DNA of 64,000 bases from an uncultured Rickettsiales bacterium (GTDB lineage Bacteria > Pseudomonadota > Alphaproteobacteria > Rickettsiales > SXRF01). The notes beneath the pieces were generated by a model that did not search any database, had not been told where the DNA came from, and saw nothing but the letters and a program-made list of their open reading frames with translations. Of this stretch, positions 1-64,000 are shown one piece after another. Numbering within the stretch: the first letter of the stretch is position 1; each line of letters starts with the position of its first letter. The stretch covers positions 102,229 through 166,228 of the forward strand of contig CAZHUC010000005.1 in assembly GCA_964535825.1 (NCBI GenBank), given 5' to 3'. The translations under genes and the position numbers were made by a program.

Positions 1-633
1 CAGGCGCAACTCCTTGAAAAGGTGCATGAACTCAACAGTAATCCACAGGTGCATGGCATACTCGTGCAACTGCCGCTGCCGAAGCATATTAATGAAGATG
101 CCATCATCAATGCCATCTCGCCGGATAAGGATGTGGATGGTTTCCATGTGATCAATGCTGGCCGCCTTGCTACGGGTCAGGAAGCATTCGTTCCGTGCAC
201 GCCACTGGGCTGTTTGATGCTGCTTAAAGATACGCTTGGTAACCTTGCGGGCAAACATGCCGTTGTTATCGGAAGGTCTAATATCGTGGGCAAACCCATG
301 GCGGCACTGCTGCTCAAAGAAAGTTGCACCGTTACCATCGCCCATTCCAAAACGGCGAATCTGCCTGATGTGGTTAAACTTGCCGATATCGTGGTAGCTG
401 CCGTTGGCCGCCCAGAGATGGTTAAAGGCGAATGGCTTAAAGCAGGTGCGGTCGTCATCGATGTGGGGATAAATCGGCTAACCATGCCAGATGGCAAGAC
501 AAAACTGGTGGGTGATGTGGATTATGCAAGCTGCCAGAAGGTGGCATCTGCCATTACCCCTGTGCCGGGTGGGGTCGGCCCCATGACCATTGCCTGCCTG
601 CTGGAAAACACGCTAAGAGCCGCAAATAAATAG
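1..633 (+). CDS. folD: Bifunctional methylene-THF dehydrogenase / methenyl-THF cyclohydrolase FolD (5' end lies left of window)
   Basis: Frame 1 is open from nt 1 to TAG 631-633. Translation has FolD signatures: [46 protein letters not shown]. Confidence 0.9.
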
Positions 634-728
634 ATAAATCAGTTAATTATCGTATTTCATGATACCGTAATATTTCAATAACTCTAATATGTTATGCTAG
701 CTCATTCGCTTAAACAAACGAGGATATT

Positions 729-1091
729 ATGAAAAATACCCATGTTGAGAAAAACCTCCCTAATGCTGTGATACCGATCATTACCGAATACAACAAAAAG
801 GTTGCTGTACGGGATGCAGAGCATAGCGCGCAGACTCCAACACAAGTAGATTGGACAGATCTGGCACGCGCCGCGGTGACACTGGGCAAGGCAGGTGATG
901 CAACAGATCAGACGCCATATCTTCAGGAAGTAATGGCAGCTAAACGCGCAATCAAGGAAACGCTGGGAATGCCAACATATATTGATGAAAGATTGCTGAA
1001 CGAATTCGCTGCCGATGTTGCCACCGCAGTGGACAGCAGACTCGCAGCGACTGTTTCCACGCGTGATACAGGCCCTGCTCAGCGAGGCTAG
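729..1091 (+). CDS. Hypothetical protein, 120 aa, no family recognised
   Basis: ATG ORF preceded by GAGGA, after an A+T-rich spacer. Its stop overlaps the stop of convergent mltG. No motif recognised. Confidence 0.4.
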   Translation: MKNTHVEKNLPNAVIPIITEYNKKVAVRDAEHSAQTPTQVDWTDLARAAVTLGKAGDATDQTPYLQEVMAAKRAIKETLGMPTYIDERLLNEFAADVATAVDSRLAATVSTRDTGPAQRG

Positions 1092-2083
1092 GGTTTTGGC
1101 TCTTTCTTTTGCTCACTGAGCACTTTGCGGTATTGCTTTACGAATGCGTTGTGCTGCGCGAGTGTTTCCGAAAAATGATGGCCGCCATTGCCGGTAGCCA
1201 CGAAATAGAACTCCTTCGTATCAGGCGGATTTAATACTGCGGCGATCGCTGCACGCCCCGGGTTAGCAATGGGTGCTGGCGGCAAGCCAGCCACCACATA
1301 GGTGTTATAAGGTGAATTATGTTGCAGGTCTTTCAGCGTAAGCGCTCTTTTTAACGGGCCTTTTTCTTTTTCTACACCATATGCTACCGTTGGATCTGAT
1401 TGCAGCTTCATGCCTTTATTCAAACGATTGATGAACACCGCTGCCACGCGCGGGCGTTCATCTGCCACGCCAGTTTCTTTCTCCACGATTGATGCCAGTA
1501 TCACCGCTTCTTCCACAGTGCGAATAGGCAGATTCGCCTTGCGCTTCGGCCAAAGCTCAGTAAGCACTGCCTGCATGGAAGCCTGCATGCGCTCAATGAT
1601 GAGTTGGCGTGAATCGCCGTAAGTAAAATGGTAGGTTTCAGGCAGCAAGAAACCTTCCTTCAGCCCTTCCGGCACACCGCCTTCAAGCATTCTTTCTTTT
1701 GAGAGCAGCTCTTTTATCTGCGGCACGGTCAGGCCTTCAGGCACAGTAATTTTGTGCACCACCACGCGGCCTTCGGCGATCATATCCATCACCAGCCGCG
1801 GGCTGATACCTGCGGTGAATGCATATTCACCCGCCTTGAATTTGCGGCCATCACCGGTTGCGGCTGCGATCGCTTTAAATAACCATGGGTGGCGGATAAC
1901 ACCTTTTTCCGCCATGTGATCAACGATGGCGCGAAAACCCATGCCTTTTTTGAAAAAAACGTTGCTTGGCTCAGAAAGCGGCCCGGCGGCGCTGTAATAA
2001 TAGCCGGTGTAGAACACAACGGATGCACCAATGATAGATAGTATAATGAAAATGCTGAAAATCTTCTTTCCAGCGATGCGCAT
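1088..2083 (-). CDS. mltG: Endolytic murein transglycosylase MltG (YceG family)
   Basis: 331 aa with an N-terminal membrane anchor and a YceG-like body (ILASIVEKE, LQSDPTVAYG, NTYVVAGLPPAPIANPG). Immediately downstream of fabF, the usual position. Confidence 0.85.
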   Translation of the reverse strand: MRIAGKKIFSIFIILSIIGASVVFYTGYYYSAAGPLSEPSNVFFKKGMGFRAIVDHMAEKGVIRHPWLFKAIAAATGDGRKFKAGEYAFTAGISPRLVMDMIAEGRVVVHKITVPEGLTVPQIKELLSKERMLEGGVPEGLKEGFLLPETYHFTYGDSRQLIIERMQASMQAVLTELWPKRKANLPIRTVEEAVILASIVEKETGVADERPRVAAVFINRLNKGMKLQSDPTVAYGVEKEKGPLKRALTLKDLQHNSPYNTYVVAGLPPAPIANPGRAAIAAVLNPPDTKEFYFVATGNGGHHFSETLAQHNAFVKQYRKVLSEQKKEPKP

Positions 2084-3339
2084 CAGACGCGCTTGAATAC
2101 TACGGAAGCGTTCGTGCCCCCGAACCCGAACGAGTTGGACAGTGCAGCATCCACTTTGCGCTGTTTCGCGGTATGCGGTACGAGGTCTATATCGCAGCCT
2201 TCGGATGGATCATCGAGATTCAGCGTTGGCGGCACGGTGTTGTGCACAATGGAAAGTACTGCAAATGCTGCCTCTACCGCACCCGCTGCACCGAGCAGAT
2301 GGCCGATGGCTGATTTGGTAGAAGACATAGAAAGTTTATTCGCTGCATCACCGAACAGGCGCTTTACCGCACCAAGTTCGATCTCATCACCCAGTGGAGT
2401 GGATGTGCCGTGTGCATTCACATAATCAATATCTGATGGGTTAAGATTCGCACGTTTCAATGCTGCCTGCATGGCGCGGAAACCACCGTCGCCCCCTGGG
2501 GCTGGCGCTGTAATGTGATACGCATCACCAGAAAGACCATAACCCACGATCTCAGCATAAATTTTTGCGCCGCGTTTTTTCGCGTGTTCATATTCTTCGA
2601 GTACAAGGATACCAGCGCCCTCACCCATCACGAAACCGTCGCGGCCCTTATCCCACGGGCGGGATGCTTTTTCCGGTGTATCATTATAAGAAGTAGAAAG
2701 TGCTCGCGCCGCAGCAAATCCTGCAAGGCCGATGCGACAGATAGTTGCTTCCGCACCACCCGCCACCATGATATCGGCATCGCCGAACTGGATAAGGCGT
2801 GATGCATCACCAATGGCGTGTGCACCAGTGGAACATGCGGTCACTACCGAATGGTTCGGGCCTTTGAAGCCGTATTTGATAGAGATCTGGCCAGACGCCA
2901 GATTGATAAGGCACGCCGGAATGAAGAACGGGCTCACACGGCGCGGGCCTTTTTCTTTCATCATCAGCACAGTTTCTTCGATGGCATTCAGGCCACCGAT
3001 ACCAGAACCGATCATGACGCCGGTGCGCAGTTTTTCTTCATCGCTCAAGGAAGCGATACCTGCATCTTCCACTGCCTCGGTTGCAGCACCAAAAGCAAAA
3101 TGGATGAAGTCATCCATCTTCTTCTGCTCTTTCACCTCAATGTAATTGTCGGCATTGAACTGGCCGGCATCAAGACCGCGCGGCACTTGCCCGGCAATAC
3201 GCGCCGGAATGTCAGATACGTCGATACGGGTGATAGCAGAAAGGCCAGATTTAGAGGCGGTAAGATTATCCCAAGTGGTTTTGACACCGCAACCTAGCGG
3301 TGTAACCAAACCCATACCTGTGATAACGACACGTCTCAT
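2083..3339 (-). CDS. fabF: 3-oxoacyl-ACP synthase II
   Basis: 418 aa with KAS II motifs: VTACSTGAHAIG (active Cys), NAHGTSTPLGD, GHLLGAAG, SNSFGFGGTNA. Confidence 0.95.
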   Translation of the reverse strand: MRRVVITGMGLVTPLGCGVKTTWDNLTASKSGLSAITRIDVSDIPARIAGQVPRGLDAGQFNADNYIEVKEQKKMDDFIHFAFGAATEAVEDAGIASLSDEEKLRTGVMIGSGIGGLNAIEETVLMMKEKGPRRVSPFFIPACLINLASGQISIKYGFKGPNHSVVTACSTGAHAIGDASRLIQFGDADIMVAGGAEATICRIGLAGFAAARALSTSYNDTPEKASRPWDKGRDGFVMGEGAGILVLEEYEHAKKRGAKIYAEIVGYGLSGDAYHITAPAPGGDGGFRAMQAALKRANLNPSDIDYVNAHGTSTPLGDEIELGAVKRLFGDAANKLSMSSTKSAIGHLLGAAGAVEAAFAVLSIVHNTVPPTLNLDDPSEGCDIDLVPHTAKQRKVDAALSNSFGFGGTNASVVFKRV

Positions 3340-3346
3340 AAGGCGC

Positions 3347-3379
3347 TAAAAAAGCAGATGGCCCGGAAATCCGGGCCAT
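3347..3379 (-). terminator. Rho-independent terminator/attenuator between acpP and fabF
   Basis: On the minus strand: 9-bp GC-rich stem ATGGCCCGG/CCGGGCCAT (3358-3379) followed by CTGCTTTTTT. Confidence 0.65.
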
Positions 3380-3391
3380 GCTTGAAAATCA

Positions 3392-3634
3392 TTACGCAGC
3401 TTTTGCGTGGCTTTGGATGTAGTTCACTGCATCCTGAAGGGTCAGGATCTTTTCAGCAGCATCATCAGGGATCTCGATGTTGAATTCTTCTTCAAACGCC
3501 ATAACAAGCTCTACGGTGTCGAGACTGTCTGCGCCCAGGTCATCAATAAAGCTAGCTTCTAAAACTGCTTTGGCTTCATCAACGCCGAGATGTTCAACAA
3601 CAATCTTCTTCACGCGTTCTGCAATATCACTCAT
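3392..3634 (-). CDS. acpP: Acyl carrier protein
   Basis: [13 protein letters not shown] phosphopantetheine-Ser motif. I prefer the MSDIAERV start (ATG 3634, AAGGA 8 nt upstream) over the track start at 3643. Confidence 0.95.
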
Positions 3635-3755
3635 GGTGTTCATCCTTGATAGTTAATAATCTCAACGAGCGGCAGACAATAACCAACCTGCTTAAAACGT
3701 CAAGTGATTGATTGGGGTTAGCATAAGCAGTTTGTTTTGGCTAGAGAAAATCTCC

Positions 3756-4967
3756 CTATTTTGCCTTAATATACTCTGGCCTGACCCCGATACCAACGAT
3801 ACGGCCGATCAGATATTGCGTAAAACCAAGGCTCTGCAACCACCTTAAAAAGGTGGGTACGCGCAGTGGCTTATTCTGAGCCAGGACATTCCTGATCACG
3901 CGTTCCTGCATATTTACCTGTATGAACTGAATCACTTTCATGGGGAATTCGCGGCGTTTCTGCACCGCCGCCAAATGCTGCACACTGAGCATATTCATCT
4001 TAAGTGGTTCAGATAAAATGTTAGCGGCAGCAACAGCATCCTGTACCGCGAGATTCACCCCTACACCGCCGAGCGGCGACATGGCATGCGCAGCATCCCC
4101 GATACATAAGAATCCTTCGCGATACCATTGTTCCAAGCGGTCTACTTTAACGGTTAGCAGCTTCACATCATCCCACGATCTGATAGCATCCATGCGATCT
4201 GCGAAAAATGGCACGGCCTTGATCATCGCCTGACGGAATACTTCCAGTCCATTCGCTTCAAGCTGCGCCCGCCCGCCTTTGGCGATGACATAACCACACT
4301 GCCAGTAATCACAGCGATCGATCAGCACCACGATCCGTCCTGCTGCAAATTTTCCGGTAAGACCCGAAGGATCGGAAGCGTGGCGTGGAATACTGAACCA
4401 GCACACATCCATCGGCGCACCCATATCTTTTACTGCAAGTTTTGCAACATTGCGCAATACCGAATGCCTGCCATCCGCAGCAACCACGAGATCAGCATTG
4501 ATCGTCGTGATGCCTTCCGGTGTCTGCACGATGACACCAGCAATGCGGCCATTTTCTTCAATGATGCCGCTTGCTTCCGCCTGCATCATCAAACGGAACG
4601 ATGGATAGTGTTTAGCATGGGTGGCAAGGAAATTCAGGAAATCCCACTGCGGCATGAGCGCAATATATGGGCAGCGCACAGGCAACTTGCTGAGGTTGGC
4701 TATGGTGAGAGGTTCGTCCTCTACATATCCGGTGAGTGTATAGACTTTCTGGTGCGGGCATATAAGGAATTCCTCGAGCAGCCCAAGCTCATGCATGATC
4801 TCAAGTGTTGATGGATGAATGGTATCGCCACGAAAGTCACGGAAGAAATCGGCGTGCTTTTCCAGCACAACAACATCAACCCCGCTACGCGCCAACAAAA
4901 ACCCCAACATCATTCCGGCGGGCCCGCCACCGGCTATCACGCATTGGGTTTTTATGTCGTCCCTCAT
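3756..4967 (-). CDS. FAD-dependent monooxygenase/oxidoreductase (UbiH/PHBH-like fold)
   Basis: 403 aa with GGGPAGMMLG dinucleotide-binding motif, DGRHS, and GDAAHAMSPLGGVGVNLAVQDA FAD-contact motif. Confidence 0.8.
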   Translation of the reverse strand: MRDDIKTQCVIAGGGPAGMMLGFLLARSGVDVVVLEKHADFFRDFRGDTIHPSTLEIMHELGLLEEFLICPHQKVYTLTGYVEDEPLTIANLSKLPVRCPYIALMPQWDFLNFLATHAKHYPSFRLMMQAEASGIIEENGRIAGVIVQTPEGITTINADLVVAADGRHSVLRNVAKLAVKDMGAPMDVCWFSIPRHASDPSGLTGKFAAGRIVVLIDRCDYWQCGYVIAKGGRAQLEANGLEVFRQAMIKAVPFFADRMDAIRSWDDVKLLTVKVDRLEQWYREGFLCIGDAAHAMSPLGGVGVNLAVQDAVAAANILSEPLKMNMLSVQHLAAVQKRREFPMKVIQFIQVNMQERVIRNVLAQNKPLRVPTFLRWLQSLGFTQYLIGRIVGIGVRPEYIKAK

Positions 4968-4969
4968 GG

Positions 4970-5704
4970 CTACGCCATGAACATCCCGCCGTTGATGTGC
5001 AGCGTCTGACCGGTAATGTAAGCCGCTTCATCGCTCGCTAGATATAATGCACCGGCAGCAATTTCATTGGCATTGCCCATGCGGCCAAGCGGGATGTTAT
5101 TATTGATCTTTGCCTTCTGGTCATCGGTGAGTATCTCGGTCATGCTGGTGGCAATGAATCCGGGTGCGATACAATTTACCGTGATGCCACGGGATGCGAT
5201 TTCCTGTGCGAAGGATTTTGCCATGCCGGTTAAGCCTGCTTTGGAAGCACAATAATTCGCCTGCCCGGGGTTACCCGTCCAGCCAACTACAGAAGTAATG
5301 TAGATAATGCGGCCATGCCTGCGCTTCATCATGCCCTTCATAGCAGCACGCGTTAAACGGAAACTTGCAGTGAGATTTACGTCAATTACCTGTTGCCATT
5401 CGTCATCTTTCATGCGCATGGAAATGTTATCACGCGTCACACCGGCATTGCAGATGAGGATATCAAGACCGCCGAGTTTTTCTTCAGCTTCCTTGATGAG
5501 GTTCTCTACCGTGTCCAGCTGTGACAAATTGCAGGCGATGGGAATGCTGCCAGAAAATTTTGCTGCTGCAGCTTGCAGTTTTTCTGCATTGCTGCCGGAA
5601 ATGGCGATGGCTGCGCCCGCATCATGCAGTGCCTTGGCGATCTCGCCGCCAATGCCGCCGCTTGCGCCGGTGATGAGTGCTTTTTTACCTGTGAGTGAGA
5701 ACAT
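4970..5704 (-). CDS. fabG: 3-oxoacyl-ACP reductase
   Basis: TGASGGIG, NAG, YCASKAG catalytic motif. Start trimmed to MFSLTGKKALITG (ATG 5702-5704 checked). Confidence 0.9.
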   Translation of the reverse strand: MFSLTGKKALITGASGGIGGEIAKALHDAGAAIAISGSNAEKLQAAAAKFSGSIPIACNLSQLDTVENLIKEAEEKLGGLDILICNAGVTRDNISMRMKDDEWQQVIDVNLTASFRLTRAAMKGMMKRRHGRIIYITSVVGWTGNPGQANYCASKAGLTGMAKSFAQEIASRGITVNCIAPGFIATSMTEILTDDQKAKINNNIPLGRMGNANEIAAGALYLASDEAAYITGQTLHINGGMFMA

Positions 5705-5720
5705 AGATACCCCTTCTGCC

Positions 5721-5740
5721 ATTCCTGTGAAAGCAGGAAT
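5721..5740. repeat. Short palindromic hairpin ATTCCTG-TGAAAG-CAGGAAT, 17 nt upstream of fabG
   Basis: Perfect 7-bp inverted repeat with 6-nt loop, flanked by ..GCC and CCAAC... It has the same architecture as the 48.6-kb and 56.7-kb hairpins. Confidence 0.35.
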
Positions 5741-5820
5741 CCAACTGAATAAACAATGTGGATTTTATGAATCAGATGCGCGCACAGGTCAAGCCCGTGC
5801 GTAAGAGGTAAGATTATCGG

Positions 5821-6219
5821 CTACGCGCGGCCATCACGAGAAACACCTGCGCTCGGTGCAAGGCGCGCCCTGAAACCAGGCGTATCAGGGCCACCGCGTG
5901 GATATTCCGAAGGCTCGCCAATAGCAGCAACTGCCTTCGCATGAGCTGCCTCAAAATCCTGCACGGTCTTACCCAGTGCGGTCAATACCGCTGAGCCATG
6001 CACAGCTTCTGTTGCCTCTTGAACTACAACATATGAGCCTAAATTCCCGGCAAGGACTCTAATATAACGATTAGCGTACTCAAGCGCTTCGCTTGGACGT
6101 GCGTCCAACCGCGTCAACATGTCATTAGGAAATGCTCTCACTTCCAACACATTGGTATCTTCTATAACATGGGCGTTGATCTTTAAGCCGTTATGCTCTT
6201 GGGATGCAGTATGAGCCAT
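5821..6219 (-). CDS. Hypothetical protein, 132 aa, no family recognised
   Basis: ATG ORF filling the fabD-fabG gap on the same strand. No motif recognised. Confidence 0.4.
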   Translation of the reverse strand: MAHTASQEHNGLKINAHVIEDTNVLEVRAFPNDMLTRLDARPSEALEYANRYIRVLAGNLGSYVVVQEATEAVHGSAVLTALGKTVQDFEAAHAKAVAAIGEPSEYPRGGPDTPGFRARLAPSAGVSRDGRA

Positions 6220-6302
6220 GCGTTGGTTCTTTCTTATTGGTTAGGTCACCAACTAATAATAGCCAAACGATAAATGCACGCTCGTTAAGATTTGATGACA
6301 CA

Positions 6303-7244
6303 TCACGCAGCTTTGATAAAGGCTTCTAAATCCTGAGGATTTCCCACATTCATGCTCACCATTTCTGGCGCGTTGCGCTTGTTGAGGCCAGAAAGAACCT
6401 TGCCCGCACCGATCTCAATGGTGCAGGTAACGCCCTGATTCCACAGATACTCAATGGATTCACGCCAGCGCACCACACCGGTCACCTGATCGACCAATAA
6501 CTGGCGCAGCACTTCCGGGTTGCTTTCTGCTTTTGCCGTCACGTTCGCCACCACCGGCACGCATGGAGCAGAAAATGCTGCAGCAGCCAGCGCTTCTGCC
6601 ATCACGCCAGAGGCCGGTGCCATGAGTGCACAATGAAACGGTGCGCTTACATCAAGGAGTATCGCACGCTTGATGCCTTTGGCTTTAGCAACGTCAATGG
6701 CGCGGTCGATCGCTGCTTTTGCACCACTTATCACCACCTGACCTGCGGCGTTATCATTCGCCACCGAACACACATCGCCCTGCGCTGCTTCTTTAGCCAC
6801 TTCTTCTGCCTGCGAAAAATCCGCACCGATAAGCGCGGCCATCGCGCCTTGCCCTTTAGGTACGGCTTGCTGCATGGCTTTACCGCGCAGGCGCAACAAA
6901 CGCGCTGTATCGGTAAGGCTTAAGCTACCCACCGCACATAATGCTGAGTATTCACCCAGTGAGTGACCGGCCACGAACGCAGCTTGCGCCTTTACATCGA
7001 ACCCCTGCTCTTTTTGCAGCACACGCAGCACCGCCATGGAGGTCGCCATGATGGCCGGCTGGGCATTCTCGGTTGAAGTCAGGGTCTCTTGCGGACCTTC
7101 AAAGATAATGGCGGAGAGTTTTTCACCAAGGGCAGCATCCACCTCCTCAAACACCTCGCGGGCACTAGCGAACTGGGCGGCAAGATCCTTACCCATACCT
7201 ACGATCTGTGACCCCTGCCCGGGGAAAAGCAGTGCTTTTTTCAT
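6303..7244 (-). CDS. fabD: Malonyl-CoA:ACP transacylase
   Basis: FPGQGSQ and GHSLGEYSA motifs. Start trimmed to MKKALLFPGQGSQ (ATG 7242-7244 checked). Confidence 0.9.
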   Translation of the reverse strand: MKKALLFPGQGSQIVGMGKDLAAQFASAREVFEEVDAALGEKLSAIIFEGPQETLTSTENAQPAIMATSMAVLRVLQKEQGFDVKAQAAFVAGHSLGEYSALCAVGSLSLTDTARLLRLRGKAMQQAVPKGQGAMAALIGADFSQAEEVAKEAAQGDVCSVANDNAAGQVVISGAKAAIDRAIDVAKAKGIKRAILLDVSAPFHCALMAPASGVMAEALAAAAFSAPCVPVVANVTAKAESNPEVLRQLLVDQVTGVVRWRESIEYLWNQGVTCTIEIGAGKVLSGLNKRNAPEMVSMNVGNPQDLEAFIKAA

Positions 7245-7378
7245 GTGCTGTCCTTTATTAGTTGATTGATTGTCCATAAGATTCTGTTTAAGAGGCCGTT
7301 TTTGTAGCCCAGATGGCGGGTTTTGGCAACAATTCCGCTTGCAATAAGGCAGAAAATGACTATTAGTTATAGCCCTTT

Positions 7379-7387
7379 TTATCCACA
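7379..7387 (+). promoter_or_regulatory. Perfect DnaA-box 9-mer TTATCCACA, 51 nt upstream of rpsF
   Basis: Exact match to the consensus DnaA box. Extended context TTTTATCCACAGGC is identical to the copy at 40417-40430. Confidence 0.45.
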
Positions 7388-7437
7388 GGCAACCGTCTGA
7401 GATAAAATATAATTATGTTTCAGGAGTTTATAACATT

Positions 7438-7833
7438 ATGGCTTTATACGAAAGTACATTCATCACCCGTCAGGATCTGTCACGTCAGGACGTGTCTAAG
7501 ATCGCTGATGCACTCGGTGCGATCATCGAGCAGGGCGGTGGCAAGATCGTAAAGAACGAGTATTGGGGTCTCAAGAACCTCGCCTACAAAATCAACAAGC
7601 ACCGCAAAGGGCATTACAACATGCTCGCGATCGATGCGCCTCCAGCTGCGCTGAACGAAATGCAGCGTAACATGCGCATCAATGAAGATATCGTGCGTAC
7701 GTTGACCATCCGCGTAGATGCCATTGAAGAAGGCCCGTCTGTGCAGATGCAACAGGCTCGTGGCCGTGATGATTATGCACCAGCAGAAGCAGATGTTGTT
7801 GAAGCCGTAGTAACCGATGAGGCATTGAACTGA
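7438..7833 (+). CDS. rpsF: 30S ribosomal protein S6
   Basis: [13 protein letters not shown]..., [14 protein letters not shown]. Followed directly by rpsR. Confidence 0.95.
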
Positions 7834-7834
7834 T

Positions 7835-8098
7835 ATGAGAGAGAACACCCAAAGAACCCAGGACGCAGGCGCTGGCCGCAAAGTATTCTTCCGCCGCAAG
7901 AAAACCTGCCCGCTTACCGGCAATAACGCACCAAAGATCGACTACAAGGATGTGAAACTGCTTTCGCGCTTTGTGTCTGAGCGTGGCAAGATCCTGCCAT
8001 CACGCATCACATCTGTGTGCCACAAAAAACAGCGCGCCCTTACTACCGCCATCAAACAGGCGCGTAATCTTGCACTGCTTCCCTTCGTAACGAAGTAA
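7835..8098 (+). CDS. rpsR: 30S ribosomal protein S18
   Basis: [35 protein letters not shown]. Confidence 0.95.
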
Positions 8099-8121
8099 TC
8101 AGTCGGCACAAAGACTTGTTT

Positions 8122-8165
8122 AAGGCCTCCGGTTTATGATACACCGGAGGCCTTATTATTTTGTG
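8122..8165 (+). terminator. Rho-independent terminator after rpsR
   Basis: 11-bp stem AAGGCCTCCGG/CCGGAGGCCTT (8122-8154) followed by ATTATTTTGTG. Confidence 0.65.
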
Positions 8166-8168
8166 CGT

Positions 8169-9101
8169 ATGGTATCAAAACCTAACCTCATTGCTGCGTT
8201 GTTACCTGGCCTGATATCGGCAGGCGTGTTCCTGCTTATCATTGCGATCGGCCTGGGTTTTCCGTTCCTGTTCCTGTCTTTACTGCCTATTTTCTCAGCC
8301 GGTCTTGGCAAGAGTCCTCGCCTTGCGCTGGAAGCCGCCGCGGTGGCGTCTGGCCTCATTGCCCTGCTCACCAGCGCCATACCGCTGGGCATCATGTTCT
8401 TTGTATTTTTAGGATTGCCTGCATGGCTTTTCTCAAGCCTTGCCATGCGGGCATTGCGCTTCGGTGAATATACGGCGTGGTATCCGGTTGGGAATATCAT
8501 GGCCCAGCTCAGTCTCTATGCCTGCGCACTGATCTGCCTTACCGCACTCTATTACCTTCCTGAGGAAGGAGGCATCAGTAACGTTATCAATCAACATATC
8601 CGTGCAAGCTTTGCCAACATGCCCGAGTATGCGGATATGGTGGACATGCTGGCCGAACAATGGAATTTCCTGCTATTTTCCATGCTGGCATGGATGTGGG
8701 CTATCGTGCTTTATGGTCATGCATGGCTTGCCAACCGGCAACTAAAGCAAAAAGACAAAGCCGTGCGTCAAACCCTTGCCATACATGTATTCGTCATGCC
8801 CGGCTGGGTGCTGTACTTCCTGCTGGTGGCCGCACTCGCATCCATGATCGGCAGCGAATCCATGCAGTTCACCGGAAAATCCTGCTTTATCACCCTGCTT
8901 TTGCCCTATTTTTTCCTTGGTATAGCGGTGATGCACCGCACATGCGCCGACTGGCCAAATAAGAAATTTTTCTTGTTTTTCATATATTTAATGATAATAA
9001 GTCAGGTCTGGATGATGGCAATTGTCGCCGCGGTTGGGTTTGTGAACCACCTGATGCAGATCAATAAACGCTTGTCTTCCGGCCAGATTTCCCCTAAATA
9101 G
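8169..9101 (+). CDS. Polytopic inner-membrane protein (DUF2232-like by position and topology, from memory)
   Basis: About 8 hydrophobic helices. Start trimmed to MVSKPNLIAALL (ATG 8169) because the track N-terminus runs through the rpsR terminator. A membrane gene between rpsR and rplI is typical of Alphaproteobacteria. Confidence 0.55.
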   Translation: MVSKPNLIAALLPGLISAGVFLLIIAIGLGFPFLFLSLLPIFSAGLGKSPRLALEAAAVASGLIALLTSAIPLGIMFFVFLGLPAWLFSSLAMRALRFGEYTAWYPVGNIMAQLSLYACALICLTALYYLPEEGGISNVINQHIRASFANMPEYADMVDMLAEQWNFLLFSMLAWMWAIVLYGHAWLANRQLKQKDKAVRQTLAIHVFVMPGWVLYFLLVAALASMIGSESMQFTGKSCFITLLLPYFFLGIAVMHRTCADWPNKKFFLFFIYLMIISQVWMMAIVAAVGFVNHLMQINKRLSSGQISPK

Positions 9102-9164
9102 GCAGTCCTTTTTCTGTTAAACCCTAACCTCTTTTTGCTATAGCAAGAGAACTGGAGAATTGTC

Positions 9165-9623
9165 ATGGAAGTGATTTTGTTAGAACGTATCGCCCGCCTT
9201 GGTGGCATCGGTGACACTGTAAAAGTAAAGAACGGCTACGCCCGTAATTTCCTTATCCCAATGAAAAAAGCCCTGCGCGCCTCTGAAGCCAACAAAAAGG
9301 TCTTCGAAGCACGCCGTGCAGAAATCGAAAAACTGAACGCTGAGAACAAAGCAGCAGCTGAAGCGATCGCAGCAAAACTGTCCGGCAAAGCCATTAATCT
9401 GGTGCGTCAAGCGAGCCAGGAAGGCAAGCTCTACGGTTCTGTTACCGTGCGTGACATCGCAGAAGCACTGAAAGATATGGGTCAGGATATTCCTAAGAGC
9501 CAGATCGTTATGCTCACTGCTATCAAGAATACCGGTGAATACAATGTTCGCGTCAACCTGCATGCGGAAGTGATTGTAACCGTTGCAGTAAATGTGACCC
9601 GCCTCGAAGTGGAAGCGGCGTAA
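9165..9623 (+). CDS. rplI: 50S ribosomal protein L9
   Basis: MEVILLERI..LG..GDTVKVKNGYARNFLIP. Confidence 0.95.
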   Translation: MEVILLERIARLGGIGDTVKVKNGYARNFLIPMKKALRASEANKKVFEARRAEIEKLNAENKAAAEAIAAKLSGKAINLVRQASQEGKLYGSVTVRDIAEALKDMGQDIPKSQIVMLTAIKNTGEYNVRVNLHAEVIVTVAVNVTRLEVEAA

Positions 9624-9647
9624 CTTACGGTTATTGCATTCAAGATC

Positions 9648-9685
9648 ATGGGGTGGGAGGAAACTTCCGCCCCATTTTATTTTAC
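9648..9685 (+). terminator. Rho-independent terminator after rplI
   Basis: ATGGGGTGGGAGG-AAA-CTTCCGCCCCAT stem (two G.U pairs) followed by TTTTATTTTA. Confidence 0.65.
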
Positions 9686-9732
9686 GCTGCTCCGCGCTTG
9701 CCCGCCCATTTAAACCCTGTTAGTTTGAGTGG

Positions 9733-11223
9733 ATGGTACTTGCTCTTTCCACATCTCCTGATGCACTTTCTGCCGACGCAGACGATATCGTTTATCGTCA
9801 GGCACCGGGAAATATTGAAGCAGAGCAAGCACTGCTTGGCGCGCTTCTGGTAAACAACGAAGCGCTCGCCCATGTCGGCGATAAGCTGCACGCCGAACAT
9901 TTCCTTGAGCCTCTGCACGCACGCATCTTTGAAGCGATCCAGAAATTCCACGACAAAGGGTTGATCGCCAATCCTGTCACGCTGAAACACTTCTTCGATC
10001 AGGATGCAGCACTTGCCGATATCGGCGGTGGTGTCTATCTGGCAAAACTTGCAGCCGCAGCGGTTACCGTGATTAACATCTCCGATTACGGCCAAATGAT
10101 CTATGACCTCGCGCTCAAGCGCCAGTTGATCGCTATCGGCGAAGACGTGGTCAACAATGCCTATCTGCACCAGCTTGATGAACCGGCACAGCACCAGATC
10201 GAAGAAACCGAACAGAAGCTCTTCAATCTTTCACTGGAAGGTTCTGGTGACAAAGGATTTCGCTCTATTCGCCATTCCGTTATCGGCGCGATCAAACATG
10301 CAGAGTTCGCACAGAAACATGATGGCGTCATTGGCCTTCCCACTGGGTATATCGATCTGGATCGTATCCTTGGCGGCTTGCACCGCTCAGACCTCATCAT
10401 CCTTGCGGGTCGCCCTTCCATGGGTAAAACAGCACTGGCCACCAACATTGCCTATAATGCCTGTGCAAGCCTGCAGCAAAAAGCCAAAGAAAAGAATATT
10501 CCGCCGAAAGAAGCTGGCTGCGTTGGTTTCTTCTCGCTTGAAATGTCAGCTGAGCAGCTTACTACGCGTCTGCTTTCTGCAGCGAGTGACCTGAATTCTT
10601 CCAATATTCACAATGGTCGCATCAGCAATGATGAATTCACGCATCTGGTACGCGCCAGCAATGAAATGAGCGCGATGCCATTCTTCATTGATGACACACC
10701 TGCCCTATCCATTTCAGCACTGCGCACCCGCGCACGCCGCCTGAAACGCATGAACAATTTGCAGCTGCTGGTGATCGATTATCTGCAGCTTGCGCGTGGC
10801 AGCTCTGCTATGTCCCAGAATAACCGCGTGCAGGAAGTATCCGAGATCACGCAAGGCCTCAAAGCCATCGCTAAAGAACTCGATATCCCTGTGATCGCAC
10901 TGTCACAGCTTTCACGTCAGGTTGAAAATCGCGGCACGAAGGCACGGGATAAAATTCCGCAACTGGCTGACCTTCGTGAATCAGGTTCTATTGAGCAAGA
11001 TGCCGACGTGGTGATGTTCATTTACCGCGAAGAATATTATCTCTCTCGCGAACAGCCGATGGAAGGCACGCCAGAGCACGCCGCTTGGCAAACAGAAATG
11101 GACCGCGCCATGAACGTGGCCGAGGTTATCATCGCCAAGCACCGTAACGGCCCGATCGATACGGCAAAGCTGCGCTTTGAAGGCAGGCTCACCAAATTTA
11201 CCAATCTGGATGAGCATCACTAA
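9733..11223 (+). CDS. dnaB: Replicative DNA helicase DnaB
   Basis: PGNIEAEQALLGALL N-terminal motif, Walker A GRPSMGKTALA, FSLEMS, LVIDYLQL, SQLSRQVE, RESGSIEQDADVV. Confidence 0.95.
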   Translation: MVLALSTSPDALSADADDIVYRQAPGNIEAEQALLGALLVNNEALAHVGDKLHAEHFLEPLHARIFEAIQKFHDKGLIANPVTLKHFFDQDAALADIGGGVYLAKLAAAAVTVINISDYGQMIYDLALKRQLIAIGEDVVNNAYLHQLDEPAQHQIEETEQKLFNLSLEGSGDKGFRSIRHSVIGAIKHAEFAQKHDGVIGLPTGYIDLDRILGGLHRSDLIILAGRPSMGKTALATNIAYNACASLQQKAKEKNIPPKEAGCVGFFSLEMSAEQLTTRLLSAASDLNSSNIHNGRISNDEFTHLVRASNEMSAMPFFIDDTPALSISALRTRARRLKRMNNLQLLVIDYLQLARGSSAMSQNNRVQEVSEITQGLKAIAKELDIPVIALSQLSRQVENRGTKARDKIPQLADLRESGSIEQDADVVMFIYREEYYLSREQPMEGTPEHAAWQTEMDRAMNVAEVIIAKHRNGPIDTAKLRFEGRLTKFTNLDEHH

Positions 11224-11229
11224 CACGCT

Positions 11230-12297
11230 ATGCATAATGTCCCAACCCTTGAAGTAAGCCTTAAAGCCCTTGCTGCCAATTATGAGATCATCAGATCAAA
11301 ATTAGGCGACAGGTTATGTGCTGCCGTGGTGAAAGCCAATGCCTATGGTCTGGGCATGGAAGGCGTAAGCGCGCATTTATGGGCCTTAGGCTGCAAGCAG
11401 TTCTTTGTGGCAACGCTTTCTGAAGCCATTGACCTGCGCGCAGTGCTTCCAGATGCGGTCATTTACGTATTCCAGGGTGTACTGCCTGGTGAGGAAAAAG
11501 AATTCCTGCACCGCCAGCTGATCCCTGTGCTTAACAGCATGGAACAGATCGAGCGCTGGGAGAATGTTGCCGGTGAAAAAAATGCGGTGCTGCATGTCGA
11601 TACCGGCATGACGCGCCTTGGCCTCACCGAAGGTGAAGCACTGGCACTTGCGGCGGATAAAACACGCATTGAAAAATGCGGCATCCGCATGGTGATGAGC
11701 CATCTTGCCAGTGCCAATGATGGCGATATAGAAAAAAGTAATGAGCAACGCGTACGCTTTGAGAAAGCCTTCCGCGCCTTCGGGCAGCCGATGGCTGCAA
11801 GTCTTGCCAACTCCGCCGGTGTATTTCTTGGACCAGAATATCATTACGACATGGCGCGCACTGGCTGCGCACTGTACGGCATCACACCGATCACCGGCAC
11901 AAACCCGATGCAGCATGTGGCAACCCTTTCTGCACCCATCCTGCAGATCCGTACGCTCGACCGCGATGAGACCGTAGGTTACGGCGCAACCTACGCCGCA
12001 AAGAAAGGCAGCCGTATCGCCATTTGCGCACTGGGCTACGCCGACGGCATGATGCGCTCGCTCAGCAACCGAGGGTTCGCGTTCGTAGCAGGCCAGAAAG
12101 TGCCTTTCGTTGGCCGCATATCCATGGATATGATCGCACTGAACGTGAGTGATATTCCCGAAAAAGAACTGGCGGGATGCCGCGCTGAGTTCATCAACGC
12201 CAGGCAGGATGTGAATATGCTCACCGCCCTGTGCGATACTATCGGTTATGAAATGTTCACCCGCATGGGCCGGCGCGTAAAGCGCATTTACATATAA
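11230..12297 (+). CDS. alr: Alanine racemase
   Basis: VVKANAYGLG (PLP-Lys), MSHLASA, GYGATY, GYADG, GRISMD. Confidence 0.9.
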   Translation: MHNVPTLEVSLKALAANYEIIRSKLGDRLCAAVVKANAYGLGMEGVSAHLWALGCKQFFVATLSEAIDLRAVLPDAVIYVFQGVLPGEEKEFLHRQLIPVLNSMEQIERWENVAGEKNAVLHVDTGMTRLGLTEGEALALAADKTRIEKCGIRMVMSHLASANDGDIEKSNEQRVRFEKAFRAFGQPMAASLANSAGVFLGPEYHYDMARTGCALYGITPITGTNPMQHVATLSAPILQIRTLDRDETVGYGATYAAKKGSRIAICALGYADGMMRSLSNRGFAFVAGQKVPFVGRISMDMIALNVSDIPEKELAGCRAEFINARQDVNMLTALCDTIGYEMFTRMGRRVKRIYI

Positions 12298-12339
12298 AAC
12301 CCTCTTCCGGGGCAGGCGTTTACTTCCTAACGTCAGGCC

Positions 12340-12813
12340 ATGGAACGACTTTTCCCCAATGACATGCATATCAGCATTGCTGGCAGACATGTACGCCTGC
12401 GCGCAAGCATTGGCGCATTATGTGCTATTGAGCAGCGATTACTTATGCCGCTATCTGCGCTTGTGGATCAATCACTTAATACCGCGCAAGCGCGCATCAT
12501 TCTGCATGAAGCGCTTTCTGCTGCCGGTCATACCGGGGCTACATTCGCTGATGACGAACCACATCTCATTGAATATGCGCAGCGTTACCTGAAACAAAAC
12601 ATGCAACATCTACCGGATGCCAGCTGGCAGGAGCTGTTCCTCATCTATGCAGGCGTCATGAATCGCGCCGCGCAGGAATTCTGGACCATTACACTCGCGG
12701 AATATACGCTCATCACTGAAGGCTTCTGCATGATGCACGGATTCGAGCCACAGAGTGCCCTTCCCCCTGCAACTTCCCAAGATCTCGCAGAGATGATAAA
12801 AAGGTTCGTGTGA
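12340..12813 (+). CDS. Orphan gene-transfer-agent-like tail assembly chaperone; g10-like N-half fused to g10.1 (rcc01693-family)-like C-half
   Basis: N-half ISIAGRHVRLRASIGALCAIEQ resembles the GTA g10 pattern (..G....LRLTLGALAELE). C-half SWQELF..G......EFWTITLAEYTLITEG resembles the rcc01693-family pattern (W..L...G......FW.LTP.EL). Recognised from memory only. Confidence 0.55.
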   Translation: MERLFPNDMHISIAGRHVRLRASIGALCAIEQRLLMPLSALVDQSLNTAQARIILHEALSAAGHTGATFADDEPHLIEYAQRYLKQNMQHLPDASWQELFLIYAGVMNRAAQEFWTITLAEYTLITEGFCMMHGFEPQSALPPATSQDLAEMIKRFV

Positions 12814-12840
12814 TATATGATGCTAATCAGGAAGTTAAAG

Positions 12841-13230
12841 TTATAGGCTAGGTGGCCCAAAAAAATAAATGCTAACAACCAACATCATATACAAGAGAGC
12901 CAAAAATACAGAACATAAGCTAATTATGACCTTGGTAAGATACATGAATACAGGGCGGGAAGAATTTTTTGTACTGCGCCAAATACTTAATAAAATTAAA
13001 AAATAACAAGGGAATAAAAGTGTTGTTGAAGCAAGTTCATAATAAAACCATTTGCCATCATGTTTGTTTAGAAACGAATCAATAATAATGGCATCAAGCC
13101 ACTCAACATGAATAGTTACCATGACTACAAAATAAAACAGTGTCCATACCGTGAAACATATACTCCCAATTATAATGGCACGACCAAGCGACAAATCACC
13201 TTGCAAAAAACATACAATATTTTTTTTCAT
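12841..13230 (-). CDS. Small 4-TM membrane protein, 129 aa, unknown function
   Basis: ATG (13228-13230 checked). Four hydrophobic helices. Lies in a strongly A+T-rich patch. Confidence 0.5.
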   Translation of the reverse strand: MKKNIVCFLQGDLSLGRAIIIGSICFTVWTLFYFVVMVTIHVEWLDAIIIDSFLNKHDGKWFYYELASTTLLFPCYFLILLSIWRSTKNSSRPVFMYLTKVIISLCSVFLALLYMMLVVSIYFFGPPSL

Positions 13231-13258
13231 ATAAGCATACCTCGAAAGGAATTATATT

Positions 13259-14116
13259 ATGCCATACACACCGGACGCTATTAACAAAATAGCAGAGGAC
13301 AACCAAATTATAAACAAAGACGAAGTTGATACGTTTCGCCATATGTACGCCGCTGCAACTTCTACAGGGATTCTTGGTGAATCAATTACGCGCATGGGGG
13401 GTGAGATTATTGAAGCTGGTGGAATGTTGAGATTTTATTATAAATCATTTCGTGGACAAACAAATGATACCTGGACAGACGCTGATAACGATCGTTACAA
13501 GGATTTTTACAATAACGAACTTGGCATTAAGATTGGGCAGACATCCTCCAGTGAAGCCGAAATAATAGCAAAGATCAAGCAAGCTATACAATCGGGCGAA
13601 GCTATTATTGATCCTAAATATTCACGCGCTCGTTTTGAGAAAGATTTTCCTGATACAGCAGAACGCATTAGCTCATCCATGAACTTCGTCGCCAGTGATG
13701 AACCCTCACGTACGGGAGGGTTCGATACCGGAAGCCTTATCCGCGCCCTAACCGGCGGGAAAAGCCAGATGTCTTCCAGACAGATATTTGCCATGTCGGC
13801 TACAGCATTTGCACAACAAGTTATTAAATCCCGCAGGCGTTCGCTGGAAAATGACCTGCTGGATATTTTCACTGGCGGGAATGGAAAGACCACCCTGCCG
13901 CAGGTAGGAAGCGGCAACCCACTGGGTTCATTTACGAACAGCTTTGGCGGATTGATCGATAATCTGGTCGGCTCGGCCATGAGTCGCAGGAAGACCCGCA
14001 TTTCCACCACAGAATCCGAACGCTCAATCGAGGCCAGCCGCAACTGGAACATAAGCCGCAGCCAGCAGCAAGCCATGCTCGCACAGTGGGCCAATCAGGG
14101 GAACAGAAATCTTTAA
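13259..14116 (+). CDS. Hypothetical 285-aa protein, compositionally chimeric
   Basis: ATG with AAAGGA 8 nt upstream. The 5' part is A+T-rich and the 3' part G+C-rich (hand counts in findings). N-half carries DTFRHMY and DFYNNELGIKIG motifs. C-half is Gly/Ser-rich and low-complexity. Confidence 0.5.
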   Translation: MPYTPDAINKIAEDNQIINKDEVDTFRHMYAAATSTGILGESITRMGGEIIEAGGMLRFYYKSFRGQTNDTWTDADNDRYKDFYNNELGIKIGQTSSSEAEIIAKIKQAIQSGEAIIDPKYSRARFEKDFPDTAERISSSMNFVASDEPSRTGGFDTGSLIRALTGGKSQMSSRQIFAMSATAFAQQVIKSRRRSLENDLLDIFTGGNGKTTLPQVGSGNPLGSFTNSFGGLIDNLVGSAMSRRKTRISTTESERSIEASRNWNISRSQQQAMLAQWANQGNRNL

Positions 14117-14194
14117 TGAAAGTTGCCGGTTGATAGTTGCGGGTGGCTGGATTAAAACTACTGGCAACAAACAACGGATAACAACCATCAATTC

Positions 14195-14968
14195 ATGAAT
14201 TTCCTTGCACCTATCGGACGCCTGACCTTTGAATTCCTCGCTGCTGTTGGCAGGCTTGCGCTCTTTATATGGGCTGCAATTTCTGGTCTGCTCCGCCCAC
14301 CGTTTTACTTCAAACAGCTCGGCAGGCAGCTGGTAGAGATCGGCTATTATTCACTGCCGGTGGTCGGCCTTACCGCCATATTTACTGGCGCGGTGCTGGC
14401 ACTGCAAAGCTATTCGGGTTTCTCGCGCTTTTCTGCGGAAAGCTCCATTGCTATCGTCGTGGTGCTGTCCATCACGCGCGAACTTGGCCCTGTGCTTGCC
14501 GGACTCATGGTTGCTGGCCGCATCGGCGCGGCATACGCAGCAGAAATAGGCACAATGCGCGTGACCGAGCAGATCGATGCGCTCACCACACTCTCCACCA
14601 ACCCATACAAATATCTGGTGCTGCCGCGCTTGCTGGCTGGCCTTACCATGCTGCCTGTTTTAGTGCTGGTCGCTGACATCATCGGGGTGTTCGGCGGTTA
14701 TCTTGTGTCTGTGCATGAACTAGGCTTTAACCCAAGCTCTTACCTGAAAAGCACCTTTGAATATTTAGAAACCAAGGACGTGGTATCCGGCCTTGTGAAA
14801 GCCTCGGTGTTCGGCTTCATCATCACGCTGATGGGCTGCTATCATGGCTTTCACTCCAAGGGTGGCGCGCAGGGCGTGGGTGCTGCCACCACGCACGCCG
14901 TAGTATCGGCATCCATCCTGATACTGCTTTCCAACTATTTCCTCACCTCCATCTTCTTTACGGACTGA
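14195..14968 (+). CDS. mlaE: Mla-type ABC transporter permease
   Basis: 257 aa with 5-6 TM. Family hallmarks: ITRELGPVLAGLMVAGRIGAAYAAEIGTMRVTEQIDAL. Confidence 0.85.
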   Translation: MNFLAPIGRLTFEFLAAVGRLALFIWAAISGLLRPPFYFKQLGRQLVEIGYYSLPVVGLTAIFTGAVLALQSYSGFSRFSAESSIAIVVVLSITRELGPVLAGLMVAGRIGAAYAAEIGTMRVTEQIDALTTLSTNPYKYLVLPRLLAGLTMLPVLVLVADIIGVFGGYLVSVHELGFNPSSYLKSTFEYLETKDVVSGLVKASVFGFIITLMGCYHGFHSKGGAQGVGAATTHAVVSASILILLSNYFLTSIFFTD

Positions 14969-14969
14969 T

Positions 14970-15737
14970 ATGGCAACCCCCAAAATAGAGCTCAAGGGAA
15001 TTCATAAAGCCTTCGGCCCGAAAGTGGTGCTGGACGGCATTGACCTGACCGTTGAAAAAGGCCAGTCGCTAGTGGTAATTGGCGGGTCGGGCTCTGGTAA
15101 ATCCGTACTTATCAAATCCATTCTTGGCATCGTAACGCCCGATAAGGGCAGCATCAAAATTGACGGGCAGGAAGTGACCAAACTTTCCTTCCGCGAGCGT
15201 CAGGAAACCATGCGTAAATTCGGCATGCTGTTTCAGGGCGGCGCGCTGTTTGATTCACTCCCTGTATGGGAAAATATCAGCTTCGCGCTGCTGCAGAACC
15301 ATCAGGTGAATAAGCAGCAGGCCAAAGAGCTGGCGGTAGAAAAACTCAAGGCTGTCGGGCTGGGTGCGGATGTGGCCAACCTCTCGCCTTCTGAACTCTC
15401 CGGCGGCATGCAAAAACGCGTAGCCCTCGCCCGCGCCATTGCGGCAAACCCTGAAATCATTTTCTTTGATGAACCAACCACGGGGCTTGACCCCATCATG
15501 GCGGATGTCATCAACCATCTCATCGTGAAATGCTCCAAGGAGTTGGGGGCAACCACCATATCCATCACGCATGATATGGCGAGCGTGCGCACCATCGCCG
15601 AGCGTGTGACCATGATTTATAAAGGCAAGCTCATCTGGAATGGTGACGTGAAAAATATCGACCACAGCGGCAACGAATATGTTGACCAGTTCGTGCATGG
15701 CCGCGCCGAAGGGCCGATAACAGCTGCCGTAAGATAA
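14970..15737 (+). CDS. mlaF: Mla-type ABC transporter ATPase
   Basis: Walker A GGSGSGKS, signature LSGGMQKRVALARA, Walker B IIFFDEPTTGLD. Adjacent to mlaE. Confidence 0.85.
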   Translation: MATPKIELKGIHKAFGPKVVLDGIDLTVEKGQSLVVIGGSGSGKSVLIKSILGIVTPDKGSIKIDGQEVTKLSFRERQETMRKFGMLFQGGALFDSLPVWENISFALLQNHQVNKQQAKELAVEKLKAVGLGADVANLSPSELSGGMQKRVALARAIAANPEIIFFDEPTTGLDPIMADVINHLIVKCSKELGATTISITHDMASVRTIAERVTMIYKGKLIWNGDVKNIDHSGNEYVDQFVHGRAEGPITAAVR

Positions 15738-15793
15738 AAAAACTCGCTAGGCTGAGGCGGATGCGAAGGAAATACCATCCACACTAGTAGAGT

Positions 15794-18460
15794 TTAAGTC
15801 AACGCCCCGTGGCAATGCTTGAATTTCTTGCCAGACCCGCACGGGCACGGCTCATTACGGCCTACCTTGTCTGAGTGTGCAGGAATGCCTCTTTCGGTTT
15901 CATCATCGCCACCGGCAGGATCTTGCCTGCTTTCGAACATCTTGCGCGGCCCGCTCATCGGCGCAAGACCTTGCGGACTTTCCACATGTATCTCCAGATG
16001 TGAGATACGGCTTATCACCAGCTCGCGCAGGTAATTAAGCATCTGCTCGAACAGCGAGAAAGCTTCCTGTTTATATTCATTGAGCGGATCGCGCTGGCCA
16101 TAGCCGCGCAGGTGGATACCCTGACGCAAATGGTCAAGCGACAGCAGATGGTCTTTCCACAGCTGGTCGAGCGTCTGCAGCAGCACGCGCTTTTCCGCCA
16201 TGTGCATCAGTGGCTCGCCATATTTAGCAAACTTGGCAGCAAAGTGATCTGCGGTTTCCTTGTTCAGGCGCTCAAGCACTTCCTGATCGGCGATGCCTTC
16301 TTCCTTCGCCCATTCCGCCACCGGAAGCTGCAGGCCATACACACGGAATACTTCTTTTTGCAGGTCATCCACCGACCATTGTTCAGCATAGGATCTTGCA
16401 GGAATATGCGTGCTTACATAATTACCATTAATTTCCTCGCGCATTTCATTGATGGTGTCAGAAACTTCTTCCGCTTCCATCAGCTCGATACGTTGTTCGT
16501 AGATCACCTTGCGCTGATCGTTCATCACGTCGTCATATTTCAGCAGGTTCTTACGTATCTCGTAGTTGCGCGCTTCCACTTTTTGCTGCGCACGCTCAAT
16601 GGCGCGGTTCATCCATGGATGGAAGATGGCTTCATCTTCCTTCATGCCGAGTTTCTGCAGCAAACCATCAATACGCTCAGAACCGAAGATGCGCATGAGG
16701 TCGTCTTCCAGTGACAGGAAGAATTTAGACGCACCCGGATCACCCTGACGGCCGGAACGGCCGCGCAGCTGGTTGTCGATACGGCGTGATTCGTGGCGCT
16801 CTGTGCCTATCACATACAGGCCACCGGCGGTCAGTACTTGCTGCTTTGCTTCAGAAACTTCCGTGCGGATCTTCTGGATCTTCGCATCTTTATCAGCGCC
16901 TTCCGGCAATTCACCAATTTCCTGCGCTATGCGCATGTCGGGATTGCCACCGAGCATGATATCGGTACCGCGACCCGCCATGTTGGTTGCGATGGTCACC
17001 GCACCCGGACGACCCGCCTGCGCGATGATATAGGCTTCCTGCTCATGGTAGCGGGCGTTCAGCACCTGATGCTTGATCTTTTCCTTGGTGAGCAGCTTGG
17101 AGAGATATTCCGATTTCTCGATCGATACCGTACCCACCAACACCGGCTGGTTGCGCTCATTGGCTTCCTTGATCTCGCGGATCACCGCGCGGTATTTTTC
17201 CATAGCAGTGCGGTAGATCTCGTCATGGTGATCGATACGCAATACATCGACGTTGGTTGGTATCTCGATCACTTCGAGTTTGTAAATATCGTGGAACTCG
17301 CCGGCTTCGGTCATCGCCGTGCCGGTCATACCCGCAAGTTTCGGATACATGCGGAAATAATTCTGGAAAGTAATGGAGGCCAGTGTCTGGTTCTCGTTTT
17401 GTATCTTTACTTGTTCCTTGGCTTCAAGCGCCTGATGCAAGCCTTCAGAATAGCGCCTGCCTTCCATCATACGGCCGGTAAATTCATCAATGATGATAAC
17501 CTTGTTATCTTTCACGATGTAATCCACATCCTTGGAGAAGATCACATGCGCTTTGAGTGCCTGATTGGCGTGATGCACCAGCGAGACATTGCCGATGTCA
17601 TAGAGTGATGTGCCTTCCGGCAACAGGCCAGAGCCCTGCATCAGCGCTTCCACATGGCGCACACCGGCTTCGGTAAGTGTTACCGAGCGATGCTTTTCAT
17701 CTTTCTCGTAATCCTCGGCAACCAGCTGTTTCACCAGCTTATCCACCTGATTATAAAGCTCGGAGTTATCTTCGGTAGGACCTGAAATAATCAGTGGCGT
17801 GCGCGCTTCATCGATTAAAATAGAATCTACTTCGTCCACGATCGCATAATGGAACGGGCGATGCACCATCTGCTCACGCACGAATTTCATGTTATCGCGC
17901 AGGTAATCAAAGCCCAGCTCGTTATTGGTGGCATAAGTGATGTCACAATTATACTGCGTCTGACGTTCATCATCTTCCAGACCATGCGTGATGCAGCCCA
18001 CCGTGAGGCCAAGGAACGTATAGATCTTGCCCATCCATTCCGCGTCGCGCTTGGCAAGGTAGTCATTCACCGTCACTACATGCACGCCTTTGCCGGGGAG
18101 CGCATTAAGATACGCCGCCAGCGTACAAACAAGGGTTTTACCTTCACCCGTCTTCATCTCCGATATCATGCCTTTATGCAGCACCATACCGCCCACCAGC
18201 TGCACATCGAAATGGCGCATGTTGAGCACACGTTTACCGGCTTCACGCACCGTGGCGAAAGCATCCACCAGCAAACTATCCAGTGTTTCACCACCAGCCA
18301 GACGTTCACGCAGCCATGTGGTGCGACCGCGTAATTCGTCGTCGGAAAGGCGTTGCATCTGTGGCTCTAGTGCATTGATTTGCTGCACTTTTGCCTGCAT
18401 GGATCTAACGATACGGTCGTTGGCAGAACCGAAGAGTTTCTTGGCGATGTTCGATAGCAT
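15794..18460 (-). CDS. secA: Preprotein translocase ATPase SecA
   Basis: 888 aa with [39 protein letters not shown], and C-terminal zinc motif [14 protein letters not shown]. Confidence 0.97.
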
Positions 18461-18605
18461 AAAACACTGATGATTTAAGGTGAAAGACAGATAAGGCCTA
18501 AAAGCCTGTAAGTCAATGGCAGCCCTTGCCTATAGTAAAATTATATGCCATATATCAGCCATTCCCACATTTCCATTAACCACCTACCCCTTAAGGATAA
18601 ATCTT

Positions 18606-19565
18606 ATGAAAACGCTGTCCAAAGCCGCCCTGCTTGCTGCTACCAGTTTTTTTGCTTTCTCTGCTTCCGCGCAGGAAGCAACCGATGCCCCAGCCGAAAA
18701 ACCTGCTGAAGCGGCTGCCGCTGCACCAGCCGATGCAAAACCTGCTGCACCTGCAAAAAGCGGTGACTACACGGTTATCAAAGTAGGCAGCGATGAAATT
18801 AAGAATTCTGAAGTACAGGAAGTATGGAAGAATCTTTTCACTGGCGATACCGCTCCGGATTTTTCGAGCTTTGACGAAAATATCCGCCAGAACGTACTGC
18901 GCGGCATGGTGTCTGAACGCCTGATCGCTCAGGAAGCTGCAAAAGCTGGCTATGATAAGAACGCAGAAGTGCTGAAAAAGATCGAAGCGATGAAACAGCA
19001 GGTGATCATGCAGAGCTTCATCGAAGACAAAGCAAAGAACCTTGTAGCGGAAAGAGATATCAAATCTCTCTACAACCAGAAAGCTAAAGAAGCTAAAGGC
19101 CAGGAAGAAGTAAAAGCCCGCCACATTCTGGTATCTAACGAAGATGAAGCGAAAAAGATCGCCGAAGAGATCAAAAAAGGCGGTGACTTCGATAAGATCG
19201 CCAAAGAAAAATCAACCGATAAAGGCTCAGGAGCACAAGGTGGCGATCTCGGCTGGTTCTCTAAAGAACGCATGGTACCAGAATTCGCCGACGCTGCGTT
19301 CAAGCTGAAAAAAGGTGAAATATCTGAACCCGTAAAATCTGCGTTCGGCTGGCATATCATTAAACTGGAAGATCGTCGCCCACTTGCGTTCGCAAGCTAT
19401 GACGAACTGAAGGAAAGCCTGCAGGCAGAACTCACCAATAAATCTGTGCAGACCTATGTTGAAGGCCTGCTCAAAAAAGCTGACATCAAATACTACGGTG
19501 CGGATGGCAGCGAAAAACCATTCTCCCGCAGCCTTGCACCTGCAGCGGGTAGCGAAAAGCAATAA
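18606..19565 (+). CDS. Periplasmic parvulin-type peptidyl-prolyl isomerase (SurA/PpiC-like)
   Basis: Signal peptide MKTLSKAALLAATSFFAFSASA (ATG 18606 checked), Ala/Pro-rich linker, and parvulin domain (ARHILV, GGDLGWF, FGWHIIKLEDRR). Confidence 0.8.
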   Translation: MKTLSKAALLAATSFFAFSASAQEATDAPAEKPAEAAAAAPADAKPAAPAKSGDYTVIKVGSDEIKNSEVQEVWKNLFTGDTAPDFSSFDENIRQNVLRGMVSERLIAQEAAKAGYDKNAEVLKKIEAMKQQVIMQSFIEDKAKNLVAERDIKSLYNQKAKEAKGQEEVKARHILVSNEDEAKKIAEEIKKGGDFDKIAKEKSTDKGSGAQGGDLGWFSKERMVPEFADAAFKLKKGEISEPVKSAFGWHIIKLEDRRPLAFASYDELKESLQAELTNKSVQTYVEGLLKKADIKYYGADGSEKPFSRSLAPAAGSEKQ

Positions 19566-19589
19566 GCTTTTTGTATCAGCAAAAGAAAC

Positions 19590-19624
19590 AGGGGATTAGT
19601 GCATAACTAATCCCCTTTCTTTCC
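19590..19624 (+). terminator. Rho-independent terminator after the PPIase gene
   Basis: 11-bp stem AGGGGATTAGT/ACTAATCCCCT with a 5-nt loop, then TTCTTTCC. Confidence 0.65.
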
Positions 19625-19634
19625 GAGGGTCTTT

Positions 19635-20870
19635 ATGCCAGCACTTGCGCCGTCACCTTTCACACCTTCCGAGTACCCTGCCCTGCAACCTGTTGCTGGC
19701 GTGACGCTGGCTGCAGCTGCCTGCGGCATACGTTACGAGAACCGTGTGGACGTATTGCTTGCACATTTGGAAGAAGGCACGCAAGTCGCGGGTGTGTTTA
19801 CCAATTCACTCACAGCATCCGCCTCTGTGCTTGCCTGCCGTGAGTCATTGAAGTTAGGCGCGGCACGTTTGCTGGTGGTTAATTCAGGCAATTCCAATGC
19901 ATTCACCGGCAAATCTGGCGATGCATCGGTTAGCCGTATCATCGAAGCGTGCGCCAAGGAATTCGGCTGCAAACCATCCGAGATATTTACTGCATCCACA
20001 GGTGTCATTGGCGAAAAATTGCCAGACAACAAGATCACCGATGCGCTTCCGGCACTAAAACAATCCCTTGCTGCTGATGATTGGGATGCGGCGGCACGCG
20101 CCATCATGACCACCGACACCTACCCGAAAATGGCAAGCGCCAGCACAGATATTGGTGGCAAGACCATTACCATCAACGGCATCGCCAAAGGCTCAGGCAT
20201 GATCGCACCTGACATGGCGACCATGCTGTCATTCGTATTCACCGATGCGAATATTCCTGCCGTGATCCTTCAGGAATTACTGGCTAAAGCGAATGACTCC
20301 ACCTTCAACTGCATCAGTGTGGATGGCGACACCTCCACCAGCGATACCTTGCTGGCATTCGCCACCGGCAAGGCAGGAAATGCTGCACCAAAAGCAGCAA
20401 CTGACCCTGCCCTTGCGGCTTTTGCCATTGCACTGCATGGCGTGCTGCATGAGCTGGCACAACATGTGGTAAAGGATGGTGAAGGCGCAGAAAAACTGGT
20501 GACCATCACCGTATCAGGCGCAGCCACAGAACAGGCAGCAAAACGCATCGGCATGAGCATTGCCAACTCGCCGCTGGTAAAAACAGCACTCGCCGCATCA
20601 GATGCTAACTGGGGGCGTATCGTGATGGCAGTCGGCAAAGCCGGTGAACGCGCAGACCGCGATAAGCTCGCGATTAAAATTGGTGGTGTCGTGGTAGCAG
20701 AAAAAGGGGAAGCCGCCGCAAATTATAAAGAAGCGGACATCAATGCTCATATGCAGGGACGCAATATCCTGATCGAGGTTGATGTTGGTGTTGGAAACTG
20801 TAAGTCTACTGTCTGGACATGCGACCTGACGCACCGTTATATTGATATCAATGGGAGTTACAGGACTTAG
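19635..20870 (+). CDS. argJ: Bifunctional glutamate N-acetyltransferase / amino-acid acetyltransferase ArgJ
   Basis: 411 aa with KGSGMIAPDMATMLSF autoprocessing site, SVDGDTSTSDT, and C-terminal YIDINGSYRT. Confidence 0.92.
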   Translation: MPALAPSPFTPSEYPALQPVAGVTLAAAACGIRYENRVDVLLAHLEEGTQVAGVFTNSLTASASVLACRESLKLGAARLLVVNSGNSNAFTGKSGDASVSRIIEACAKEFGCKPSEIFTASTGVIGEKLPDNKITDALPALKQSLAADDWDAAARAIMTTDTYPKMASASTDIGGKTITINGIAKGSGMIAPDMATMLSFVFTDANIPAVILQELLAKANDSTFNCISVDGDTSTSDTLLAFATGKAGNAAPKAATDPALAAFAIALHGVLHELAQHVVKDGEGAEKLVTITVSGAATEQAAKRIGMSIANSPLVKTALAASDANWGRIVMAVGKAGERADRDKLAIKIGGVVVAEKGEAAANYKEADINAHMQGRNILIEVDVGVGNCKSTVWTCDLTHRYIDINGSYRT

Positions 20871-20873
20871 AGA

Positions 20874-21221
20874 TCAGCCCTTAGCTGCAGTGCGACTTAC
20901 TGTTTGCGCTTCTTCAATAAGAGCCTGCTTCGGCTTGTCAAACTTTATGTTTGGAAAACCTTGCTCTACCGCAGCGAGCAATCTACGATATTCATCCACT
21001 GTCTTGAATCCGTACATTGTCCGTCGTGTACCATCTTTCTCGCCTGTGGTTTCCAAGTGAATAACCCGAGCTTCTTGCTGACCTATTATATTGTCTACCA
21101 AGGTAGCATATGCTTCAAAATCACGGCCTTGTGTAGGCAAAGTAAACTTCACCGTGTATTTAATAATTGAATCCGGTGGAAGTTTTTCAAGTTCTACTTT
21201 TACTAAAAATGGTTTGCTCAT
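20874..21221 (-). CDS. Hypothetical protein, 115 aa, no family recognised
   Basis: ATG ORF in an A+T-richer insert between argJ and mutT, on the opposite strand to both. Confidence 0.4.
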   Translation of the reverse strand: MSKPFLVKVELEKLPPDSIIKYTVKFTLPTQGRDFEAYATLVDNIIGQQEARVIHLETTGEKDGTRRTMYGFKTVDEYRRLLAAVEQGFPNIKFDKPKQALIEEAQTVSRTAAKG

Positions 21222-21299
21222 TTTCCACTCCAGTTTATATTGATTGGTACTTTATAGTCTAATGTGATGACAAATCAACCAATAAGTTAATTATTCTTA

Positions 21300-21713
21300 A
21301 TGAAAACATTACTCGTAGTTGCTGCTGCCCTGATTAATGACAAGGACGAAGTCCTCCTCGCACAAAGGCCTGAGGGCAAGCGCCTGAGCGGGAAATGGGA
21401 GTTTCCCGGCGGCAAGGTCGAAGGCAGCGAATCACCAGAATTTGCGCTGGCGCGCGAGCTGCGCGAAGAGCTGGGTATTGAGGTGGAAGCACGCGATCTT
21501 GAGCCTTTCTGGTTCTTGTCGCATGATTACAGCAAGGAATTCAATTTCCACCTGCTGATGCCGGTCTATACCTGCCGTATCTGGCAGGGCGAGCCTAAAC
21601 CTTTATTCCATAATGCACTGATGTGGGAACTTCCGCGTGAGATGCATCATGTGGATATGATCGAAGCTGATGCCGAGCTGGTAGAACGCTTAGCAGAATA
21701 TCTGGATAATTAA
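21300..21713 (+). CDS. mutT: Nudix hydrolase, MutT-type (8-oxo-dGTP diphosphatase-like)
   Basis: Nudix box GKWEFPGGKVEGSESPEFALARELREELGI. Confidence 0.8.
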   Translation: MKTLLVVAAALINDKDEVLLAQRPEGKRLSGKWEFPGGKVEGSESPEFALARELREELGIEVEARDLEPFWFLSHDYSKEFNFHLLMPVYTCRIWQGEPKPLFHNALMWELPREMHHVDMIEADAELVERLAEYLDN

Positions 21714-22510
21714 TCCTTCCACGCGGTCATAGTAACTAATTCCAGAGTAGCGTTAATCCGTCCTTCCTCATTAGAAAAATGCCGCATATAGTGATCTGCC
21801 ATGGTCATGATAATGGAGCATGGCGTGAAATATTTCTGGCTGTGGATAAGTGCGTTCGCCTCTCCCATTGCGCGCAATTCTTTCAATAGCTTAAGTGGGT
21901 GATCATATTCCACACCCAGCACATCCGTATCGATCACCGGGTGGGAAAATCCCGCACGCGAAAGCAGTGATCCCATCTCCCTCGCATCGACAAATGGTGA
22001 AATGCGCGGGCTGATGCCATCCCTTATCCCCATCTCGGCTTTTTCAAAAGAGTGGCGCAGTTCCTTCAATGTCTCGCCACCGGGTACGATAGCAATGAAG
22101 ACGCCTCCCGGTTTCAATGACCGTCTTATCTGGATCAAAGCACCCGGCAAGTCATTGACCCAATGCAAAGATCCTAAAGTTATACACAGGTCAAAACAGT
22201 TTTCGGCAAAGGGTAGGAACTCCTCATCAGCTACCAAACGGATACCGGTGATTCGCGAAGTCATATCATACGACATATCGGACTGCACCAGTGTTTTAAT
22301 ACCGAAACGCCCCTTCACCACACGCCCAAACGTGCCGGCATGTGCGCCCAGATCGAGCGTGCACGGAAATTCCCTATTCAGCTCTTCCAATTTCTCGCAC
22401 ACACGCTGCGTCATTTCCTGTTTCAGGAAATCATCCCCACCATTCTTTGCTGCCCGCTGCCGGTGCAGGCGGACGCGTTTGCGGTTGAAAATGATCGGGT
22501 CGTTGGTCAT
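21710..22510 (-). CDS. Class I SAM-dependent methyltransferase
   Basis: Motif I region LDLGAHAGTFG and post-I/II regions (FDLCITLGSLHWVNDLPG, LKPGGVFIA). Confidence 0.75.
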   Translation of the reverse strand: MTNDPIIFNRKRVRLHRQRAAKNGGDDFLKQEMTQRVCEKLEELNREFPCTLDLGAHAGTFGRVVKGRFGIKTLVQSDMSYDMTSRITGIRLVADEEFLPFAENCFDLCITLGSLHWVNDLPGALIQIRRSLKPGGVFIAIVPGGETLKELRHSFEKAEMGIRDGISPRISPFVDAREMGSLLSRAGFSHPVIDTDVLGVEYDHPLKLLKELRAMGEANALIHSQKYFTPCSIIMTMADHYMRHFSNEEGRINATLELVTMTAWKD

Positions 22511-22553
22511 GGATATAAGGATTGGGCGATAGAAAAAATGATATTTTCCATTT

Positions 22554-22588
22554 ATAACCTAACAGCTATAACCCACAACCCATAACCC
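22554..22588 (+). repeat. Heptamer repeats ATAACCC-ACAACCC-ATAACCC (22568-22588) plus degenerate ATAACCT (22554-22560), abutting the comF ATG
   Basis: Read directly. Three tandem copies end at the nucleotide before the start codon. No Shine-Dalgarno is visible. Confidence 0.6.
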
Positions 22589-23287
22589 ATGCTGCTTGAT
22601 CTTATCTTTCCGCCGCAATGCCTGATCTGCCGCTCACGCGTGGATGCCCATGGCACGCTCTGCCTGGAATGCTGGAAGAATGTACATTTTATTACAGAGC
22701 CTTACTGCGGATGCTGCGGCCTGCCCTTTGATTTTGACCTGGGTAATGATGCCATGTGCGGCGAATGTATCCAGAAACGCCCAGATTTTTCACGCGCAAG
22801 GGCCGCTTTTAAATATGATGACAGCAGCAGCAAGCTGGTAACAGCCCTTAAATACAATGACCAGTTGCATCTGGCATCTATCTACGGGAAATGGCTACAT
22901 AAGGCAGGAAAAGAATTGCTGGCAGCAAGCGACCTGATCGTACCTGTCCCCCTGCACTGGAAGCGGTTTGCCAGCCGGCGCTACAACCAGGCCGCGTTGC
23001 TCGCTTACGCACTGGGCAAGGAGTGCGGGCTACAAGTGCTCCCTGATGCATTAAAACGCATCAAACCGACACAGCCGCAGACCGGACTCACACGCAACGA
23101 GAGAGAAAAAAATGTGCGTGGCGCATTTGCCGTCAATCCTAAACATTTTAAGCATATTAAGGGCAAATCTATATTACTGGTGGATGATGTACTAACCACT
23201 TCAGCTACCGTGGATCAATGCACAAGAATCTTGATGGGTCAGGACGCAGCAGCGGTTAGCGTGCTTACGCTTGCGCGTAAAATATGA
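22589..23287 (+). CDS. comF: ComF-family phosphoribosyltransferase-domain protein
   Basis: N-terminal Cys clusters (C..C...C..C, CGCCG, CGEC) and C-terminal PRTase motif ILLVDDVLTTSAT. Confidence 0.8.
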   Translation: MLLDLIFPPQCLICRSRVDAHGTLCLECWKNVHFITEPYCGCCGLPFDFDLGNDAMCGECIQKRPDFSRARAAFKYDDSSSKLVTALKYNDQLHLASIYGKWLHKAGKELLAASDLIVPVPLHWKRFASRRYNQAALLAYALGKECGLQVLPDALKRIKPTQPQTGLTRNEREKNVRGAFAVNPKHFKHIKGKSILLVDDVLTTSATVDQCTRILMGQDAAAVSVLTLARKI

Positions 23288-23371
23288 TCATAATTTAGAA
23301 GAAAATTAACGTCTCTGGATTACTGTAATAGAAACTCCATCTGACAAAAAAATAACGCACGGGAAACATCC

Positions 23372-24154
23372 ATGACCGGATACTTCGGCAAGTCTTTATT
23401 CACTGCATTTCTAAGTATATTCATCTGTGTTGCCGCGCCTGCATTGGCGCAGGGCCAGAAAACCATTGTCATCGCTGCTGATGAATGGTGTCCGATCAAC
23501 TGTGAGGCTAATGGCAAACGGCAAGGCGTTGGTATCGACCTGGCCCGCGCGATATTCGAACCTCTGGGCTACAAGGTCAATTACACGGTGATGCCGTGGG
23601 CGGAAGCACTCAAACAAGTTCGAGCAGGTAAAATATCAGCCGTGGTAGGCGCTAGCAGAACTGATAGCAAGTCTCTTATATTCCCTGATAATCCTATAAG
23701 CGAGGTCAGTGATAATTTTTATATCCGCACCGGTAGCCCCTGGCGATATCAAGGCCCGCATACGCTTAAGAACCGACGTATAGGCATCACTCAGGATTAC
23801 GGATATGGCGATGTCATGACCCGTTTCATTGCCCAGAATAAATTCACTGCTGATGTGTTATATGTCGCAAAAGGTACAACCCCTCTCAAAGACAATATCG
23901 ATAGACTGCTGAATGGAAAGATCGACATATTGGTAGAAAGCAAGGTCGTCATGGATTACACGATCAGAAATGAAAGACTCTCTGACAAGATCGTTTGGGC
24001 TGGAAGCGCGCCACAGGACTATGTGTATCTTGCTTTTTCTCCTGCCCTGCCACAATCCAAACAACTCGCCGCAGTCTATGATGCCGCCATACGCAGCATG
24101 AAAACCAATGGCAGACTGAAGCAGTTCTATGCTTCTTACGGCATGACACCTTAG
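23372..24154 (+). CDS. Periplasmic solute-binding protein (family-3/amino-acid type), orphan
   Basis: Signal peptide ending in AAPALAQG. The GIDLARAIFEPLGYKV..MPWAEALKQVRAGKISAVVG pattern fits SBP_bac_3-like proteins. No adjacent permease or ATPase. Confidence 0.7.
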   Translation: MTGYFGKSLFTAFLSIFICVAAPALAQGQKTIVIAADEWCPINCEANGKRQGVGIDLARAIFEPLGYKVNYTVMPWAEALKQVRAGKISAVVGASRTDSKSLIFPDNPISEVSDNFYIRTGSPWRYQGPHTLKNRRIGITQDYGYGDVMTRFIAQNKFTADVLYVAKGTTPLKDNIDRLLNGKIDILVESKVVMDYTIRNERLSDKIVWAGSAPQDYVYLAFSPALPQSKQLAAVYDAAIRSMKTNGRLKQFYASYGMTP

Positions 24155-24216
24155 CAGCCGCATTCTCTCGATTTATATGAGCGCAGTAGCGCGAGTCAGC
24201 CATGAGCGCGTTTCAT

Positions 24217-24238
24217 GCGATGTTCAGCAGAACATCGC
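24217..24238. terminator. Hairpin between convergent SBP and metH-C genes (possible bidirectional terminator)
   Basis: Perfect 9-bp stem GCGATGTTC/GAACATCGC with a 4-nt loop. No clear U-tract on either strand. Confidence 0.35.
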
Positions 24239-24246
24239 GGAAACAT

Positions 24247-25983
24247 TTATATATTAAAATACTTCGCCTGCGGGTGATGCACCACAATGGCCGAGGTGGA
24301 GGCCTCCGGATGCAGCTGGAATTCTTCAGAAAGTTCAATGCCTATTTTATCTGCACCGAGAAGCTTGAGTAATATCTTCTGGTCTTCCAGACGCGGGCAG
24401 GCCGGATAACCGAACGAATAGCGCGAGCCGCGATAGCCCTGTTTCACCAGTTTCTTCAGGTCGCGCTCGTCCTCATGGCCAAAACCAAGCTCTGCACGGA
24501 TGCGCTTGTGAATATATTCGGCCAAGCCCTCTGCCATCTCCACACCTAAACCGTGCAGATACAGATAATCCTGATACCGGTCGCCGGCGAACCACTGGCG
24601 TCCTATATCGGCCACGCGCTGCCCGGCAGTCACCACCTGCATGCCGATAACATCGCGCTCGCCGGAATCCACATCACGGAAGAAATCCGCCACGCAAACG
24701 CCGCCATCTTTTTCCTGCCGCGGCAGGTTGAATCTTCCGATCTCGTTATTTCCTGATTCATCGAACAGAATGACATCGTTGCCTTGCGACGCGCATTTGA
24801 AATAACCATACGCAGCCTTTGGCTGGATGATGTTATCCTTTTCACACTCGCCAAGCAGGCGCACAAGTATTGGCTTCACATCTGTTTCCACCCACTTCCA
24901 GTATTCTTCCAGTGACTTGCCGGATTTTTTGAAACCCCAGTGGAAGGTGTAAAGCATCTGCTCGTTGAGATACGGCACTAACGCCCGCATCGGCACGTTA
25001 TCAATGATGCGCGCACCCCAGAATGGCGGAGTTGGCACTGCAGTTTGTTTTGCCAGCTCTTCGCGTTTTAGTTTTATCGCTTCAAGTTCTACCGGTCTTA
25101 ATTCTGTGGCTGGTTTTGCTTCATGATTCGCCCAGCGCTGTTTTGCTTTTGCAGGTGTGGGCCGGTTATGTTTGCGTTTCTGTACTTCCTGTAGATAGGC
25201 GTCGAACTGCCCTGAAGCGATCTTGTTCATGAGATCAAGACCATCGAACGCATCCTGCGCATACGCCACACGGCCCGGACCATATGCCGACACGCAATCT
25301 TCTTCCACATAGGCGCGCGTGAGCGCTGCACCACCTAATAAGATAGGCACGTCATACCCTTGCTGTGTAAGTTCTTCTAAATTCTCACGCATGATGACAG
25401 TGGATTTCACAAGCAGGCCGGAAAGCCCTACGGCATCGGGTTTATGTTCCTGCACGGCGGTGATGATATTAGAGATCGGCACTTTAATGCCGAGATTGAG
25501 CACGCGATAACCATTGTTGGTAAGAATGATATCCACCAGATTCTTGCCGATATCGTGCACGTCGCCTTTTACCGTGGCGAGGATGATCGTCCCTTTTTGT
25601 TGCCCTTCGGTCTTTTCCATAAAAGGCTCAAGATACGCCACAGCTTTTTTCATGGTCTCGGCCGATTGCAGAACGAATGGCAGCTGCATCTTGCCTGCAC
25701 CGAACAACTCACCCACCACCTTCATGCCGGAAAGCAGGATATCATTGATGATCTCAAGCGGCGGATGGGTTTTCATCGCCTCGGCCAGATCTTCTTCCAG
25801 CCCCTTCTTATCACCATCAACGATGCGGTCTTTGAGGACTTCTTCGATGGTATCGGCACGTTGTTTCTTTTCTGCGGCCGCACCTTTCCTGCCTTCGAAC
25901 AAGGCAATGAAATACTGCAGCGGATCATACGGATCATCCGGCGTGCCAGCGGGTTTCTTGGGAATATGCGGATTATCGGTCAT
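24247..25983 (-). CDS. metH: Methionine synthase, C-terminal piece (B12-cap, B12-binding and AdoMet-activation domains)
   Basis: 578 aa with GDVHDIGKNLV (DxHxxG cobalamin ligand motif), SGLL, and an activation-domain C-terminus (RYSFGYPACP). Confidence 0.9.
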   Translation of the reverse strand: MTDNPHIPKKPAGTPDDPYDPLQYFIALFEGRKGAAAEKKQRADTIEEVLKDRIVDGDKKGLEEDLAEAMKTHPPLEIINDILLSGMKVVGELFGAGKMQLPFVLQSAETMKKAVAYLEPFMEKTEGQQKGTIILATVKGDVHDIGKNLVDIILTNNGYRVLNLGIKVPISNIITAVQEHKPDAVGLSGLLVKSTVIMRENLEELTQQGYDVPILLGGAALTRAYVEEDCVSAYGPGRVAYAQDAFDGLDLMNKIASGQFDAYLQEVQKRKHNRPTPAKAKQRWANHEAKPATELRPVELEAIKLKREELAKQTAVPTPPFWGARIIDNVPMRALVPYLNEQMLYTFHWGFKKSGKSLEEYWKWVETDVKPILVRLLGECEKDNIIQPKAAYGYFKCASQGNDVILFDESGNNEIGRFNLPRQEKDGGVCVADFFRDVDSGERDVIGMQVVTAGQRVADIGRQWFAGDRYQDYLYLHGLGVEMAEGLAEYIHKRIRAELGFGHEDERDLKKLVKQGYRGSRYSFGYPACPRLEDQKILLKLLGADKIGIELSEEFQLHPEASTSAIVVHHPQAKYFNI

Positions 25984-25992
25984 GCGTGGCCT

Positions 25993-26757
25993 TTACAACC
26001 CTTCATTCGGAATATCAAGTACACGTCCGCAATGCTTGCAATGCACCGCGTCACGATCATGCAACAACAACGCGCAATCCGGACATTTGTGGCGTACTTT
26101 ATGTGGCCTGAATACTGTTTGTATGAGGCGTATGAAAAGCGACACACCGAATATCATGATGATGACCGCGATGAGCTTGCCGCTGTCGCCTTTGAGCGTG
26201 ATATCCCCAAACCCTGTGGTGGTTAGTGTGGTAACGGTAAAATACAGTGCATCGATATAGTTCTTAACATCAGAATTACTTCCAACCTGCGATTCAAAGA
26301 CCACCGCCGTCATCACAAAAATAAAAATGAGCAGGTTGGTAGCGGACAGCACCACATCTTCATATCGGCGAAAGTAAGCAAAATCTGCACGCAGATGTTT
26401 AAGCACCGTGTAAGAACGCAGCAGCCTGAGCAGGCGCGCTACACGAAGGAACGCCATATTTTCATCTACTAGCGGAGCAAGTAATGAAACGATGGTGAGT
26501 ATATCTGCAACACCGTAAGGGCTCACAAAAAAAGCGGTCTTATTCGCAGCAATAGTGAACCGTGCGGATACATCGGCAGTAACCAGCACACCCACCACCA
26601 TATCCAGCCATTCGATCAATGGCGAACCGTAGAAGAATGATGAGGCAAAAAGATAAAAGATGATCAGCACATCGAACGCAAGCATGCCATAACGGAAGCG
26701 CTTGGCACGCGTTTCGTCGCTTTCATAAAGGTATGTCAATTTCTCTTTTAATGTCAT
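25993..26757 (-). CDS. Voltage-sensor-containing K+ channel (6-TM type) with C-terminal Cys4 zinc ribbon
   Basis: Selectivity filter TVTTLTTTGFGD. S4-like LRVARLLRLLRSYTVLKHLR. C-terminus CPDC...CKHC. Start trimmed to MTLKEK (ATG 26755-26757 checked), so the gene does not overlap the rhodanese gene. Confidence 0.8.
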   Translation of the reverse strand: MTLKEKLTYLYESDETRAKRFRYGMLAFDVLIIFYLFASSFFYGSPLIEWLDMVVGVLVTADVSARFTIAANKTAFFVSPYGVADILTIVSLLAPLVDENMAFLRVARLLRLLRSYTVLKHLRADFAYFRRYEDVVLSATNLLIFIFVMTAVVFESQVGSNSDVKNYIDALYFTVTTLTTTGFGDITLKGDSGKLIAVIIMIFGVSLFIRLIQTVFRPHKVRHKCPDCALLLHDRDAVHCKHCGRVLDIPNEGL

Positions 26758-26758
26758 A

Positions 26759-27130
26759 TCAGCCACGCACCACCGGGAATCCACGTTCATTCCAGCCGCG
26801 CCAACCACCGGCCATGGAAAGCACATTGGTATAACCCATTTTTTGCAGCGCATCTGCGGCAAGCGCCGAACGATAACCGCCACCGCAATAAAGCACCATC
26901 GGCGTCGCTTTATCCGGCACTTTGGATTCGATATAACATTCAATAATACCCTTGCTCAGGTGCACACTACCCGGAATATTTCCCGCTGCGAATTCTGATT
27001 CTTCACGCGTATCAATGAGCAAGAATGGAACGGACTTCTGCATGTTCGCCAGCACTTCTTCCGCACTGATCTCACGGATGCGCGTCTTTGCATCATCCAC
27101 CAAAGTTAAGAAGGCCGAATTATGGTTCAT
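26759..27130 (-). CDS. Single-domain rhodanese (sulfurtransferase)
   Basis: 123 aa with LIDTREESEF and active-site loop YCGGGYRS. ATGA start/stop overlap with metH-N. Confidence 0.85.
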   Translation of the reverse strand: MNHNSAFLTLVDDAKTRIREISAEEVLANMQKSVPFLLIDTREESEFAAGNIPGSVHLSKGIIECYIESKVPDKATPMVLYCGGGYRSALAADALQKMGYTNVLSMAGGWRGWNERGFPVVRG

Positions 27131-28965
27131 GCTGCATTCTCCATAGGGCTGCGCCGGTCATAGATCAGGTCTTCTGCTGCCTGCACTTCATGCGCAGGAA
27201 TTTTATGTAAGGGAGCAATTTTGCTCACATGGATGATCGCACCCGTCATGCCGCGCTTGCTGGCATGGTCGAGATACACCGAGTTCAGCACATGCCGTGC
27301 CGCCGGATTCAACCCGAAAGATATATTGGATAAACCAAGAATGATCTGGATATCCGGCAATTCTTTATGAATGCGCTCGATGGCTTCGAGCGTCCACAAT
27401 CCGAGTTTGCGGTCATCTTCATTACCGGTGCAGATGGTAAATGTCAGCGGGTCGATCATTAGGTCTGATGGCGGCAGGCCATACCCCTCGCAACAGAATT
27501 TATACAGGCGGTGTGCGATCTCCACTTTCCTGTCCACATCCTTGGCCATGCCTTCTTCATCGATGGTAAGGGCGATCACCGCCGCGCCATATTTCTTGGC
27601 GAGCTTCATGCGTTTATGTGCAGGTTCTTCGCCATCTTCAAAGTTGATGGAGTTGATGATCGCTTTACCGCCATATAATTTGAGTGCCGATTCCAGCACG
27701 ATAAGTTCGGTAGAGTCGATAACAAGCGGTGCAGTAACCGAACCACGCAGGCGAGATACCATAGCACTCATATCATGCACTTCGTCACGACCAACAAATG
27801 CCGTGCATATATCCAGCGTATGCGAGCCTTCTTTCACTTGTTCTTTGGCCATATCGATGCAGGTATCCCAATCCTCGCGGTCCTGCGCTTCACGGAATTT
27901 CTTTGAACCATTCGCATTGCAGCGTTCGCCGATGGCAAGAATGGCATTATCCTGCCGCAGTTCCGTCTGCTGGTAGAGCGATGCCACCGATGGTATCCAG
28001 TGATATTTGCGCGCAGCTGGTGTAGGCCTGCGCTTACCGCCTTCCTGCTTTGCAAGCATCGCATGAAGGGCGGCAATATGATTCTCGTTCGTACCGCAGC
28101 ATCCACCGATGATGTTGATGCCATCTTCCTTGAGGAAGCGCTCCATCCAGCGTGACATTTCCTCTGGCCCAAGCGGAAAATGCACGTGCCCCTGATGCAT
28201 TTCAGGCAAACCGGCATTCGGAAGCACAGAAATCTTATGCGGCCAGTTCTGCGAAAGCCAGCGCACATGATCGGCCATTTCTTGCGGGCCGGTCGCGCAG
28301 TTCAGTCCTAAGCTGAATACATCGAGCGCATGAATAATGGTGGCCGCTGCCGCAATATCGCTGCCCACCAGCATCGTGCCTGTGGTCTCCACCGTCACCT
28401 GCACCATGATGGGCAGTGTGTTGCCGGTTTTATTCATGGCACTTTTTGCACCGTTCACTGCTGCTTTAATTTGCAGCGGGTCTTGTGCGGTCTCGATTAG
28501 GAAGGCATCGGCTTTACCTTCAATAAGCCCGTGCGCCTGCAACGCGAAGGATGCTTCCAGCGCATCATAATCGATATGGCCAAGGCTTGGCAGTTTCGTG
28601 CCCGGGCCAATAGCACCCACCACAAAACGTGGCCTGCCATCATGCGCAAATTCTGCGATCGCCTCATGCGCCAGCTCGCAGGCGCGGCGATTGATCTCAA
28701 CCGTTTTGTCAGTAAGATCGAACTCCCCAAGCGTGATGGACGAACCGCCAAAGGTATTAGTTTCAAGCGCATCTGCGCCGGCTGCCAGGTATTTCTTGTG
28801 CACATCACGCACAAAATCCGGCCGCGAGAGGTTCAGGATCTCCGAACAGTTCTCCTGCCCCCAGTAATCCTTCTCCACATCGAGGTTAACACCTTGTATC
28901 TGCGTGCCCATTGCGCCATCGAGCAGCATCACCTCTGATTCGATAAATTCAGCAAAACGGCTCAT
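27127..28965 (-). CDS. metH: Methionine synthase, N-terminal piece (homocysteine S-methyltransferase and pterin-binding domains)
   Basis: 612 aa with LLDGAMGT, GGCCGT (zinc Cys pair), and a pterin-binding barrel region (LDICTAF, IDSTE, INSI). Confidence 0.9.
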   Translation of the reverse strand: MSRFAEFIESEVMLLDGAMGTQIQGVNLDVEKDYWGQENCSEILNLSRPDFVRDVHKKYLAAGADALETNTFGGSSITLGEFDLTDKTVEINRRACELAHEAIAEFAHDGRPRFVVGAIGPGTKLPSLGHIDYDALEASFALQAHGLIEGKADAFLIETAQDPLQIKAAVNGAKSAMNKTGNTLPIMVQVTVETTGTMLVGSDIAAAATIIHALDVFSLGLNCATGPQEMADHVRWLSQNWPHKISVLPNAGLPEMHQGHVHFPLGPEEMSRWMERFLKEDGINIIGGCCGTNENHIAALHAMLAKQEGGKRRPTPAARKYHWIPSVASLYQQTELRQDNAILAIGERCNANGSKKFREAQDREDWDTCIDMAKEQVKEGSHTLDICTAFVGRDEVHDMSAMVSRLRGSVTAPLVIDSTELIVLESALKLYGGKAIINSINFEDGEEPAHKRMKLAKKYGAAVIALTIDEEGMAKDVDRKVEIAHRLYKFCCEGYGLPPSDLMIDPLTFTICTGNEDDRKLGLWTLEAIERIHKELPDIQIILGLSNISFGLNPAARHVLNSVYLDHASKRGMTGAIIHVSKIAPLHKIPAHEVQAAEDLIYDRRSPMENAA

Positions 28966-29018
28966 TTTTTATCTTCCATGGACATGACAAGTTACGAATA
29001 TGTGCTATATAGTGGCTT

Positions 29019-30407
29019 ATGGCCAAATCCACAACCCAATATACCTGCCAGTCATGCGGCGCGATCCACCCTAAATGGGCGGGTAAATGCGAAGATTGTG
29101 GTGAATGGAACACGCTGGTGGAAGAAGCCGGAAACGAGACCACCCCAAAAGGCCTAACCAGCGGAAAAGGCAAAAGAATTGAATTATCCACGCTGGATGC
29201 CAGCACCCCCGATGCCGCCCGCCAGCTCACCGGTATCGGTGAACTCGACCGCGTGCTGGGCGGTGGGCTGGTGGCAGGCAGTGCCATACTTATCGGCGGC
29301 GACCCGGGCATCGGGAAATCGACCATCTTGCTGCAAACAGTGGTGGCGGCCGCCAAGGCAGGTATCTCATGTGCCTATATTTCTGGCGAGGAATCTGTGG
29401 CGCAAATATCTTTACGCGCTAAACGCCTTGGCCTTGCCACACCACAGGTAAAACTCGCCTCGGCCACATCGGTGCGCGACATTGTATCAACACTGGACAG
29501 TGTGGATGTCCCCTCCCTTGTGGTCATTGATTCGGTGCAGACCATGTATCTTGATAACCTCGACGCCGCACCGGGCACGGTTTCCCAGGTTCGCGCAGCA
29601 AGTCATGAGCTTATCAAGCTCGCCAAGAAACGTGGCATCACTCTGTTTCTCGTGGGTCATGTCACCAAAGATGGCCAGATCGCAGGTCCACGCGTGCTGG
29701 AGCATATGGTGGATACGGTACTGTATTTCGAAGGCGAACGCGGCCACCAGTTCCGCATATTGCGCTCGGTTAAGAACCGCTTCGGTGGCACAGATGAGAT
29801 CGGCGTCTTCGAAATGACCGATATGGGCCTGAAAGAGGTCACTAATCCGTCTTCGTTGTTTTTGTCCTCGCGTGAACACGCCATTAGCGGCGCGTGCGTA
29901 TTCGCCGGCATGGAAGGCTCGCGCCCCCTGCTGGTTGAGGTGCAGGCACTGGTCTCTCCTTCTTATATGAGCTCACCACGCCGTGCAGTGGTCGGGTGGG
30001 ATTCCAACCGGCTTGCCATGGTGCTGGCCGTGCTTGAAACCCGGGCCAATATCCGTTTTTCAGACAAAGAGGTGTATTTAAGCGTGGCAGGTGGCATTAA
30101 AGTCTCTGAGCCCGCTGCCGATATGGCCGTGGCTGCTGCACTCATCTCTGCATTATATGATGTACCGCTGCCAGAGGCCTGCGTGATGTTCGGCGAGATT
30201 GGCCTCTCGGGCGAGATACGCGCCGTAAGTCGCGCGGATGCTCGCCTTAAGGAAGCAGAAAAACTTGGGTTTCTGACCGCACATATCCCTAAATCCACTG
30301 CATTTAAGGGTTTGACCCTTGGCGTAAAACATGTAGATAGTGTATCCGCTTTGGCGCGAGAACTGTTTGGTTCTGGCGCGGTGAAGAAAAAAGCCATTCC
30401 AGCATGA
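29019..30407 (+). CDS. radA: DNA repair protein RadA
   Basis: Zinc finger CQSCG..C..CGEWN, Walker A GDPGIGKST, KNRFG, and a Lon-like C-terminal domain. Confidence 0.95.
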   Translation: MAKSTTQYTCQSCGAIHPKWAGKCEDCGEWNTLVEEAGNETTPKGLTSGKGKRIELSTLDASTPDAARQLTGIGELDRVLGGGLVAGSAILIGGDPGIGKSTILLQTVVAAAKAGISCAYISGEESVAQISLRAKRLGLATPQVKLASATSVRDIVSTLDSVDVPSLVVIDSVQTMYLDNLDAAPGTVSQVRAASHELIKLAKKRGITLFLVGHVTKDGQIAGPRVLEHMVDTVLYFEGERGHQFRILRSVKNRFGGTDEIGVFEMTDMGLKEVTNPSSLFLSSREHAISGACVFAGMEGSRPLLVEVQALVSPSYMSSPRRAVVGWDSNRLAMVLAVLETRANIRFSDKEVYLSVAGGIKVSEPAADMAVAAALISALYDVPLPEACVMFGEIGLSGEIRAVSRADARLKEAEKLGFLTAHIPKSTAFKGLTLGVKHVDSVSALARELFGSGAVKKKAIPA

Positions 30408-30417
30408 GGCATGCGAT

Positions 30418-31047
30418 ATGATTGAAACCAACCTCAATGTGTTTGATATAGTTGTTCTGGCCATTATCGGGTTTTCCTGCCTGTTCGCGTTCTTCCGCGG
30501 ACTGGTGCGAGAGATACTGTCATTGGTCGCATGGGTGGGCGCGGCGATCGTCACCATGCATTATTTCCCGCATGCCATGGAATTTACCAAAACCCATTTC
30601 AAGAGCGAGGCCATGGCCGTAGGCGCTGCCGTTATCGGCCTTTATATTGCGGCACTGTTTGCCTTTGGTATCGTGAACTGGCTGATCATCAAGGTTATCA
30701 AACAAGGCGGTGAAGCGGGCATGCTCGATAACATGCTTGGCCTTGGCTTTGGCGCGCTGCGTGGTGCATTTATCGTATCGCTAGGCTTTTTCATGCTCAC
30801 CATCGTTATGCCAAAAGATGAAGAAGATATGCCGAAATGGCTGAAGGAATCCATCACCCGTCCGTATGTTGCCAAAGGCACTGCGATTCTGGTAAGCACT
30901 GCACCAGATTATTTACGCGATGTTTCTGCGTTGCAGAAAAACGCGGAAAAATATGTAAGAGAGCAGAAATCGTCTGCTGAAGAAGAAGAGAACGAAGCAG
31001 AACGTGAATTTGAACGCATGATGGAAAAGGGTCAGCCCGCACGATGA
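30418..31047 (+). CDS. cvpA: CvpA-family membrane protein
   Basis: Four TM helices and an acidic C-terminal tail. Conserved radA-cvpA-purF order. ATGA overlap with purF. Confidence 0.8.
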   Translation: MIETNLNVFDIVVLAIIGFSCLFAFFRGLVREILSLVAWVGAAIVTMHYFPHAMEFTKTHFKSEAMAVGAAVIGLYIAALFAFGIVNWLIIKVIKQGGEAGMLDNMLGLGFGALRGAFIVSLGFFMLTIVMPKDEEDMPKWLKESITRPYVAKGTAILVSTAPDYLRDVSALQKNAEKYVREQKSSAEEEENEAEREFERMMEKGQPAR

Positions 31048-32486
31048 GCACACCGTTTGATGATGATAAGTTACGCGAAGAATGTGGTATCTTTGGTATC
31101 ACCGGACATGCCGATGCCTCGGCACTCACTGCACTCGGATTGCACGCACTTCAACATCGCGGACAGGAAGCGGCCGGCATCGTAAGCTGCGATGGCGCAC
31201 AGTTTTATACCCACCGTGCACTCGGCCTTGTTGGCGATAATTTCAACTCTGCCGATATTATCAATAAGCTGAAAGGCCACATGGCCATCGGCCATAATCG
31301 TTACTCCACCACAGGCGATACATTGCTGCGTAACGTGCAGCCTTTATATGGCGATTTCTCATTCGGCGGCCTTGCGGTTGCCCATAACGGCAACCTCACC
31401 AACGCCATGACGCTGCGCAAACAGCTGATCGATGTGGGCTGCCTGTTCCAATCCACCTCTGACACGGAAGTCATCGTGCATCTTATCGCACTTTCCAAAC
31501 AAAGCTCGATCGAAGACAGGCTGTATGATGCACTTTCCCGCGTCGAAGGCGCATATTCGCTCGTGGTGCTTTGTAATGATCGCCTGATCGGTGTGCGTGA
31601 CCCGCTGGGCGTACGTCCGCTGGTGCTTGGCAAGCTGGGTGATTCCATGCTGCTTGCTTCTGAGACCTGCGCATTCGATATCGTTGGTGCAGAATATGTG
31701 CGCGATATTGAACCTGGTGAAATGGTGGTGATCACACCGCAAGGCATAAGATCATTGAAGCCGTTTGCAAAAACACAGCGCCGCTTCTGCATTTTCGAAT
31801 ATGTATATTTTGCGCGCCCTGATTCCATCGCTGAAGGACAGAACGTATACGAAACGCGCCAGCGTATCGGCGCAGAACTGGCGCGTGAAGCAGGCATCCC
31901 TGCTGATGTGGTCGTGCCTGTGCCGGATTCCGGTATTCCTGCCGCACTGGGTTATGCGAAGGCATCAAAAATTCCGTTCGAGCTTGGTATCATCCGCAAT
32001 CATTATGTGGGGCGTACCTTCATCGAACCGTCCGATCATGTGCGCCATCTCGGCGTGAAGCTTAAACATAATGGCAACCGTGCCGTGCTGGAAGGCAAGC
32101 GCGTTATATTAGTCGATGACTCTATCGTTCGCGGCACAACGTCGAAGAAGATCGTCAGCATGGTGCGCGAAGCAGGTGCAAAAGAAGTGCATATGCGTAT
32201 CGCGAGCCCTCCCACAACCCATTCATGCTTCTACGGTGTGGATACTCCCACGCGTGACCAGCTAATGGCCGCTAAACATGATGTGCGTGAGATGGCACGC
32301 CTCATTGGCGCAGACAGCCTTGCGTTCGTATCGCTTGATGGCATGTATAAGGCCGTGTCCGGCAAAAGCCGCGATGCAAATACCCCGCAATTCTGCGATG
32401 CCTGCTTCTCAGGCGAATACCCGATCCCACTCACTGATTTTGAACAAGCCGACGCCGGTAAAAAAGATCTGTTCTCTGAAGTCTGA
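31044..32486 (+). CDS. purF: Amidophosphoribosyltransferase
   Basis: Ntn-Cys context EECGIFGI, PRTase motif VILVDDSIVRGTT, and Fe-S Cys ligands near the C-terminus. Confidence 0.95.
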   Translation: MSTPFDDDKLREECGIFGITGHADASALTALGLHALQHRGQEAAGIVSCDGAQFYTHRALGLVGDNFNSADIINKLKGHMAIGHNRYSTTGDTLLRNVQPLYGDFSFGGLAVAHNGNLTNAMTLRKQLIDVGCLFQSTSDTEVIVHLIALSKQSSIEDRLYDALSRVEGAYSLVVLCNDRLIGVRDPLGVRPLVLGKLGDSMLLASETCAFDIVGAEYVRDIEPGEMVVITPQGIRSLKPFAKTQRRFCIFEYVYFARPDSIAEGQNVYETRQRIGAELAREAGIPADVVVPVPDSGIPAALGYAKASKIPFELGIIRNHYVGRTFIEPSDHVRHLGVKLKHNGNRAVLEGKRVILVDDSIVRGTTSKKIVSMVREAGAKEVHMRIASPPTTHSCFYGVDTPTRDQLMAAKHDVREMARLIGADSLAFVSLDGMYKAVSGKSRDANTPQFCDACFSGEYPIPLTDFEQADAGKKDLFSEV

Positions 32487-32489
32487 TTC

Positions 32490-33197
32490 ATGACCAGCTT
32501 ATTACATAATCGTATCGCACTGGTTACGGGTGCATCACGTGGCATTGGCGCGGCGGTAGCCAAACGCTTTGCATCTGAAGGCGCGCATGTGATCCTTGCC
32601 GCCCGCAATGTAGCAGGGCTGGAAGAAACCGATGATGCGATACGCGCGGCCGGTGGCAATGCCACACTGGTGCAGCTGGATATCACCAAACCTGACCAGA
32701 TCGAGATACTTGCAAAGCAAACGGCACAACGCTTTGGCAAGCTGGATATTCTGGTGGGCAATGCCGGTATACTGGGCGAGCTCTCCCCCATCGCGCATAC
32801 CACACCGGAACATTGGGACAGGGTGATGAATACGAACCTCACCGCCAACTTCCATCTAATGCGCCATTTTGATCCATTACTGTTATGCTCGGATGCGCCA
32901 CGCGTAATGTTCGTTACCTCGGGTGTTGGCTCGCATGTGCGCGCTTACTGGGGCGCATATGCCGTAAGCAAAGCAGCCCTTGAGATGATGACACGGCTCT
33001 ATGCGGCCGAGAACGAAAACTCAAAACTCAAAGTGAACATCATCAATCCCGGGCAGGTGCGCACGCATATGAACGCACAGGCCTTTCCTGGCGCAGATCC
33101 GATGACACGGCCCGAGGCAGACAGCATCACAGATATATTCGTGACGCTTGCAAGCCCTGCCTGCACCGCGAATGGCGAAATGTTCAACGCGCAGTGA
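32490..33197 (+). CDS. Short-chain dehydrogenase/reductase
   Basis: TGASRGIG, NAG, YAVSKAA. Confidence 0.85.
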   Translation: MTSLLHNRIALVTGASRGIGAAVAKRFASEGAHVILAARNVAGLEETDDAIRAAGGNATLVQLDITKPDQIEILAKQTAQRFGKLDILVGNAGILGELSPIAHTTPEHWDRVMNTNLTANFHLMRHFDPLLLCSDAPRVMFVTSGVGSHVRAYWGAYAVSKAALEMMTRLYAAENENSKLKVNIINPGQVRTHMNAQAFPGADPMTRPEADSITDIFVTLASPACTANGEMFNAQ

Positions 33198-33237
33198 TGC
33201 ATTGTTTTTCCACAATAAACATGATAGTTATTCGTGT

Positions 33238-33936
33238 ATGGAAACATTGATATTCGCCTTTACGCGCGCACTGCGTTCGCTATTCGCCCCTGGCATGATA
33301 CGAGTGTTCGTATACTCTGTGCTGCTTACCATTGTGGTGTTGTGCGCATTCTGGATGGGCGCAAGCAAAACACTGGTGTGGATGTTCGACCGGCCAGCAA
33401 CCGCACATCTGCCATTTGACATTACCGGCCTCATCATCATGGGCGCGACCGGTGTGCTAGCGTGGTTCTTATTCCCCGGCATCATGCCCATCATCGTGAA
33501 TTTCTTTGATGACAAGATCGCAAACCTTATCGAACGCGCCGATTATCCGCATAGCCAGCCGATCGCCAATCCACCTTTCTGGCCAGAGTTCTGGCATGAC
33601 GCCAAGTTCTCACTCACGGTCATTGGCATTAACCTGCTGGTATTGCCGCTCTATCTCATCCCGGTCATCAACGCGATTCTGTTTTACTGGCTGAACGGTT
33701 ATCTGCTCGGCAAGGAATTCTTCATCATGACCGCGCGCCGGCACATCCCGCTTGTGGAAGCTAAGAAGCTATGGAACACGAAGAGCCGCCTCATCACGGT
33801 TGCCGGCATCGCGCTTACCTTCATGGCAACGCTGCCAGTGCTCAACCTGTTCGCACCCTTCTGGGGCATTGCAGTGATGACGCATATCTACCACCGCAGT
33901 AAACAGGGCGCAGAGATATTGCCGCCGTATCGGTAA
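33238..33936 (+). CDS. EI24/CysZ-like membrane protein
   Basis: Four or more TM helices and the family-like pattern (LPLYLIPVINAILFYWLNGYLLGKEFF). Start trimmed to METLIFAF (ATG 33238 checked). Confidence 0.55.
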   Translation: METLIFAFTRALRSLFAPGMIRVFVYSVLLTIVVLCAFWMGASKTLVWMFDRPATAHLPFDITGLIIMGATGVLAWFLFPGIMPIIVNFFDDKIANLIERADYPHSQPIANPPFWPEFWHDAKFSLTVIGINLLVLPLYLIPVINAILFYWLNGYLLGKEFFIMTARRHIPLVEAKKLWNTKSRLITVAGIALTFMATLPVLNLFAPFWGIAVMTHIYHRSKQGAEILPPYR

Positions 33937-35160
33937 TTACGCCGCCTTCTTCATGCGTTCGCGCAGGCCTTCATCGAGCTTATCTAAGAACTGCGTGGTG
34001 GTAAGCCATTTTTGATCCTTGCCGATAAGTGCGGCGAGGTCTTTGGTCATGAAGCCTGCTTCCACCGTATCCACGCATACTTTCTCGAGCAACTCGGCGA
34101 AGGCTTTTACATCCGGCGTGTTGTCGAATTTTGCGCGGTAGGAAAGCCCACGCGTCCACGCAAAGATGGATGCGATCGGGTTGGTAGAGGTTTCCTTGCC
34201 TTTCTGGTGTTCGCGGTAATGGCGTGTCACTGTACCATGCGCAGCTTCCGCTTCAATCGTGTTGCCATCCGGTGTCATCAGCACGGAGGTCATAAGGCCC
34301 AGTGAACCAAACCCCTGCGCCACCGTGTCAGATTGCACGTCGCCATCGTAATTCTTACAGGCCCATACGAATCCACCCGACCACTTTAGCGCCATCGCCA
34401 CCATGTCATCGATCAGGCGGTGCTCATAGGTGAGCTTTGCTTTTTCAAACTGCGTTTTGAATTCCTTGTCGTACACTTCCTGGAAGATGTCCTTGAAGCG
34501 GCCATCATAGACTTTGAGGATGGTGTTCTTGGTAGACAGGAATACCGGGTAATTGCGCATCAGCCCATAATTCAGGCAAGCGCGCGCGAACCCGCGAATG
34601 GATTCATCGAGGTTGTACATGCCCATCGCCACCCCTGCGTTCTTGAATTCAAACACATCATGGGTGATAGGCGCGCCGCCATCCTTTGGTGTAAAGGTCA
34701 TGGTGAGTTTACCTGCACCCGGAATTTCGAAATCGGTGGCGCGGTATTGATCACCGAACGCATGACGGCCAATGACGATTGGCTGCGTCCAGCCCGGCAC
34801 CAGGCGCGGCACGTTCTTGCAGATGATGGGTTCACGGAACACCGTGCCATCGAGAATGTTGCGGATCGTACCATTCGGTGATTTCCACATCTTCTTGAGC
34901 TTAAATTCTTCCACACGCGCTTCATCCGGCGTAATGGTCGCGCATTTCACGCCCACGCCATATTTCTTGATGGCCTCACCCGCTTCGATGGTGATCTTGT
35001 CTTCGGTTTCATCGCGCTTCTGGACAGAAAGATCATAATATTTCAGATCCACATCCAGATATGGCAAAATGAGTTTATCCTTGATGAACGCCCAGATGAT
35101 GCGGGTCATTTCATCGCCGTCGATCTCGACGATGGGGGTCTTTACTTTAATTTTAGCCAT
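33937..35160 (-). CDS. icd: NADP-dependent isocitrate dehydrogenase (about 405-aa eukaryote-like type)
   Basis: [39 protein letters not shown]. Confidence 0.95.
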
Positions 35161-35220
35161 AGTTTCTCCTGTTTTCTTGCACCCAACATAAAGCCTGCGG
35201 ACAAAAATGCAATGCCCAGA

Positions 35221-36642
35221 CTACCTGCCAGCGCGGCTAATGCGAACCATCAATGGATGGCGCAATTTAAGGGAAATGCCCGGCTGCATGCAGTTTCCTG
35301 CTTTATTCAGTGCGACAACATCGAACCATGGGGCAAGCTTGGCAATGATGGTGCGTGCTTCCATATCCACAAAACTATGGCCGCTGCATTTGCGCGGCCC
35401 AAGCGAGAACGGGAAATATACGCCCGGATCTATTGCTTTTTCCGCATCCCCCATAAAACGCTCGGGAATGAAACTGTTAGGATCAGACCACCATTTCGGA
35501 TTACGATGCATGGCAATATGCGGAATGGTAATAACTGTTCCTGCAGGTACTTTGAGTTCACCGAAGGAATCATCTTCTATTGCTTGCCTGCCTGAAAGCC
35601 AGAATGGCGGATAGATCCGCATGGTCTCTTTTATGACCGCAGACAAGAAATTCATCTGCTGCAGCATCTCATAGGTAAGAGCCATACTATCCGGCTGAGC
35701 AAGGCATGGTGCATGACGTACCACATCCTCACGTAATTTTTGTTTGATATCTGTATGATCATCCAGCGCATACCATATCCACTGCATCATGATGGATGTG
35801 CTCTCGAATCCAGCAAATACCATGCTTACCGCATGATCGCGTATATCTTTGTCAGTAAAATATTCTGGATTTTCCTGCTGCGCTTTCATAAGCAATGCAA
35901 GAAAGTTCTTGGGATCATGCAGGCCTTGTTTCTTGTATCGGTCAACAAGTTGCAGAAGCTGTGCATCAATATAACGTACAGCATCCCGGAAGCGGAAATA
36001 AGACGGAAAACACAGATATTTGCGCAGGTCTATTTTGGGAAATACCCTTATATTTTTCAGGTAGTCGATAAGTACTGAATACGCGGCATGCAGGTCATGT
36101 ACCGTTTTGTCATCAATATCCTTCCCAAAGATAGACTTAAGTATGACCTCGGTGGTTATCCGTGCCATTTCTTCGGTAATGTTGATATCTGCGCTACCAT
36201 GCTCAGTGAGCTTCAGCCATTTGTTCTTGTATTTCTCGCTTACGTCATTCACCACATCGAAATAATCGTGGCTGATGCGCTCCCGGCTGAACATCGGCTG
36301 CACTTTAGGCCGATCCCTGCGCCATTTCTCGCCATTGCTGGTAAGAAGCCCAAGGCCAATGGCTGATTCAAACCGTATATAGGCATCGCTTTTCCTGTAA
36401 TTTTTATGATTATCAAGCAGAACATGCCTTACCAGATCAGGATGATTTAACAGCAAGGTACGCTGCCCCATGATCTTCACCGCGATGACATCACCATCCA
36501 GCCGTGAGTGTTCCATCACTGTGCCAAGACTATCGCGGATAATAGGAATAGCCAGCCCGATAAAAGGAAGGCCATTCAACTCAACAACCTTGTAGTTCTT
36601 GTGTGGTGCTGACATAGCCAAAAAATGACTGTTACGTATCAA
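35221..36642 (-). CDS. Cytochrome P450
   Basis: Heme loop FSLGPRKCSGHSF, ETMRIYPP (ExxR), FIPERF, and I-helix AGFESTS. The track start is TTG at 36642. An ATG alternative at 36615 (MSAPHK) is equally possible. Confidence 0.85.
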   Translation of the reverse strand: MIRNSHFLAMSAPHKNYKVVELNGLPFIGLAIPIIRDSLGTVMEHSRLDGDVIAVKIMGQRTLLLNHPDLVRHVLLDNHKNYRKSDAYIRFESAIGLGLLTSNGEKWRRDRPKVQPMFSRERISHDYFDVVNDVSEKYKNKWLKLTEHGSADINITEEMARITTEVILKSIFGKDIDDKTVHDLHAAYSVLIDYLKNIRVFPKIDLRKYLCFPSYFRFRDAVRYIDAQLLQLVDRYKKQGLHDPKNFLALLMKAQQENPEYFTDKDIRDHAVSMVFAGFESTSIMMQWIWYALDDHTDIKQKLREDVVRHAPCLAQPDSMALTYEMLQQMNFLSAVIKETMRIYPPFWLSGRQAIEDDSFGELKVPAGTVITIPHIAMHRNPKWWSDPNSFIPERFMGDAEKAIDPGVYFPFSLGPRKCSGHSFVDMEARTIIAKLAPWFDVVALNKAGNCMQPGISLKLRHPLMVRISRAGR

Positions 36643-36701
36643 TTAAACATGGTTATATGTTGTAATACATGTGTTTATAGCAACATGTGCAGGGGAAGTA
36701 A

Positions 36702-38255
36702 ATGAACCAGTCGCAAGCATGCGTCGAACGCTGGAAAACAGCGCTACCCGAAGGAAGGGTGTTGCCTGCCGAAAGACTTGCCGACTATCTGGATAATTGC
36801 CTCGGCATCAGCCGTTCTATTATCGCCGCCATACAGCCAATCAATGAAGCTGAAATAATCACCATTGTAGCTATCGCCCGCGAATTCCAGATACCTCTAT
36901 ATACGATCAGCACCGGTCACAACTGGGGATACGGAAGCAGCTTACCTGCAGCGGATAACTGCGCGATACTGGATCTCTCACGCATGAATAAGATATTGGC
37001 GATGGATGCCGAGCTTGGCCTTATTACCCTGGAGCCCGGCGTAACACAGCAACAGCTGTTTGATTATTTCAAGCAGGAGAAGCTGGGTTATTACGTACCC
37101 ACCACCGGCGCGGGCGGCACTGCAAGTATTGTGGGTAATGCACTGGAACGCGGGTTCGGTGTAGCCCCAATAGAAGATCATTTCCAAGCCATCACGTCCC
37201 TACGGGCTGTGTTACCTGATGGCACAATCTATGAATCACCGCTCGCCGCCATGGGCGCAAAACAGGCCGGTGTCTGGAAATGGGGGGTTGGCCCATATCT
37301 CGACGGTATGTTCAGCCAGTCCAATATGGGTATCGTAACATCTCTGCAGATCTCGCTGGCAAAAAAACCGGAACACACGGAATTATTTGTATTCACAATA
37401 AAAAAGAATCGCGCCGTAGAAGAGTTCATCCCTGCGGTAAGCAGCCTGCTAAGTGATGCGATCGGCGATGTTGGCAGCATCAAACTCTTCAACAGCGACT
37501 ATCAGCAACTACTCCCCGACACGAGTACCCGCAATGGATTACTACAGGATGCGCATTGGAAAGGGTTTGGAATATTCCGCTCCACGAACAGCATGGCTTC
37601 TGGCATGCGCAAGGAGATCGCTCGCCGTCTAAGACCATATTGCAGCCGTATCATTTTTACGAATGAGCGCAGATTGAAATTACTCAGGCAGTGCGCGGGT
37701 ATTATTCCTGGCGTAACAGGCCAGACCATTCGTACACAAATTGATCAGGGACAATATTTGCTGGACCTGGCGCACGGCATTCCACGTCCTGATGCCATGC
37801 GCATATTGTATCAACACATGCCGTTGCCTTCAGATATCGCTTCTGACCCCGTAAAGAACGGTATTGGGCTTATCTGGTATCCACCCATTATTCCATTGAA
37901 GACAGAGCATGTTAAAAATCTGGTAGATATGACGCACGATATACTTACCAAACATGGCTTTCCTGCAGCCATATTATTTACCACCGCCAATGATAAATGT
38001 GCTATCGGCGCAATACCTATCATTTATAAAAAGCCACAGGATGCGGAGAAAGCCATGCGCTGCTATGACGAGTTGGTAAAACAAGGCATCGCGATCGGAT
38101 GTCCACCTTACCGGCTTAATGTGCAGGCCATGCAGCATCTTTCGTCATATGCAGGCACAGGATATTGGAAGACGGTGGCCAATATCAAAGCTGCTATCGA
38201 CCAGCAGCATGTATTATCCCCCGGTCGCTACGAGGCGATCAAGCGCTGGCTGTAG
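36702..38255 (+). CDS. FAD-linked oxidase (PCMH/VAO-type FAD_binding_4 fold)
   Basis: 517 aa. N-terminal FAD-binding region: IVAIAREFQIPLYTISTGHNWGYGS, LDLSRMNKIL, ITLEPGVTQQQL. Confidence 0.75.
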   Translation: MNQSQACVERWKTALPEGRVLPAERLADYLDNCLGISRSIIAAIQPINEAEIITIVAIAREFQIPLYTISTGHNWGYGSSLPAADNCAILDLSRMNKILAMDAELGLITLEPGVTQQQLFDYFKQEKLGYYVPTTGAGGTASIVGNALERGFGVAPIEDHFQAITSLRAVLPDGTIYESPLAAMGAKQAGVWKWGVGPYLDGMFSQSNMGIVTSLQISLAKKPEHTELFVFTIKKNRAVEEFIPAVSSLLSDAIGDVGSIKLFNSDYQQLLPDTSTRNGLLQDAHWKGFGIFRSTNSMASGMRKEIARRLRPYCSRIIFTNERRLKLLRQCAGIIPGVTGQTIRTQIDQGQYLLDLAHGIPRPDAMRILYQHMPLPSDIASDPVKNGIGLIWYPPIIPLKTEHVKNLVDMTHDILTKHGFPAAILFTTANDKCAIGAIPIIYKKPQDAEKAMRCYDELVKQGIAIGCPPYRLNVQAMQHLSSYAGTGYWKTVANIKAAIDQQHVLSPGRYEAIKRWL

Positions 38256-38261
38256 AATTTA

Positions 38262-40301
38262 TTAGAACGTTGCACCCAGTGTCAGATAAAAGCTTCTTCT
38301 GATCTCTGTTGCAGAAATATAGGTAAACGGTGTAAATTCCTGATGCCTGTCATCAAACAGATTCTGACCGACCAGACTTACTTCCAACCCATCCGTTACA
38401 CGGTATGAAAGTCGCGTATCAAAGCGCTGGTATCCATTGATATTGGCGCGCCCTTTCAGGTCATCATTCAGATACAGCATATTGGTCATCTCGAAGCCAT
38501 TTCCGAAGGCATAGGTCGAGGAGAGATTGAACATGTGTTTAGGCTGTTTTCCTATGACGGAATAAAAATCTGTCTCGTCCTTCTGGTCGATCGTAAGCCC
38601 AAGATAACTATAAGCACCTGTCAGCTGCCAGTTGGCGGTTACATTCCACTTGGCAGATGTTTCAAGCCCATAGGAATGACCCGTCTTGCTGTTTGCTGTG
38701 GTAAGCGGCCATAACAAGTATGTGCCCAGGTTCACAGGATCGCCGAACCGGCCGTTAAATAATTTGTCATAATCATTATAGAACGCAGCAATATCGATCG
38801 ATGAGCTCTTGGTTGGCTGAATACGGTAGCCCAACTCATAGGCCGTGAGTTCCTCGGAATCAACGGCATCCGCACCTTGCGCTGCCACCAGTGTTGGGAT
38901 ACCCGCGAAGAATGGCGCGCTACCTGGCGGCAGGATAGCAAGGGTCAAATGACCATCTTCAGTGAAGCGACTTGGCGTATGCACTGCTCGCGATACTGAC
39001 GCCCATACCGTCTGGTTATCGGTCGGCAGCCATGAAATGCGTGCACTCGGCTGAATTTCAACACCTGTGTAATCATTATGCTCGAACTTTGAACCCAGCG
39101 TCAGGAACAGTTCATCTTCATAAAGCGGCATTTTATCCTGCACGAAGGCGTTGAACAGATTATCCGTACGACGTTTTGGCGTAAGTGCATATTGTTCAGA
39201 CACCGGATCATTTTCACTTAAGATCAGGCGATAGCCTGCACCCCACACCACCTCATGCCCTGCCCAGCGTGACCAGGCATGCTGGAAGTCCATATCGATG
39301 GTACTGGTCGTATCATTGAAGAATGCCGTTTTGCGTGCAGCATTATCAACATACATCTGCAAGGAGGCTTCCGAATCGGCTGCGAACCTCTCATCCCATC
39401 TGCCTAACAGGTTAAATCCGTTCGCACGCACCCCCTCAGACTGACGGGCAAAAGCGGCTGCACCTAATTCAGGAAATGCATAACTCGTATCACCATCAAG
39501 ATAATACATATCGCCCTGTACAGTCATTTTGCCGGATTCAGTCATTTTGGAATCGCTGCGGAAACCAGCCTGGCTGCGCCTCCATGAATCACCCGCACCC
39601 GCACCTTGCAGTGTACTCTGGGAATCATAAGCAACTTCTTTAGCGTACATGCGTATATAACTGTCATCACCCGTTTTCATGCCATAACGGCCACCGGCAA
39701 TACCATTGATCTGCGTACCGAACGACGCGGTAGCAAGGCCGCCTTGTGTATCTTTTGAATCTTTGGTGATGATATTGATCACACCGTTCACCGCGTTCGC
39801 GCCCCAGAGCGTTGCCCCCGGGCCACGGATCACTTCGATGCGCTCGATGTCTTGCAGCATTGTGTCCTGCACGTCCCAGATCACGCCTGAGAATAATGGT
39901 GAATACACGGTACGTCCGTCGATCAGCACTAAAAGCTTGTTTGAGAACTGATCATTGAAGCCACGCGATGTAACGGTCCAGTCACGCGCGCCCGCTTGTG
40001 TTACAGTGATACCAGGCACCATACGCAGCACTTCTGGTATAACGGTAGCGCCAGAACGGCGAATATCTTCTTGTGTAATTACGAAAATAGCGGCAGCTGC
40101 TTCGGTTTCTTTTTCGGCTTTCTTGGAAACGGAGGTAACTTCTACTTCTGCCAGTTCTCTCAGTGAAAGATTCAGCAGATCATCTGTATTCAGTCCTTCC
40201 GCTGCATTGGCATGTGTGCCTGCGCAAATAATTGCAACGGCCAGTGATGCTGCTTTAGCCGCATTGCGCACACCCTGTATGAACAGGTTCTCCGAAAACA
40301 T
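38262..40301 (-). CDS. TonB-dependent outer-membrane receptor
   Basis: Signal peptide ..AGTHANA. Plug motifs (VEVTS, IEVIRGPGATLWGANAVNGVINIITK). Long beta-barrel ending in LTLGATF. I prefer ATG 40301 (GGGGAG 5 nt upstream) to the track GTG at 40313. Confidence 0.9.
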   Translation of the reverse strand: MFSENLFIQGVRNAAKAASLAVAIICAGTHANAAEGLNTDDLLNLSLRELAEVEVTSVSKKAEKETEAAAAIFVITQEDIRRSGATVIPEVLRMVPGITVTQAGARDWTVTSRGFNDQFSNKLLVLIDGRTVYSPLFSGVIWDVQDTMLQDIERIEVIRGPGATLWGANAVNGVINIITKDSKDTQGGLATASFGTQINGIAGGRYGMKTGDDSYIRMYAKEVAYDSQSTLQGAGAGDSWRRSQAGFRSDSKMTESGKMTVQGDMYYLDGDTSYAFPELGAAAFARQSEGVRANGFNLLGRWDERFAADSEASLQMYVDNAARKTAFFNDTTSTIDMDFQHAWSRWAGHEVVWGAGYRLILSENDPVSEQYALTPKRRTDNLFNAFVQDKMPLYEDELFLTLGSKFEHNDYTGVEIQPSARISWLPTDNQTVWASVSRAVHTPSRFTEDGHLTLAILPPGSAPFFAGIPTLVAAQGADAVDSEELTAYELGYRIQPTKSSSIDIAAFYNDYDKLFNGRFGDPVNLGTYLLWPLTTANSKTGHSYGLETSAKWNVTANWQLTGAYSYLGLTIDQKDETDFYSVIGKQPKHMFNLSSTYAFGNGFEMTNMLYLNDDLKGRANINGYQRFDTRLSYRVTDGLEVSLVGQNLFDDRHQEFTPFTYISATEIRRSFYLTLGATF

Positions 40302-40320
40302 ACTACTCCCCACCTAAGGA

Positions 40321-40329
40321 TTATCCACA
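40321..40329 (+). promoter_or_regulatory. Perfect DnaA-box 9-mer TTATCCACA, 20 nt upstream of the TonB-receptor ATG
   Basis: Exact consensus match, read directly. Confidence 0.45.
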
Positions 40330-40390
40330 CCTAGGGCTAAAGTAATATGTTTAAAAATACATTAATAATAGAAGACGTTAGTAACGACGA

Positions 40391-41164
40391 CTACTCTACC
40401 AGTTGCAACTGCGGCATTTTATCCACAGGCGGCAATCCGCTTTGCTGGCTGGTTTTCGTTTTATCTATATCAGAAGTTGCATCAGCGGCTCTGTTAAATA
40501 TGTCGCTAAGCTGTGACACGGTGATGTACCATTTCACATCCGGATGAATAGGATTTTCCGGCACTTCGATATCGTTGCGAATCTTTGTGGTCTTCACATC
40601 AAAGCTATTAGCGATCAAGCGCCAGTTACGAGCCAGTGTCAGGGTAGATTTAGCGAACAGATAATGGATCTGTTCATTGATGACCTTGTCATACATCACC
40701 TTGCACAGACCATAGAAGATATTCTCATCACTGCCGGTATCTTCCATAATAGCAAAACGAGAGATCTCGCCATGCTTGAAGCTGTTAAGAGGCAACTCTG
40801 GAAATACGTTGCGCAGAACAAAGCCGTTGGTCTCCATTGGCATATCCCACATTTCATCAGCTTCCCTGATGGTAAGGCGGCAACCGCCAAGACATAACTT
40901 GCCACGACGTGCGATCAACACATGACCGATCTTGTCGTGCACGTCTTCCTGACCGTTGAATTCATCAGTGTGGAAGATCTTGCGATACATGGTTTCACGC
41001 AGGCGGTAATACTGGTGCAGCATGCCGCGATCATTGGTGAACTCATACACAATAGGATCATTGCCACCGAATGGCTTAGCCAGACGATTCGCCATGATGG
41101 CTTGCATCGTCTCGAAAAAATTATTCGACTTAGAGTTGTCTTTATAGAGCGTAGGCTTTGTCAT
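40391..41164 (-). CDS. LuxI/FeeM-fold (GNAT-superfamily) N-acyltransferase; putative N-acyl amino acid or acyl-homoserine-lactone-type synthase
   Basis: 257 aa. YYRLRETMYRKIF...GQEDVHDKIGHVLIA..G.L.GGCRLT...HGEISRFAI matches the R..(V/M)(F/Y)....E.D..D...H/Y....G..RL....E.SRF skeleton of autoinducer/N-acyl-amino-acid synthases. The tail of about 45 aa is low-complexity. Confidence 0.6.
   Translation of the reverse strand: MTKPTLYKDNSKSNNFFETMQAIMANRLAKPFGGNDPIVYEFTNDRGMLHQYYRLRETMYRKIFHTDEFNGQEDVHDKIGHVLIARRGKLCLGGCRLTIREADEMWDMPMETNGFVLRNVFPELPLNSFKHGEISRFAIMEDTGSDENIFYGLCKVMYDKVINEQIHYLFAKSTLTLARNWRLIANSFDVKTTKIRNDIEVPENPIHPDVKWYITVSQLSDIFNRAADATSDIDKTKTSQQSGLPPVDKMPQLQLVE
40419..40427 (+). 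promoter_or_regulatory. Perfect DnaA-box 9-mer TTATCCACA inside the 3' end of the acyltransferase gene
   Basis: Exact consensus match. Extended TTTTATCCACAGGC is shared with the rpsF upstream copy. Confidence 0.4.
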
Positions 41165-41208
41165 AAATAGTTAACCGTTGTTAATCGAATTAACTGAATA
41201 TTAGCAAT

Positions 41209-41217
41209 TTATCCACA
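41209..41217 (+). promoter_or_regulatory. Perfect DnaA-box 9-mer TTATCCACA, 45 nt upstream of the acyltransferase ATG
   Basis: Exact consensus match in the 247-bp A+T-rich spacer. Confidence 0.45.
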
Positions 41218-41354
41218 ATTCAATAGGTAATTTTTGCCTATATATCGACTATTCTACCACCACACCCCTGTGTATGTCTCCTCCAACTTCCTTAATATTA
41301 TCGAATTTCTGCTATTTGTGGCTTTTATGTTACTCACAGATATTTAGATGTAAC

Positions 41355-41381
41355 CTGTGGATATATATAATTTATCCACAG
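41355..41381. promoter_or_regulatory. 27-bp perfect palindrome CTGTGGATA-N9-TATCCACAG (two head-to-head DnaA-box-like sites around an all-A/T spacer)
   Basis: Read directly. The right arm contains perfect TTATCCACA (41372-41380). The left arm is ATATCCACA on the other strand. Spacer is TATATAATT. Confidence 0.55.
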
Positions 41382-41411
41382 ATTATTCTATTCCGGTAGC
41401 ATCCATATGGA

Positions 41412-41942
41412 TCATTTTGCTTCTGAAATACCCTTCAGATTAGAAAGCCCCTTCTCGAACTGCTCGCCTACCATCTTCTCGCAATTAAAGATTAACCCGA
41501 CCGCCTTGCCCATAAAATTATTTTTGCCGTGCATGCTCCATGTAACCTGTGTCTGACCGCCAATTTCCTTGAAAGCAAATTCAGCTGTGCTCTGGCTGGC
41601 CATGGGTTCTTTGAAATCCATATCGAACCGCACAAGTTCATTGTCATGGCTTTCCGCGATGGTCATGCTGCCAACACCTACGTCCATATTACCTGCCCAG
41701 CTCATCTTCGCGCCAACACCTGCATCGGGTCCTTCAAAATTGCTGGTGGCATTCGGATCTAATTTTTCCCAGGGCGACCATGCTTTCCACTCATGCAGGT
41801 TATTCACATGCGCAAAAATATCGCTCGCGGGTGCGTCTATCACAGTGGTGCGGGAGACACGGAATTCATCCGGCTGCTGATAAGCAACAATGGCAAACGC
41901 GGCTATAAGAAATACCACACCGGTCAAAAGTTTTTTGAACAT
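41412..41942 (-). CDS. Exported or anchored SRPBCC (START/Bet v1-like) ligand-binding protein
   Basis: 176 aa from ATG 41942 (GGAGA 6 nt upstream; the track GTG start is at 41978). N-terminal hydrophobic MFKKLLTGVVFLIAAFAIVA, then a polyketide-cyclase/SRPBCC-like body (W..W.PW). Confidence 0.65.
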   Translation of the reverse strand: MFKKLLTGVVFLIAAFAIVAYQQPDEFRVSRTTVIDAPASDIFAHVNNLHEWKAWSPWEKLDPNATSNFEGPDAGVGAKMSWAGNMDVGVGSMTIAESHDNELVRFDMDFKEPMASQSTAEFAFKEIGGQTQVTWSMHGKNNFMGKAVGLIFNCEKMVGEQFEKGLSNLKGISEAK

Positions 41943-41994
41943 ATATTTTCTCCATTTTTTAAATTCACAATATTTCACCCATTAGCAGGCTATC

Positions 41995-43674
41995 TTATTC
42001 ATTACAAACAACTAGCCATCCCCTGTAACGAACTATTAGCCCTACAATGGGCGCAGTAATCTCTACGTTGAAATGAAAATTGCCTGATTCTTCGGACTCA
42101 TAAGAATATCCTCCAGGCGCAAGAAACAGGGGAAGCGGTATACCCATAATGTTCCAGCGACGAATAATCAGCTGCAATTTGCCATCGGCAACGACTACAG
42201 CCAATCCAAAAGCAAACATACCAAAACGCTCGCAAACCAGACGTTCATAGGACTTTTCCCCTTCCGACTGGATACTTAAGAAAGATTTCCCCGCAAAGGT
42301 TCGACGCCAATATTCTTTACCATCTCTCAGGCTAAAATCTACACATACCGGCACGCTCTCACCCTCAAGAGGAAAACCAAATAGAGTTGCGATAAAACAA
42401 GCTATCTTGCCTTTTCCGCGCTCAACTTTGGCTTCACCAAGAGCCCGCTTGAATCCTGTTAGATCATGCATCTCTCGTATGGTCTCAGGCAGTTGCTGCC
42501 ATACATCGCCCAATATACGACTATACAGTGGTGATGTTTTATTTATCATCTCCCTGTAGCCTGTATAAATGGTACGCCGCTTAAAAAGCTCCTCGTAATC
42601 AGCAAGCATTACATCATGTGTCGCGGGTCTTGCACCTGGTGTGGGTAGCTTCTCCATAAGCATATGCCTAATGATTGCCTCTATCGCCATCGAGGGTATT
42701 AATGGACCATCATTGCCTTCAGCCAGCAGATGCCATGAACGTGTAATTTTCTTATCGCTTTCATCAACACCTTCCACCTCAACAAACATACCGCCGCGAT
42801 GCTCACCCCAACGAATAATATTGATGACGTGGTAAAATAGTTTGCTGAAAGGCAATAACGATGGAACGACTTTCCAACGCACCAGCCATGCTAGACCATT
42901 CAAGGCACGATGCAAAATTTCAGGCACAGGCCCTGCTCCCATCCAAATGGAGTCCAATGTTGGCCAAGATTCCGGGATCACTTGCAGATCGGGTACATCT
43001 ACCAGTGAAAATCGAATATTATGTAGTGGTAATCTGCCTGGCACTGCGATGGTATAACGTATGGTTTCTGTAAGAGCATGACCTATTGATGGCCTGCCGC
43101 CGCGAGTCAGCTTCACCGGTTGACCGGCGTAACCAGCAATCGCACGAATGACATTTTCTCCTACACCAGCGTAAGGTGATGGCGCGATACCGCCTTTGAT
43201 AGAGCTAAGCCTGAGGCCTTGTGCTAGCTCCCGAACCACAGCCGCAGTCAGAACAGGAAAACTACTTACGCCAGATAATAAGAATATATTTTGGGCTTTT
43301 GCATCAGCATCAAACTTGCTCACACCTTTTACAAAATCTGAACCATCTGCCAGATCAAGATAATGTATACCGAGTACAATACATGCCTTAATTACATGGT
43401 AAGGCTCATGTCCATAATTCTGAAAAGGACCTGTGGCATCCACCACTACATCAGGGGCAATCTCCTTGATCTGTTTTTCGAGGTCACCATTACGATCGAA
43501 GCTGCGAGGAATTAATGTAGCCTCACCACGCAGTGTACGACAAAAAAACTCTGCCTTTTTCAGTGATCTTCCAGCGATAACCATCGTGAGGCGCGGTTCA
43601 TCAGCCAGAAGCTGCACCAATCTGCCACCAAATATACCGTATCCGCCAATAATAAGTAATTTAAGATTTTGCAT
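41995..43674 (-). CDS. Saccharopine-dehydrogenase-like NAD(P)-binding domain fused to a DUF4166-type C-terminal domain
   Basis: N-terminal Rossmann LIIGGYGIFGGRL. C-terminal region ending in FHFNVEITAPIVGLIVRYRGWL, as I recall for DUF4166. 14-nt overlap with the upstream monooxygenase gene. Confidence 0.7.
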   Translation of the reverse strand: MQNLKLLIIGGYGIFGGRLVQLLADEPRLTMVIAGRSLKKAEFFCRTLRGEATLIPRSFDRNGDLEKQIKEIAPDVVVDATGPFQNYGHEPYHVIKACIVLGIHYLDLADGSDFVKGVSKFDADAKAQNIFLLSGVSSFPVLTAAVVRELAQGLRLSSIKGGIAPSPYAGVGENVIRAIAGYAGQPVKLTRGGRPSIGHALTETIRYTIAVPGRLPLHNIRFSLVDVPDLQVIPESWPTLDSIWMGAGPVPEILHRALNGLAWLVRWKVVPSLLPFSKLFYHVINIIRWGEHRGGMFVEVEGVDESDKKITRSWHLLAEGNDGPLIPSMAIEAIIRHMLMEKLPTPGARPATHDVMLADYEELFKRRTIYTGYREMINKTSPLYSRILGDVWQQLPETIREMHDLTGFKRALGEAKVERGKGKIACFIATLFGFPLEGESVPVCVDFSLRDGKEYWRRTFAGKSFLSIQSEGEKSYERLVCERFGMFAFGLAVVVADGKLQLIIRRWNIMGIPLPLFLAPGGYSYESEESGNFHFNVEITAPIVGLIVRYRGWLVVCNE

Positions 43675-44896
43675 GATGCAAATCGTAGTCTGGGTGGATA
43701 TCGCCCGGGTTCATGTGCGTGAACAGGCTGGTTTTAATGCCTGAGAGCGTCCGCACCATTTCGGTTCTGATAAAAGGAAGTTTGCACATAAAACCAAAGG
43801 TCATATCTCGCAACATGGGGCGCAGTGTGGCATCAGACTGGAAGAACGGTGTCAGCCAATGACTGGCGATCTGGTAAAAACGCACATGTTTTTTGCGGCG
43901 CTTTGCATAACTTTTAAGCGCAGCGTTCACGTCTTGGGTTTTATTCAGACAATCCTCCAGCACCATCGCATCCATAAGCCCCATATTCGCTCCCTGCCCC
44001 AGCTGCGGACTGGTCGCGTGTGCAGCATCGCCGATAAATACCAATCGATGGCTAAAACAATTCTTCAGCACCACGTCCCCATAGGTCGCGAAATTCAAAT
44101 CATCCACGGTTTGAAATTGCATAACGAGCGGCTCTACTTCAGGCCATAGCGATATTACATAATCCTGCCATGCTTTTAAACCTTGCTCGCGCCATTGCTC
44201 GTATTCATGCGCACGCAGACTCCAAAAAAAAGCAACGCTTTCGCACGTATCGCCATTCAGTTTTCCCATCGGCATGACACCGATCATGTGATGTGCTTTT
44301 TGATAGCGCTGATACAGCGCGTTCTTGAACATGCCTGCATTATCTTTGCATACGCCCCAGACCGCTGCATATGGATACGGCTTATCTTTCTTTACGCTAG
44401 CGAACTTACGGCGCAGAGGAGAGCGTGCACCTTGCGCATTCACCACCAGATCGAATGGACCATATTGATCCGTTCCGTCAGTGATGAATGGCTTGCTCTG
44501 CGCATCATAGCGTACATCTTCGATGCATGCTGATGTAACGATCGGTATGTGCAGACGCTGCACTTCTTCATATAGCAATGAAAATAATGTGCCACGATAG
44601 ACACCCAACCCGAAGATATGCGGAGCAAGATTATGATAAGAAACATTGAAGATGGTTTTTCCCGTGTGCACTACATGGCCTTGAATCCCATGAATGATAC
44701 TCGAGGCATCAATAGCCGCTTTATCCAACCCAAGCCGCGCAAGCACGGCAAGACCTGTGGGTTGTAGCATCAAACCCGCACCGATAGGACGTGGTGCGTC
44801 GAATCTCTCATAGATGGTTACATCATGGCCGCTCCGTTTAAGGAACGCGGCGGTAGATAAACCGGCTGTACCAGCACCTATGACCGCAATTTTCAT
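43661..44896 (-). CDS. FAD-dependent aromatic-ring-type monooxygenase (UbiH/salicylate hydroxylase-like)
   Basis: MKIAVIGAGTAGLSTA (ATG 44894-44896 checked), GARSPLR, GDAAHATSPQLGQGANMGLMDA. Confidence 0.8.
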   Translation of the reverse strand: MKIAVIGAGTAGLSTAAFLKRSGHDVTIYERFDAPRPIGAGLMLQPTGLAVLARLGLDKAAIDASSIIHGIQGHVVHTGKTIFNVSYHNLAPHIFGLGVYRGTLFSLLYEEVQRLHIPIVTSACIEDVRYDAQSKPFITDGTDQYGPFDLVVNAQGARSPLRRKFASVKKDKPYPYAAVWGVCKDNAGMFKNALYQRYQKAHHMIGVMPMGKLNGDTCESVAFFWSLRAHEYEQWREQGLKAWQDYVISLWPEVEPLVMQFQTVDDLNFATYGDVVLKNCFSHRLVFIGDAAHATSPQLGQGANMGLMDAMVLEDCLNKTQDVNAALKSYAKRRKKHVRFYQIASHWLTPFFQSDATLRPMLRDMTFGFMCKLPFIRTEMVRTLSGIKTSLFTHMNPGDIHPDYDLHHAKS

Positions 44897-44945
44897 GTAG
44901 TCATGACTACACGAATTACCTACCAACTACAATATAAGGGAGAAA

Positions 44946-45022
<77 letters not shown>

Positions 45023-45086
45023 TTTGCTTGAGAAAAAGCAACAAGGAGGCACGGTTTTAGGGGGCATTGGCCTAAAAGTCAAATCA

Positions 45087-45115
45087 TTTGCCGTAATAAA
45101 TACCATAACGGCAAA
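45087..45115 (-). terminator. Hairpin downstream of the diguanylate cyclase gene (possible terminator)
   Basis: 8-bp stem TTTGCCGT/ACGGCAAA with a 13-nt loop. The minus strand continues TGATTTGACTTTT. Confidence 0.35.
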
Positions 45116-45144
45116 TTATGGGATTTCAGGTAGTTAACCCATCC

Positions 45145-46188
45145 TTAATCGGCCGCAGAGCGCGTCACGCAGTTGCGGCCTTTATGCTTGGAAACATAAA
45201 GCGCATCATCGGCGCGCTTCATCAGGGTCGGGAGCGTATCGCTTTCATGGCGGAATTTTGATACGCCCATGGAAACCGTGATCGTACCGAAATTCTCGCC
45301 GGTGTCTTTGCGTTTAAGTTCTTTGCTGGCAAGCGTCGTGCGGATCATATCGGCCACTTTCATTGCCCCTTCAACCGGTGTCTCGGGTAATATCACCACA
45401 AATTCTTCACCACCGAAACGCGCCACCACGTCGCGGCCTTTGAGCACTTCGGTGAGCGTGCGCGCTACGGTCTTCAGCACTTCATCACCCAACAAGTGCC
45501 CGTACTTGTCGTTGAACTTCTTGAAATGATCGATGTCGATCATGATCAGGCAAAGCTCGGTCTGCTTTTCTTTGGCAGCCATTGAAAGCTCATCGTACAT
45601 CTTCTCGAATGTTTTGCGATTGAACACGCCAGTCAGGAAGTCGCGCTGGGCCTCGATCGTCACTTGTTGCAAATTCTTGCGCAGGCTGGTGATCTCTTTT
45701 TTGGATTCTTCCAGTTTTTCTGTGATCTTCTCGCCGCTCTGGCGCAGTGTGGTGGTAGCAGATACCAATTCTTTCAGTGTGCTTTTGATATTCTCATCTT
45801 CAAAATCGACACTGATCTTTTCGATATACTGGTCAACGTCCTTGTTATAACTCTTCTGCTCGCCGGAAAAATCCGTGACGACACGCAGCACATCCTGCAA
45901 CAACCTCTGTGCGGCAAGCGACGCATCATCGAGCACTTTCTGGTTACGATTGCCGATGATGTATTTGTTGTAGAGATATTTGTTGGTATCGAGCGTGAAG
46001 GGCAGTTTGTTCTTGTTGATATTGTCGATCTCGGCGACGAGGTCTTTATTCTTGCCTTCAGCGTAGATGAACCACACCGCATAATTCTCCGGTGTTGGCC
46101 GTATTTTGTGCACATCCATCAGCGACATGGCCTTTTGTGCCAGTTCGTGATCATTATTCTCAGTAGATGCAGATTGCGGGGTGGTCAT
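45145..46188 (-). CDS. Diguanylate cyclase (GGDEF domain) with uncharacterised N-terminal coiled-coil/sensor region
   Basis: RDFLTGVFNR, DIDHFKKFNDKYGH, active site GGEEF, RADDALYVSK. Confidence 0.85.
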   Translation of the reverse strand: MTTPQSASTENNDHELAQKAMSLMDVHKIRPTPENYAVWFIYAEGKNKDLVAEIDNINKNKLPFTLDTNKYLYNKYIIGNRNQKVLDDASLAAQRLLQDVLRVVTDFSGEQKSYNKDVDQYIEKISVDFEDENIKSTLKELVSATTTLRQSGEKITEKLEESKKEITSLRKNLQQVTIEAQRDFLTGVFNRKTFEKMYDELSMAAKEKQTELCLIMIDIDHFKKFNDKYGHLLGDEVLKTVARTLTEVLKGRDVVARFGGEEFVVILPETPVEGAMKVADMIRTTLASKELKRKDTGENFGTITVSMGVSKFRHESDTLPTLMKRADDALYVSKHKGRNCVTRSAAD

Positions 46189-46224
46189 TGCACCAAGATT
46201 AGCGGTTTATAGTAAAAAAAGCAT

Positions 46225-47793
46225 TTATTTCACAGGTTTGCCATCGCCCGGCAGCCCCATATTTTGCCACATGTTGGTTATCTTATCAACAACCTCCTGA
46301 TTCATAACGATCTTCTTGCCCCATTCGCGACTGGTCTCGGGGGGGATTTTATCCGTAGCGTCTAAACCAGCCTTGCCACCCATGCCTGATTCGGGGGAAG
46401 CGAAGTCGAGATAATCGATGGGTGTCGCATCAATCAACGTAATATCCCGAATCGGGTCCATACGCGTGGAAACCGCCCACATCACCTGCTTCCAGTCCCG
46501 TACATTAATGTCATCATCCACCACAATTATCCATTTTGTATAAATAAACTGGCGCAAGTAAGACCATATCCCCATCATGATGCGCTTGGCATGCCCCGGA
46601 TAGGCTTTTTTGATGGATACCACCGCGATACGATATGAACACCCCTCAGGCGGCAAATAAAAATCCACGATCTCGGGGAATTGCTGCTGCAAGAGCGGAA
46701 TGAATACCTCATTCAGTGCCTCCCCCAGCACCGATGGTTCATCCGGCGGATGGCCGGTATGCGTGCTTAAATAAATAGGGTTCTTGCGCATGGTGATGGC
46801 GGTGATGGTAAAGACCGGAAACTTCTCCACCGAATTATAAAATCCCGTATGGTCACCGAATGGTCCTTCATCGCCGTACTCATCGAGCGATACATAGCCC
46901 TCCAGCACAATTTCCGCCTCGGCAGGCACTTTGAGCGGCACGGTCTTGCAATCTACCAGCTCCACCTTCTCGCCGCGCAACAGGCCGGCATATTGATATT
47001 CACTCATGGTATCCGGCACAGGTGTTACCGCTGCCAGAATGGTTGCAGGGTCACAGCCTATTACAGCTGCTGCCGGTAGCGGCTCGCGCTTTTCCTTGCC
47101 CCAGCGTGCGTAATGCTGCGCCCCGCCGCGATGCTTCAGCCAGCGCATGAGCGTTGTATTTTTACCCGTCACCTGCAGACGGTATATGCCCAAATTAAAA
47201 TTATCTTCGGCTTTATCACTTGGACCTTTGGTTACAATGAGAGGCCATGTAATGAGCGGCGAAGCATCATCCGGCCAGCATGTCTGGATAGGGAATTTAC
47301 TAAGATCGATATCATCACCCGTAAGCACCACTTCCTGACATGGTGCAGCCTTTACAGTTTTAGGCTTCATCGCCATGGCGGTTTTTACCAGCGGCAATAA
47401 TTCGAGCGCCTCTTTCCAGCCGCCTGGGGGCTCAGGTTGGCGCAGGAATGCAAGTTTTTCACCCAACTCACGCAGCTCGTGTGGCTCACGCCCCATACCC
47501 CACGCCACACGCTCTATTGTGCCAAATAAATTGATGAGCACGGGCATGCTGCTTTGTTTACCTCCGGAATTTTCTGCTGAAAATTCCATGAGGCGCGGCT
47601 CATGGCTGGTACGGCCTGCTGGCCGCACATTCTGTATTACATTCTCGAAGAGCACCGCAGGTCCGCCCTCTGCGATGAGTCTCCTGCCGATCTCCGTCAT
47701 CTCCAGATGGGTAGATACAGGCTCACTCACCCGCACCAAACGGCCGTTCTTTTCAAGATGAGCAATGAAATCGCGCAGGGAGTTATAGGTCAT
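46225..47793 (-). CDS. ubiD: UbiD-family decarboxylase (4-hydroxy-3-polyprenylbenzoate decarboxylase)
   Basis: Collinear with E. coli UbiD as I recall it (LRDF...[44 protein letters not shown]). Start trimmed to [14 protein letters not shown] (ATG 47791-47793 checked). Confidence 0.9.
47551..47640. repeat. Hairpin-rich segment of about 90 bp, apparently inserted in frame in ubiD
   Basis: Encodes [30 protein letters not shown] where E. coli UbiD has about 4 residues (LFEN-PKGY-SMPVL). Contains hairpins GGAATTTTC-TGCT-GAAAATTCC (47566-47587), CATGAG-GCGCGG-CTCATG (47587-47604) and GTACGGCC-TGCT-GGCCGCAC. Confidence 0.5.
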
Positions 47794-47795
47794 AC

Positions 47796-48098
47796 TTACC
47801 TTTGTAGCGCATGAATGCAGGCATATATCGCCAACCAGAAGCATAGCACCAGTTGCAAGACTTGCATTATGCGGACTACTTTCGAGTTTTTAATCCATCG
47901 GCTAATTAACGCTAAAATGCATGCTGCAATAAAAAGCATTCCAGCATATGCGGAACCTAAAAATAAGGCAAAGCCAGCTCTTTCACCACCCACAGACAAA
48001 TTAAAAAATAGAATAATACCCCAAGAAATCCAAGGGAAAATCATGGTCATGACCATGAGATACGATGAATGCAGAAATTTCATATTTCTACGCAACAT
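47796..48098 (-). CDS. Small membrane protein, 100 aa, unknown function
   Basis: ATG (48096-48098 checked). Three hydrophobic helices. A+T-rich. Packed between the GNAT gene and ubiD with 1-2-nt gaps. Confidence 0.45.
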
Positions 48099-48099
48099 A

Positions 48100-48588
48100 T
48101 TATTTGATCACCTTTGCCATCAACACATCATCCACATAACTACCATCGGCACGTTTCATGAGCTGCTTTTCTACGCCGTAAGGCTCGAAACCCAAATGCT
48201 GATACATGCGTTGTGTCTCTGGGTGCTCCGCATTGGCTGAAAGTAATATACGTTCAAGACCAGCTGTTTTTGCTGCTTCCAAAAGTAATTCTATCATCCC
48301 GCGAGCAAATCCCTTGCCGCGCGCTTGCGGTATCACGTACACACCCCAAATACTCCCCCGATGCTGTAATTTTTTGCCCTTGTTGCGATAAAGCCCTGCA
48401 ATGCCAACCAATTCTCCATCGGTAAAACCACCTGCGATCCAGCCATTCTCAAAATATGTTTCTGCTGGTTTGGCTGCAACTTCATCATCTGTTTCAAGAA
48501 ACGAATCAGCTTCTTCCTTCACCGCGCGCATGCGTAATGCGTAAAACATCTGCGCATCATCTTTTGTAAGTAACCGAACCTCAACCAT
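48100..48588 (-). CDS. GNAT-family N-acetyltransferase
   Basis: The LQHRGSIWGVYVIPQARGKGFARGMIE region matches the GNAT acetyl-CoA motif A pattern. Start trimmed to MVEVRLL (ATG 48586-48588) or MTMVEV (48594). The track N-terminus reads through a repeat element. Confidence 0.75.
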   Translation of the reverse strand: MVEVRLLTKDDAQMFYALRMRAVKEEADSFLETDDEVAAKPAETYFENGWIAGGFTDGELVGIAGLYRNKGKKLQHRGSIWGVYVIPQARGKGFARGMIELLLEAAKTAGLERILLSANAEHPETQRMYQHLGFEPYGVEKQLMKRADGSYVDDVLMAKVIK

Positions 48589-48589
48589 T

Positions 48590-48674
48590 GTCATCCCCGC
48601 CTTGGGCGGGGATCTAGGGACTCTTGTCCTGACACCGCGTGTGGCTCTAGACCCCCGATTAAATCGGGGGTGAC
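48590..48674. repeat. 85-bp MITE-like palindromic element with imperfect terminal inverted repeats GTCAYCCCCG
   Basis: Left hairpin ATCCCCGCC-TTG-GGCGGGGAT (48593-48613), two CTAG motifs, and right hairpin CCCCCGAT-TAA-ATCGGGGG. Ends are GTCATCCCCGCC and ATCGGGGGTGAC. The core recurs at 56733-56759. Confidence 0.6.
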
Positions 48675-48983
48675 ACCAAATTTCTCTTTCACTTCCTGCA
48701 TCTGGCTGTCGGCAGAAAAATATTCCCATGTAATACCGTTTGCATCTTTTTCTTCGCGGAAAGTTTTTTCAGCTGCATCTTCGAAGCCGATATGACGCAC
48801 CACACCTGAAGCCTGCCCCTCTTTGCAGGAAATGGTGAAGTTCAAAAGCTCCGTTCTCCACAGCGCATAACGCCCCTCCACGCTTACACTGGGCGTGCAG
48901 CCGAGCCGCTTGCTGTAATCAGCGACCGAGGCAGAAAAATCAGATACGGCAATGGAAATGTGGAAGCGTGTCATGCCGCGCAT
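48591..48983 (-). CDS. VOC (glyoxalase/bleomycin-resistance fold) family protein with a repeat-encoded C-terminal tail
   Basis: FHISIAVSDFSASVADYSKRLG is a typical VOC N-terminal beta-alpha motif. The last 28 codons or so (VTPDLIGGLEPHAVSGQESLDPRPRRG) are encoded by the 48590-48674 element. Confidence 0.55.
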   Translation of the reverse strand: MRGMTRFHISIAVSDFSASVADYSKRLGCTPSVSVEGRYALWRTELLNFTISCKEGQASGVVRHIGFEDAAEKTFREEKDANGITWEYFSADSQMQEVKEKFGVTPDLIGGLEPHAVSGQESLDPRPRRG

Positions 48984-48984
48984 C

Positions 48985-49704
48985 CTAGCGGGTGCGGAAA
49001 ATTTCGTAAAGCGCCACGGCGGCAGCGTTGGATACGTTAAGGCTTTCCATTTTATCCGACATGGGTAATTTTACCAGATAATCGCAGTGCTCTGCGGTCA
49101 AGCGGCGCAGCCCCTTGCCTTCTGCCCCCAGCACCAAAGCTGTTTTATTATCCAGTTTGGCTTCAGCAATGGTTTGTTTCGCATCACCATCCAGCCCCGC
49201 CACCCAATATTCATGTTTTTTGAGGATCTCGATGGCCTGAGAAAGGTTGGAGACCGAAATAAGCGGTACGATCTCCAGCGCGCTGCTGGCCGTTTTAGCC
49301 ATGATGCCGGATTCTGAGGGTGCGTTGCGGTCGGTCACGATCACACAGCCCGCATCGAACGCCGCCGCCGAGCGCATGATCGCGCCTACATTGTGCGGGT
49401 CAGACACCTGATCAAGCAGCACCACCGGCTTTTTGATGCCCTCGGAAAGCCAGTCATGCAGTGAAGGCTGTTGCAACGGCTCACATTCCACCGCGATGCC
49501 CTGATGCACTGCATCCTTAGGCAGCATGACGTCTATCTTACCACCATCCACCACCGATACGGTCTTGAGGCCGGAAAACACCCCTTCCCCTATTTCCTTG
49601 CGTGTGTTTGTGGTTACCAGTACGCGCTTGATCTTGCGCATGGGATTCGACAATGCGGCAAGGGCAGCATGCCTGCCATAAAGTATGTGGGGACTTTTGC
49701 TCAT
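48985..49704 (-). CDS. rlmB: TrmH/SpoU-family RNA 2'-O-methyltransferase, RlmB-like architecture
   Basis: N-terminal substrate-binding region (ILYGRHAALAAL) and SpoU methylase motifs (LDQVSDPHNVGAIMRSAAAFD, LVLGAEGKGLR, LNVSNAAAVALYE). Confidence 0.75.
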   Translation of the reverse strand: MSKSPHILYGRHAALAALSNPMRKIKRVLVTTNTRKEIGEGVFSGLKTVSVVDGGKIDVMLPKDAVHQGIAVECEPLQQPSLHDWLSEGIKKPVVLLDQVSDPHNVGAIMRSAAAFDAGCVIVTDRNAPSESGIMAKTASSALEIVPLISVSNLSQAIEILKKHEYWVAGLDGDAKQTIAEAKLDNKTALVLGAEGKGLRRLTAEHCDYLVKLPMSDKMESLNVSNAAAVALYEIFRTR

Positions 49705-49788
49705 AATTTTCTTAAGATAAACCGCATGTTAGTAAAAAGCTGATAAATAACCAAATTTGTCATATATCTGTAACAGATAACGGCTAAT

Positions 49789-50601
49789 ATGGAAGGACTT
49801 AAGCGAGGAAAAATGCCGGAAAATAACAATAAAAAGAAGCTGCTGGTTTTCATCGTGGCCTATAACGCCTCCAAGCATATCGAGGGCGTATTCAACAGGA
49901 TACCTGCCTCCGTATGGAATAAGTCCCTTGCCGATGCCGACATCCTCATGATCGATGACTGCTCGCCTGATAACACATTTGATGTGGCCAAGGCCTATGC
50001 CGCGCGCACCGGCAAGACCATAGATATTCAGCGCAACGCCACCAACAAGGGTTATGGTGGTAATCAGAAGATCGGGTATCAATATGCCATCGACCGAGGC
50101 TATGACGCCGTAGTGCTGCTGCATGGCGACGGGCAATACGCCCCCGAACTCATCCCGAAACTTGCCGCCCCTGCACTGGATAATGAGGCTGATGTGGTGA
50201 TCGGCTCACGCATGATGGATAAAAAGTCTGCCTTAAAAGGCGGCATGCCGAAATATAAATTCATTGGCAATATCGTGGTGACTACCATGCAGAATATTAT
50301 GCTTGGAGTAAATCTGTCGGAGTTTCATAGCGGCTACCGCGTGTATCGTACTGCGGCCTTGCGCGCTGTACCATTTCAGGCGAATGCTGATTATTTTGAT
50401 TTCGATACCGATATTCTTATTCAGATGATCGATACCAGGCAGCGTTTTCTGGAGATATCCATTCCAACCTTCTACGGCAGCGAGATATGCCATGTGAACG
50501 GGCTTAAATATGTCAGCAAGATACTCATCACCACCCTGCTCTCACGCTTGCAGCGCTTGGGTGTGTGCTATTTCAGGAAGTTCGATTATAAGAGCCGCTA
50601 G
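49789..50601 (+). CDS. Family-2 glycosyltransferase (polyprenyl-phosphate sugar synthase type, ArnC/DPM1-like)
   Basis: LLVFIVAYNASKHI, MIDDCSPDNT, LLHGDGQY (DxD-type region). Confidence 0.75.
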   Translation: MEGLKRGKMPENNNKKKLLVFIVAYNASKHIEGVFNRIPASVWNKSLADADILMIDDCSPDNTFDVAKAYAARTGKTIDIQRNATNKGYGGNQKIGYQYAIDRGYDAVVLLHGDGQYAPELIPKLAAPALDNEADVVIGSRMMDKKSALKGGMPKYKFIGNIVVTTMQNIMLGVNLSEFHSGYRVYRTAALRAVPFQANADYFDFDTDILIQMIDTRQRFLEISIPTFYGSEICHVNGLKYVSKILITTLLSRLQRLGVCYFRKFDYKSR

Positions 50602-52475
50602 TTGTTGCGAAGTTCGCGCCGGGCTTTTTTCAGGAACGCCTCGGGGTTCTGATAATCAGGTGCATTGATAAATTTCTCATGAATGACCTTTACAGGAAAT
50701 TTGAATATCGCCGTATTCATGACGCATGGATGCTCCTTGCCTGCCTGCACGGGCTCAGGATCATCACAGGCAAAGGCAAAGCCAATCTTCTTGAACTGCG
50801 CCGCCGCATAGAGTTCATTCGCGAGTTTTTCCTGAACATCAATGATATTCTTCATGTCTTCCGGATAAAGTGCACGCACCGATGCCGGGATAATGATGTT
50901 CAGGTAATTGCGATAGGTAGGGTCGATCACGATGGTCTTTACGTTGGTATGCTGAAGCCCCATGATCCATACATTCTCAACACCGTTTAACATGCCAATG
51001 GTTTTCATTTCACGAAACATATTCTGCACTTCATGCGGATCCATCAGGAACGCTTTCATGCGCAGGTCGCTCGGGCTGATGATGATTTGCGGCTTATAGC
51101 CAGGGAGGGTCGCAAGGTTCTTAGTGAGTTGCTTGTATTTGGTCTGTCCGCTTCGTACCCATAGATGATACGCCGATGACAGATCGGTCACCACCAGGTC
51201 ATTATCGCTCACTTCATTCTCCAGAATACCCAGCATCTCTTTTGTCTGCGCTTTTGTTTGTTGGAATTCCGTAAGGCGCAAGCGACGCCAATGCTCGCCT
51301 TGCATATAATATCCCCATGACAACATGAGCGTGCATACGCTTAACACCACTATTACGGAAAGATTGCCGAAGCGCGGATATTTACTGAGGAATACGGCGC
51401 AGTGCCTGAGGCCATAATAGAAAAGCACCATGAATACCAGCACCATAGCGATATTCCGGCGCGGCGAAGAAAGCGGCACTACCCTGAACCAGAAGAAGCC
51501 AATGGTCACGGTCACGATGATCGCAAGCAGCACCATCATATCCACAGCACGCAGGCGCGCCATAACCACACCTCCCGCAATGCTAATAAGCAGGAATGCA
51601 AGAAGTGGCAGCACGACCAGCATCTCGGATTGCATCGCCCCGCCGATGAACCAGAAGAACCCCGCAACATTGATGTATTCAAGGAAGAACGTAACTATCT
51701 TAGCAAGCGTATAAGCGAACGGCTCGGTATCGCGGTTAAAGAAAATATGTGACTGGGTAAAATCGATGCCGCCAATGGATTTAAGCAAACCAGTGAATTG
51801 CCACAGGTAAAAGAGCCAAAACAGATGCATGATGCACCACAACACGAACGGCAACATCTTTGCAGGTGTAATGCGGTAAATGGTGTACAGCAGGTGTAAT
51901 GCCGTGAAGGCAACTACAGGTGCAGCTGCAAACTCGGACAGCAGCGACAGGCTGGTGAATATAAAATACAGGAGAATATAAAATAGCTTGGGATCGGCCT
52001 TGTAGCGATAGGTGCTCCAGATCGCCATGATACTAAAAAGCATCATCAGCGTATAGCCACGCACCACATCGGATTGTTCGATCATCAGGCAGGAAAACGC
52101 CATGTAGAAGGCTGCAAATGCCCCGCCATTCCTGCTGCCAAATATCTCCTTACCCAGAAGGTAGCCTGCGGGGATACACAAAGTACCGGCAACCAGCGAT
52201 GGCAGGCGCGCCATCCATGGGTCGTTCCAGATATTCAAGCACCAGTGCCACAGATAATAGCCGAGTATGGGATGCCCATCCTCTGCCAGATTCACATAAA
52301 AAATATCGAAAAGTGTTGGCTGGCGTGACACATAAATGTGCCAGATCTCATCGTGGTAGTAATCCCACTCGCCAAGCCCGAATACCCGTGCGAATACTCC
52401 GGCTAACGTAATAAAACACAGGAATAATGTCGTCTGGTAGTGCTGCAGGAAATTCTGAGGTGTTTCAGATTTCAT
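50598..52475 (-). CDS. GT-C fold membrane glycosyltransferase (ArnT/PMT-like) with a C-terminal soluble domain of about 230 aa
   Basis: 625 aa with about 11-12 TM helices. First-loop DE motif (YYHDEIWHIY), as in ArnT/PMT enzymes. Convergent with the GT2 gene (4-nt overlap). Confidence 0.55.
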   Translation of the reverse strand: MKSETPQNFLQHYQTTLFLCFITLAGVFARVFGLGEWDYYHDEIWHIYVSRQPTLFDIFYVNLAEDGHPILGYYLWHWCLNIWNDPWMARLPSLVAGTLCIPAGYLLGKEIFGSRNGGAFAAFYMAFSCLMIEQSDVVRGYTLMMLFSIMAIWSTYRYKADPKLFYILLYFIFTSLSLLSEFAAAPVVAFTALHLLYTIYRITPAKMLPFVLWCIMHLFWLFYLWQFTGLLKSIGGIDFTQSHIFFNRDTEPFAYTLAKIVTFFLEYINVAGFFWFIGGAMQSEMLVVLPLLAFLLISIAGGVVMARLRAVDMMVLLAIIVTVTIGFFWFRVVPLSSPRRNIAMVLVFMVLFYYGLRHCAVFLSKYPRFGNLSVIVVLSVCTLMLSWGYYMQGEHWRRLRLTEFQQTKAQTKEMLGILENEVSDNDLVVTDLSSAYHLWVRSGQTKYKQLTKNLATLPGYKPQIIISPSDLRMKAFLMDPHEVQNMFREMKTIGMLNGVENVWIMGLQHTNVKTIVIDPTYRNYLNIIIPASVRALYPEDMKNIIDVQEKLANELYAAAQFKKIGFAFACDDPEPVQAGKEHPCVMNTAIFKFPVKVIHEKFINAPDYQNPEAFLKKARRELRNN

Positions 52476-52496
52476 GCGGCACTACCACAACATCGA

Positions 52497-60891
<8,395 letters not shown>

Positions 60892-60990
60892 AAGAACCTT
60901 TAGGTCTCTGTGACCAGCAGCCAGTGGCCGCATGGTCGGTTATTCTTATTATTTACGGACACCGGCTACACCCGCTGACCGCATATTTAC

Positions 60991-61028
60991 AAACGCCAAA
61001 ACCGGAGCACCGCACGCGGTACTCCGGT
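60991..61028 (-). terminator. Terminator/attenuator hairpin between rplL and rpoB
   Basis: Minus strand: ACCGGAGTACCG-CGTG-CGGTGCTCCGGT (one mismatch) followed by TTTGGCGTTTG. An rplL-rpoB attenuator is known in E. coli. Confidence 0.55.
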
Positions 61029-61048
61029 ATTATGACTATGCTGAGTGG

Positions 61049-61432
61049 CTACTTAATTTCAACGGTAGCGCCAGCTTCCACGAGAGATTTCTTGATTTTC
61101 TCAGCGGTTTCCTTGTTGACGCCTTCTTTAACAGCTTTAGGTGCGCCTTCAACGAGGTCTTTGGCTTCTTTCAAGCCAAGGCCGGTCGCTTCGCGAACAA
61201 CTTTAATTACACCGATCTTCTTATCAGCAGGTGCGCTGGCAAGAATCACGTTGAATTCAGTTTTTTCTTCAGCAGGTGCAGCACCGGCAGCAGCGCCACC
61301 AGCAGCAGCTACAGCTACGGGAGCAGCAGCAGACACACCCCATTTTTCTTCAAGCATCTTAGAAAGCTCAGCAGCTTCCAAAACAGTCAACGCTGACAGC
61401 TGGTCAACGATTTGAGCAAGATTAGCAGACAT
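61049..61432 (-). CDS. rplL: 50S ribosomal protein L7/L12
   Basis: Ala-rich hinge and C-terminal domain [28 protein letters not shown]. Confidence 0.95.
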
Positions 61433-61517
61433 TGTACAACTCCTAATTATTAATCAAAAAAATTTACTTATTACCCGAGAACCCTGCCTTGCATCGGGGC
61501 AGTGCTCCTACCCCTTC

Positions 61518-62030
61518 TCATCCTTCTTTTGAAGCCTTGGCAGCTACCACACGGGCGACTTGACCTCCCGGTGCCTGCAGCACGCAAGCGATGCGCGTAG
61601 CAGGAGTTTTCAACATGCCAACGATCTTGGCACGCAGCTCGTTGAGTGAAGGCAGTTTAGCCAGCGACTCAATAGCTTTAACATCAAGTTTCTGTTCGCC
61701 GTATGCGCCACCGATGATCACCAAGCGATCATTCTTCTTGGCAAAATCAACGAGGCCTTTAGCTACAGAGACAGGATCTTTAGATGTTGCGATCGCAGAA
61801 GGACCTTTGAAGAGATCAGAGATAGCTTCAAACGTAGTGTCCTTAGCGGCAATTTTTGTCAGGCGGTTCTTGGTTACTTTGAACTCTGCACCTGCTTCAC
61901 GCATTGTTCTGCGTAAATCAGACATTTCAGCAACCGTAAGGCCTTTATTGTGAACGACCAGCGCAATGCCTGCATCTTTGAAGCGAGCATTGGTGGTTTC
62001 GATCTGAGCTTGTTTTTCTGCGCGGTTCAT
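61518..62030 (-). CDS. rplJ: 50S ribosomal protein L10
   Basis: MNRAEKQ..., GLTVAEMSDLR. Position upstream of rplL. Confidence 0.95.
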   Translation of the reverse strand: MNRAEKQAQIETTNARFKDAGIALVVHNKGLTVAEMSDLRRTMREAGAEFKVTKNRLTKIAAKDTTFEAISDLFKGPSAIATSKDPVSVAKGLVDFAKKNDRLVIIGGAYGEQKLDVKAIESLAKLPSLNELRAKIVGMLKTPATRIACVLQAPGGQVARVVAAKASKEG

Positions 62031-62040
62031 GACGTTCTCC

Positions 62041-62739
62041 TTACGCTGCCATCAGATCATTGACGTCAACTTTAACGCCCAGACCCATGGTGGACGACAA
62101 GCCCACTTTTTTAATGTAGTTACCTTTTGATGCAGAAGGCTTCGCCTTCACTACTGCGTCAACGAATGCTTTCACGTTCGCAAGCAATGCATCTTCAGTG
62201 AAGCTGGCTTTGCCGATACCGGCGTGAATGATGCCCGCTTTATCGATACGGAATTCAACCTGGCCAGCCTTCGCTGCTTTTACAGCATCAGCCACGTTCG
62301 GGGTCACCGTGCCAAGCTTTGGATTTGGCATCAGGCCTTTTGGACCAAGCACCTTACCGAGCTTACCAACGATACCCATCATGTCAGGTGATGCGATCAG
62401 ACGATCGAAATCGGTGAAGCCACCGTTGATCTTTTCATACAGATCTTCAGCACCTACGAAATCAGCGCCAGCCTTCTGCGCATCAGCCGCTTTATCGCCA
62501 CGGGCGAATACTGCAACCTTAATGCTCTTGCCTGTGCCGTTCGGCATAGATACCATGCCGCGAACGGCCTGATCTGACTGTGCTGCATCAACACCGAGAT
62601 TCATTACGATATCGATGGTTTCATCGAATTTCTTTACGGCTGTACCCTTAACCAGCTTTACTGCTTCCTTGAGCGGGTAACGCTTGGTGGTATCAACCTT
62701 AGCAAGAATTGCTTTTCTCTTTTTTGCGATACGTGGCAT
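62041..62739 (-). CDS. rplA: 50S ribosomal protein L1
   Basis: [24 protein letters not shown]. Confidence 0.95.
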
Positions 62740-63179
62740 TATGCTGCATCCTCTATAACTTCAAGGCCCATTGACTGAGCAGAACCACGGATCATGCGTG
62801 CCGCTGCCTCAACATCGTGAGCGTTTAAATCCTGCATTTTCAGCTTAGCGATCTCACGAATCTGGTTCATGGTGATCTTACCAGCCTTCGCACCTTTGCC
62901 CGGGGTCTGTGAACCAGACTGGATCTTAGCTGCCTTCTTCAGGAAGAAAGAAACCGGCGGGGTTTTGGTGATAAAAGTGAATGTGCGATCCTGATACGCG
63001 GTGATAATCACAGGAATTGGAGCGCCTGGCTCCATTTTCTGGGTCGCTGCGTTGAACGCTTTGCAGAATTCCATAATATTCAGGCCGCGCTGACCGAGAG
63101 CAGGACCTACTGGTGGAGATGGGTTCGCTTTACCAGCTGGAATTTCCAGCTTAACGTAACCGACAATTTTCTTTGCCAT
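62739..63179 (-). CDS. rplK: 50S ribosomal protein L11
   Basis: [43 protein letters not shown]. Confidence 0.95.
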
Positions 63180-63321
63180 TGTATAACTCTTTCGTAAGTG
63201 GTGTTAACGCCCGCATCACGCCAGTTTCCCAGCGGCACGAACTCCCATAAACTTCGCCCCTTTATGCAAGGGAGGCGGATTTATAGGCGGTAATTTCAGT
63301 GATTGCAAGGATAAAAAACGC

Positions 63322-63861
63322 TTACGCGACTTTTTCTACCTGGCTGTATTCGAGATCCACAGGTGTTGGGCGGCCGAAGATCGATACAGATACCTTAACA
63401 CGTTGTTTTTCCTCATCAACACCCTCGATAAGGCCGGTAAAGGTATCGAATGGACCGTCGATGATCTTAACATTTTCACCCACTTCGAAGTGAATGGTCG
63501 ATTTTGGATGATCGATACCCTCACGCACCTGGGCAAAAATGGATTCTGCTTCTTTTTCTGTGATGGGAACGGGTTTGCCTTTGCCGCCGCCACCAAGGAA
63601 ACCTGTTACTTTTGCAGTATTCTTCACCATATGCCATGTGGCATCGGTAAGTGCCATCTTCACCATGACATAGCCCGGGAAGAACTTGCGTTCTGCCTGT
63701 ACTTTCTTGCCACGGCGCACTTCGGTCACCTCTTCAACAGGCACGACCACTTCCTCGATGAGGGTGGTGAGGTTCTTCTGCACAGCCTGCTCTTTAATGG
63801 ATTGCGCTACTTTTTTCTCAAAGCCTGAATGTGCCTGAACAATATACCAACGGGCGTTCAT
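63322..63861 (-). CDS. nusG: Transcription termination/antitermination factor NusG
   Basis: Start trimmed to MNARWYIVQAHSGFEKK (ATG 63859-63861 checked). KOW region GENVKIIDGPFDTFTG. Confidence 0.95.
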   Translation of the reverse strand: MNARWYIVQAHSGFEKKVAQSIKEQAVQKNLTTLIEEVVVPVEEVTEVRRGKKVQAERKFFPGYVMVKMALTDATWHMVKNTAKVTGFLGGGGKGKPVPITEKEAESIFAQVREGIDHPKSTIHFEVGENVKIIDGPFDTFTGLIEGVDEEKQRVKVSVSIFGRPTPVDLEYSQVEKVA

Positions 63862-63872
63862 CTTATAACTCC

Positions 63873-64000
63873 TTAAATACCAATTATCATCCGCACCAGC
63901 GTGCCGATGAACCAATCCACAAACACAAAGAACGTTGCGGCTACAGCAACCAGCGCCAGCACCATAAGCGTGGAAACCGTAGTTTCCTTGCGTGTTGGCC
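63873..64000 (-). CDS. secE: Preprotein translocase subunit SecE (5' end lies right of window)
   Basis: My translation of the minus strand gives ..PTRKETTVSTLMVLALVAVAATFFVFVDWFIGTLVRMIIGI*, a typical SecE TM3 and C-terminus. Stop codon at 63873-63875. Immediately upstream of nusG. Confidence 0.8.
   Translation of the reverse strand, partial: PTRKETTVSTLMVLALVAVAATFFVFVDWFIGTLVRMIIGI

Follow-up and report, generated by a model that had tools for sequence, protein, structure and literature searches.

DnaA-box 9-mers cluster upstream of a FeeM-like N-acyltransferase gene and a TonB-dependent receptor gene in an uncultured Rickettsiales bacterium and suggest DnaA-type control

The 64,000-nucleotide stretch of DNA analysed here (hereafter the window; GC content approximately 50%) comes from an uncultured Rickettsiales bacterium and carries two neighbouring genes on its minus strand: one for an N-acyltransferase (40391-41164, 257 aa, ATG at 41164) and one for a TonB-dependent receptor (38262-40301, 679 aa from the ATG at 40301). 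The receptor contains the plug and barrel Pfam domains and scores 640.5 bits (E 2.8e-192) against the TOL_0244 family model NF053590, just under the curated cut-off of 645 bits; TOL_0244-like receptors belong to a family linked to the uptake of hydrophobic substrates. The receptor ATG is preceded by GGGGAG, and the GTG at 40313 given as the start in the ORF list falls within this Shine-Dalgarno sequence. The acyltransferase is a divergent FeeM-like protein (GNAT/LuxI-fold) as judged by the profile matches of its family members: while a Pfam search with the window protein itself gave no match, PF21926 (FeeM) was matched by 17 of the 26 aligned homologues (best E 2.8e-5) and Acetyltransf_5 by five of them. 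When PDB sequences were searched with the profile of the family, all matches were insignificant, LuxI-type synthases among them (E 0.46). All of the homologues (n = 103) come from uncultured Alphaproteobacteria/Rickettsiales or from metagenomes, and megablast of positions 38000-45000 against complete E. coli genomes gave no match, so that the DNA is not of enterobacterial origin in spite of its GC content. A literature search for an N-acyl amino acid synthase together with a TonB-dependent receptor found nothing.

An exact-match scan of the window bears out the four same-orientation copies of a DnaA-box 9-mer that an earlier note had reported at this locus: TTATCCACA on the plus strand, i.e. 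TGTGGATAA on the gene strand, at 40321-40329, 40419-40427, 41209-41217 and 41372-41380. The inverted copy with one mismatch is likewise present and reads ATATCCACA on the minus strand at 41356-41364. All five belong to the DnaA-box sequence class, defined as the 9-mer TTATCCACA or the relaxed TTWTNCACA. Beyond the cluster, the note had listed a single perfect copy at 7379 (plus strand), which is there, but had overlooked another at 21841-21849 (minus strand). Its estimate of about 0.5 copies expected per window agrees well with dinucleotide shuffles (0.57 expected against six observed, with none of 100 shuffles reaching six) and with Markov models of order 1-3 (0.47-0.61), although the expectation rises to 2-3 copies under higher-order Markov models. 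Hits with at most one mismatch are enriched approximately 2-fold across the window (33 versus 13.6 expected), so there is some background bias. Even so, among 1,333 repeated 9-mers (strand-collapsed, at least four copies each in the window), TGTGGATAA has the tightest four-copy span, 1,051 nt, followed by a CAG repeat. Since the flanks of the copies have nothing in common beyond the 9-mer, except for a few bases between some pairs, the copies do not represent a dispersed repeat element.

Upstream of the acyltransferase gene the boxes form two groups. Distal box a (41372-41380, perfect, 208-216 nt upstream of the ATG) and distal box b (41356-41364, 7 nt from box a) make up an inverted pair with the CACA ends facing outward, box a being the first half. 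The pair lies at the upstream end of a decayed remnant of the 3′ end of a methyltransferase gene (LCM-type SAM; 41249-41365, minus strand) with two in-frame stops, which aligns by tblastn with residues 264-296 of the intact methyltransferase at the related locus L030 (E 1e-4, 52% identity). Intact PF04072 genes of ~300 aa occupy the position of the remnant in L007, L009, L010, L012, L014, L030 and L059. The earlier note had described 41165-41411 as the longest and most A+T-rich spacer of the window; it is A+T-rich (32.4% GC), but it is not plain spacer, as it holds the remnant, and among 247-nt stretches of the window it comes second to 12981-13227 (30%).

The remaining box of this region, a perfect TGTGGATAA at 41209-41217 and, as claimed, 45 nt upstream of the acyltransferase ATG, sits within a promoter-like module (41170-41241, minus strand) that is conserved across homologous loci. 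Read towards the ATG, the module consists of the palindrome ATAGG-N9-CCTAT (41223-41241), the -35-like TTGAAT (41218-41223), a slot filled by the box, the conserved ATTGCTAATATT block (41197-41208), GTTAAT-TCG-ATTAAC (41180-41194) and TTAAC (41170-41174). The box follows TTGAAT directly, and the slot between TTG and the conserved ATTGCTAATAT block is 12 nt long. Among 48 loci homologous to the acyltransferase locus, which formed our comparison set, 25 carry YAGG-N8-11-CCY..TTG at a distance of 74-94 nt from the ATG and two more carry it farther upstream (27/48); ~20 other loci have unrelated sequence of equal length in the slot. Because a simple sigma-70 consensus scan made no call at the module, we infer rather than read off that it is the acyltransferase promoter; in its best -10 candidate, TATTCA (41195-41200), the final T is missing. 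GAGACA-18-TAGAAT at 41251-41280 is an alternative promoter-like match, and if transcription started from there, the proximal box would fall in the 5′ leader. The promoter scan also picked up TTTAGA-17-TATAAT on the plus strand over the box pair, which we judged to be a chance match because it is not kept in L005 or L006. Two further readings of the module were rejected: as an RNA hairpin, ATAGG-N9-CCTAT would have its pairs broken without compensation by the variants in L017, L024 and L037, and for sigma-54 the GG-to-GC distance in the TAGG..TTGC stretch is 15 nt, not 10. An Rfam gathering scan of the whole window detected tRNA-Ile only and no known RNA element in the spacer.

The two receptor-side boxes lie 20 and 118 nt upstream of the receptor ATG, the distances that had been claimed for them. 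The more distant one (40419-40427, perfect) is not intergenic but occupies the last codons of the acyltransferase ORF (P-V-D-K, of which the box encodes V-D-K); it is restricted to the lineage of the window and has no counterpart at the same position in L005, L006 or L030. The leader box (40321-40329, perfect) is equally lineage-specific, L005 and L030 carrying TGTGCACAC or TATGCACAC in its place. Both are found only in the window and therefore have no conservation support of their own. What is conserved here is an AT-rich element, ATTAATGTATTTTTAAACATATTACTTTAG (40337-40366, minus strand), located between the acyltransferase stop codon and the receptor Shine-Dalgarno sequence and kept in L005, L006, L009 and L030. 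It is likely to be the promoter or operator of the receptor gene, and the leader box lies between this element and the Shine-Dalgarno sequence.

The distal pair and the slot box recur in relatives. An inverted pair of the form TGTGGATAA-N7-9-(A/T)TATCCACA is present in four related loci (58-78% protein identity): L005, L006, L030 and L031. Box a is invariant in the first three and present in L031, while its flanks diverge; box b corresponds to ATATCCACAGG, invariant in the same three loci, with TTATCCACA in L031. The two boxes of the pair are 7, 7, 8, 8 or 9 nt apart, with spacer sequences that are unrelated from locus to locus. In the alignment of the window with L005 and L006, TGTGGATAA and ATATCCACAGG are invariant, whereas the spacer has diverged, as has the pseudogene remnant around the pair; the L030 pair is embedded in the intact methyltransferase gene. 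The slot box is found in the same slot and orientation in L005, L006 and L030. L060 carries a box in the promoter slot in the opposite orientation, with further boxes at -149 and -88, and in L059 a box is found at -12. Both the pair and the slot box are thus conserved or recurrent in orthologous regulatory regions, which we took as the sign of selection.

On the receptor side, an independent box of L030 lies 6 nt past the stop codon of the acyltransferase ORF, and L008 has TTATCCACA-N6-TGTGTATAA upstream of its own receptor gene; as judged by the comparison, the receptor-side boxes of the window, L030 and L008 are independent gains. Box-bearing loci are distributed patchily on the protein tree, and loci without a box include close ones (L007, L009, L015, L057 and L058). 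Taken together, boxes have vanished and arisen anew several times among relatives, in other places and orientations, and since many homologous loci have none, box-dependent control is not essential to the system. Outside the close clade (homologues with 30-50% identity), four perfect boxes occur in 17.7 kb of upstream sequence as compared to three in 244 kb of flanks (Poisson P ~1e-4 to 1e-3, with an upstream window that was chosen post hoc), and in L025, L052 and L053 the box adjoins the same TAGG..CCTA palindrome as in the module. In an unbiased census of positions -450 to -95, the most widely shared 9-mer was TGTGGATAA, present in 10 of the 48 loci and tied with the overlapping ATCCACAGG. 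Of 28 perfect boxes, half have G as the next base and so match TTATCCACAG, the 10-mer found at R1 and R4 of E. coli oriC.

The sites are non-random, conserved against a decaying background and recurring at non-homologous positions. As the pair is kept exactly amid decaying flanks and boxes have been regained in relatives, the sites cannot be put down to chance, and the five boxes of the window are very probably real regulatory sites. We further consider it reasonably likely that they are functional high-affinity monomer DnaA sites that control the acyltransferase and receptor genes. The variable pair spacing and the lone boxes in either orientation fit independent binding by DnaA domain IV rather than a rigid dimer. 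No transcription factor gene adjoining the locus was seen in the window or in those neighbourhoods of relatives that we read, which fits a global regulator. From these patterns we infer DnaA as the binder, the position of the promoter and the sign of regulation. Of the options raised by the earlier note, the comparison favours that of the flanking genes being controlled by DnaA, given that boxes persist where the sequence around them decays and have been created afresh elsewhere and in either orientation; the option gains partial support, from boxes tied to both promoter regions in several relatives.

On this DnaA reading, two adjacent transcription units, one for the FeeM-like synthase and one for the TOL_0244-like receptor, would be placed under DnaA control. 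With the box occupying the slot that separates the -35-like TTG from the ATTGCTAATAT block, a protein bound there would keep RNA polymerase from the promoter. A second anchor for cooperative or oligomeric binding could come from the outward-facing pair, which lies 163 bp upstream of the slot box, and the lineage-specific boxes that bracket the conserved receptor-upstream element may act at the receptor gene in the same way. Control of both genes is thus probably repressive: the net effect would be repression when active DnaA is abundant, and the accessory lipid and uptake system would be coupled to replication or growth status.

A different protein with the same 9-mer preference, possibly another global regulator of the lipid and uptake system, could bind the sites without any involvement of DnaA. 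We regard this as unlikely, even though the boxes go with a single gene family in distant lineages, as expected of a dedicated regulator, and never occur without other conserved operators, namely the ATAGG-N9-CCTAT palindrome and the TTAAC repeats. Over its full length the motif is identical to the DnaA consensus, and it often continues into the R1/R4 10-mer of E. coli; spacing and orientation are free, as in monomer sites; the neighbourhoods read contain no linked regulator gene; and the other perfect boxes of the window lie at unrelated genes, e.g. upstream of rpsF. In addition, tblastn with an approximate E. coli domain IV query found no DnaA domain IV-like protein in the window. There is, too, a rather slim chance that the cluster mainly serves DnaA itself as a reservoir, inactivation or reactivation site that tunes initiation, with secondary effects on the genes. 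Its five strong boxes in 1.06 kb resemble datA and the B. subtilis clusters in density (PMC10380432; PMC3245932), and an oppositely oriented pair is conserved. B. subtilis clusters, which bind DnaA in vivo and regulate neighbouring genes, do both jobs, since deletion of all six leads to early initiation (PMC3245932); like the boxes described here they are strong and lie at gene junctions away from the origin, whereas the five at our locus are few, track promoter modules in relatives and are known from sequence. The E. coli DARS1 and DARS2 cores also contain an oppositely oriented consensus pair a few bp apart, and this head-to-head arrangement is essential in DARS (PMC10380432). However, the DARS1 core, as read from the E. 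coli sequence, is TTATCCACT-N5-TGTGGATAA-N3-TGTGTATTA, in which the CACA ends face inward across 5 bp and a third box follows after another 3 bp, while the window pair reads TGTGGATAA-N7-ATATCCACA, faces outward with a gap of 7-9 bp in the conserved versions, and has no adjacent third box (box III). E. coli datA, too, has several strong boxes within ~1 kb outside oriC, and its minimal form depends on boxes 2, 3 and 7 together with an IHF site at a set distance (PMC10380432). At our locus boxes are present, but their layout is not conserved between relatives, and the IHF consensus WATCAANNNNTTR, which may not be the IHF preference of this lineage, has no match in 40250-41450. Box number and positions shift between relatives yet stay with the promoter modules, and many relatives have no box at all, neither of which is expected of a replication-control element. 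The datA/DARS-like option put forward in the earlier note is weakened accordingly.

The other explanations carry far less weight. That the inverted pair is a tyrosine recombinase core site or a scar of the methyltransferase deletion, with the other copies being coincidental, is highly improbable: the 9-7-9 inverted layout does resemble core sites with 9-bp arms and a 7-bp spacer, the pair sits at the upstream edge of the remnant, and a tRNA-Ile gene lies 3.6 kb from the cluster, but the spacer can be anything between 7 and 9 nt long and holds no conserved overlap sequence, the L030 pair lies within an intact methyltransferase gene, and the single promoter-slot boxes would be left unexplained. 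No integrase gene was found in the window, and 30000-45100 contained no direct repeats of the tRNA end that would resemble att sites. We give similarly little credence to a chance or compositional artefact in which the copies have no function. The window-wide excess of one-mismatch boxes, the higher-order Markov expectation and the two non-conserved boxes would be in line with it, but it is at odds with the tightest cluster among the repeated 9-mers of the window, with exact box conservation inside decaying sequence at four other loci and with the independent box gains. A chromosomal or accessory replication origin, which the earlier note had rightly considered less likely, has a negligible probability. 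Strong boxes do adjoin an A+T-rich stretch (32% GC), but this stretch consists of the conserved promoter module and the pseudogene remnant, and cumulative GC skew falls monotonically across the window without a switch. The window has no dnaA gene, and no hemE, parAB or rep gene lies near the locus in it, where the neighbours are biosynthetic and transport genes; the oriC combination of a skew switch, an array of boxes flanked by an A+T-rich unwinding element and the usual dnaA/hemE linkage is thus not found here.

DnaA acts as a transcription factor, as it does at the box-bearing promoters of E. coli dnaA, nrdAB, mioC and guaB, and its known regulons comprise mostly cell-cycle and nucleotide genes. 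To our knowledge, DnaA regulons have been mapped in few model species only. DnaA sites in Caulobacter are usually degenerate, whereas all boxes here are perfect or near-perfect. Caulobacter promoters carry one to six DnaA boxes, with up to six in hdaA, two in ftsZ and one each in gcrA and mipZ (PMC3193534). The candidate DnaA control described here shares with the Caulobacter and E. coli promoters the presence of consensus 9-mers in or beside core promoters, putative ones at our locus, of non-origin genes, and with Caulobacter also the alphaproteobacterial setting and the one to several boxes per promoter. It differs in its candidate targets, a synthase and a receptor instead of cell-cycle or nucleotide genes, and in having a conserved pair of boxes that face outward, 163 bp farther upstream than the promoter box. 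On the DnaA reading it is a known kind of control, DnaA boxes at promoters, applied to a new set of genes. Comparative sequence analysis alone points to a member of a DnaA-type regulon in uncultured Alphaproteobacteria/Rickettsiales, with the synthase of a lipid, an N-acyl amino acid, and the receptor as putative targets. If DnaA does bind, replication status would be linked to the production or uptake of a secreted lipid, and the conserved pair, the slot box and the reversed slot box would offer a compact natural test case for promoter repression by DnaA.

DnaA and CtrA are the master cell-cycle regulators of Alphaproteobacteria. A more speculative extension, which we hold to be doubtful, is that the system is wired to both DnaA and CtrA, or that the cluster doubles as the first described alphaproteobacterial datA-/DBC-like reservoir; dual wiring would mean that N-acyl amino acid lipid synthesis and uptake are gated by the replication state. 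The CtrA consensus TTAA-N7-TTAAC was not found in the window's own leader, where CtrA-like TTAAC repeats are present; it occurs in nine of the 48 homologous leaders.

The exact word TTATCCACA occurs on the plus strand at 40321, 40419, 41209 and 41372, near the genes for an acyltransferase and a TonB-dependent receptor, and an inverted copy with one mismatch, ATATCCACA, lies at 41356-41364, just as the earlier note had described. That note had also seen the copy at 7379 (+), the only other one met in a scan by hand that was not exhaustive, and missed the one at 21841 (-). The six copies observed compare with 0.57 expected from dinucleotide shuffles of the window and 0.47-0.61 under Markov models of order 1-3. 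Of the window's 1,333 9-mers that recur four times or more (strands collapsed), no other packs four copies as tightly as this one, within 1,051 nt. Since only the 9-mer is common to the copies, apart from a few flanking bases shared between some pairs, they do not constitute a dispersed repeat. Matches with at most one mismatch are about 2-fold enriched across the window (33 vs 13.6 expected), so there is some background bias, which is far too small to account for the cluster. The box cluster is real and functional-looking.

The genes relevant to the boxes all lie on the minus strand, on which the boxes read TGTGGATAA. The receptor (38262-40301), with plug and barrel domains, scores 640.5 bits against the TOL_0244 family model (cut-off 645); the correct start codon is the ATG at 40301, preceded by GGGGAG. 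The 257-aa acyltransferase (40391-41164) has no Pfam match of its own, and 17 of 26 aligned homologues—all homologues coming from uncultured Alphaproteobacteria/Rickettsiales MAGs or metagenomes—match PF21926, the FeeM N-acyl amino acid synthase family. Upstream neighbours are SRPBCC, Sacchrp_dh/DUF4166 and FAD-monooxygenase genes and tRNA-Ile; FAD_binding_4, P450 and Iso_dh genes lie downstream, and housekeeping genes make up the remainder of the window (folD, fab genes, rpsF-rplI, dnaB, radA, a split metH, argJ and rpoBC).

We compared 48 loci homologous to the acyltransferase locus (L005, L006 and so on). Many carry a gene for an LCM-type SAM methyltransferase (PF04072, ~300 aa) directly upstream of the acyltransferase, intact in L007, L009, L010, L012, L014, L030 and L059. 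The window's 'spacer' (41165-41411) retains only its last ~40 codons, with two in-frame stops: a minus-strand pseudogene remnant at 41249-41365, recognised by similarity to the L030 enzyme (tblastn, residues 264-296 against 41365-41267, E 1e-4). The methylation step is lost in the window's lineage. This spacer had been called the most A+T-rich of the window, a description that belongs instead to 12981-13227 (30% GC), which exceeds every other 247-nt stretch and falls in a ~450-nt gap between an ORF end at 12813 and the next ORF start at 13259.

The two distal boxes form a pair that reads TGTGGATAA-N7-ATATCCACA on the gene strand (41380-41356). L005, L006 and L030 (78%, 63% and 65% protein identity) keep its words unchanged, and L031 (58%) carries it as TGTGGATAA-N9-TTATCCACA. 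The spacers are 7, 7, 8, 8 or 9 nt long and unrelated in sequence, and the surrounding remnant has diverged too. The methyltransferase ORF that holds the pair is still intact in L030; the gene is dead in the window, L005 and L006, and the pair persists there all the same. Its retention speaks for selection acting on the DNA words as such. Within the receptor coding region a perfect TGTGGATAA recurs at matching relative positions in L005 (3001-3009, +1798) and L006 (5827-5835, +1826), where the window has TGTTGATAA (39343-39351); either coding conservation or an internal site could account for it.

A regulatory module lies 3' of the methyltransferase remnant; it recurs in 27 of the 48 loci, 74-94 nt from the ATG in 25. 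On the minus strand of the window it comprises a palindrome, ATAGG-N9-CCTAT (41223-41241), overlapping a -35-like TTGAAT (41218-41223), then a variable 12-nt slot and a conserved ATTGCTAATATT block (41197-41208); GTTAAT/ATTAAC/TTAAC repeats follow in the leader (41170-41194), before the acyltransferase ATG. The proximal box (41209-41217) occupies the slot in the window, L005, L006 and L030, in all four of which it lies 162-163 bp from the distal box; in ~20 other loci the slot has the same length and unrelated sequence. The palindrome is conserved across very divergent sequences, and its variants break pairing without compensation, so that it looks like a protein operator; an RNA stem was rejected on these grounds. 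TTAA motifs in the leaders (window, L008, L012, L020, L022, L027, L029, L050 and L054) are spaced ~9-11 or 19-21 nt apart. The full CtrA consensus, TTAA-N7-TTAAC, is present in nine of the 48 leaders and absent from the window's own, where the spacing is N5/N6; the repeats may be a site for a response regulator of the CtrA type. An AT-rich element, ATTAATGTATTTTTAAACATATTACTTTAG (40337-40366, minus strand), follows the acyltransferase stop and precedes the receptor Shine-Dalgarno; it is conserved in L005, L006, L009 and L030 and likely to be a separate receptor promoter or operator.

Individual boxes turn over. In L060 (65% identity) the 12-nt slot holds a box of opposite orientation, TTATCCACA; a ATATCCACA adjoins the palindrome, and a TGTGGATAA stands at -149. 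L059 carries one box at -12. The window's receptor-side boxes (40321 and 40419) are missing at those positions in L005, L006 and L030, the last of which has its own box 6 nt past the acyltransferase stop codon, and upstream of the L008 receptor gene the intergenic region carries TTATCCACA-N6-TGTGTATAA. On the protein tree, boxes are scattered patchily among the loci of the window's subclade and reappear in a distant clade; in L025, L052 and L053 a box lies just upstream of the same TAGG..CCTA palindrome. Outside the close clade, perfect boxes number four in 17.7 kb of upstream DNA and three in the 244 kb of flanks, for a Poisson P of ~1e-4 to 1e-3 that varies with a window picked after the data were seen. 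In an unbiased census of the 48 loci, the most widely shared 9-mer at -450 to -95 was TGTGGATAA (10 loci), tied with its overlapping shift ATCCACAGG.

Which protein would read these words? The box is the full DnaA consensus, and in half of the 28 perfect instances the next base is G, so that the word becomes TTATCCACAG, the 10-mer found at boxes R1 and R4 of E. coli oriC. Because pair spacing varies, single boxes stand alone and both orientations are used, the boxes appear to behave as independent monomer sites. DnaA domain IV binds in this manner; a dimeric regulator does not. None of the neighbourhoods read contains a linked regulator gene, and the window encodes no protein resembling DnaA domain IV. 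Caulobacter offers documented cases of promoters with several boxes under DnaA control (PMC3193534), and in B. subtilis DnaA-box clusters outside oriC regulate adjacent genes (PMC3245932). Taken together, these points lead us to favour DnaA itself as the probable ligand; another factor of identical specificity would fit the same words and seems unlikely. The boxes are best filed as putative DnaA boxes acting as promoter operators, an already known kind of control. Two things are noteworthy: the putative target genes, for a FeeM-like lipid synthase and a receptor of TOL_0244 type, are unusual, and the sites have clearly been conserved, lost and convergently regained.

RNA polymerase would be blocked by a protein sitting in the slot, with the -35-like TTG on one side and the conserved block on the downstream side, and the distal pair could stabilise that protein's binding via DnaA-DnaA contacts. 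The window-specific boxes at 40321 and 40419, flanking the AT-rich element, would act likewise at the receptor gene. Steric repression fits the use of either orientation in the slot; the bound protein may instead activate. Conservation is what points to a promoter at the acyltransferase module: a consensus promoter scanner did not call it, and the -10 candidate, TATTCA, is weak. Were the alternative promoter-like match at 41251-41280 used, the proximal box would be a leader roadblock.

The datA/DARS-like locus entertained in the earlier note fits poorly and seems unlikely. Read from the genome, the DARS1 core of E. coli runs TTATCCACT-N5-TGTGGATAA-N3-TGTGTATTA with CACA ends inward, a head-to-head arrangement that is essential (PMC10380432), whereas the distal pair faces outward across a 7-9 bp gap without an adjacent third box and so does not match the DARS core. 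Similarly, datA requires an IHF site (PMC10380432), whereas the box region has no IHF consensus match and its layout is not conserved between relatives. The doubt expressed about an origin was justified: GC skew declines monotonically across the window, which therefore contains neither origin nor terminus, and gene context also speaks against one. A recombinase core site (a 9-7-9 pair) was rejected: the spacer varies in length, L030 has the pair within an intact gene, and neither an integrase nor att repeats were found.

The perfect TTATCCACAGG at 7379-7387 (+) is located between the divergent genes fabD and rpsF, ~50 nt before the rpsF ATG (7438), with rpsF-rpsR-rplI-DUF2232-...-dnaB downstream, and marks a possible second DnaA-controlled promoter. 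At 21650-21849 (-), three words resembling DnaA boxes, ATATCCACA (21650), TTATCCAGA (21701) and a perfect TTATCCACA (21841), share one strand in a 200-nt stretch where the 3' ends of a plus-strand ORF and a methyltransferase gene converge; as a cluster they are only marginally significant.

A tRNA-Ile(GAT) gene (44946-45022, minus strand) lies directly upstream of the FAD-monooxygenase/DUF4166/SRPBCC/acyltransferase/receptor run, and GC dips to 44-47% at 40000-44000 vs ~50% elsewhere; a search around this run for an att-like repeat of the tRNA end and an integrase found none. Methionine synthase is apparently split between two minus-strand ORFs, S-methyl_trans plus Pterin_bind (27127-28965) and B12-binding plus activation domain (24247-25983), separated by an ion-channel gene on the same strand (25993-26943). 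Finally, the stretch 35221-47844 encodes a P450, a FAD_binding_4 oxidase, an Iso_dh-like dehydrogenase, SRPBCC, Sacchrp_dh/DUF4166, a FAD monooxygenase, a UbiD-like decarboxylase and the receptor, the founding member of whose family shows 7-fold induction in Thalassolituus on long-chain alkane (PMC6304351); it may be a system for uptake and oxidation of a hydrophobic substrate, with an N-acyl amino acid surfactant or signal.

Follow-up and report, generated by a model that had tools for sequence, protein, structure and literature searches.

A palindromic repeat dimer, probably of the CGTC-tagged REP family, at the end of a VOC-fold gene in an uncultured alphaproteobacterium

Introduction

In the stretch of DNA analysed here, 64,000 nucleotides of a contig from an uncultured Rickettsiales bacterium (hereafter the window), a short palindromic sequence lies where one gene ends and the next begins, and the upstream reading frame runs through the whole of it. 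The question this raises is whether the last codons of that gene are native coding sequence with a chance palindrome, an RNA signal kept at a gene junction, or a repeat that arrived from elsewhere and became the end of a gene. The original prediction, made from the sequence alone, had favoured a mobile or formerly mobile repeat comparable to the palindromic elements of Rickettsia.

The locus offers a clean, checkable example of a small palindromic repeat rewriting a gene end, and it adds a comparison of filled and empty sites in uncultured Alphaproteobacteria for a repeat family whose proposed means of movement is still hypothetical. The family is already described and widespread in bacteria, and the element is real but ordinary. 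An effect of this type on gene ends has already been catalogued for CGTC-tagged REPs and for Rickettsia palindromic elements (RPEs), and existing knowledge of the family is unchanged. Wider interest is limited to a possible link between such dimers and the exchange of gene blocks, and to a weak hint that the repeat-derived tail evolves in a coding-like manner.

Structure of the element

The element occupies positions 48590 to 48674, where the + strand reads GTCATCCCCGCCTTGGGCGGGGATCTAGGGACTCTTGTCCTGACACCGCGTGTGGCTCTAGACCCCCGATTAAATCGGGGGTGAC with the termini GTCATCCCCGCC and ATCGGGGGTGAC; when the outer T and A are included, the element and its tags span 87 bp (48589-48675, with no strand assigned). 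It consists of two inverted 28-nt modules, each made up of TGTC, a 9-bp GC-rich stem, a loop and CTAG, separated by a 29-bp spacer (48618-48646, likewise unstranded), with the tags TGTC and GACA at the outside and the CTAG tails (48614-48617 and 48647-48650) inside. Module A (48589-48617, + strand) carries a TGTC tag, the stem arms ATCCCCGCC and GGCGGGGAT around a TTG loop, and a CTAG tail, and its perfect 9-bp hairpin, ATCCCCGCC-TTG-GGCGGGGAT, lies at 48593-48613. Module B (48647-48675, - strand) has a TGTC tag, the stem arms ACCCCCGAT and ATCGGGGGT around a TTA loop, and a CTAG tail, the second perfect 9-bp hairpin being ACCCCCGAT-TAA-ATCGGGGGT at 48651-48671. Read along the sense (-) strand, the element opens with TGTC-ACCCCCGAT-TTA-ATCGGGGGT-CTAG, continues through the 29-nt spacer and closes with CTAG-ATCCCCGCC-CAA-GGCGGGGAT-GACA. 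The sequence, the ends, the two hairpins and the CTAG motifs are all as originally predicted.

Folding calculations indicated structure well beyond chance. The hairpins of modules A and B alone gave -10.6 kcal/mol (z -4.6) and -9.8 kcal/mol (z -4.7), respectively, and the two strands of the 87-mer, folded as single-stranded DNA, gave -26.7 and -25.1 kcal/mol, compared with -12.6 and -11.8 kcal/mol for shuffled sequences (z -6.6 and -6.2; none of 200 shuffles folded as well). Whichever strand is read, translation from the GTC of the tag gives 27 open codons before it meets the TGA in the other tag. Both +2 frames are wholly open, and the only closed frames are those that read the two CTAGs as TAG.

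The gene junction

The genes around the element all lie on the minus strand and are, in the order of transcription, a SpoU-type methyltransferase (48985-49704), a 130-aa ORF (48591-48983), a GNAT acetyltransferase (48100-48594, or to 48588; Pfam Acetyltransf_1, E 6e-16) and UbiD (46225-47793). The 130-aa ORF, which probably starts at the ATG at 48972-48974 to give MTRFHIS, matched Pfam Glyoxalase_4 only below threshold (E 0.036). In an AlphaFold model, residues 4-102 form a core with a pLDDT of about 90, and Foldseek matched it to the ArsI C-As lyase and to glyoxalase/bleomycin-resistance proteins (E about 1e-6, TM on target about 0.7). With Pfam support weak, we accepted the VOC fold because of the confident core and these structural matches.

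The VOC ORF crosses the entire element as VTPDLIGGLEPHAVSGQESLDPRPRRG, which amounts to 27 residues plus a stop, in agreement with the prediction that about 28 codons had been added. Residues 104-130 are encoded by positions 48594-48674 (the spacer accounts for EPHAVSGQES), and the peptide sequence named for this tail is GLEPHAVSGQESLDPR. Its TGA was located at 48591-48593, exactly where it had been placed, within the terminal GATGAC of the element. Residues 110-129 had a pLDDT below 50 and lacked secondary structure in the model, by which the tail is predicted to be disordered.

Both the VOC stop and an ATG of the GNAT gene fall inside the element, as predicted, and on the sense (-) strand both are carried by the 3' arm of module A. 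This ATG, at 48592-48594, is in frame with GNAT, overlaps the VOC stop as ATGA, and is the position at which public gene calls begin (164-aa product), lengthening the called protein by two codons (MT). The start that the window has in common with the element-free orthologue at locus L009 is the ATG at 48586-48588, 2 nt beyond the element. At L009 the junction reads AAGCATGGTTGAAGTG, and the VOC gene ends ...EKFPGAKHG*, its TGA overlapping the GNAT start (ATGGTTGA). Removal of the 85 bp from the window gives a VOC gene ending ...EKFGNG* with the same ATGGTTGA overlap, which points to the ATG at 48586-48588 as the ancestral start. The candidate start named in the original prediction lies within the element, is in frame and is used in public annotation; by comparison with L009 it is probably a new alternative start and not the ancestral one. 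For annotation, this means that the last 27 residues of VOC and the first two of the annotated GNAT are repeat-derived and not conserved protein sequence.

Tight spacing at the downstream side was a feature of all four filled loci that we found, in which the next gene begins 0-6 nt after the in-element stop. This gene is GNAT in the window and at L002 and UbiD at L003 and L004; GNAT is missing from L003, L004 and L005. A purine-rich stretch of the 3' arm, GGCGGGGA, sits 5 nt before the ancestral GNAT ATG.

Origin of the VOC tail

Homologues were collected by a search with the 130-aa VOC protein, which returned 84 sequences, and 31 sequences were aligned. About 80 of the 84 are 96-135 aa long, with most at 101-113, and span no more than about 76% of the query; in the alignment, the element-free homologues stop 2-21 residues past a conserved EKF, most of them after 3-8. 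The element-encoded tail was confined to three close homologues and one distant one among the 84. Among the aligned sequences it is present only in P0002 and P0003 (core identity 88% and 85%) and in P0008 (core identity 71%), which has a variant tail in which the first hairpin is 21 nt longer. Since most homologues are short and only a few carry the tail, we interpret it as a derived insertion; the comparison of orthologues suggested with the original prediction found the tail absent from about 80 of the 84 sequences, and not shared by element-free relatives as native sequence would be.

DNA from relatives provided empty sites at L009, L007/L008 and L005. The syntenic relative L007 is about 84% identical to the window over 9.9 kb, from rpoB to the SpoU gene, and within VOC its alignment ends at 48679, 5 nt before the element. 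Compared with L009, the element plus 4 nt stands in place of 13 nt, and comparison with L005 indicates that the first GT of the element may be derived from the target. Neither a clean target-site duplication nor an exact empty-site match was found in these comparisons.

That the tail might instead be native coding sequence, palindromic by accident and without a mobile origin, is extremely improbable. In its favour, the frame is open through the element in all four filled loci, including L004, where the extra 21 nt preserve it, and variable sites in the tail fall at third codon positions in 6 of 10 cases, an excess that is not significant (P = 0.08; three sequences). Against it, besides the homologues that lack the tail and the predicted disorder of the tail itself, are the presence of the same 28-nt modules at 120 or more unrelated loci from different phyla and the occurrence of the same subfamily in non-coding positions elsewhere, both described below. 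In our view, what the orthologues and the family scan show is enough to refute the native-tail reading. The share of third-position changes is compatible with some constraint on the protein, and such constraint would speak against a purely neutral tail. Purifying selection on the tail is a smaller possibility for which this is a weak hint; if it operates, the tail would be a new, repeat-derived C-terminal peptide.

Identity of the repeat family

On the basis of its sequence, the element is very probably a tags-outside, head-to-head (HH) dimer of CGTC/TGTC-tagged REPs, in which each hairpin is an NTS-like Ssn-related motif (SRM). CGTC-tagged REPs were defined by Di Nocera, De Gregorio and Rocco (2013, BMC Genomics 14:522; PMC3733652) as units with a CGTC or TGTC tag, an 8-9 bp stem that opens with complementary A-T at positions 1 and 2, a loop of 4-5 nt, and an unpaired 3-nt tail with the consensus CCA. 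They occur mainly in Alphaproteobacteria, mostly as HH dimers with the tags outside and spacers of 20-100 bp, and their families number tens to thousands of units within a host genome; intragenic dimers encode 20-30 aa, and about 10% are at ORF ends (PMC3733652). The element resembles them in its unpaired TGTC tag, its GC-rich stem starting with A, its short loop and 3-nt tail, its inverted units with tags outside and a 29-bp spacer that is within the reported range, its alphaproteobacterial host, and its position at the 3' end of an upstream ORF between unidirectional genes. It differs from the consensus in a few details. The tails are CTA in both modules where the consensus is CCA (one module at L002 does have CCA), and although both stems are perfect over 9 bp, module A starts with AT, like the consensus, and module B with AC. 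The loops are 3 nt if the stem is counted as 9 bp, or 5 nt with a stem of 8 bp, compared with the 4-5 nt described.

The second resemblance is to the Neisseria transformation sequence (NTS), CGTCATTCCCGCGMAVGCGGGAATCYRG, which includes the dRS3 repeat, and to its generalised form, the SRM, a single-stranded DNA hairpin targeted by single-domain GIY-YIG nucleases (PMC11893778, Chenal et al. 2025, Nat Commun 16:2388). Cleavage and binding depend critically on the GTC before the palindrome and the C directly after it, and an SRM lies close to 71% of ssnA homologues (PMC11893778). The ssn genes are of the cd10448 type, with a single GIY-YIG domain, and the motif often flanks them. The element's modules are laid out as (C/T)GTCA, palindrome and TCYRG, and both read GTC-[palindrome]-C-TAG, retaining the positions that were critical in the Ssn work (PMC11893778). 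Module B matches the SRM pattern HGTCWYN(0-2)YYVSBRHN(0-5)WNVSBRGN(0-2)RNCYNB exactly and module A is one substitution away from it, where the chance level is 0.3 exact matches per resampled window. Movement of these repeats by Ssn nucleases is in the literature a hypothesis only. The likeness to the Neisseria system also has limits: the 64-kb window is without an ssn gene, arrays or motif enrichment, and the host is not known as naturally transformable.

To place the module among sequenced bacteria, genomes (one per species) were scanned with the pattern GTCAYCCCCG-N5-10-CGGGGRTCYAG. Matches were found at at least 120 loci in Alpha-, Beta-, Gamma- and Deltaproteobacteria, Planctomycetes, Patescibacteria, Nitrospirae, Acidobacteria and others. 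The matches listed share a near-identical module, GTCATCCCCGCGAAGGCGGGGATCCAG, which is in most cases followed by an inverted partner, CTGGATTCCCGC....GCGGGAATGAC, and partner modules in many public dimers have ATTCCCGC..GCGGGAAT. Within these at least 120 loci, 97 of 141 modules were paired with an inverted one no more than 150 nt away, the median unit being 85 bp, like the element, and among the matches listed a tags-outside dimer of about 85 bp is a common unit across phyla. Copies from the same genome share spacers (e.g., L016, L128 and L053). Nearly all matches listed end in CCAG, the pattern having allowed TCYAG. In 14 of 94 public units, the terminal TGAC closes a reading frame of 100 or more codons, and 8 of these have more than 200 open codons upstream, a figure that is only rough because long spurious frames are found in high-GC genomes.

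The likening to Rickettsia palindromic elements in the original prediction proved apt, since RPE-6 and dRS3 belong to CGTC-1 and RPE-4 to CGTC-4 within the tagged REP superfamily (PMC3733652). Shared features are a palindromic repeat translated within a host protein, membership of the tagged-hairpin superfamily and an alphaproteobacterial host. The link rests on the classification in PMC3733652, and there is a difference in placement: RPEs are typically internal in-frame insertions, whereas the element replaces a C-terminus and brings its own stop. At 85 bp, its length is not a multiple of three; within a gene it would shift the frame, which would make it tolerable only at the end of a gene. 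In its overall arrangement it also resembles one isolated repeat-spacer-repeat unit of the dRS3-RS-dRS3 (NIME) arrays (Bentley et al. 2007, PMC1797815). The dRS3 itself is a 20-bp repeat, ATTCCC-N8-GGGAAT, that flanks RS elements and is usually arrayed, and because the palindromes of the element are ATCCCC..GGGGAT and ACCCCC..GGGGGT, it is not a dRS3.

Two inverted REP hairpins and a spacer also constitute the replicating unit known as a REPIN (Bertels and Rainey 2011, PMC3116915), and the common architecture, at about 85 bp (PMC3116915, PMC3337134), might suggest a classical REPIN or BIME composed of GTAG-tagged REPs and mobilised by a RAYT tyrosine transposase. This reading is disfavoured by the tag, which is TGTC/CGTC in the element and GTAG in REPINs, and we consider it very unlikely. 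REPINs are associated with an IS200/IS605-type tyrosine transposase, whereas for CGTC REPs no accompanying transposase was found by Di Nocera et al. (PMC3733652). The modules match a motif tied to the GIY-YIG Ssn genes, and the gene that the literature associates with such an element is a GIY-YIG nuclease.

Two further candidates were rejected. The stem presumably resembles type I-E CRISPR repeats, but the window contains no array and only the one dimer. A Correia element or MITE with a TA duplication was also considered; the flanks (GG|T...A|AT) lack direct repeats, and the terminus is unrelated in sequence.

Copies in related genomes, metagenomes and the window

A scan of metagenomes with the left module and the start of the spacer as query found 15 loci. 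Copies of this subfamily would be recognised by the ends GGGGGTCTAGAGCC...CCCTAGATCCCCGC, and their form can be written as (C/T)GTCACCCCCG..CGGGGGTCTAGAGCC, a variable centre, and CCCTAGATCCCCGC..GCGGGGATGAC(A/G); in the alignment of copies the spacer corresponds to this variable centre and the ends are conserved. The same subfamily was found in unrelated flanks at L131, L135 and L138/L139. At L007 the SpoU/VOC spacer contains another dimer of this subfamily, 0.3 kb from the empty VOC/GNAT site of that locus, and the SpoU ORF runs into it, reaching 250 aa compared with 239 aa in the window (an extension of about 11-13 aa). A different CGTC dimer (GTCATCCTGAGCG...) is present in the SpoU/VOC spacer of L003.

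Alignment of eight copies (the element and seven others) showed that 91.8% of the cells in proposed pairs form standard pairs, compared with at most 49% when the partners were slid. Six stem pairs show compensatory changes in these eight copies, indicating that the stems are kept, and the outermost tag position covaries between the ends of the dimer, with four T/A and two C/G combinations.

In the window the family is sparse. Neither 30-nt end of the element recurs in the 64 kb at three or fewer mismatches (0 expected), the SRM pattern is not enriched, its sole matches in the 64 kb being the two modules of the element, and GTC-tagged hairpins elsewhere in the window are no commoner than chance would give (5, against an expectation of 2.8). 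Matches of this last kind at 20228, 22410 and 35851 were set aside as chance, the one at 22410 lying inside ORFs. A degenerate solo hairpin, CTAGATCCCCGCACGAGGCGGGGATCAG, does occur at 56734-56761, 6 nt after the rpoB stop, and a solo hairpin is positionally conserved there in L007 (6-10 nt past the stop in the window and L007). Further copies at L131, L135, L138 and L007 support the predicted repeat family; the 64-kb window contains only the dimer and this degenerate hairpin, and a family resident in this genome is putative. When the four open frames served as bait against 5.8 billion protein sequences, only P0001-P0003 were recovered, with no other protein carrying the element.

Single-domain GIY-YIG ORFs were found within 600 bp of modules at L010, L032, L116 and L141, those of L032, L116 and L141 matching PF01541 with E values from 1e-14 to 3e-17. 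A profile built from the ORFs beside SRMs in L010, L032 and L116 detected no Ssn-like GIY-YIG ORF in the 64-kb window (hmmsearch --max, best E 0.42).

Proposed origin and action

The likely scenario from these observations is that a non-autonomous palindromic unit came to occupy the last few codons of VOC in one sub-lineage of an uncultured alphaproteobacterial clade, displacing the native C-terminal end of 3-8 residues and the stop codon. The open frame starting at the tag's GTC now supplies 27 element codons and, in the far tag (GATGAC), a TGA, and the same tag provides an ATG overlapping that stop (ATGA). With the ancestral GNAT start only 6 nt further on, the tight coupling of the two cistrons would have been kept; bringing an open frame, a stop and a start in its own tag, the element can occupy a gene junction and leave the operon intact. 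The tail would be a tolerated, disordered by-product and not a functional domain. The unit may have been made, moved or trimmed by an Ssn-type GIY-YIG nuclease that recognises single-stranded DNA hairpins, and the gene for such a nuclease might lie in another part of the genome or in an earlier host. The present copy may have come by homologous recombination of an element-bearing VOC allele, as discussed in the following section.

In the transcript, by analogy with other REPs, the hairpins might shield the upstream cistron, and the hairpin might keep GGCGGGGA, just ahead of the GNAT start, hidden until it is melted by a ribosome that is completing VOC. As with E. coli REPs placed beside stop codons, the hairpins may also slow termination. 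One might go further and propose that the hairpin pair has been kept chiefly as an RNA signal at the VOC/GNAT junction, whether a terminator, an attenuator, an RNase site or an mRNA stabiliser, with its nature as a repeat being secondary. The transcript does fold strongly in context (z -4.2), the rpoB solo hairpins of the window and L007 indicate that such hairpins can persist at gene ends, and the start of the next gene within 0-6 nt of the stop in every filled locus fits a role at the junction. Most CGTC-REPs likewise lie no more than 20 bp from the 3' end of an upstream ORF and are probably transcribed (PMC3733652). We consider an RNA signal an unlikely primary explanation all the same, in that the close relatives L009 and L007 have the same VOC-GNAT operon and lack the element, and the Rfam scan of the window returned one tRNA only, with no match at the element. 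Termination, a role raised by the original prediction's proposal to fold the transcript, did not hold up: T-runs are absent after both hairpins on both strands, and a search for intrinsic (Rho-independent) terminators called no site at 48589-48675.

Recombination history of the VOC block

The scenario of insertion at this site has one rival that concerns only the element's arrival. An element-bearing VOC allele may have been imported by homologous recombination rather than the element being transposed here, in which case its patchy distribution would reflect exchange of alleles and not repeated insertion and excision; we consider this import quite possible, if somewhat short of probable. It draws on uneven divergence along the locus. 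Between the window and L002, identity is 72-75% in SpoU, 88.6% in the VOC core, 91.8% in the element, 65% in GNAT and 84% at the start of UbiD, whereas between the window and L009 it is uniform at 79-82% across SpoU, VOC and GNAT, and in the three remaining pairs VOC has diverged at least as much as SpoU. The closest relative of the window also changes from gene to gene, being L007 by SpoU protein (92%), L002 by VOC and L009 by GNAT (81%).

A neighbor-joining (NJ) tree of VOC (99-aa marker, 200 bootstraps) gave a similar impression. The element-bearers are not monophyletic: the window, P0002 and P0003 came together in 5.5% of bootstraps, P0003 clusters with P0004, which lacks the element, and in none of the 200 replicates did P0008 join the window clade. 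The case for import is weakened by the single locus and short contigs on which it draws and by the poor resolution of a tree based on 99 residues. Moreover, constraint on the hairpins alone can account for an element better conserved than its flanks, and the element must in any event have inserted once somewhere.

In the comparison of the window with L002, identity reaches 89-92% in the block made up of VOC and the element but only 65-75% in its flanks, and the putative right breakpoint coincides with the end of the element. From these identities, the sequence suggests that the block has moved between lineages by homologous recombination with a breakpoint at the element end, which we treat as a lead because it concerns one locus and short contigs. 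A broader version, that SRM/CGTC-REP dimers mark the edges of gene-sized blocks exchanged between lineages in a free-living uncultured clade of Alphaproteobacteria, seems doubtful to us; were it general, the NTS/Ssn control of recombination known for transforming DNA of Neisseria would operate widely outside pathogens. Bearing on the same idea, some relatives have the GNAT gene beside the element and others lack it, and in the closest relative a subfamily dimer lies at the opposite end of VOC.

Sequence identity around the element

Comparison of window positions 47640-49704 with four public loci, two of them filled (L002 and L003) and two with an empty VOC/GNAT site (L009 and the syntenic relative L007), indicated that identity to L002 around the element is a mosaic, with values of 72-75% in SpoU (48985-49704), 88.6% in the VOC core, 91.8% in the element itself (48589-48675), 65% in GNAT and 84% at the start of UbiD; identity to L009 was uniform at 79-82%. 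The GNAT gene was absent from L003, from a third filled locus, L004, and from L005, where the site of the element is empty. Together, the mosaic identity and the absence of GNAT from these three loci suggest, from sequence comparison, that VOC and the element may have been exchanged by recombination as a block and that GNAT may be a variable cassette.

The GNAT-UbiD spacer (47796-48098, minus strand) is 306 bp long in the window versus 7 bp in L002 and L007, and it contains a 100-aa hydrophobic ORF that had no match in Pfam; gene calls from a second sample include this ORF in the same orientation (L145 633-935). The SpoU/VOC junction of L007, the closest syntenic relative, is occupied by a dimer that belongs to the subfamily of the window element (9905-9989); the SpoU ORF of L007 enters this dimer and stops in the spacer, giving a protein of 250 aa versus 239 aa in the window. 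The SpoU/VOC spacer of L003 holds a different CGTC-type dimer, GTCATCCTGAGCG...CGCTCAGAATGAC (about 690-782).

Other palindromic and hairpin sequences

Within the window UbiD gene (46225-47793), three short hairpins compose an in-frame, lineage-specific insert of 78 nt (26 codons) in the loop FENV... (47548-47638, minus strand). The same loop lacks the insert in L007, carries 19 additional aa unlike the window's in L005 (about 4693-4762), and in L004 is extended by 12 aa from two CCCCGC..GCGGGG hairpins (621-668); one UbiD surface loop has received differing palindromic inserts in different relatives.

The rpoB-rpoC spacer contains, 6 nt past the stop codon of rpoB, a solo REP-like hairpin, CTAGATCCCCGCACGAGGCGGGGATCAG (56734-56761), with CTGAT where the tag of the Ssn-related motif (SRM) has GTCAT. 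Its position is kept in L007 (2132-2147), and by its sequence it looks like a degenerate SRM retained at a gene end.

Whole dimers with their flanks form tandem arrays in Rhodopseudomonas pentothenatexigens (L016 5777-7310; six copies at intervals of about 310 bp) and in L128 (2589-3041; four copies at intervals of 124 bp). Spacers are common to the copies of one genome, and therefore dimer and flank were amplified there as one unit.

Four unrelated public loci encode a single-domain GIY-YIG ORF of about 90-98 aa less than 600 bp from SRM modules, which agrees with the published SRM-ssn association. PF01541 was confirmed in three (L032 1616-1900, L116 3604-3897 and L141 365-631), and the fourth (L010 4092-4379) was recognized by a local profile only. 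In L032, an SRM module translated as VIPAQAGIQ immediately precedes the GIY-YIG gene start.
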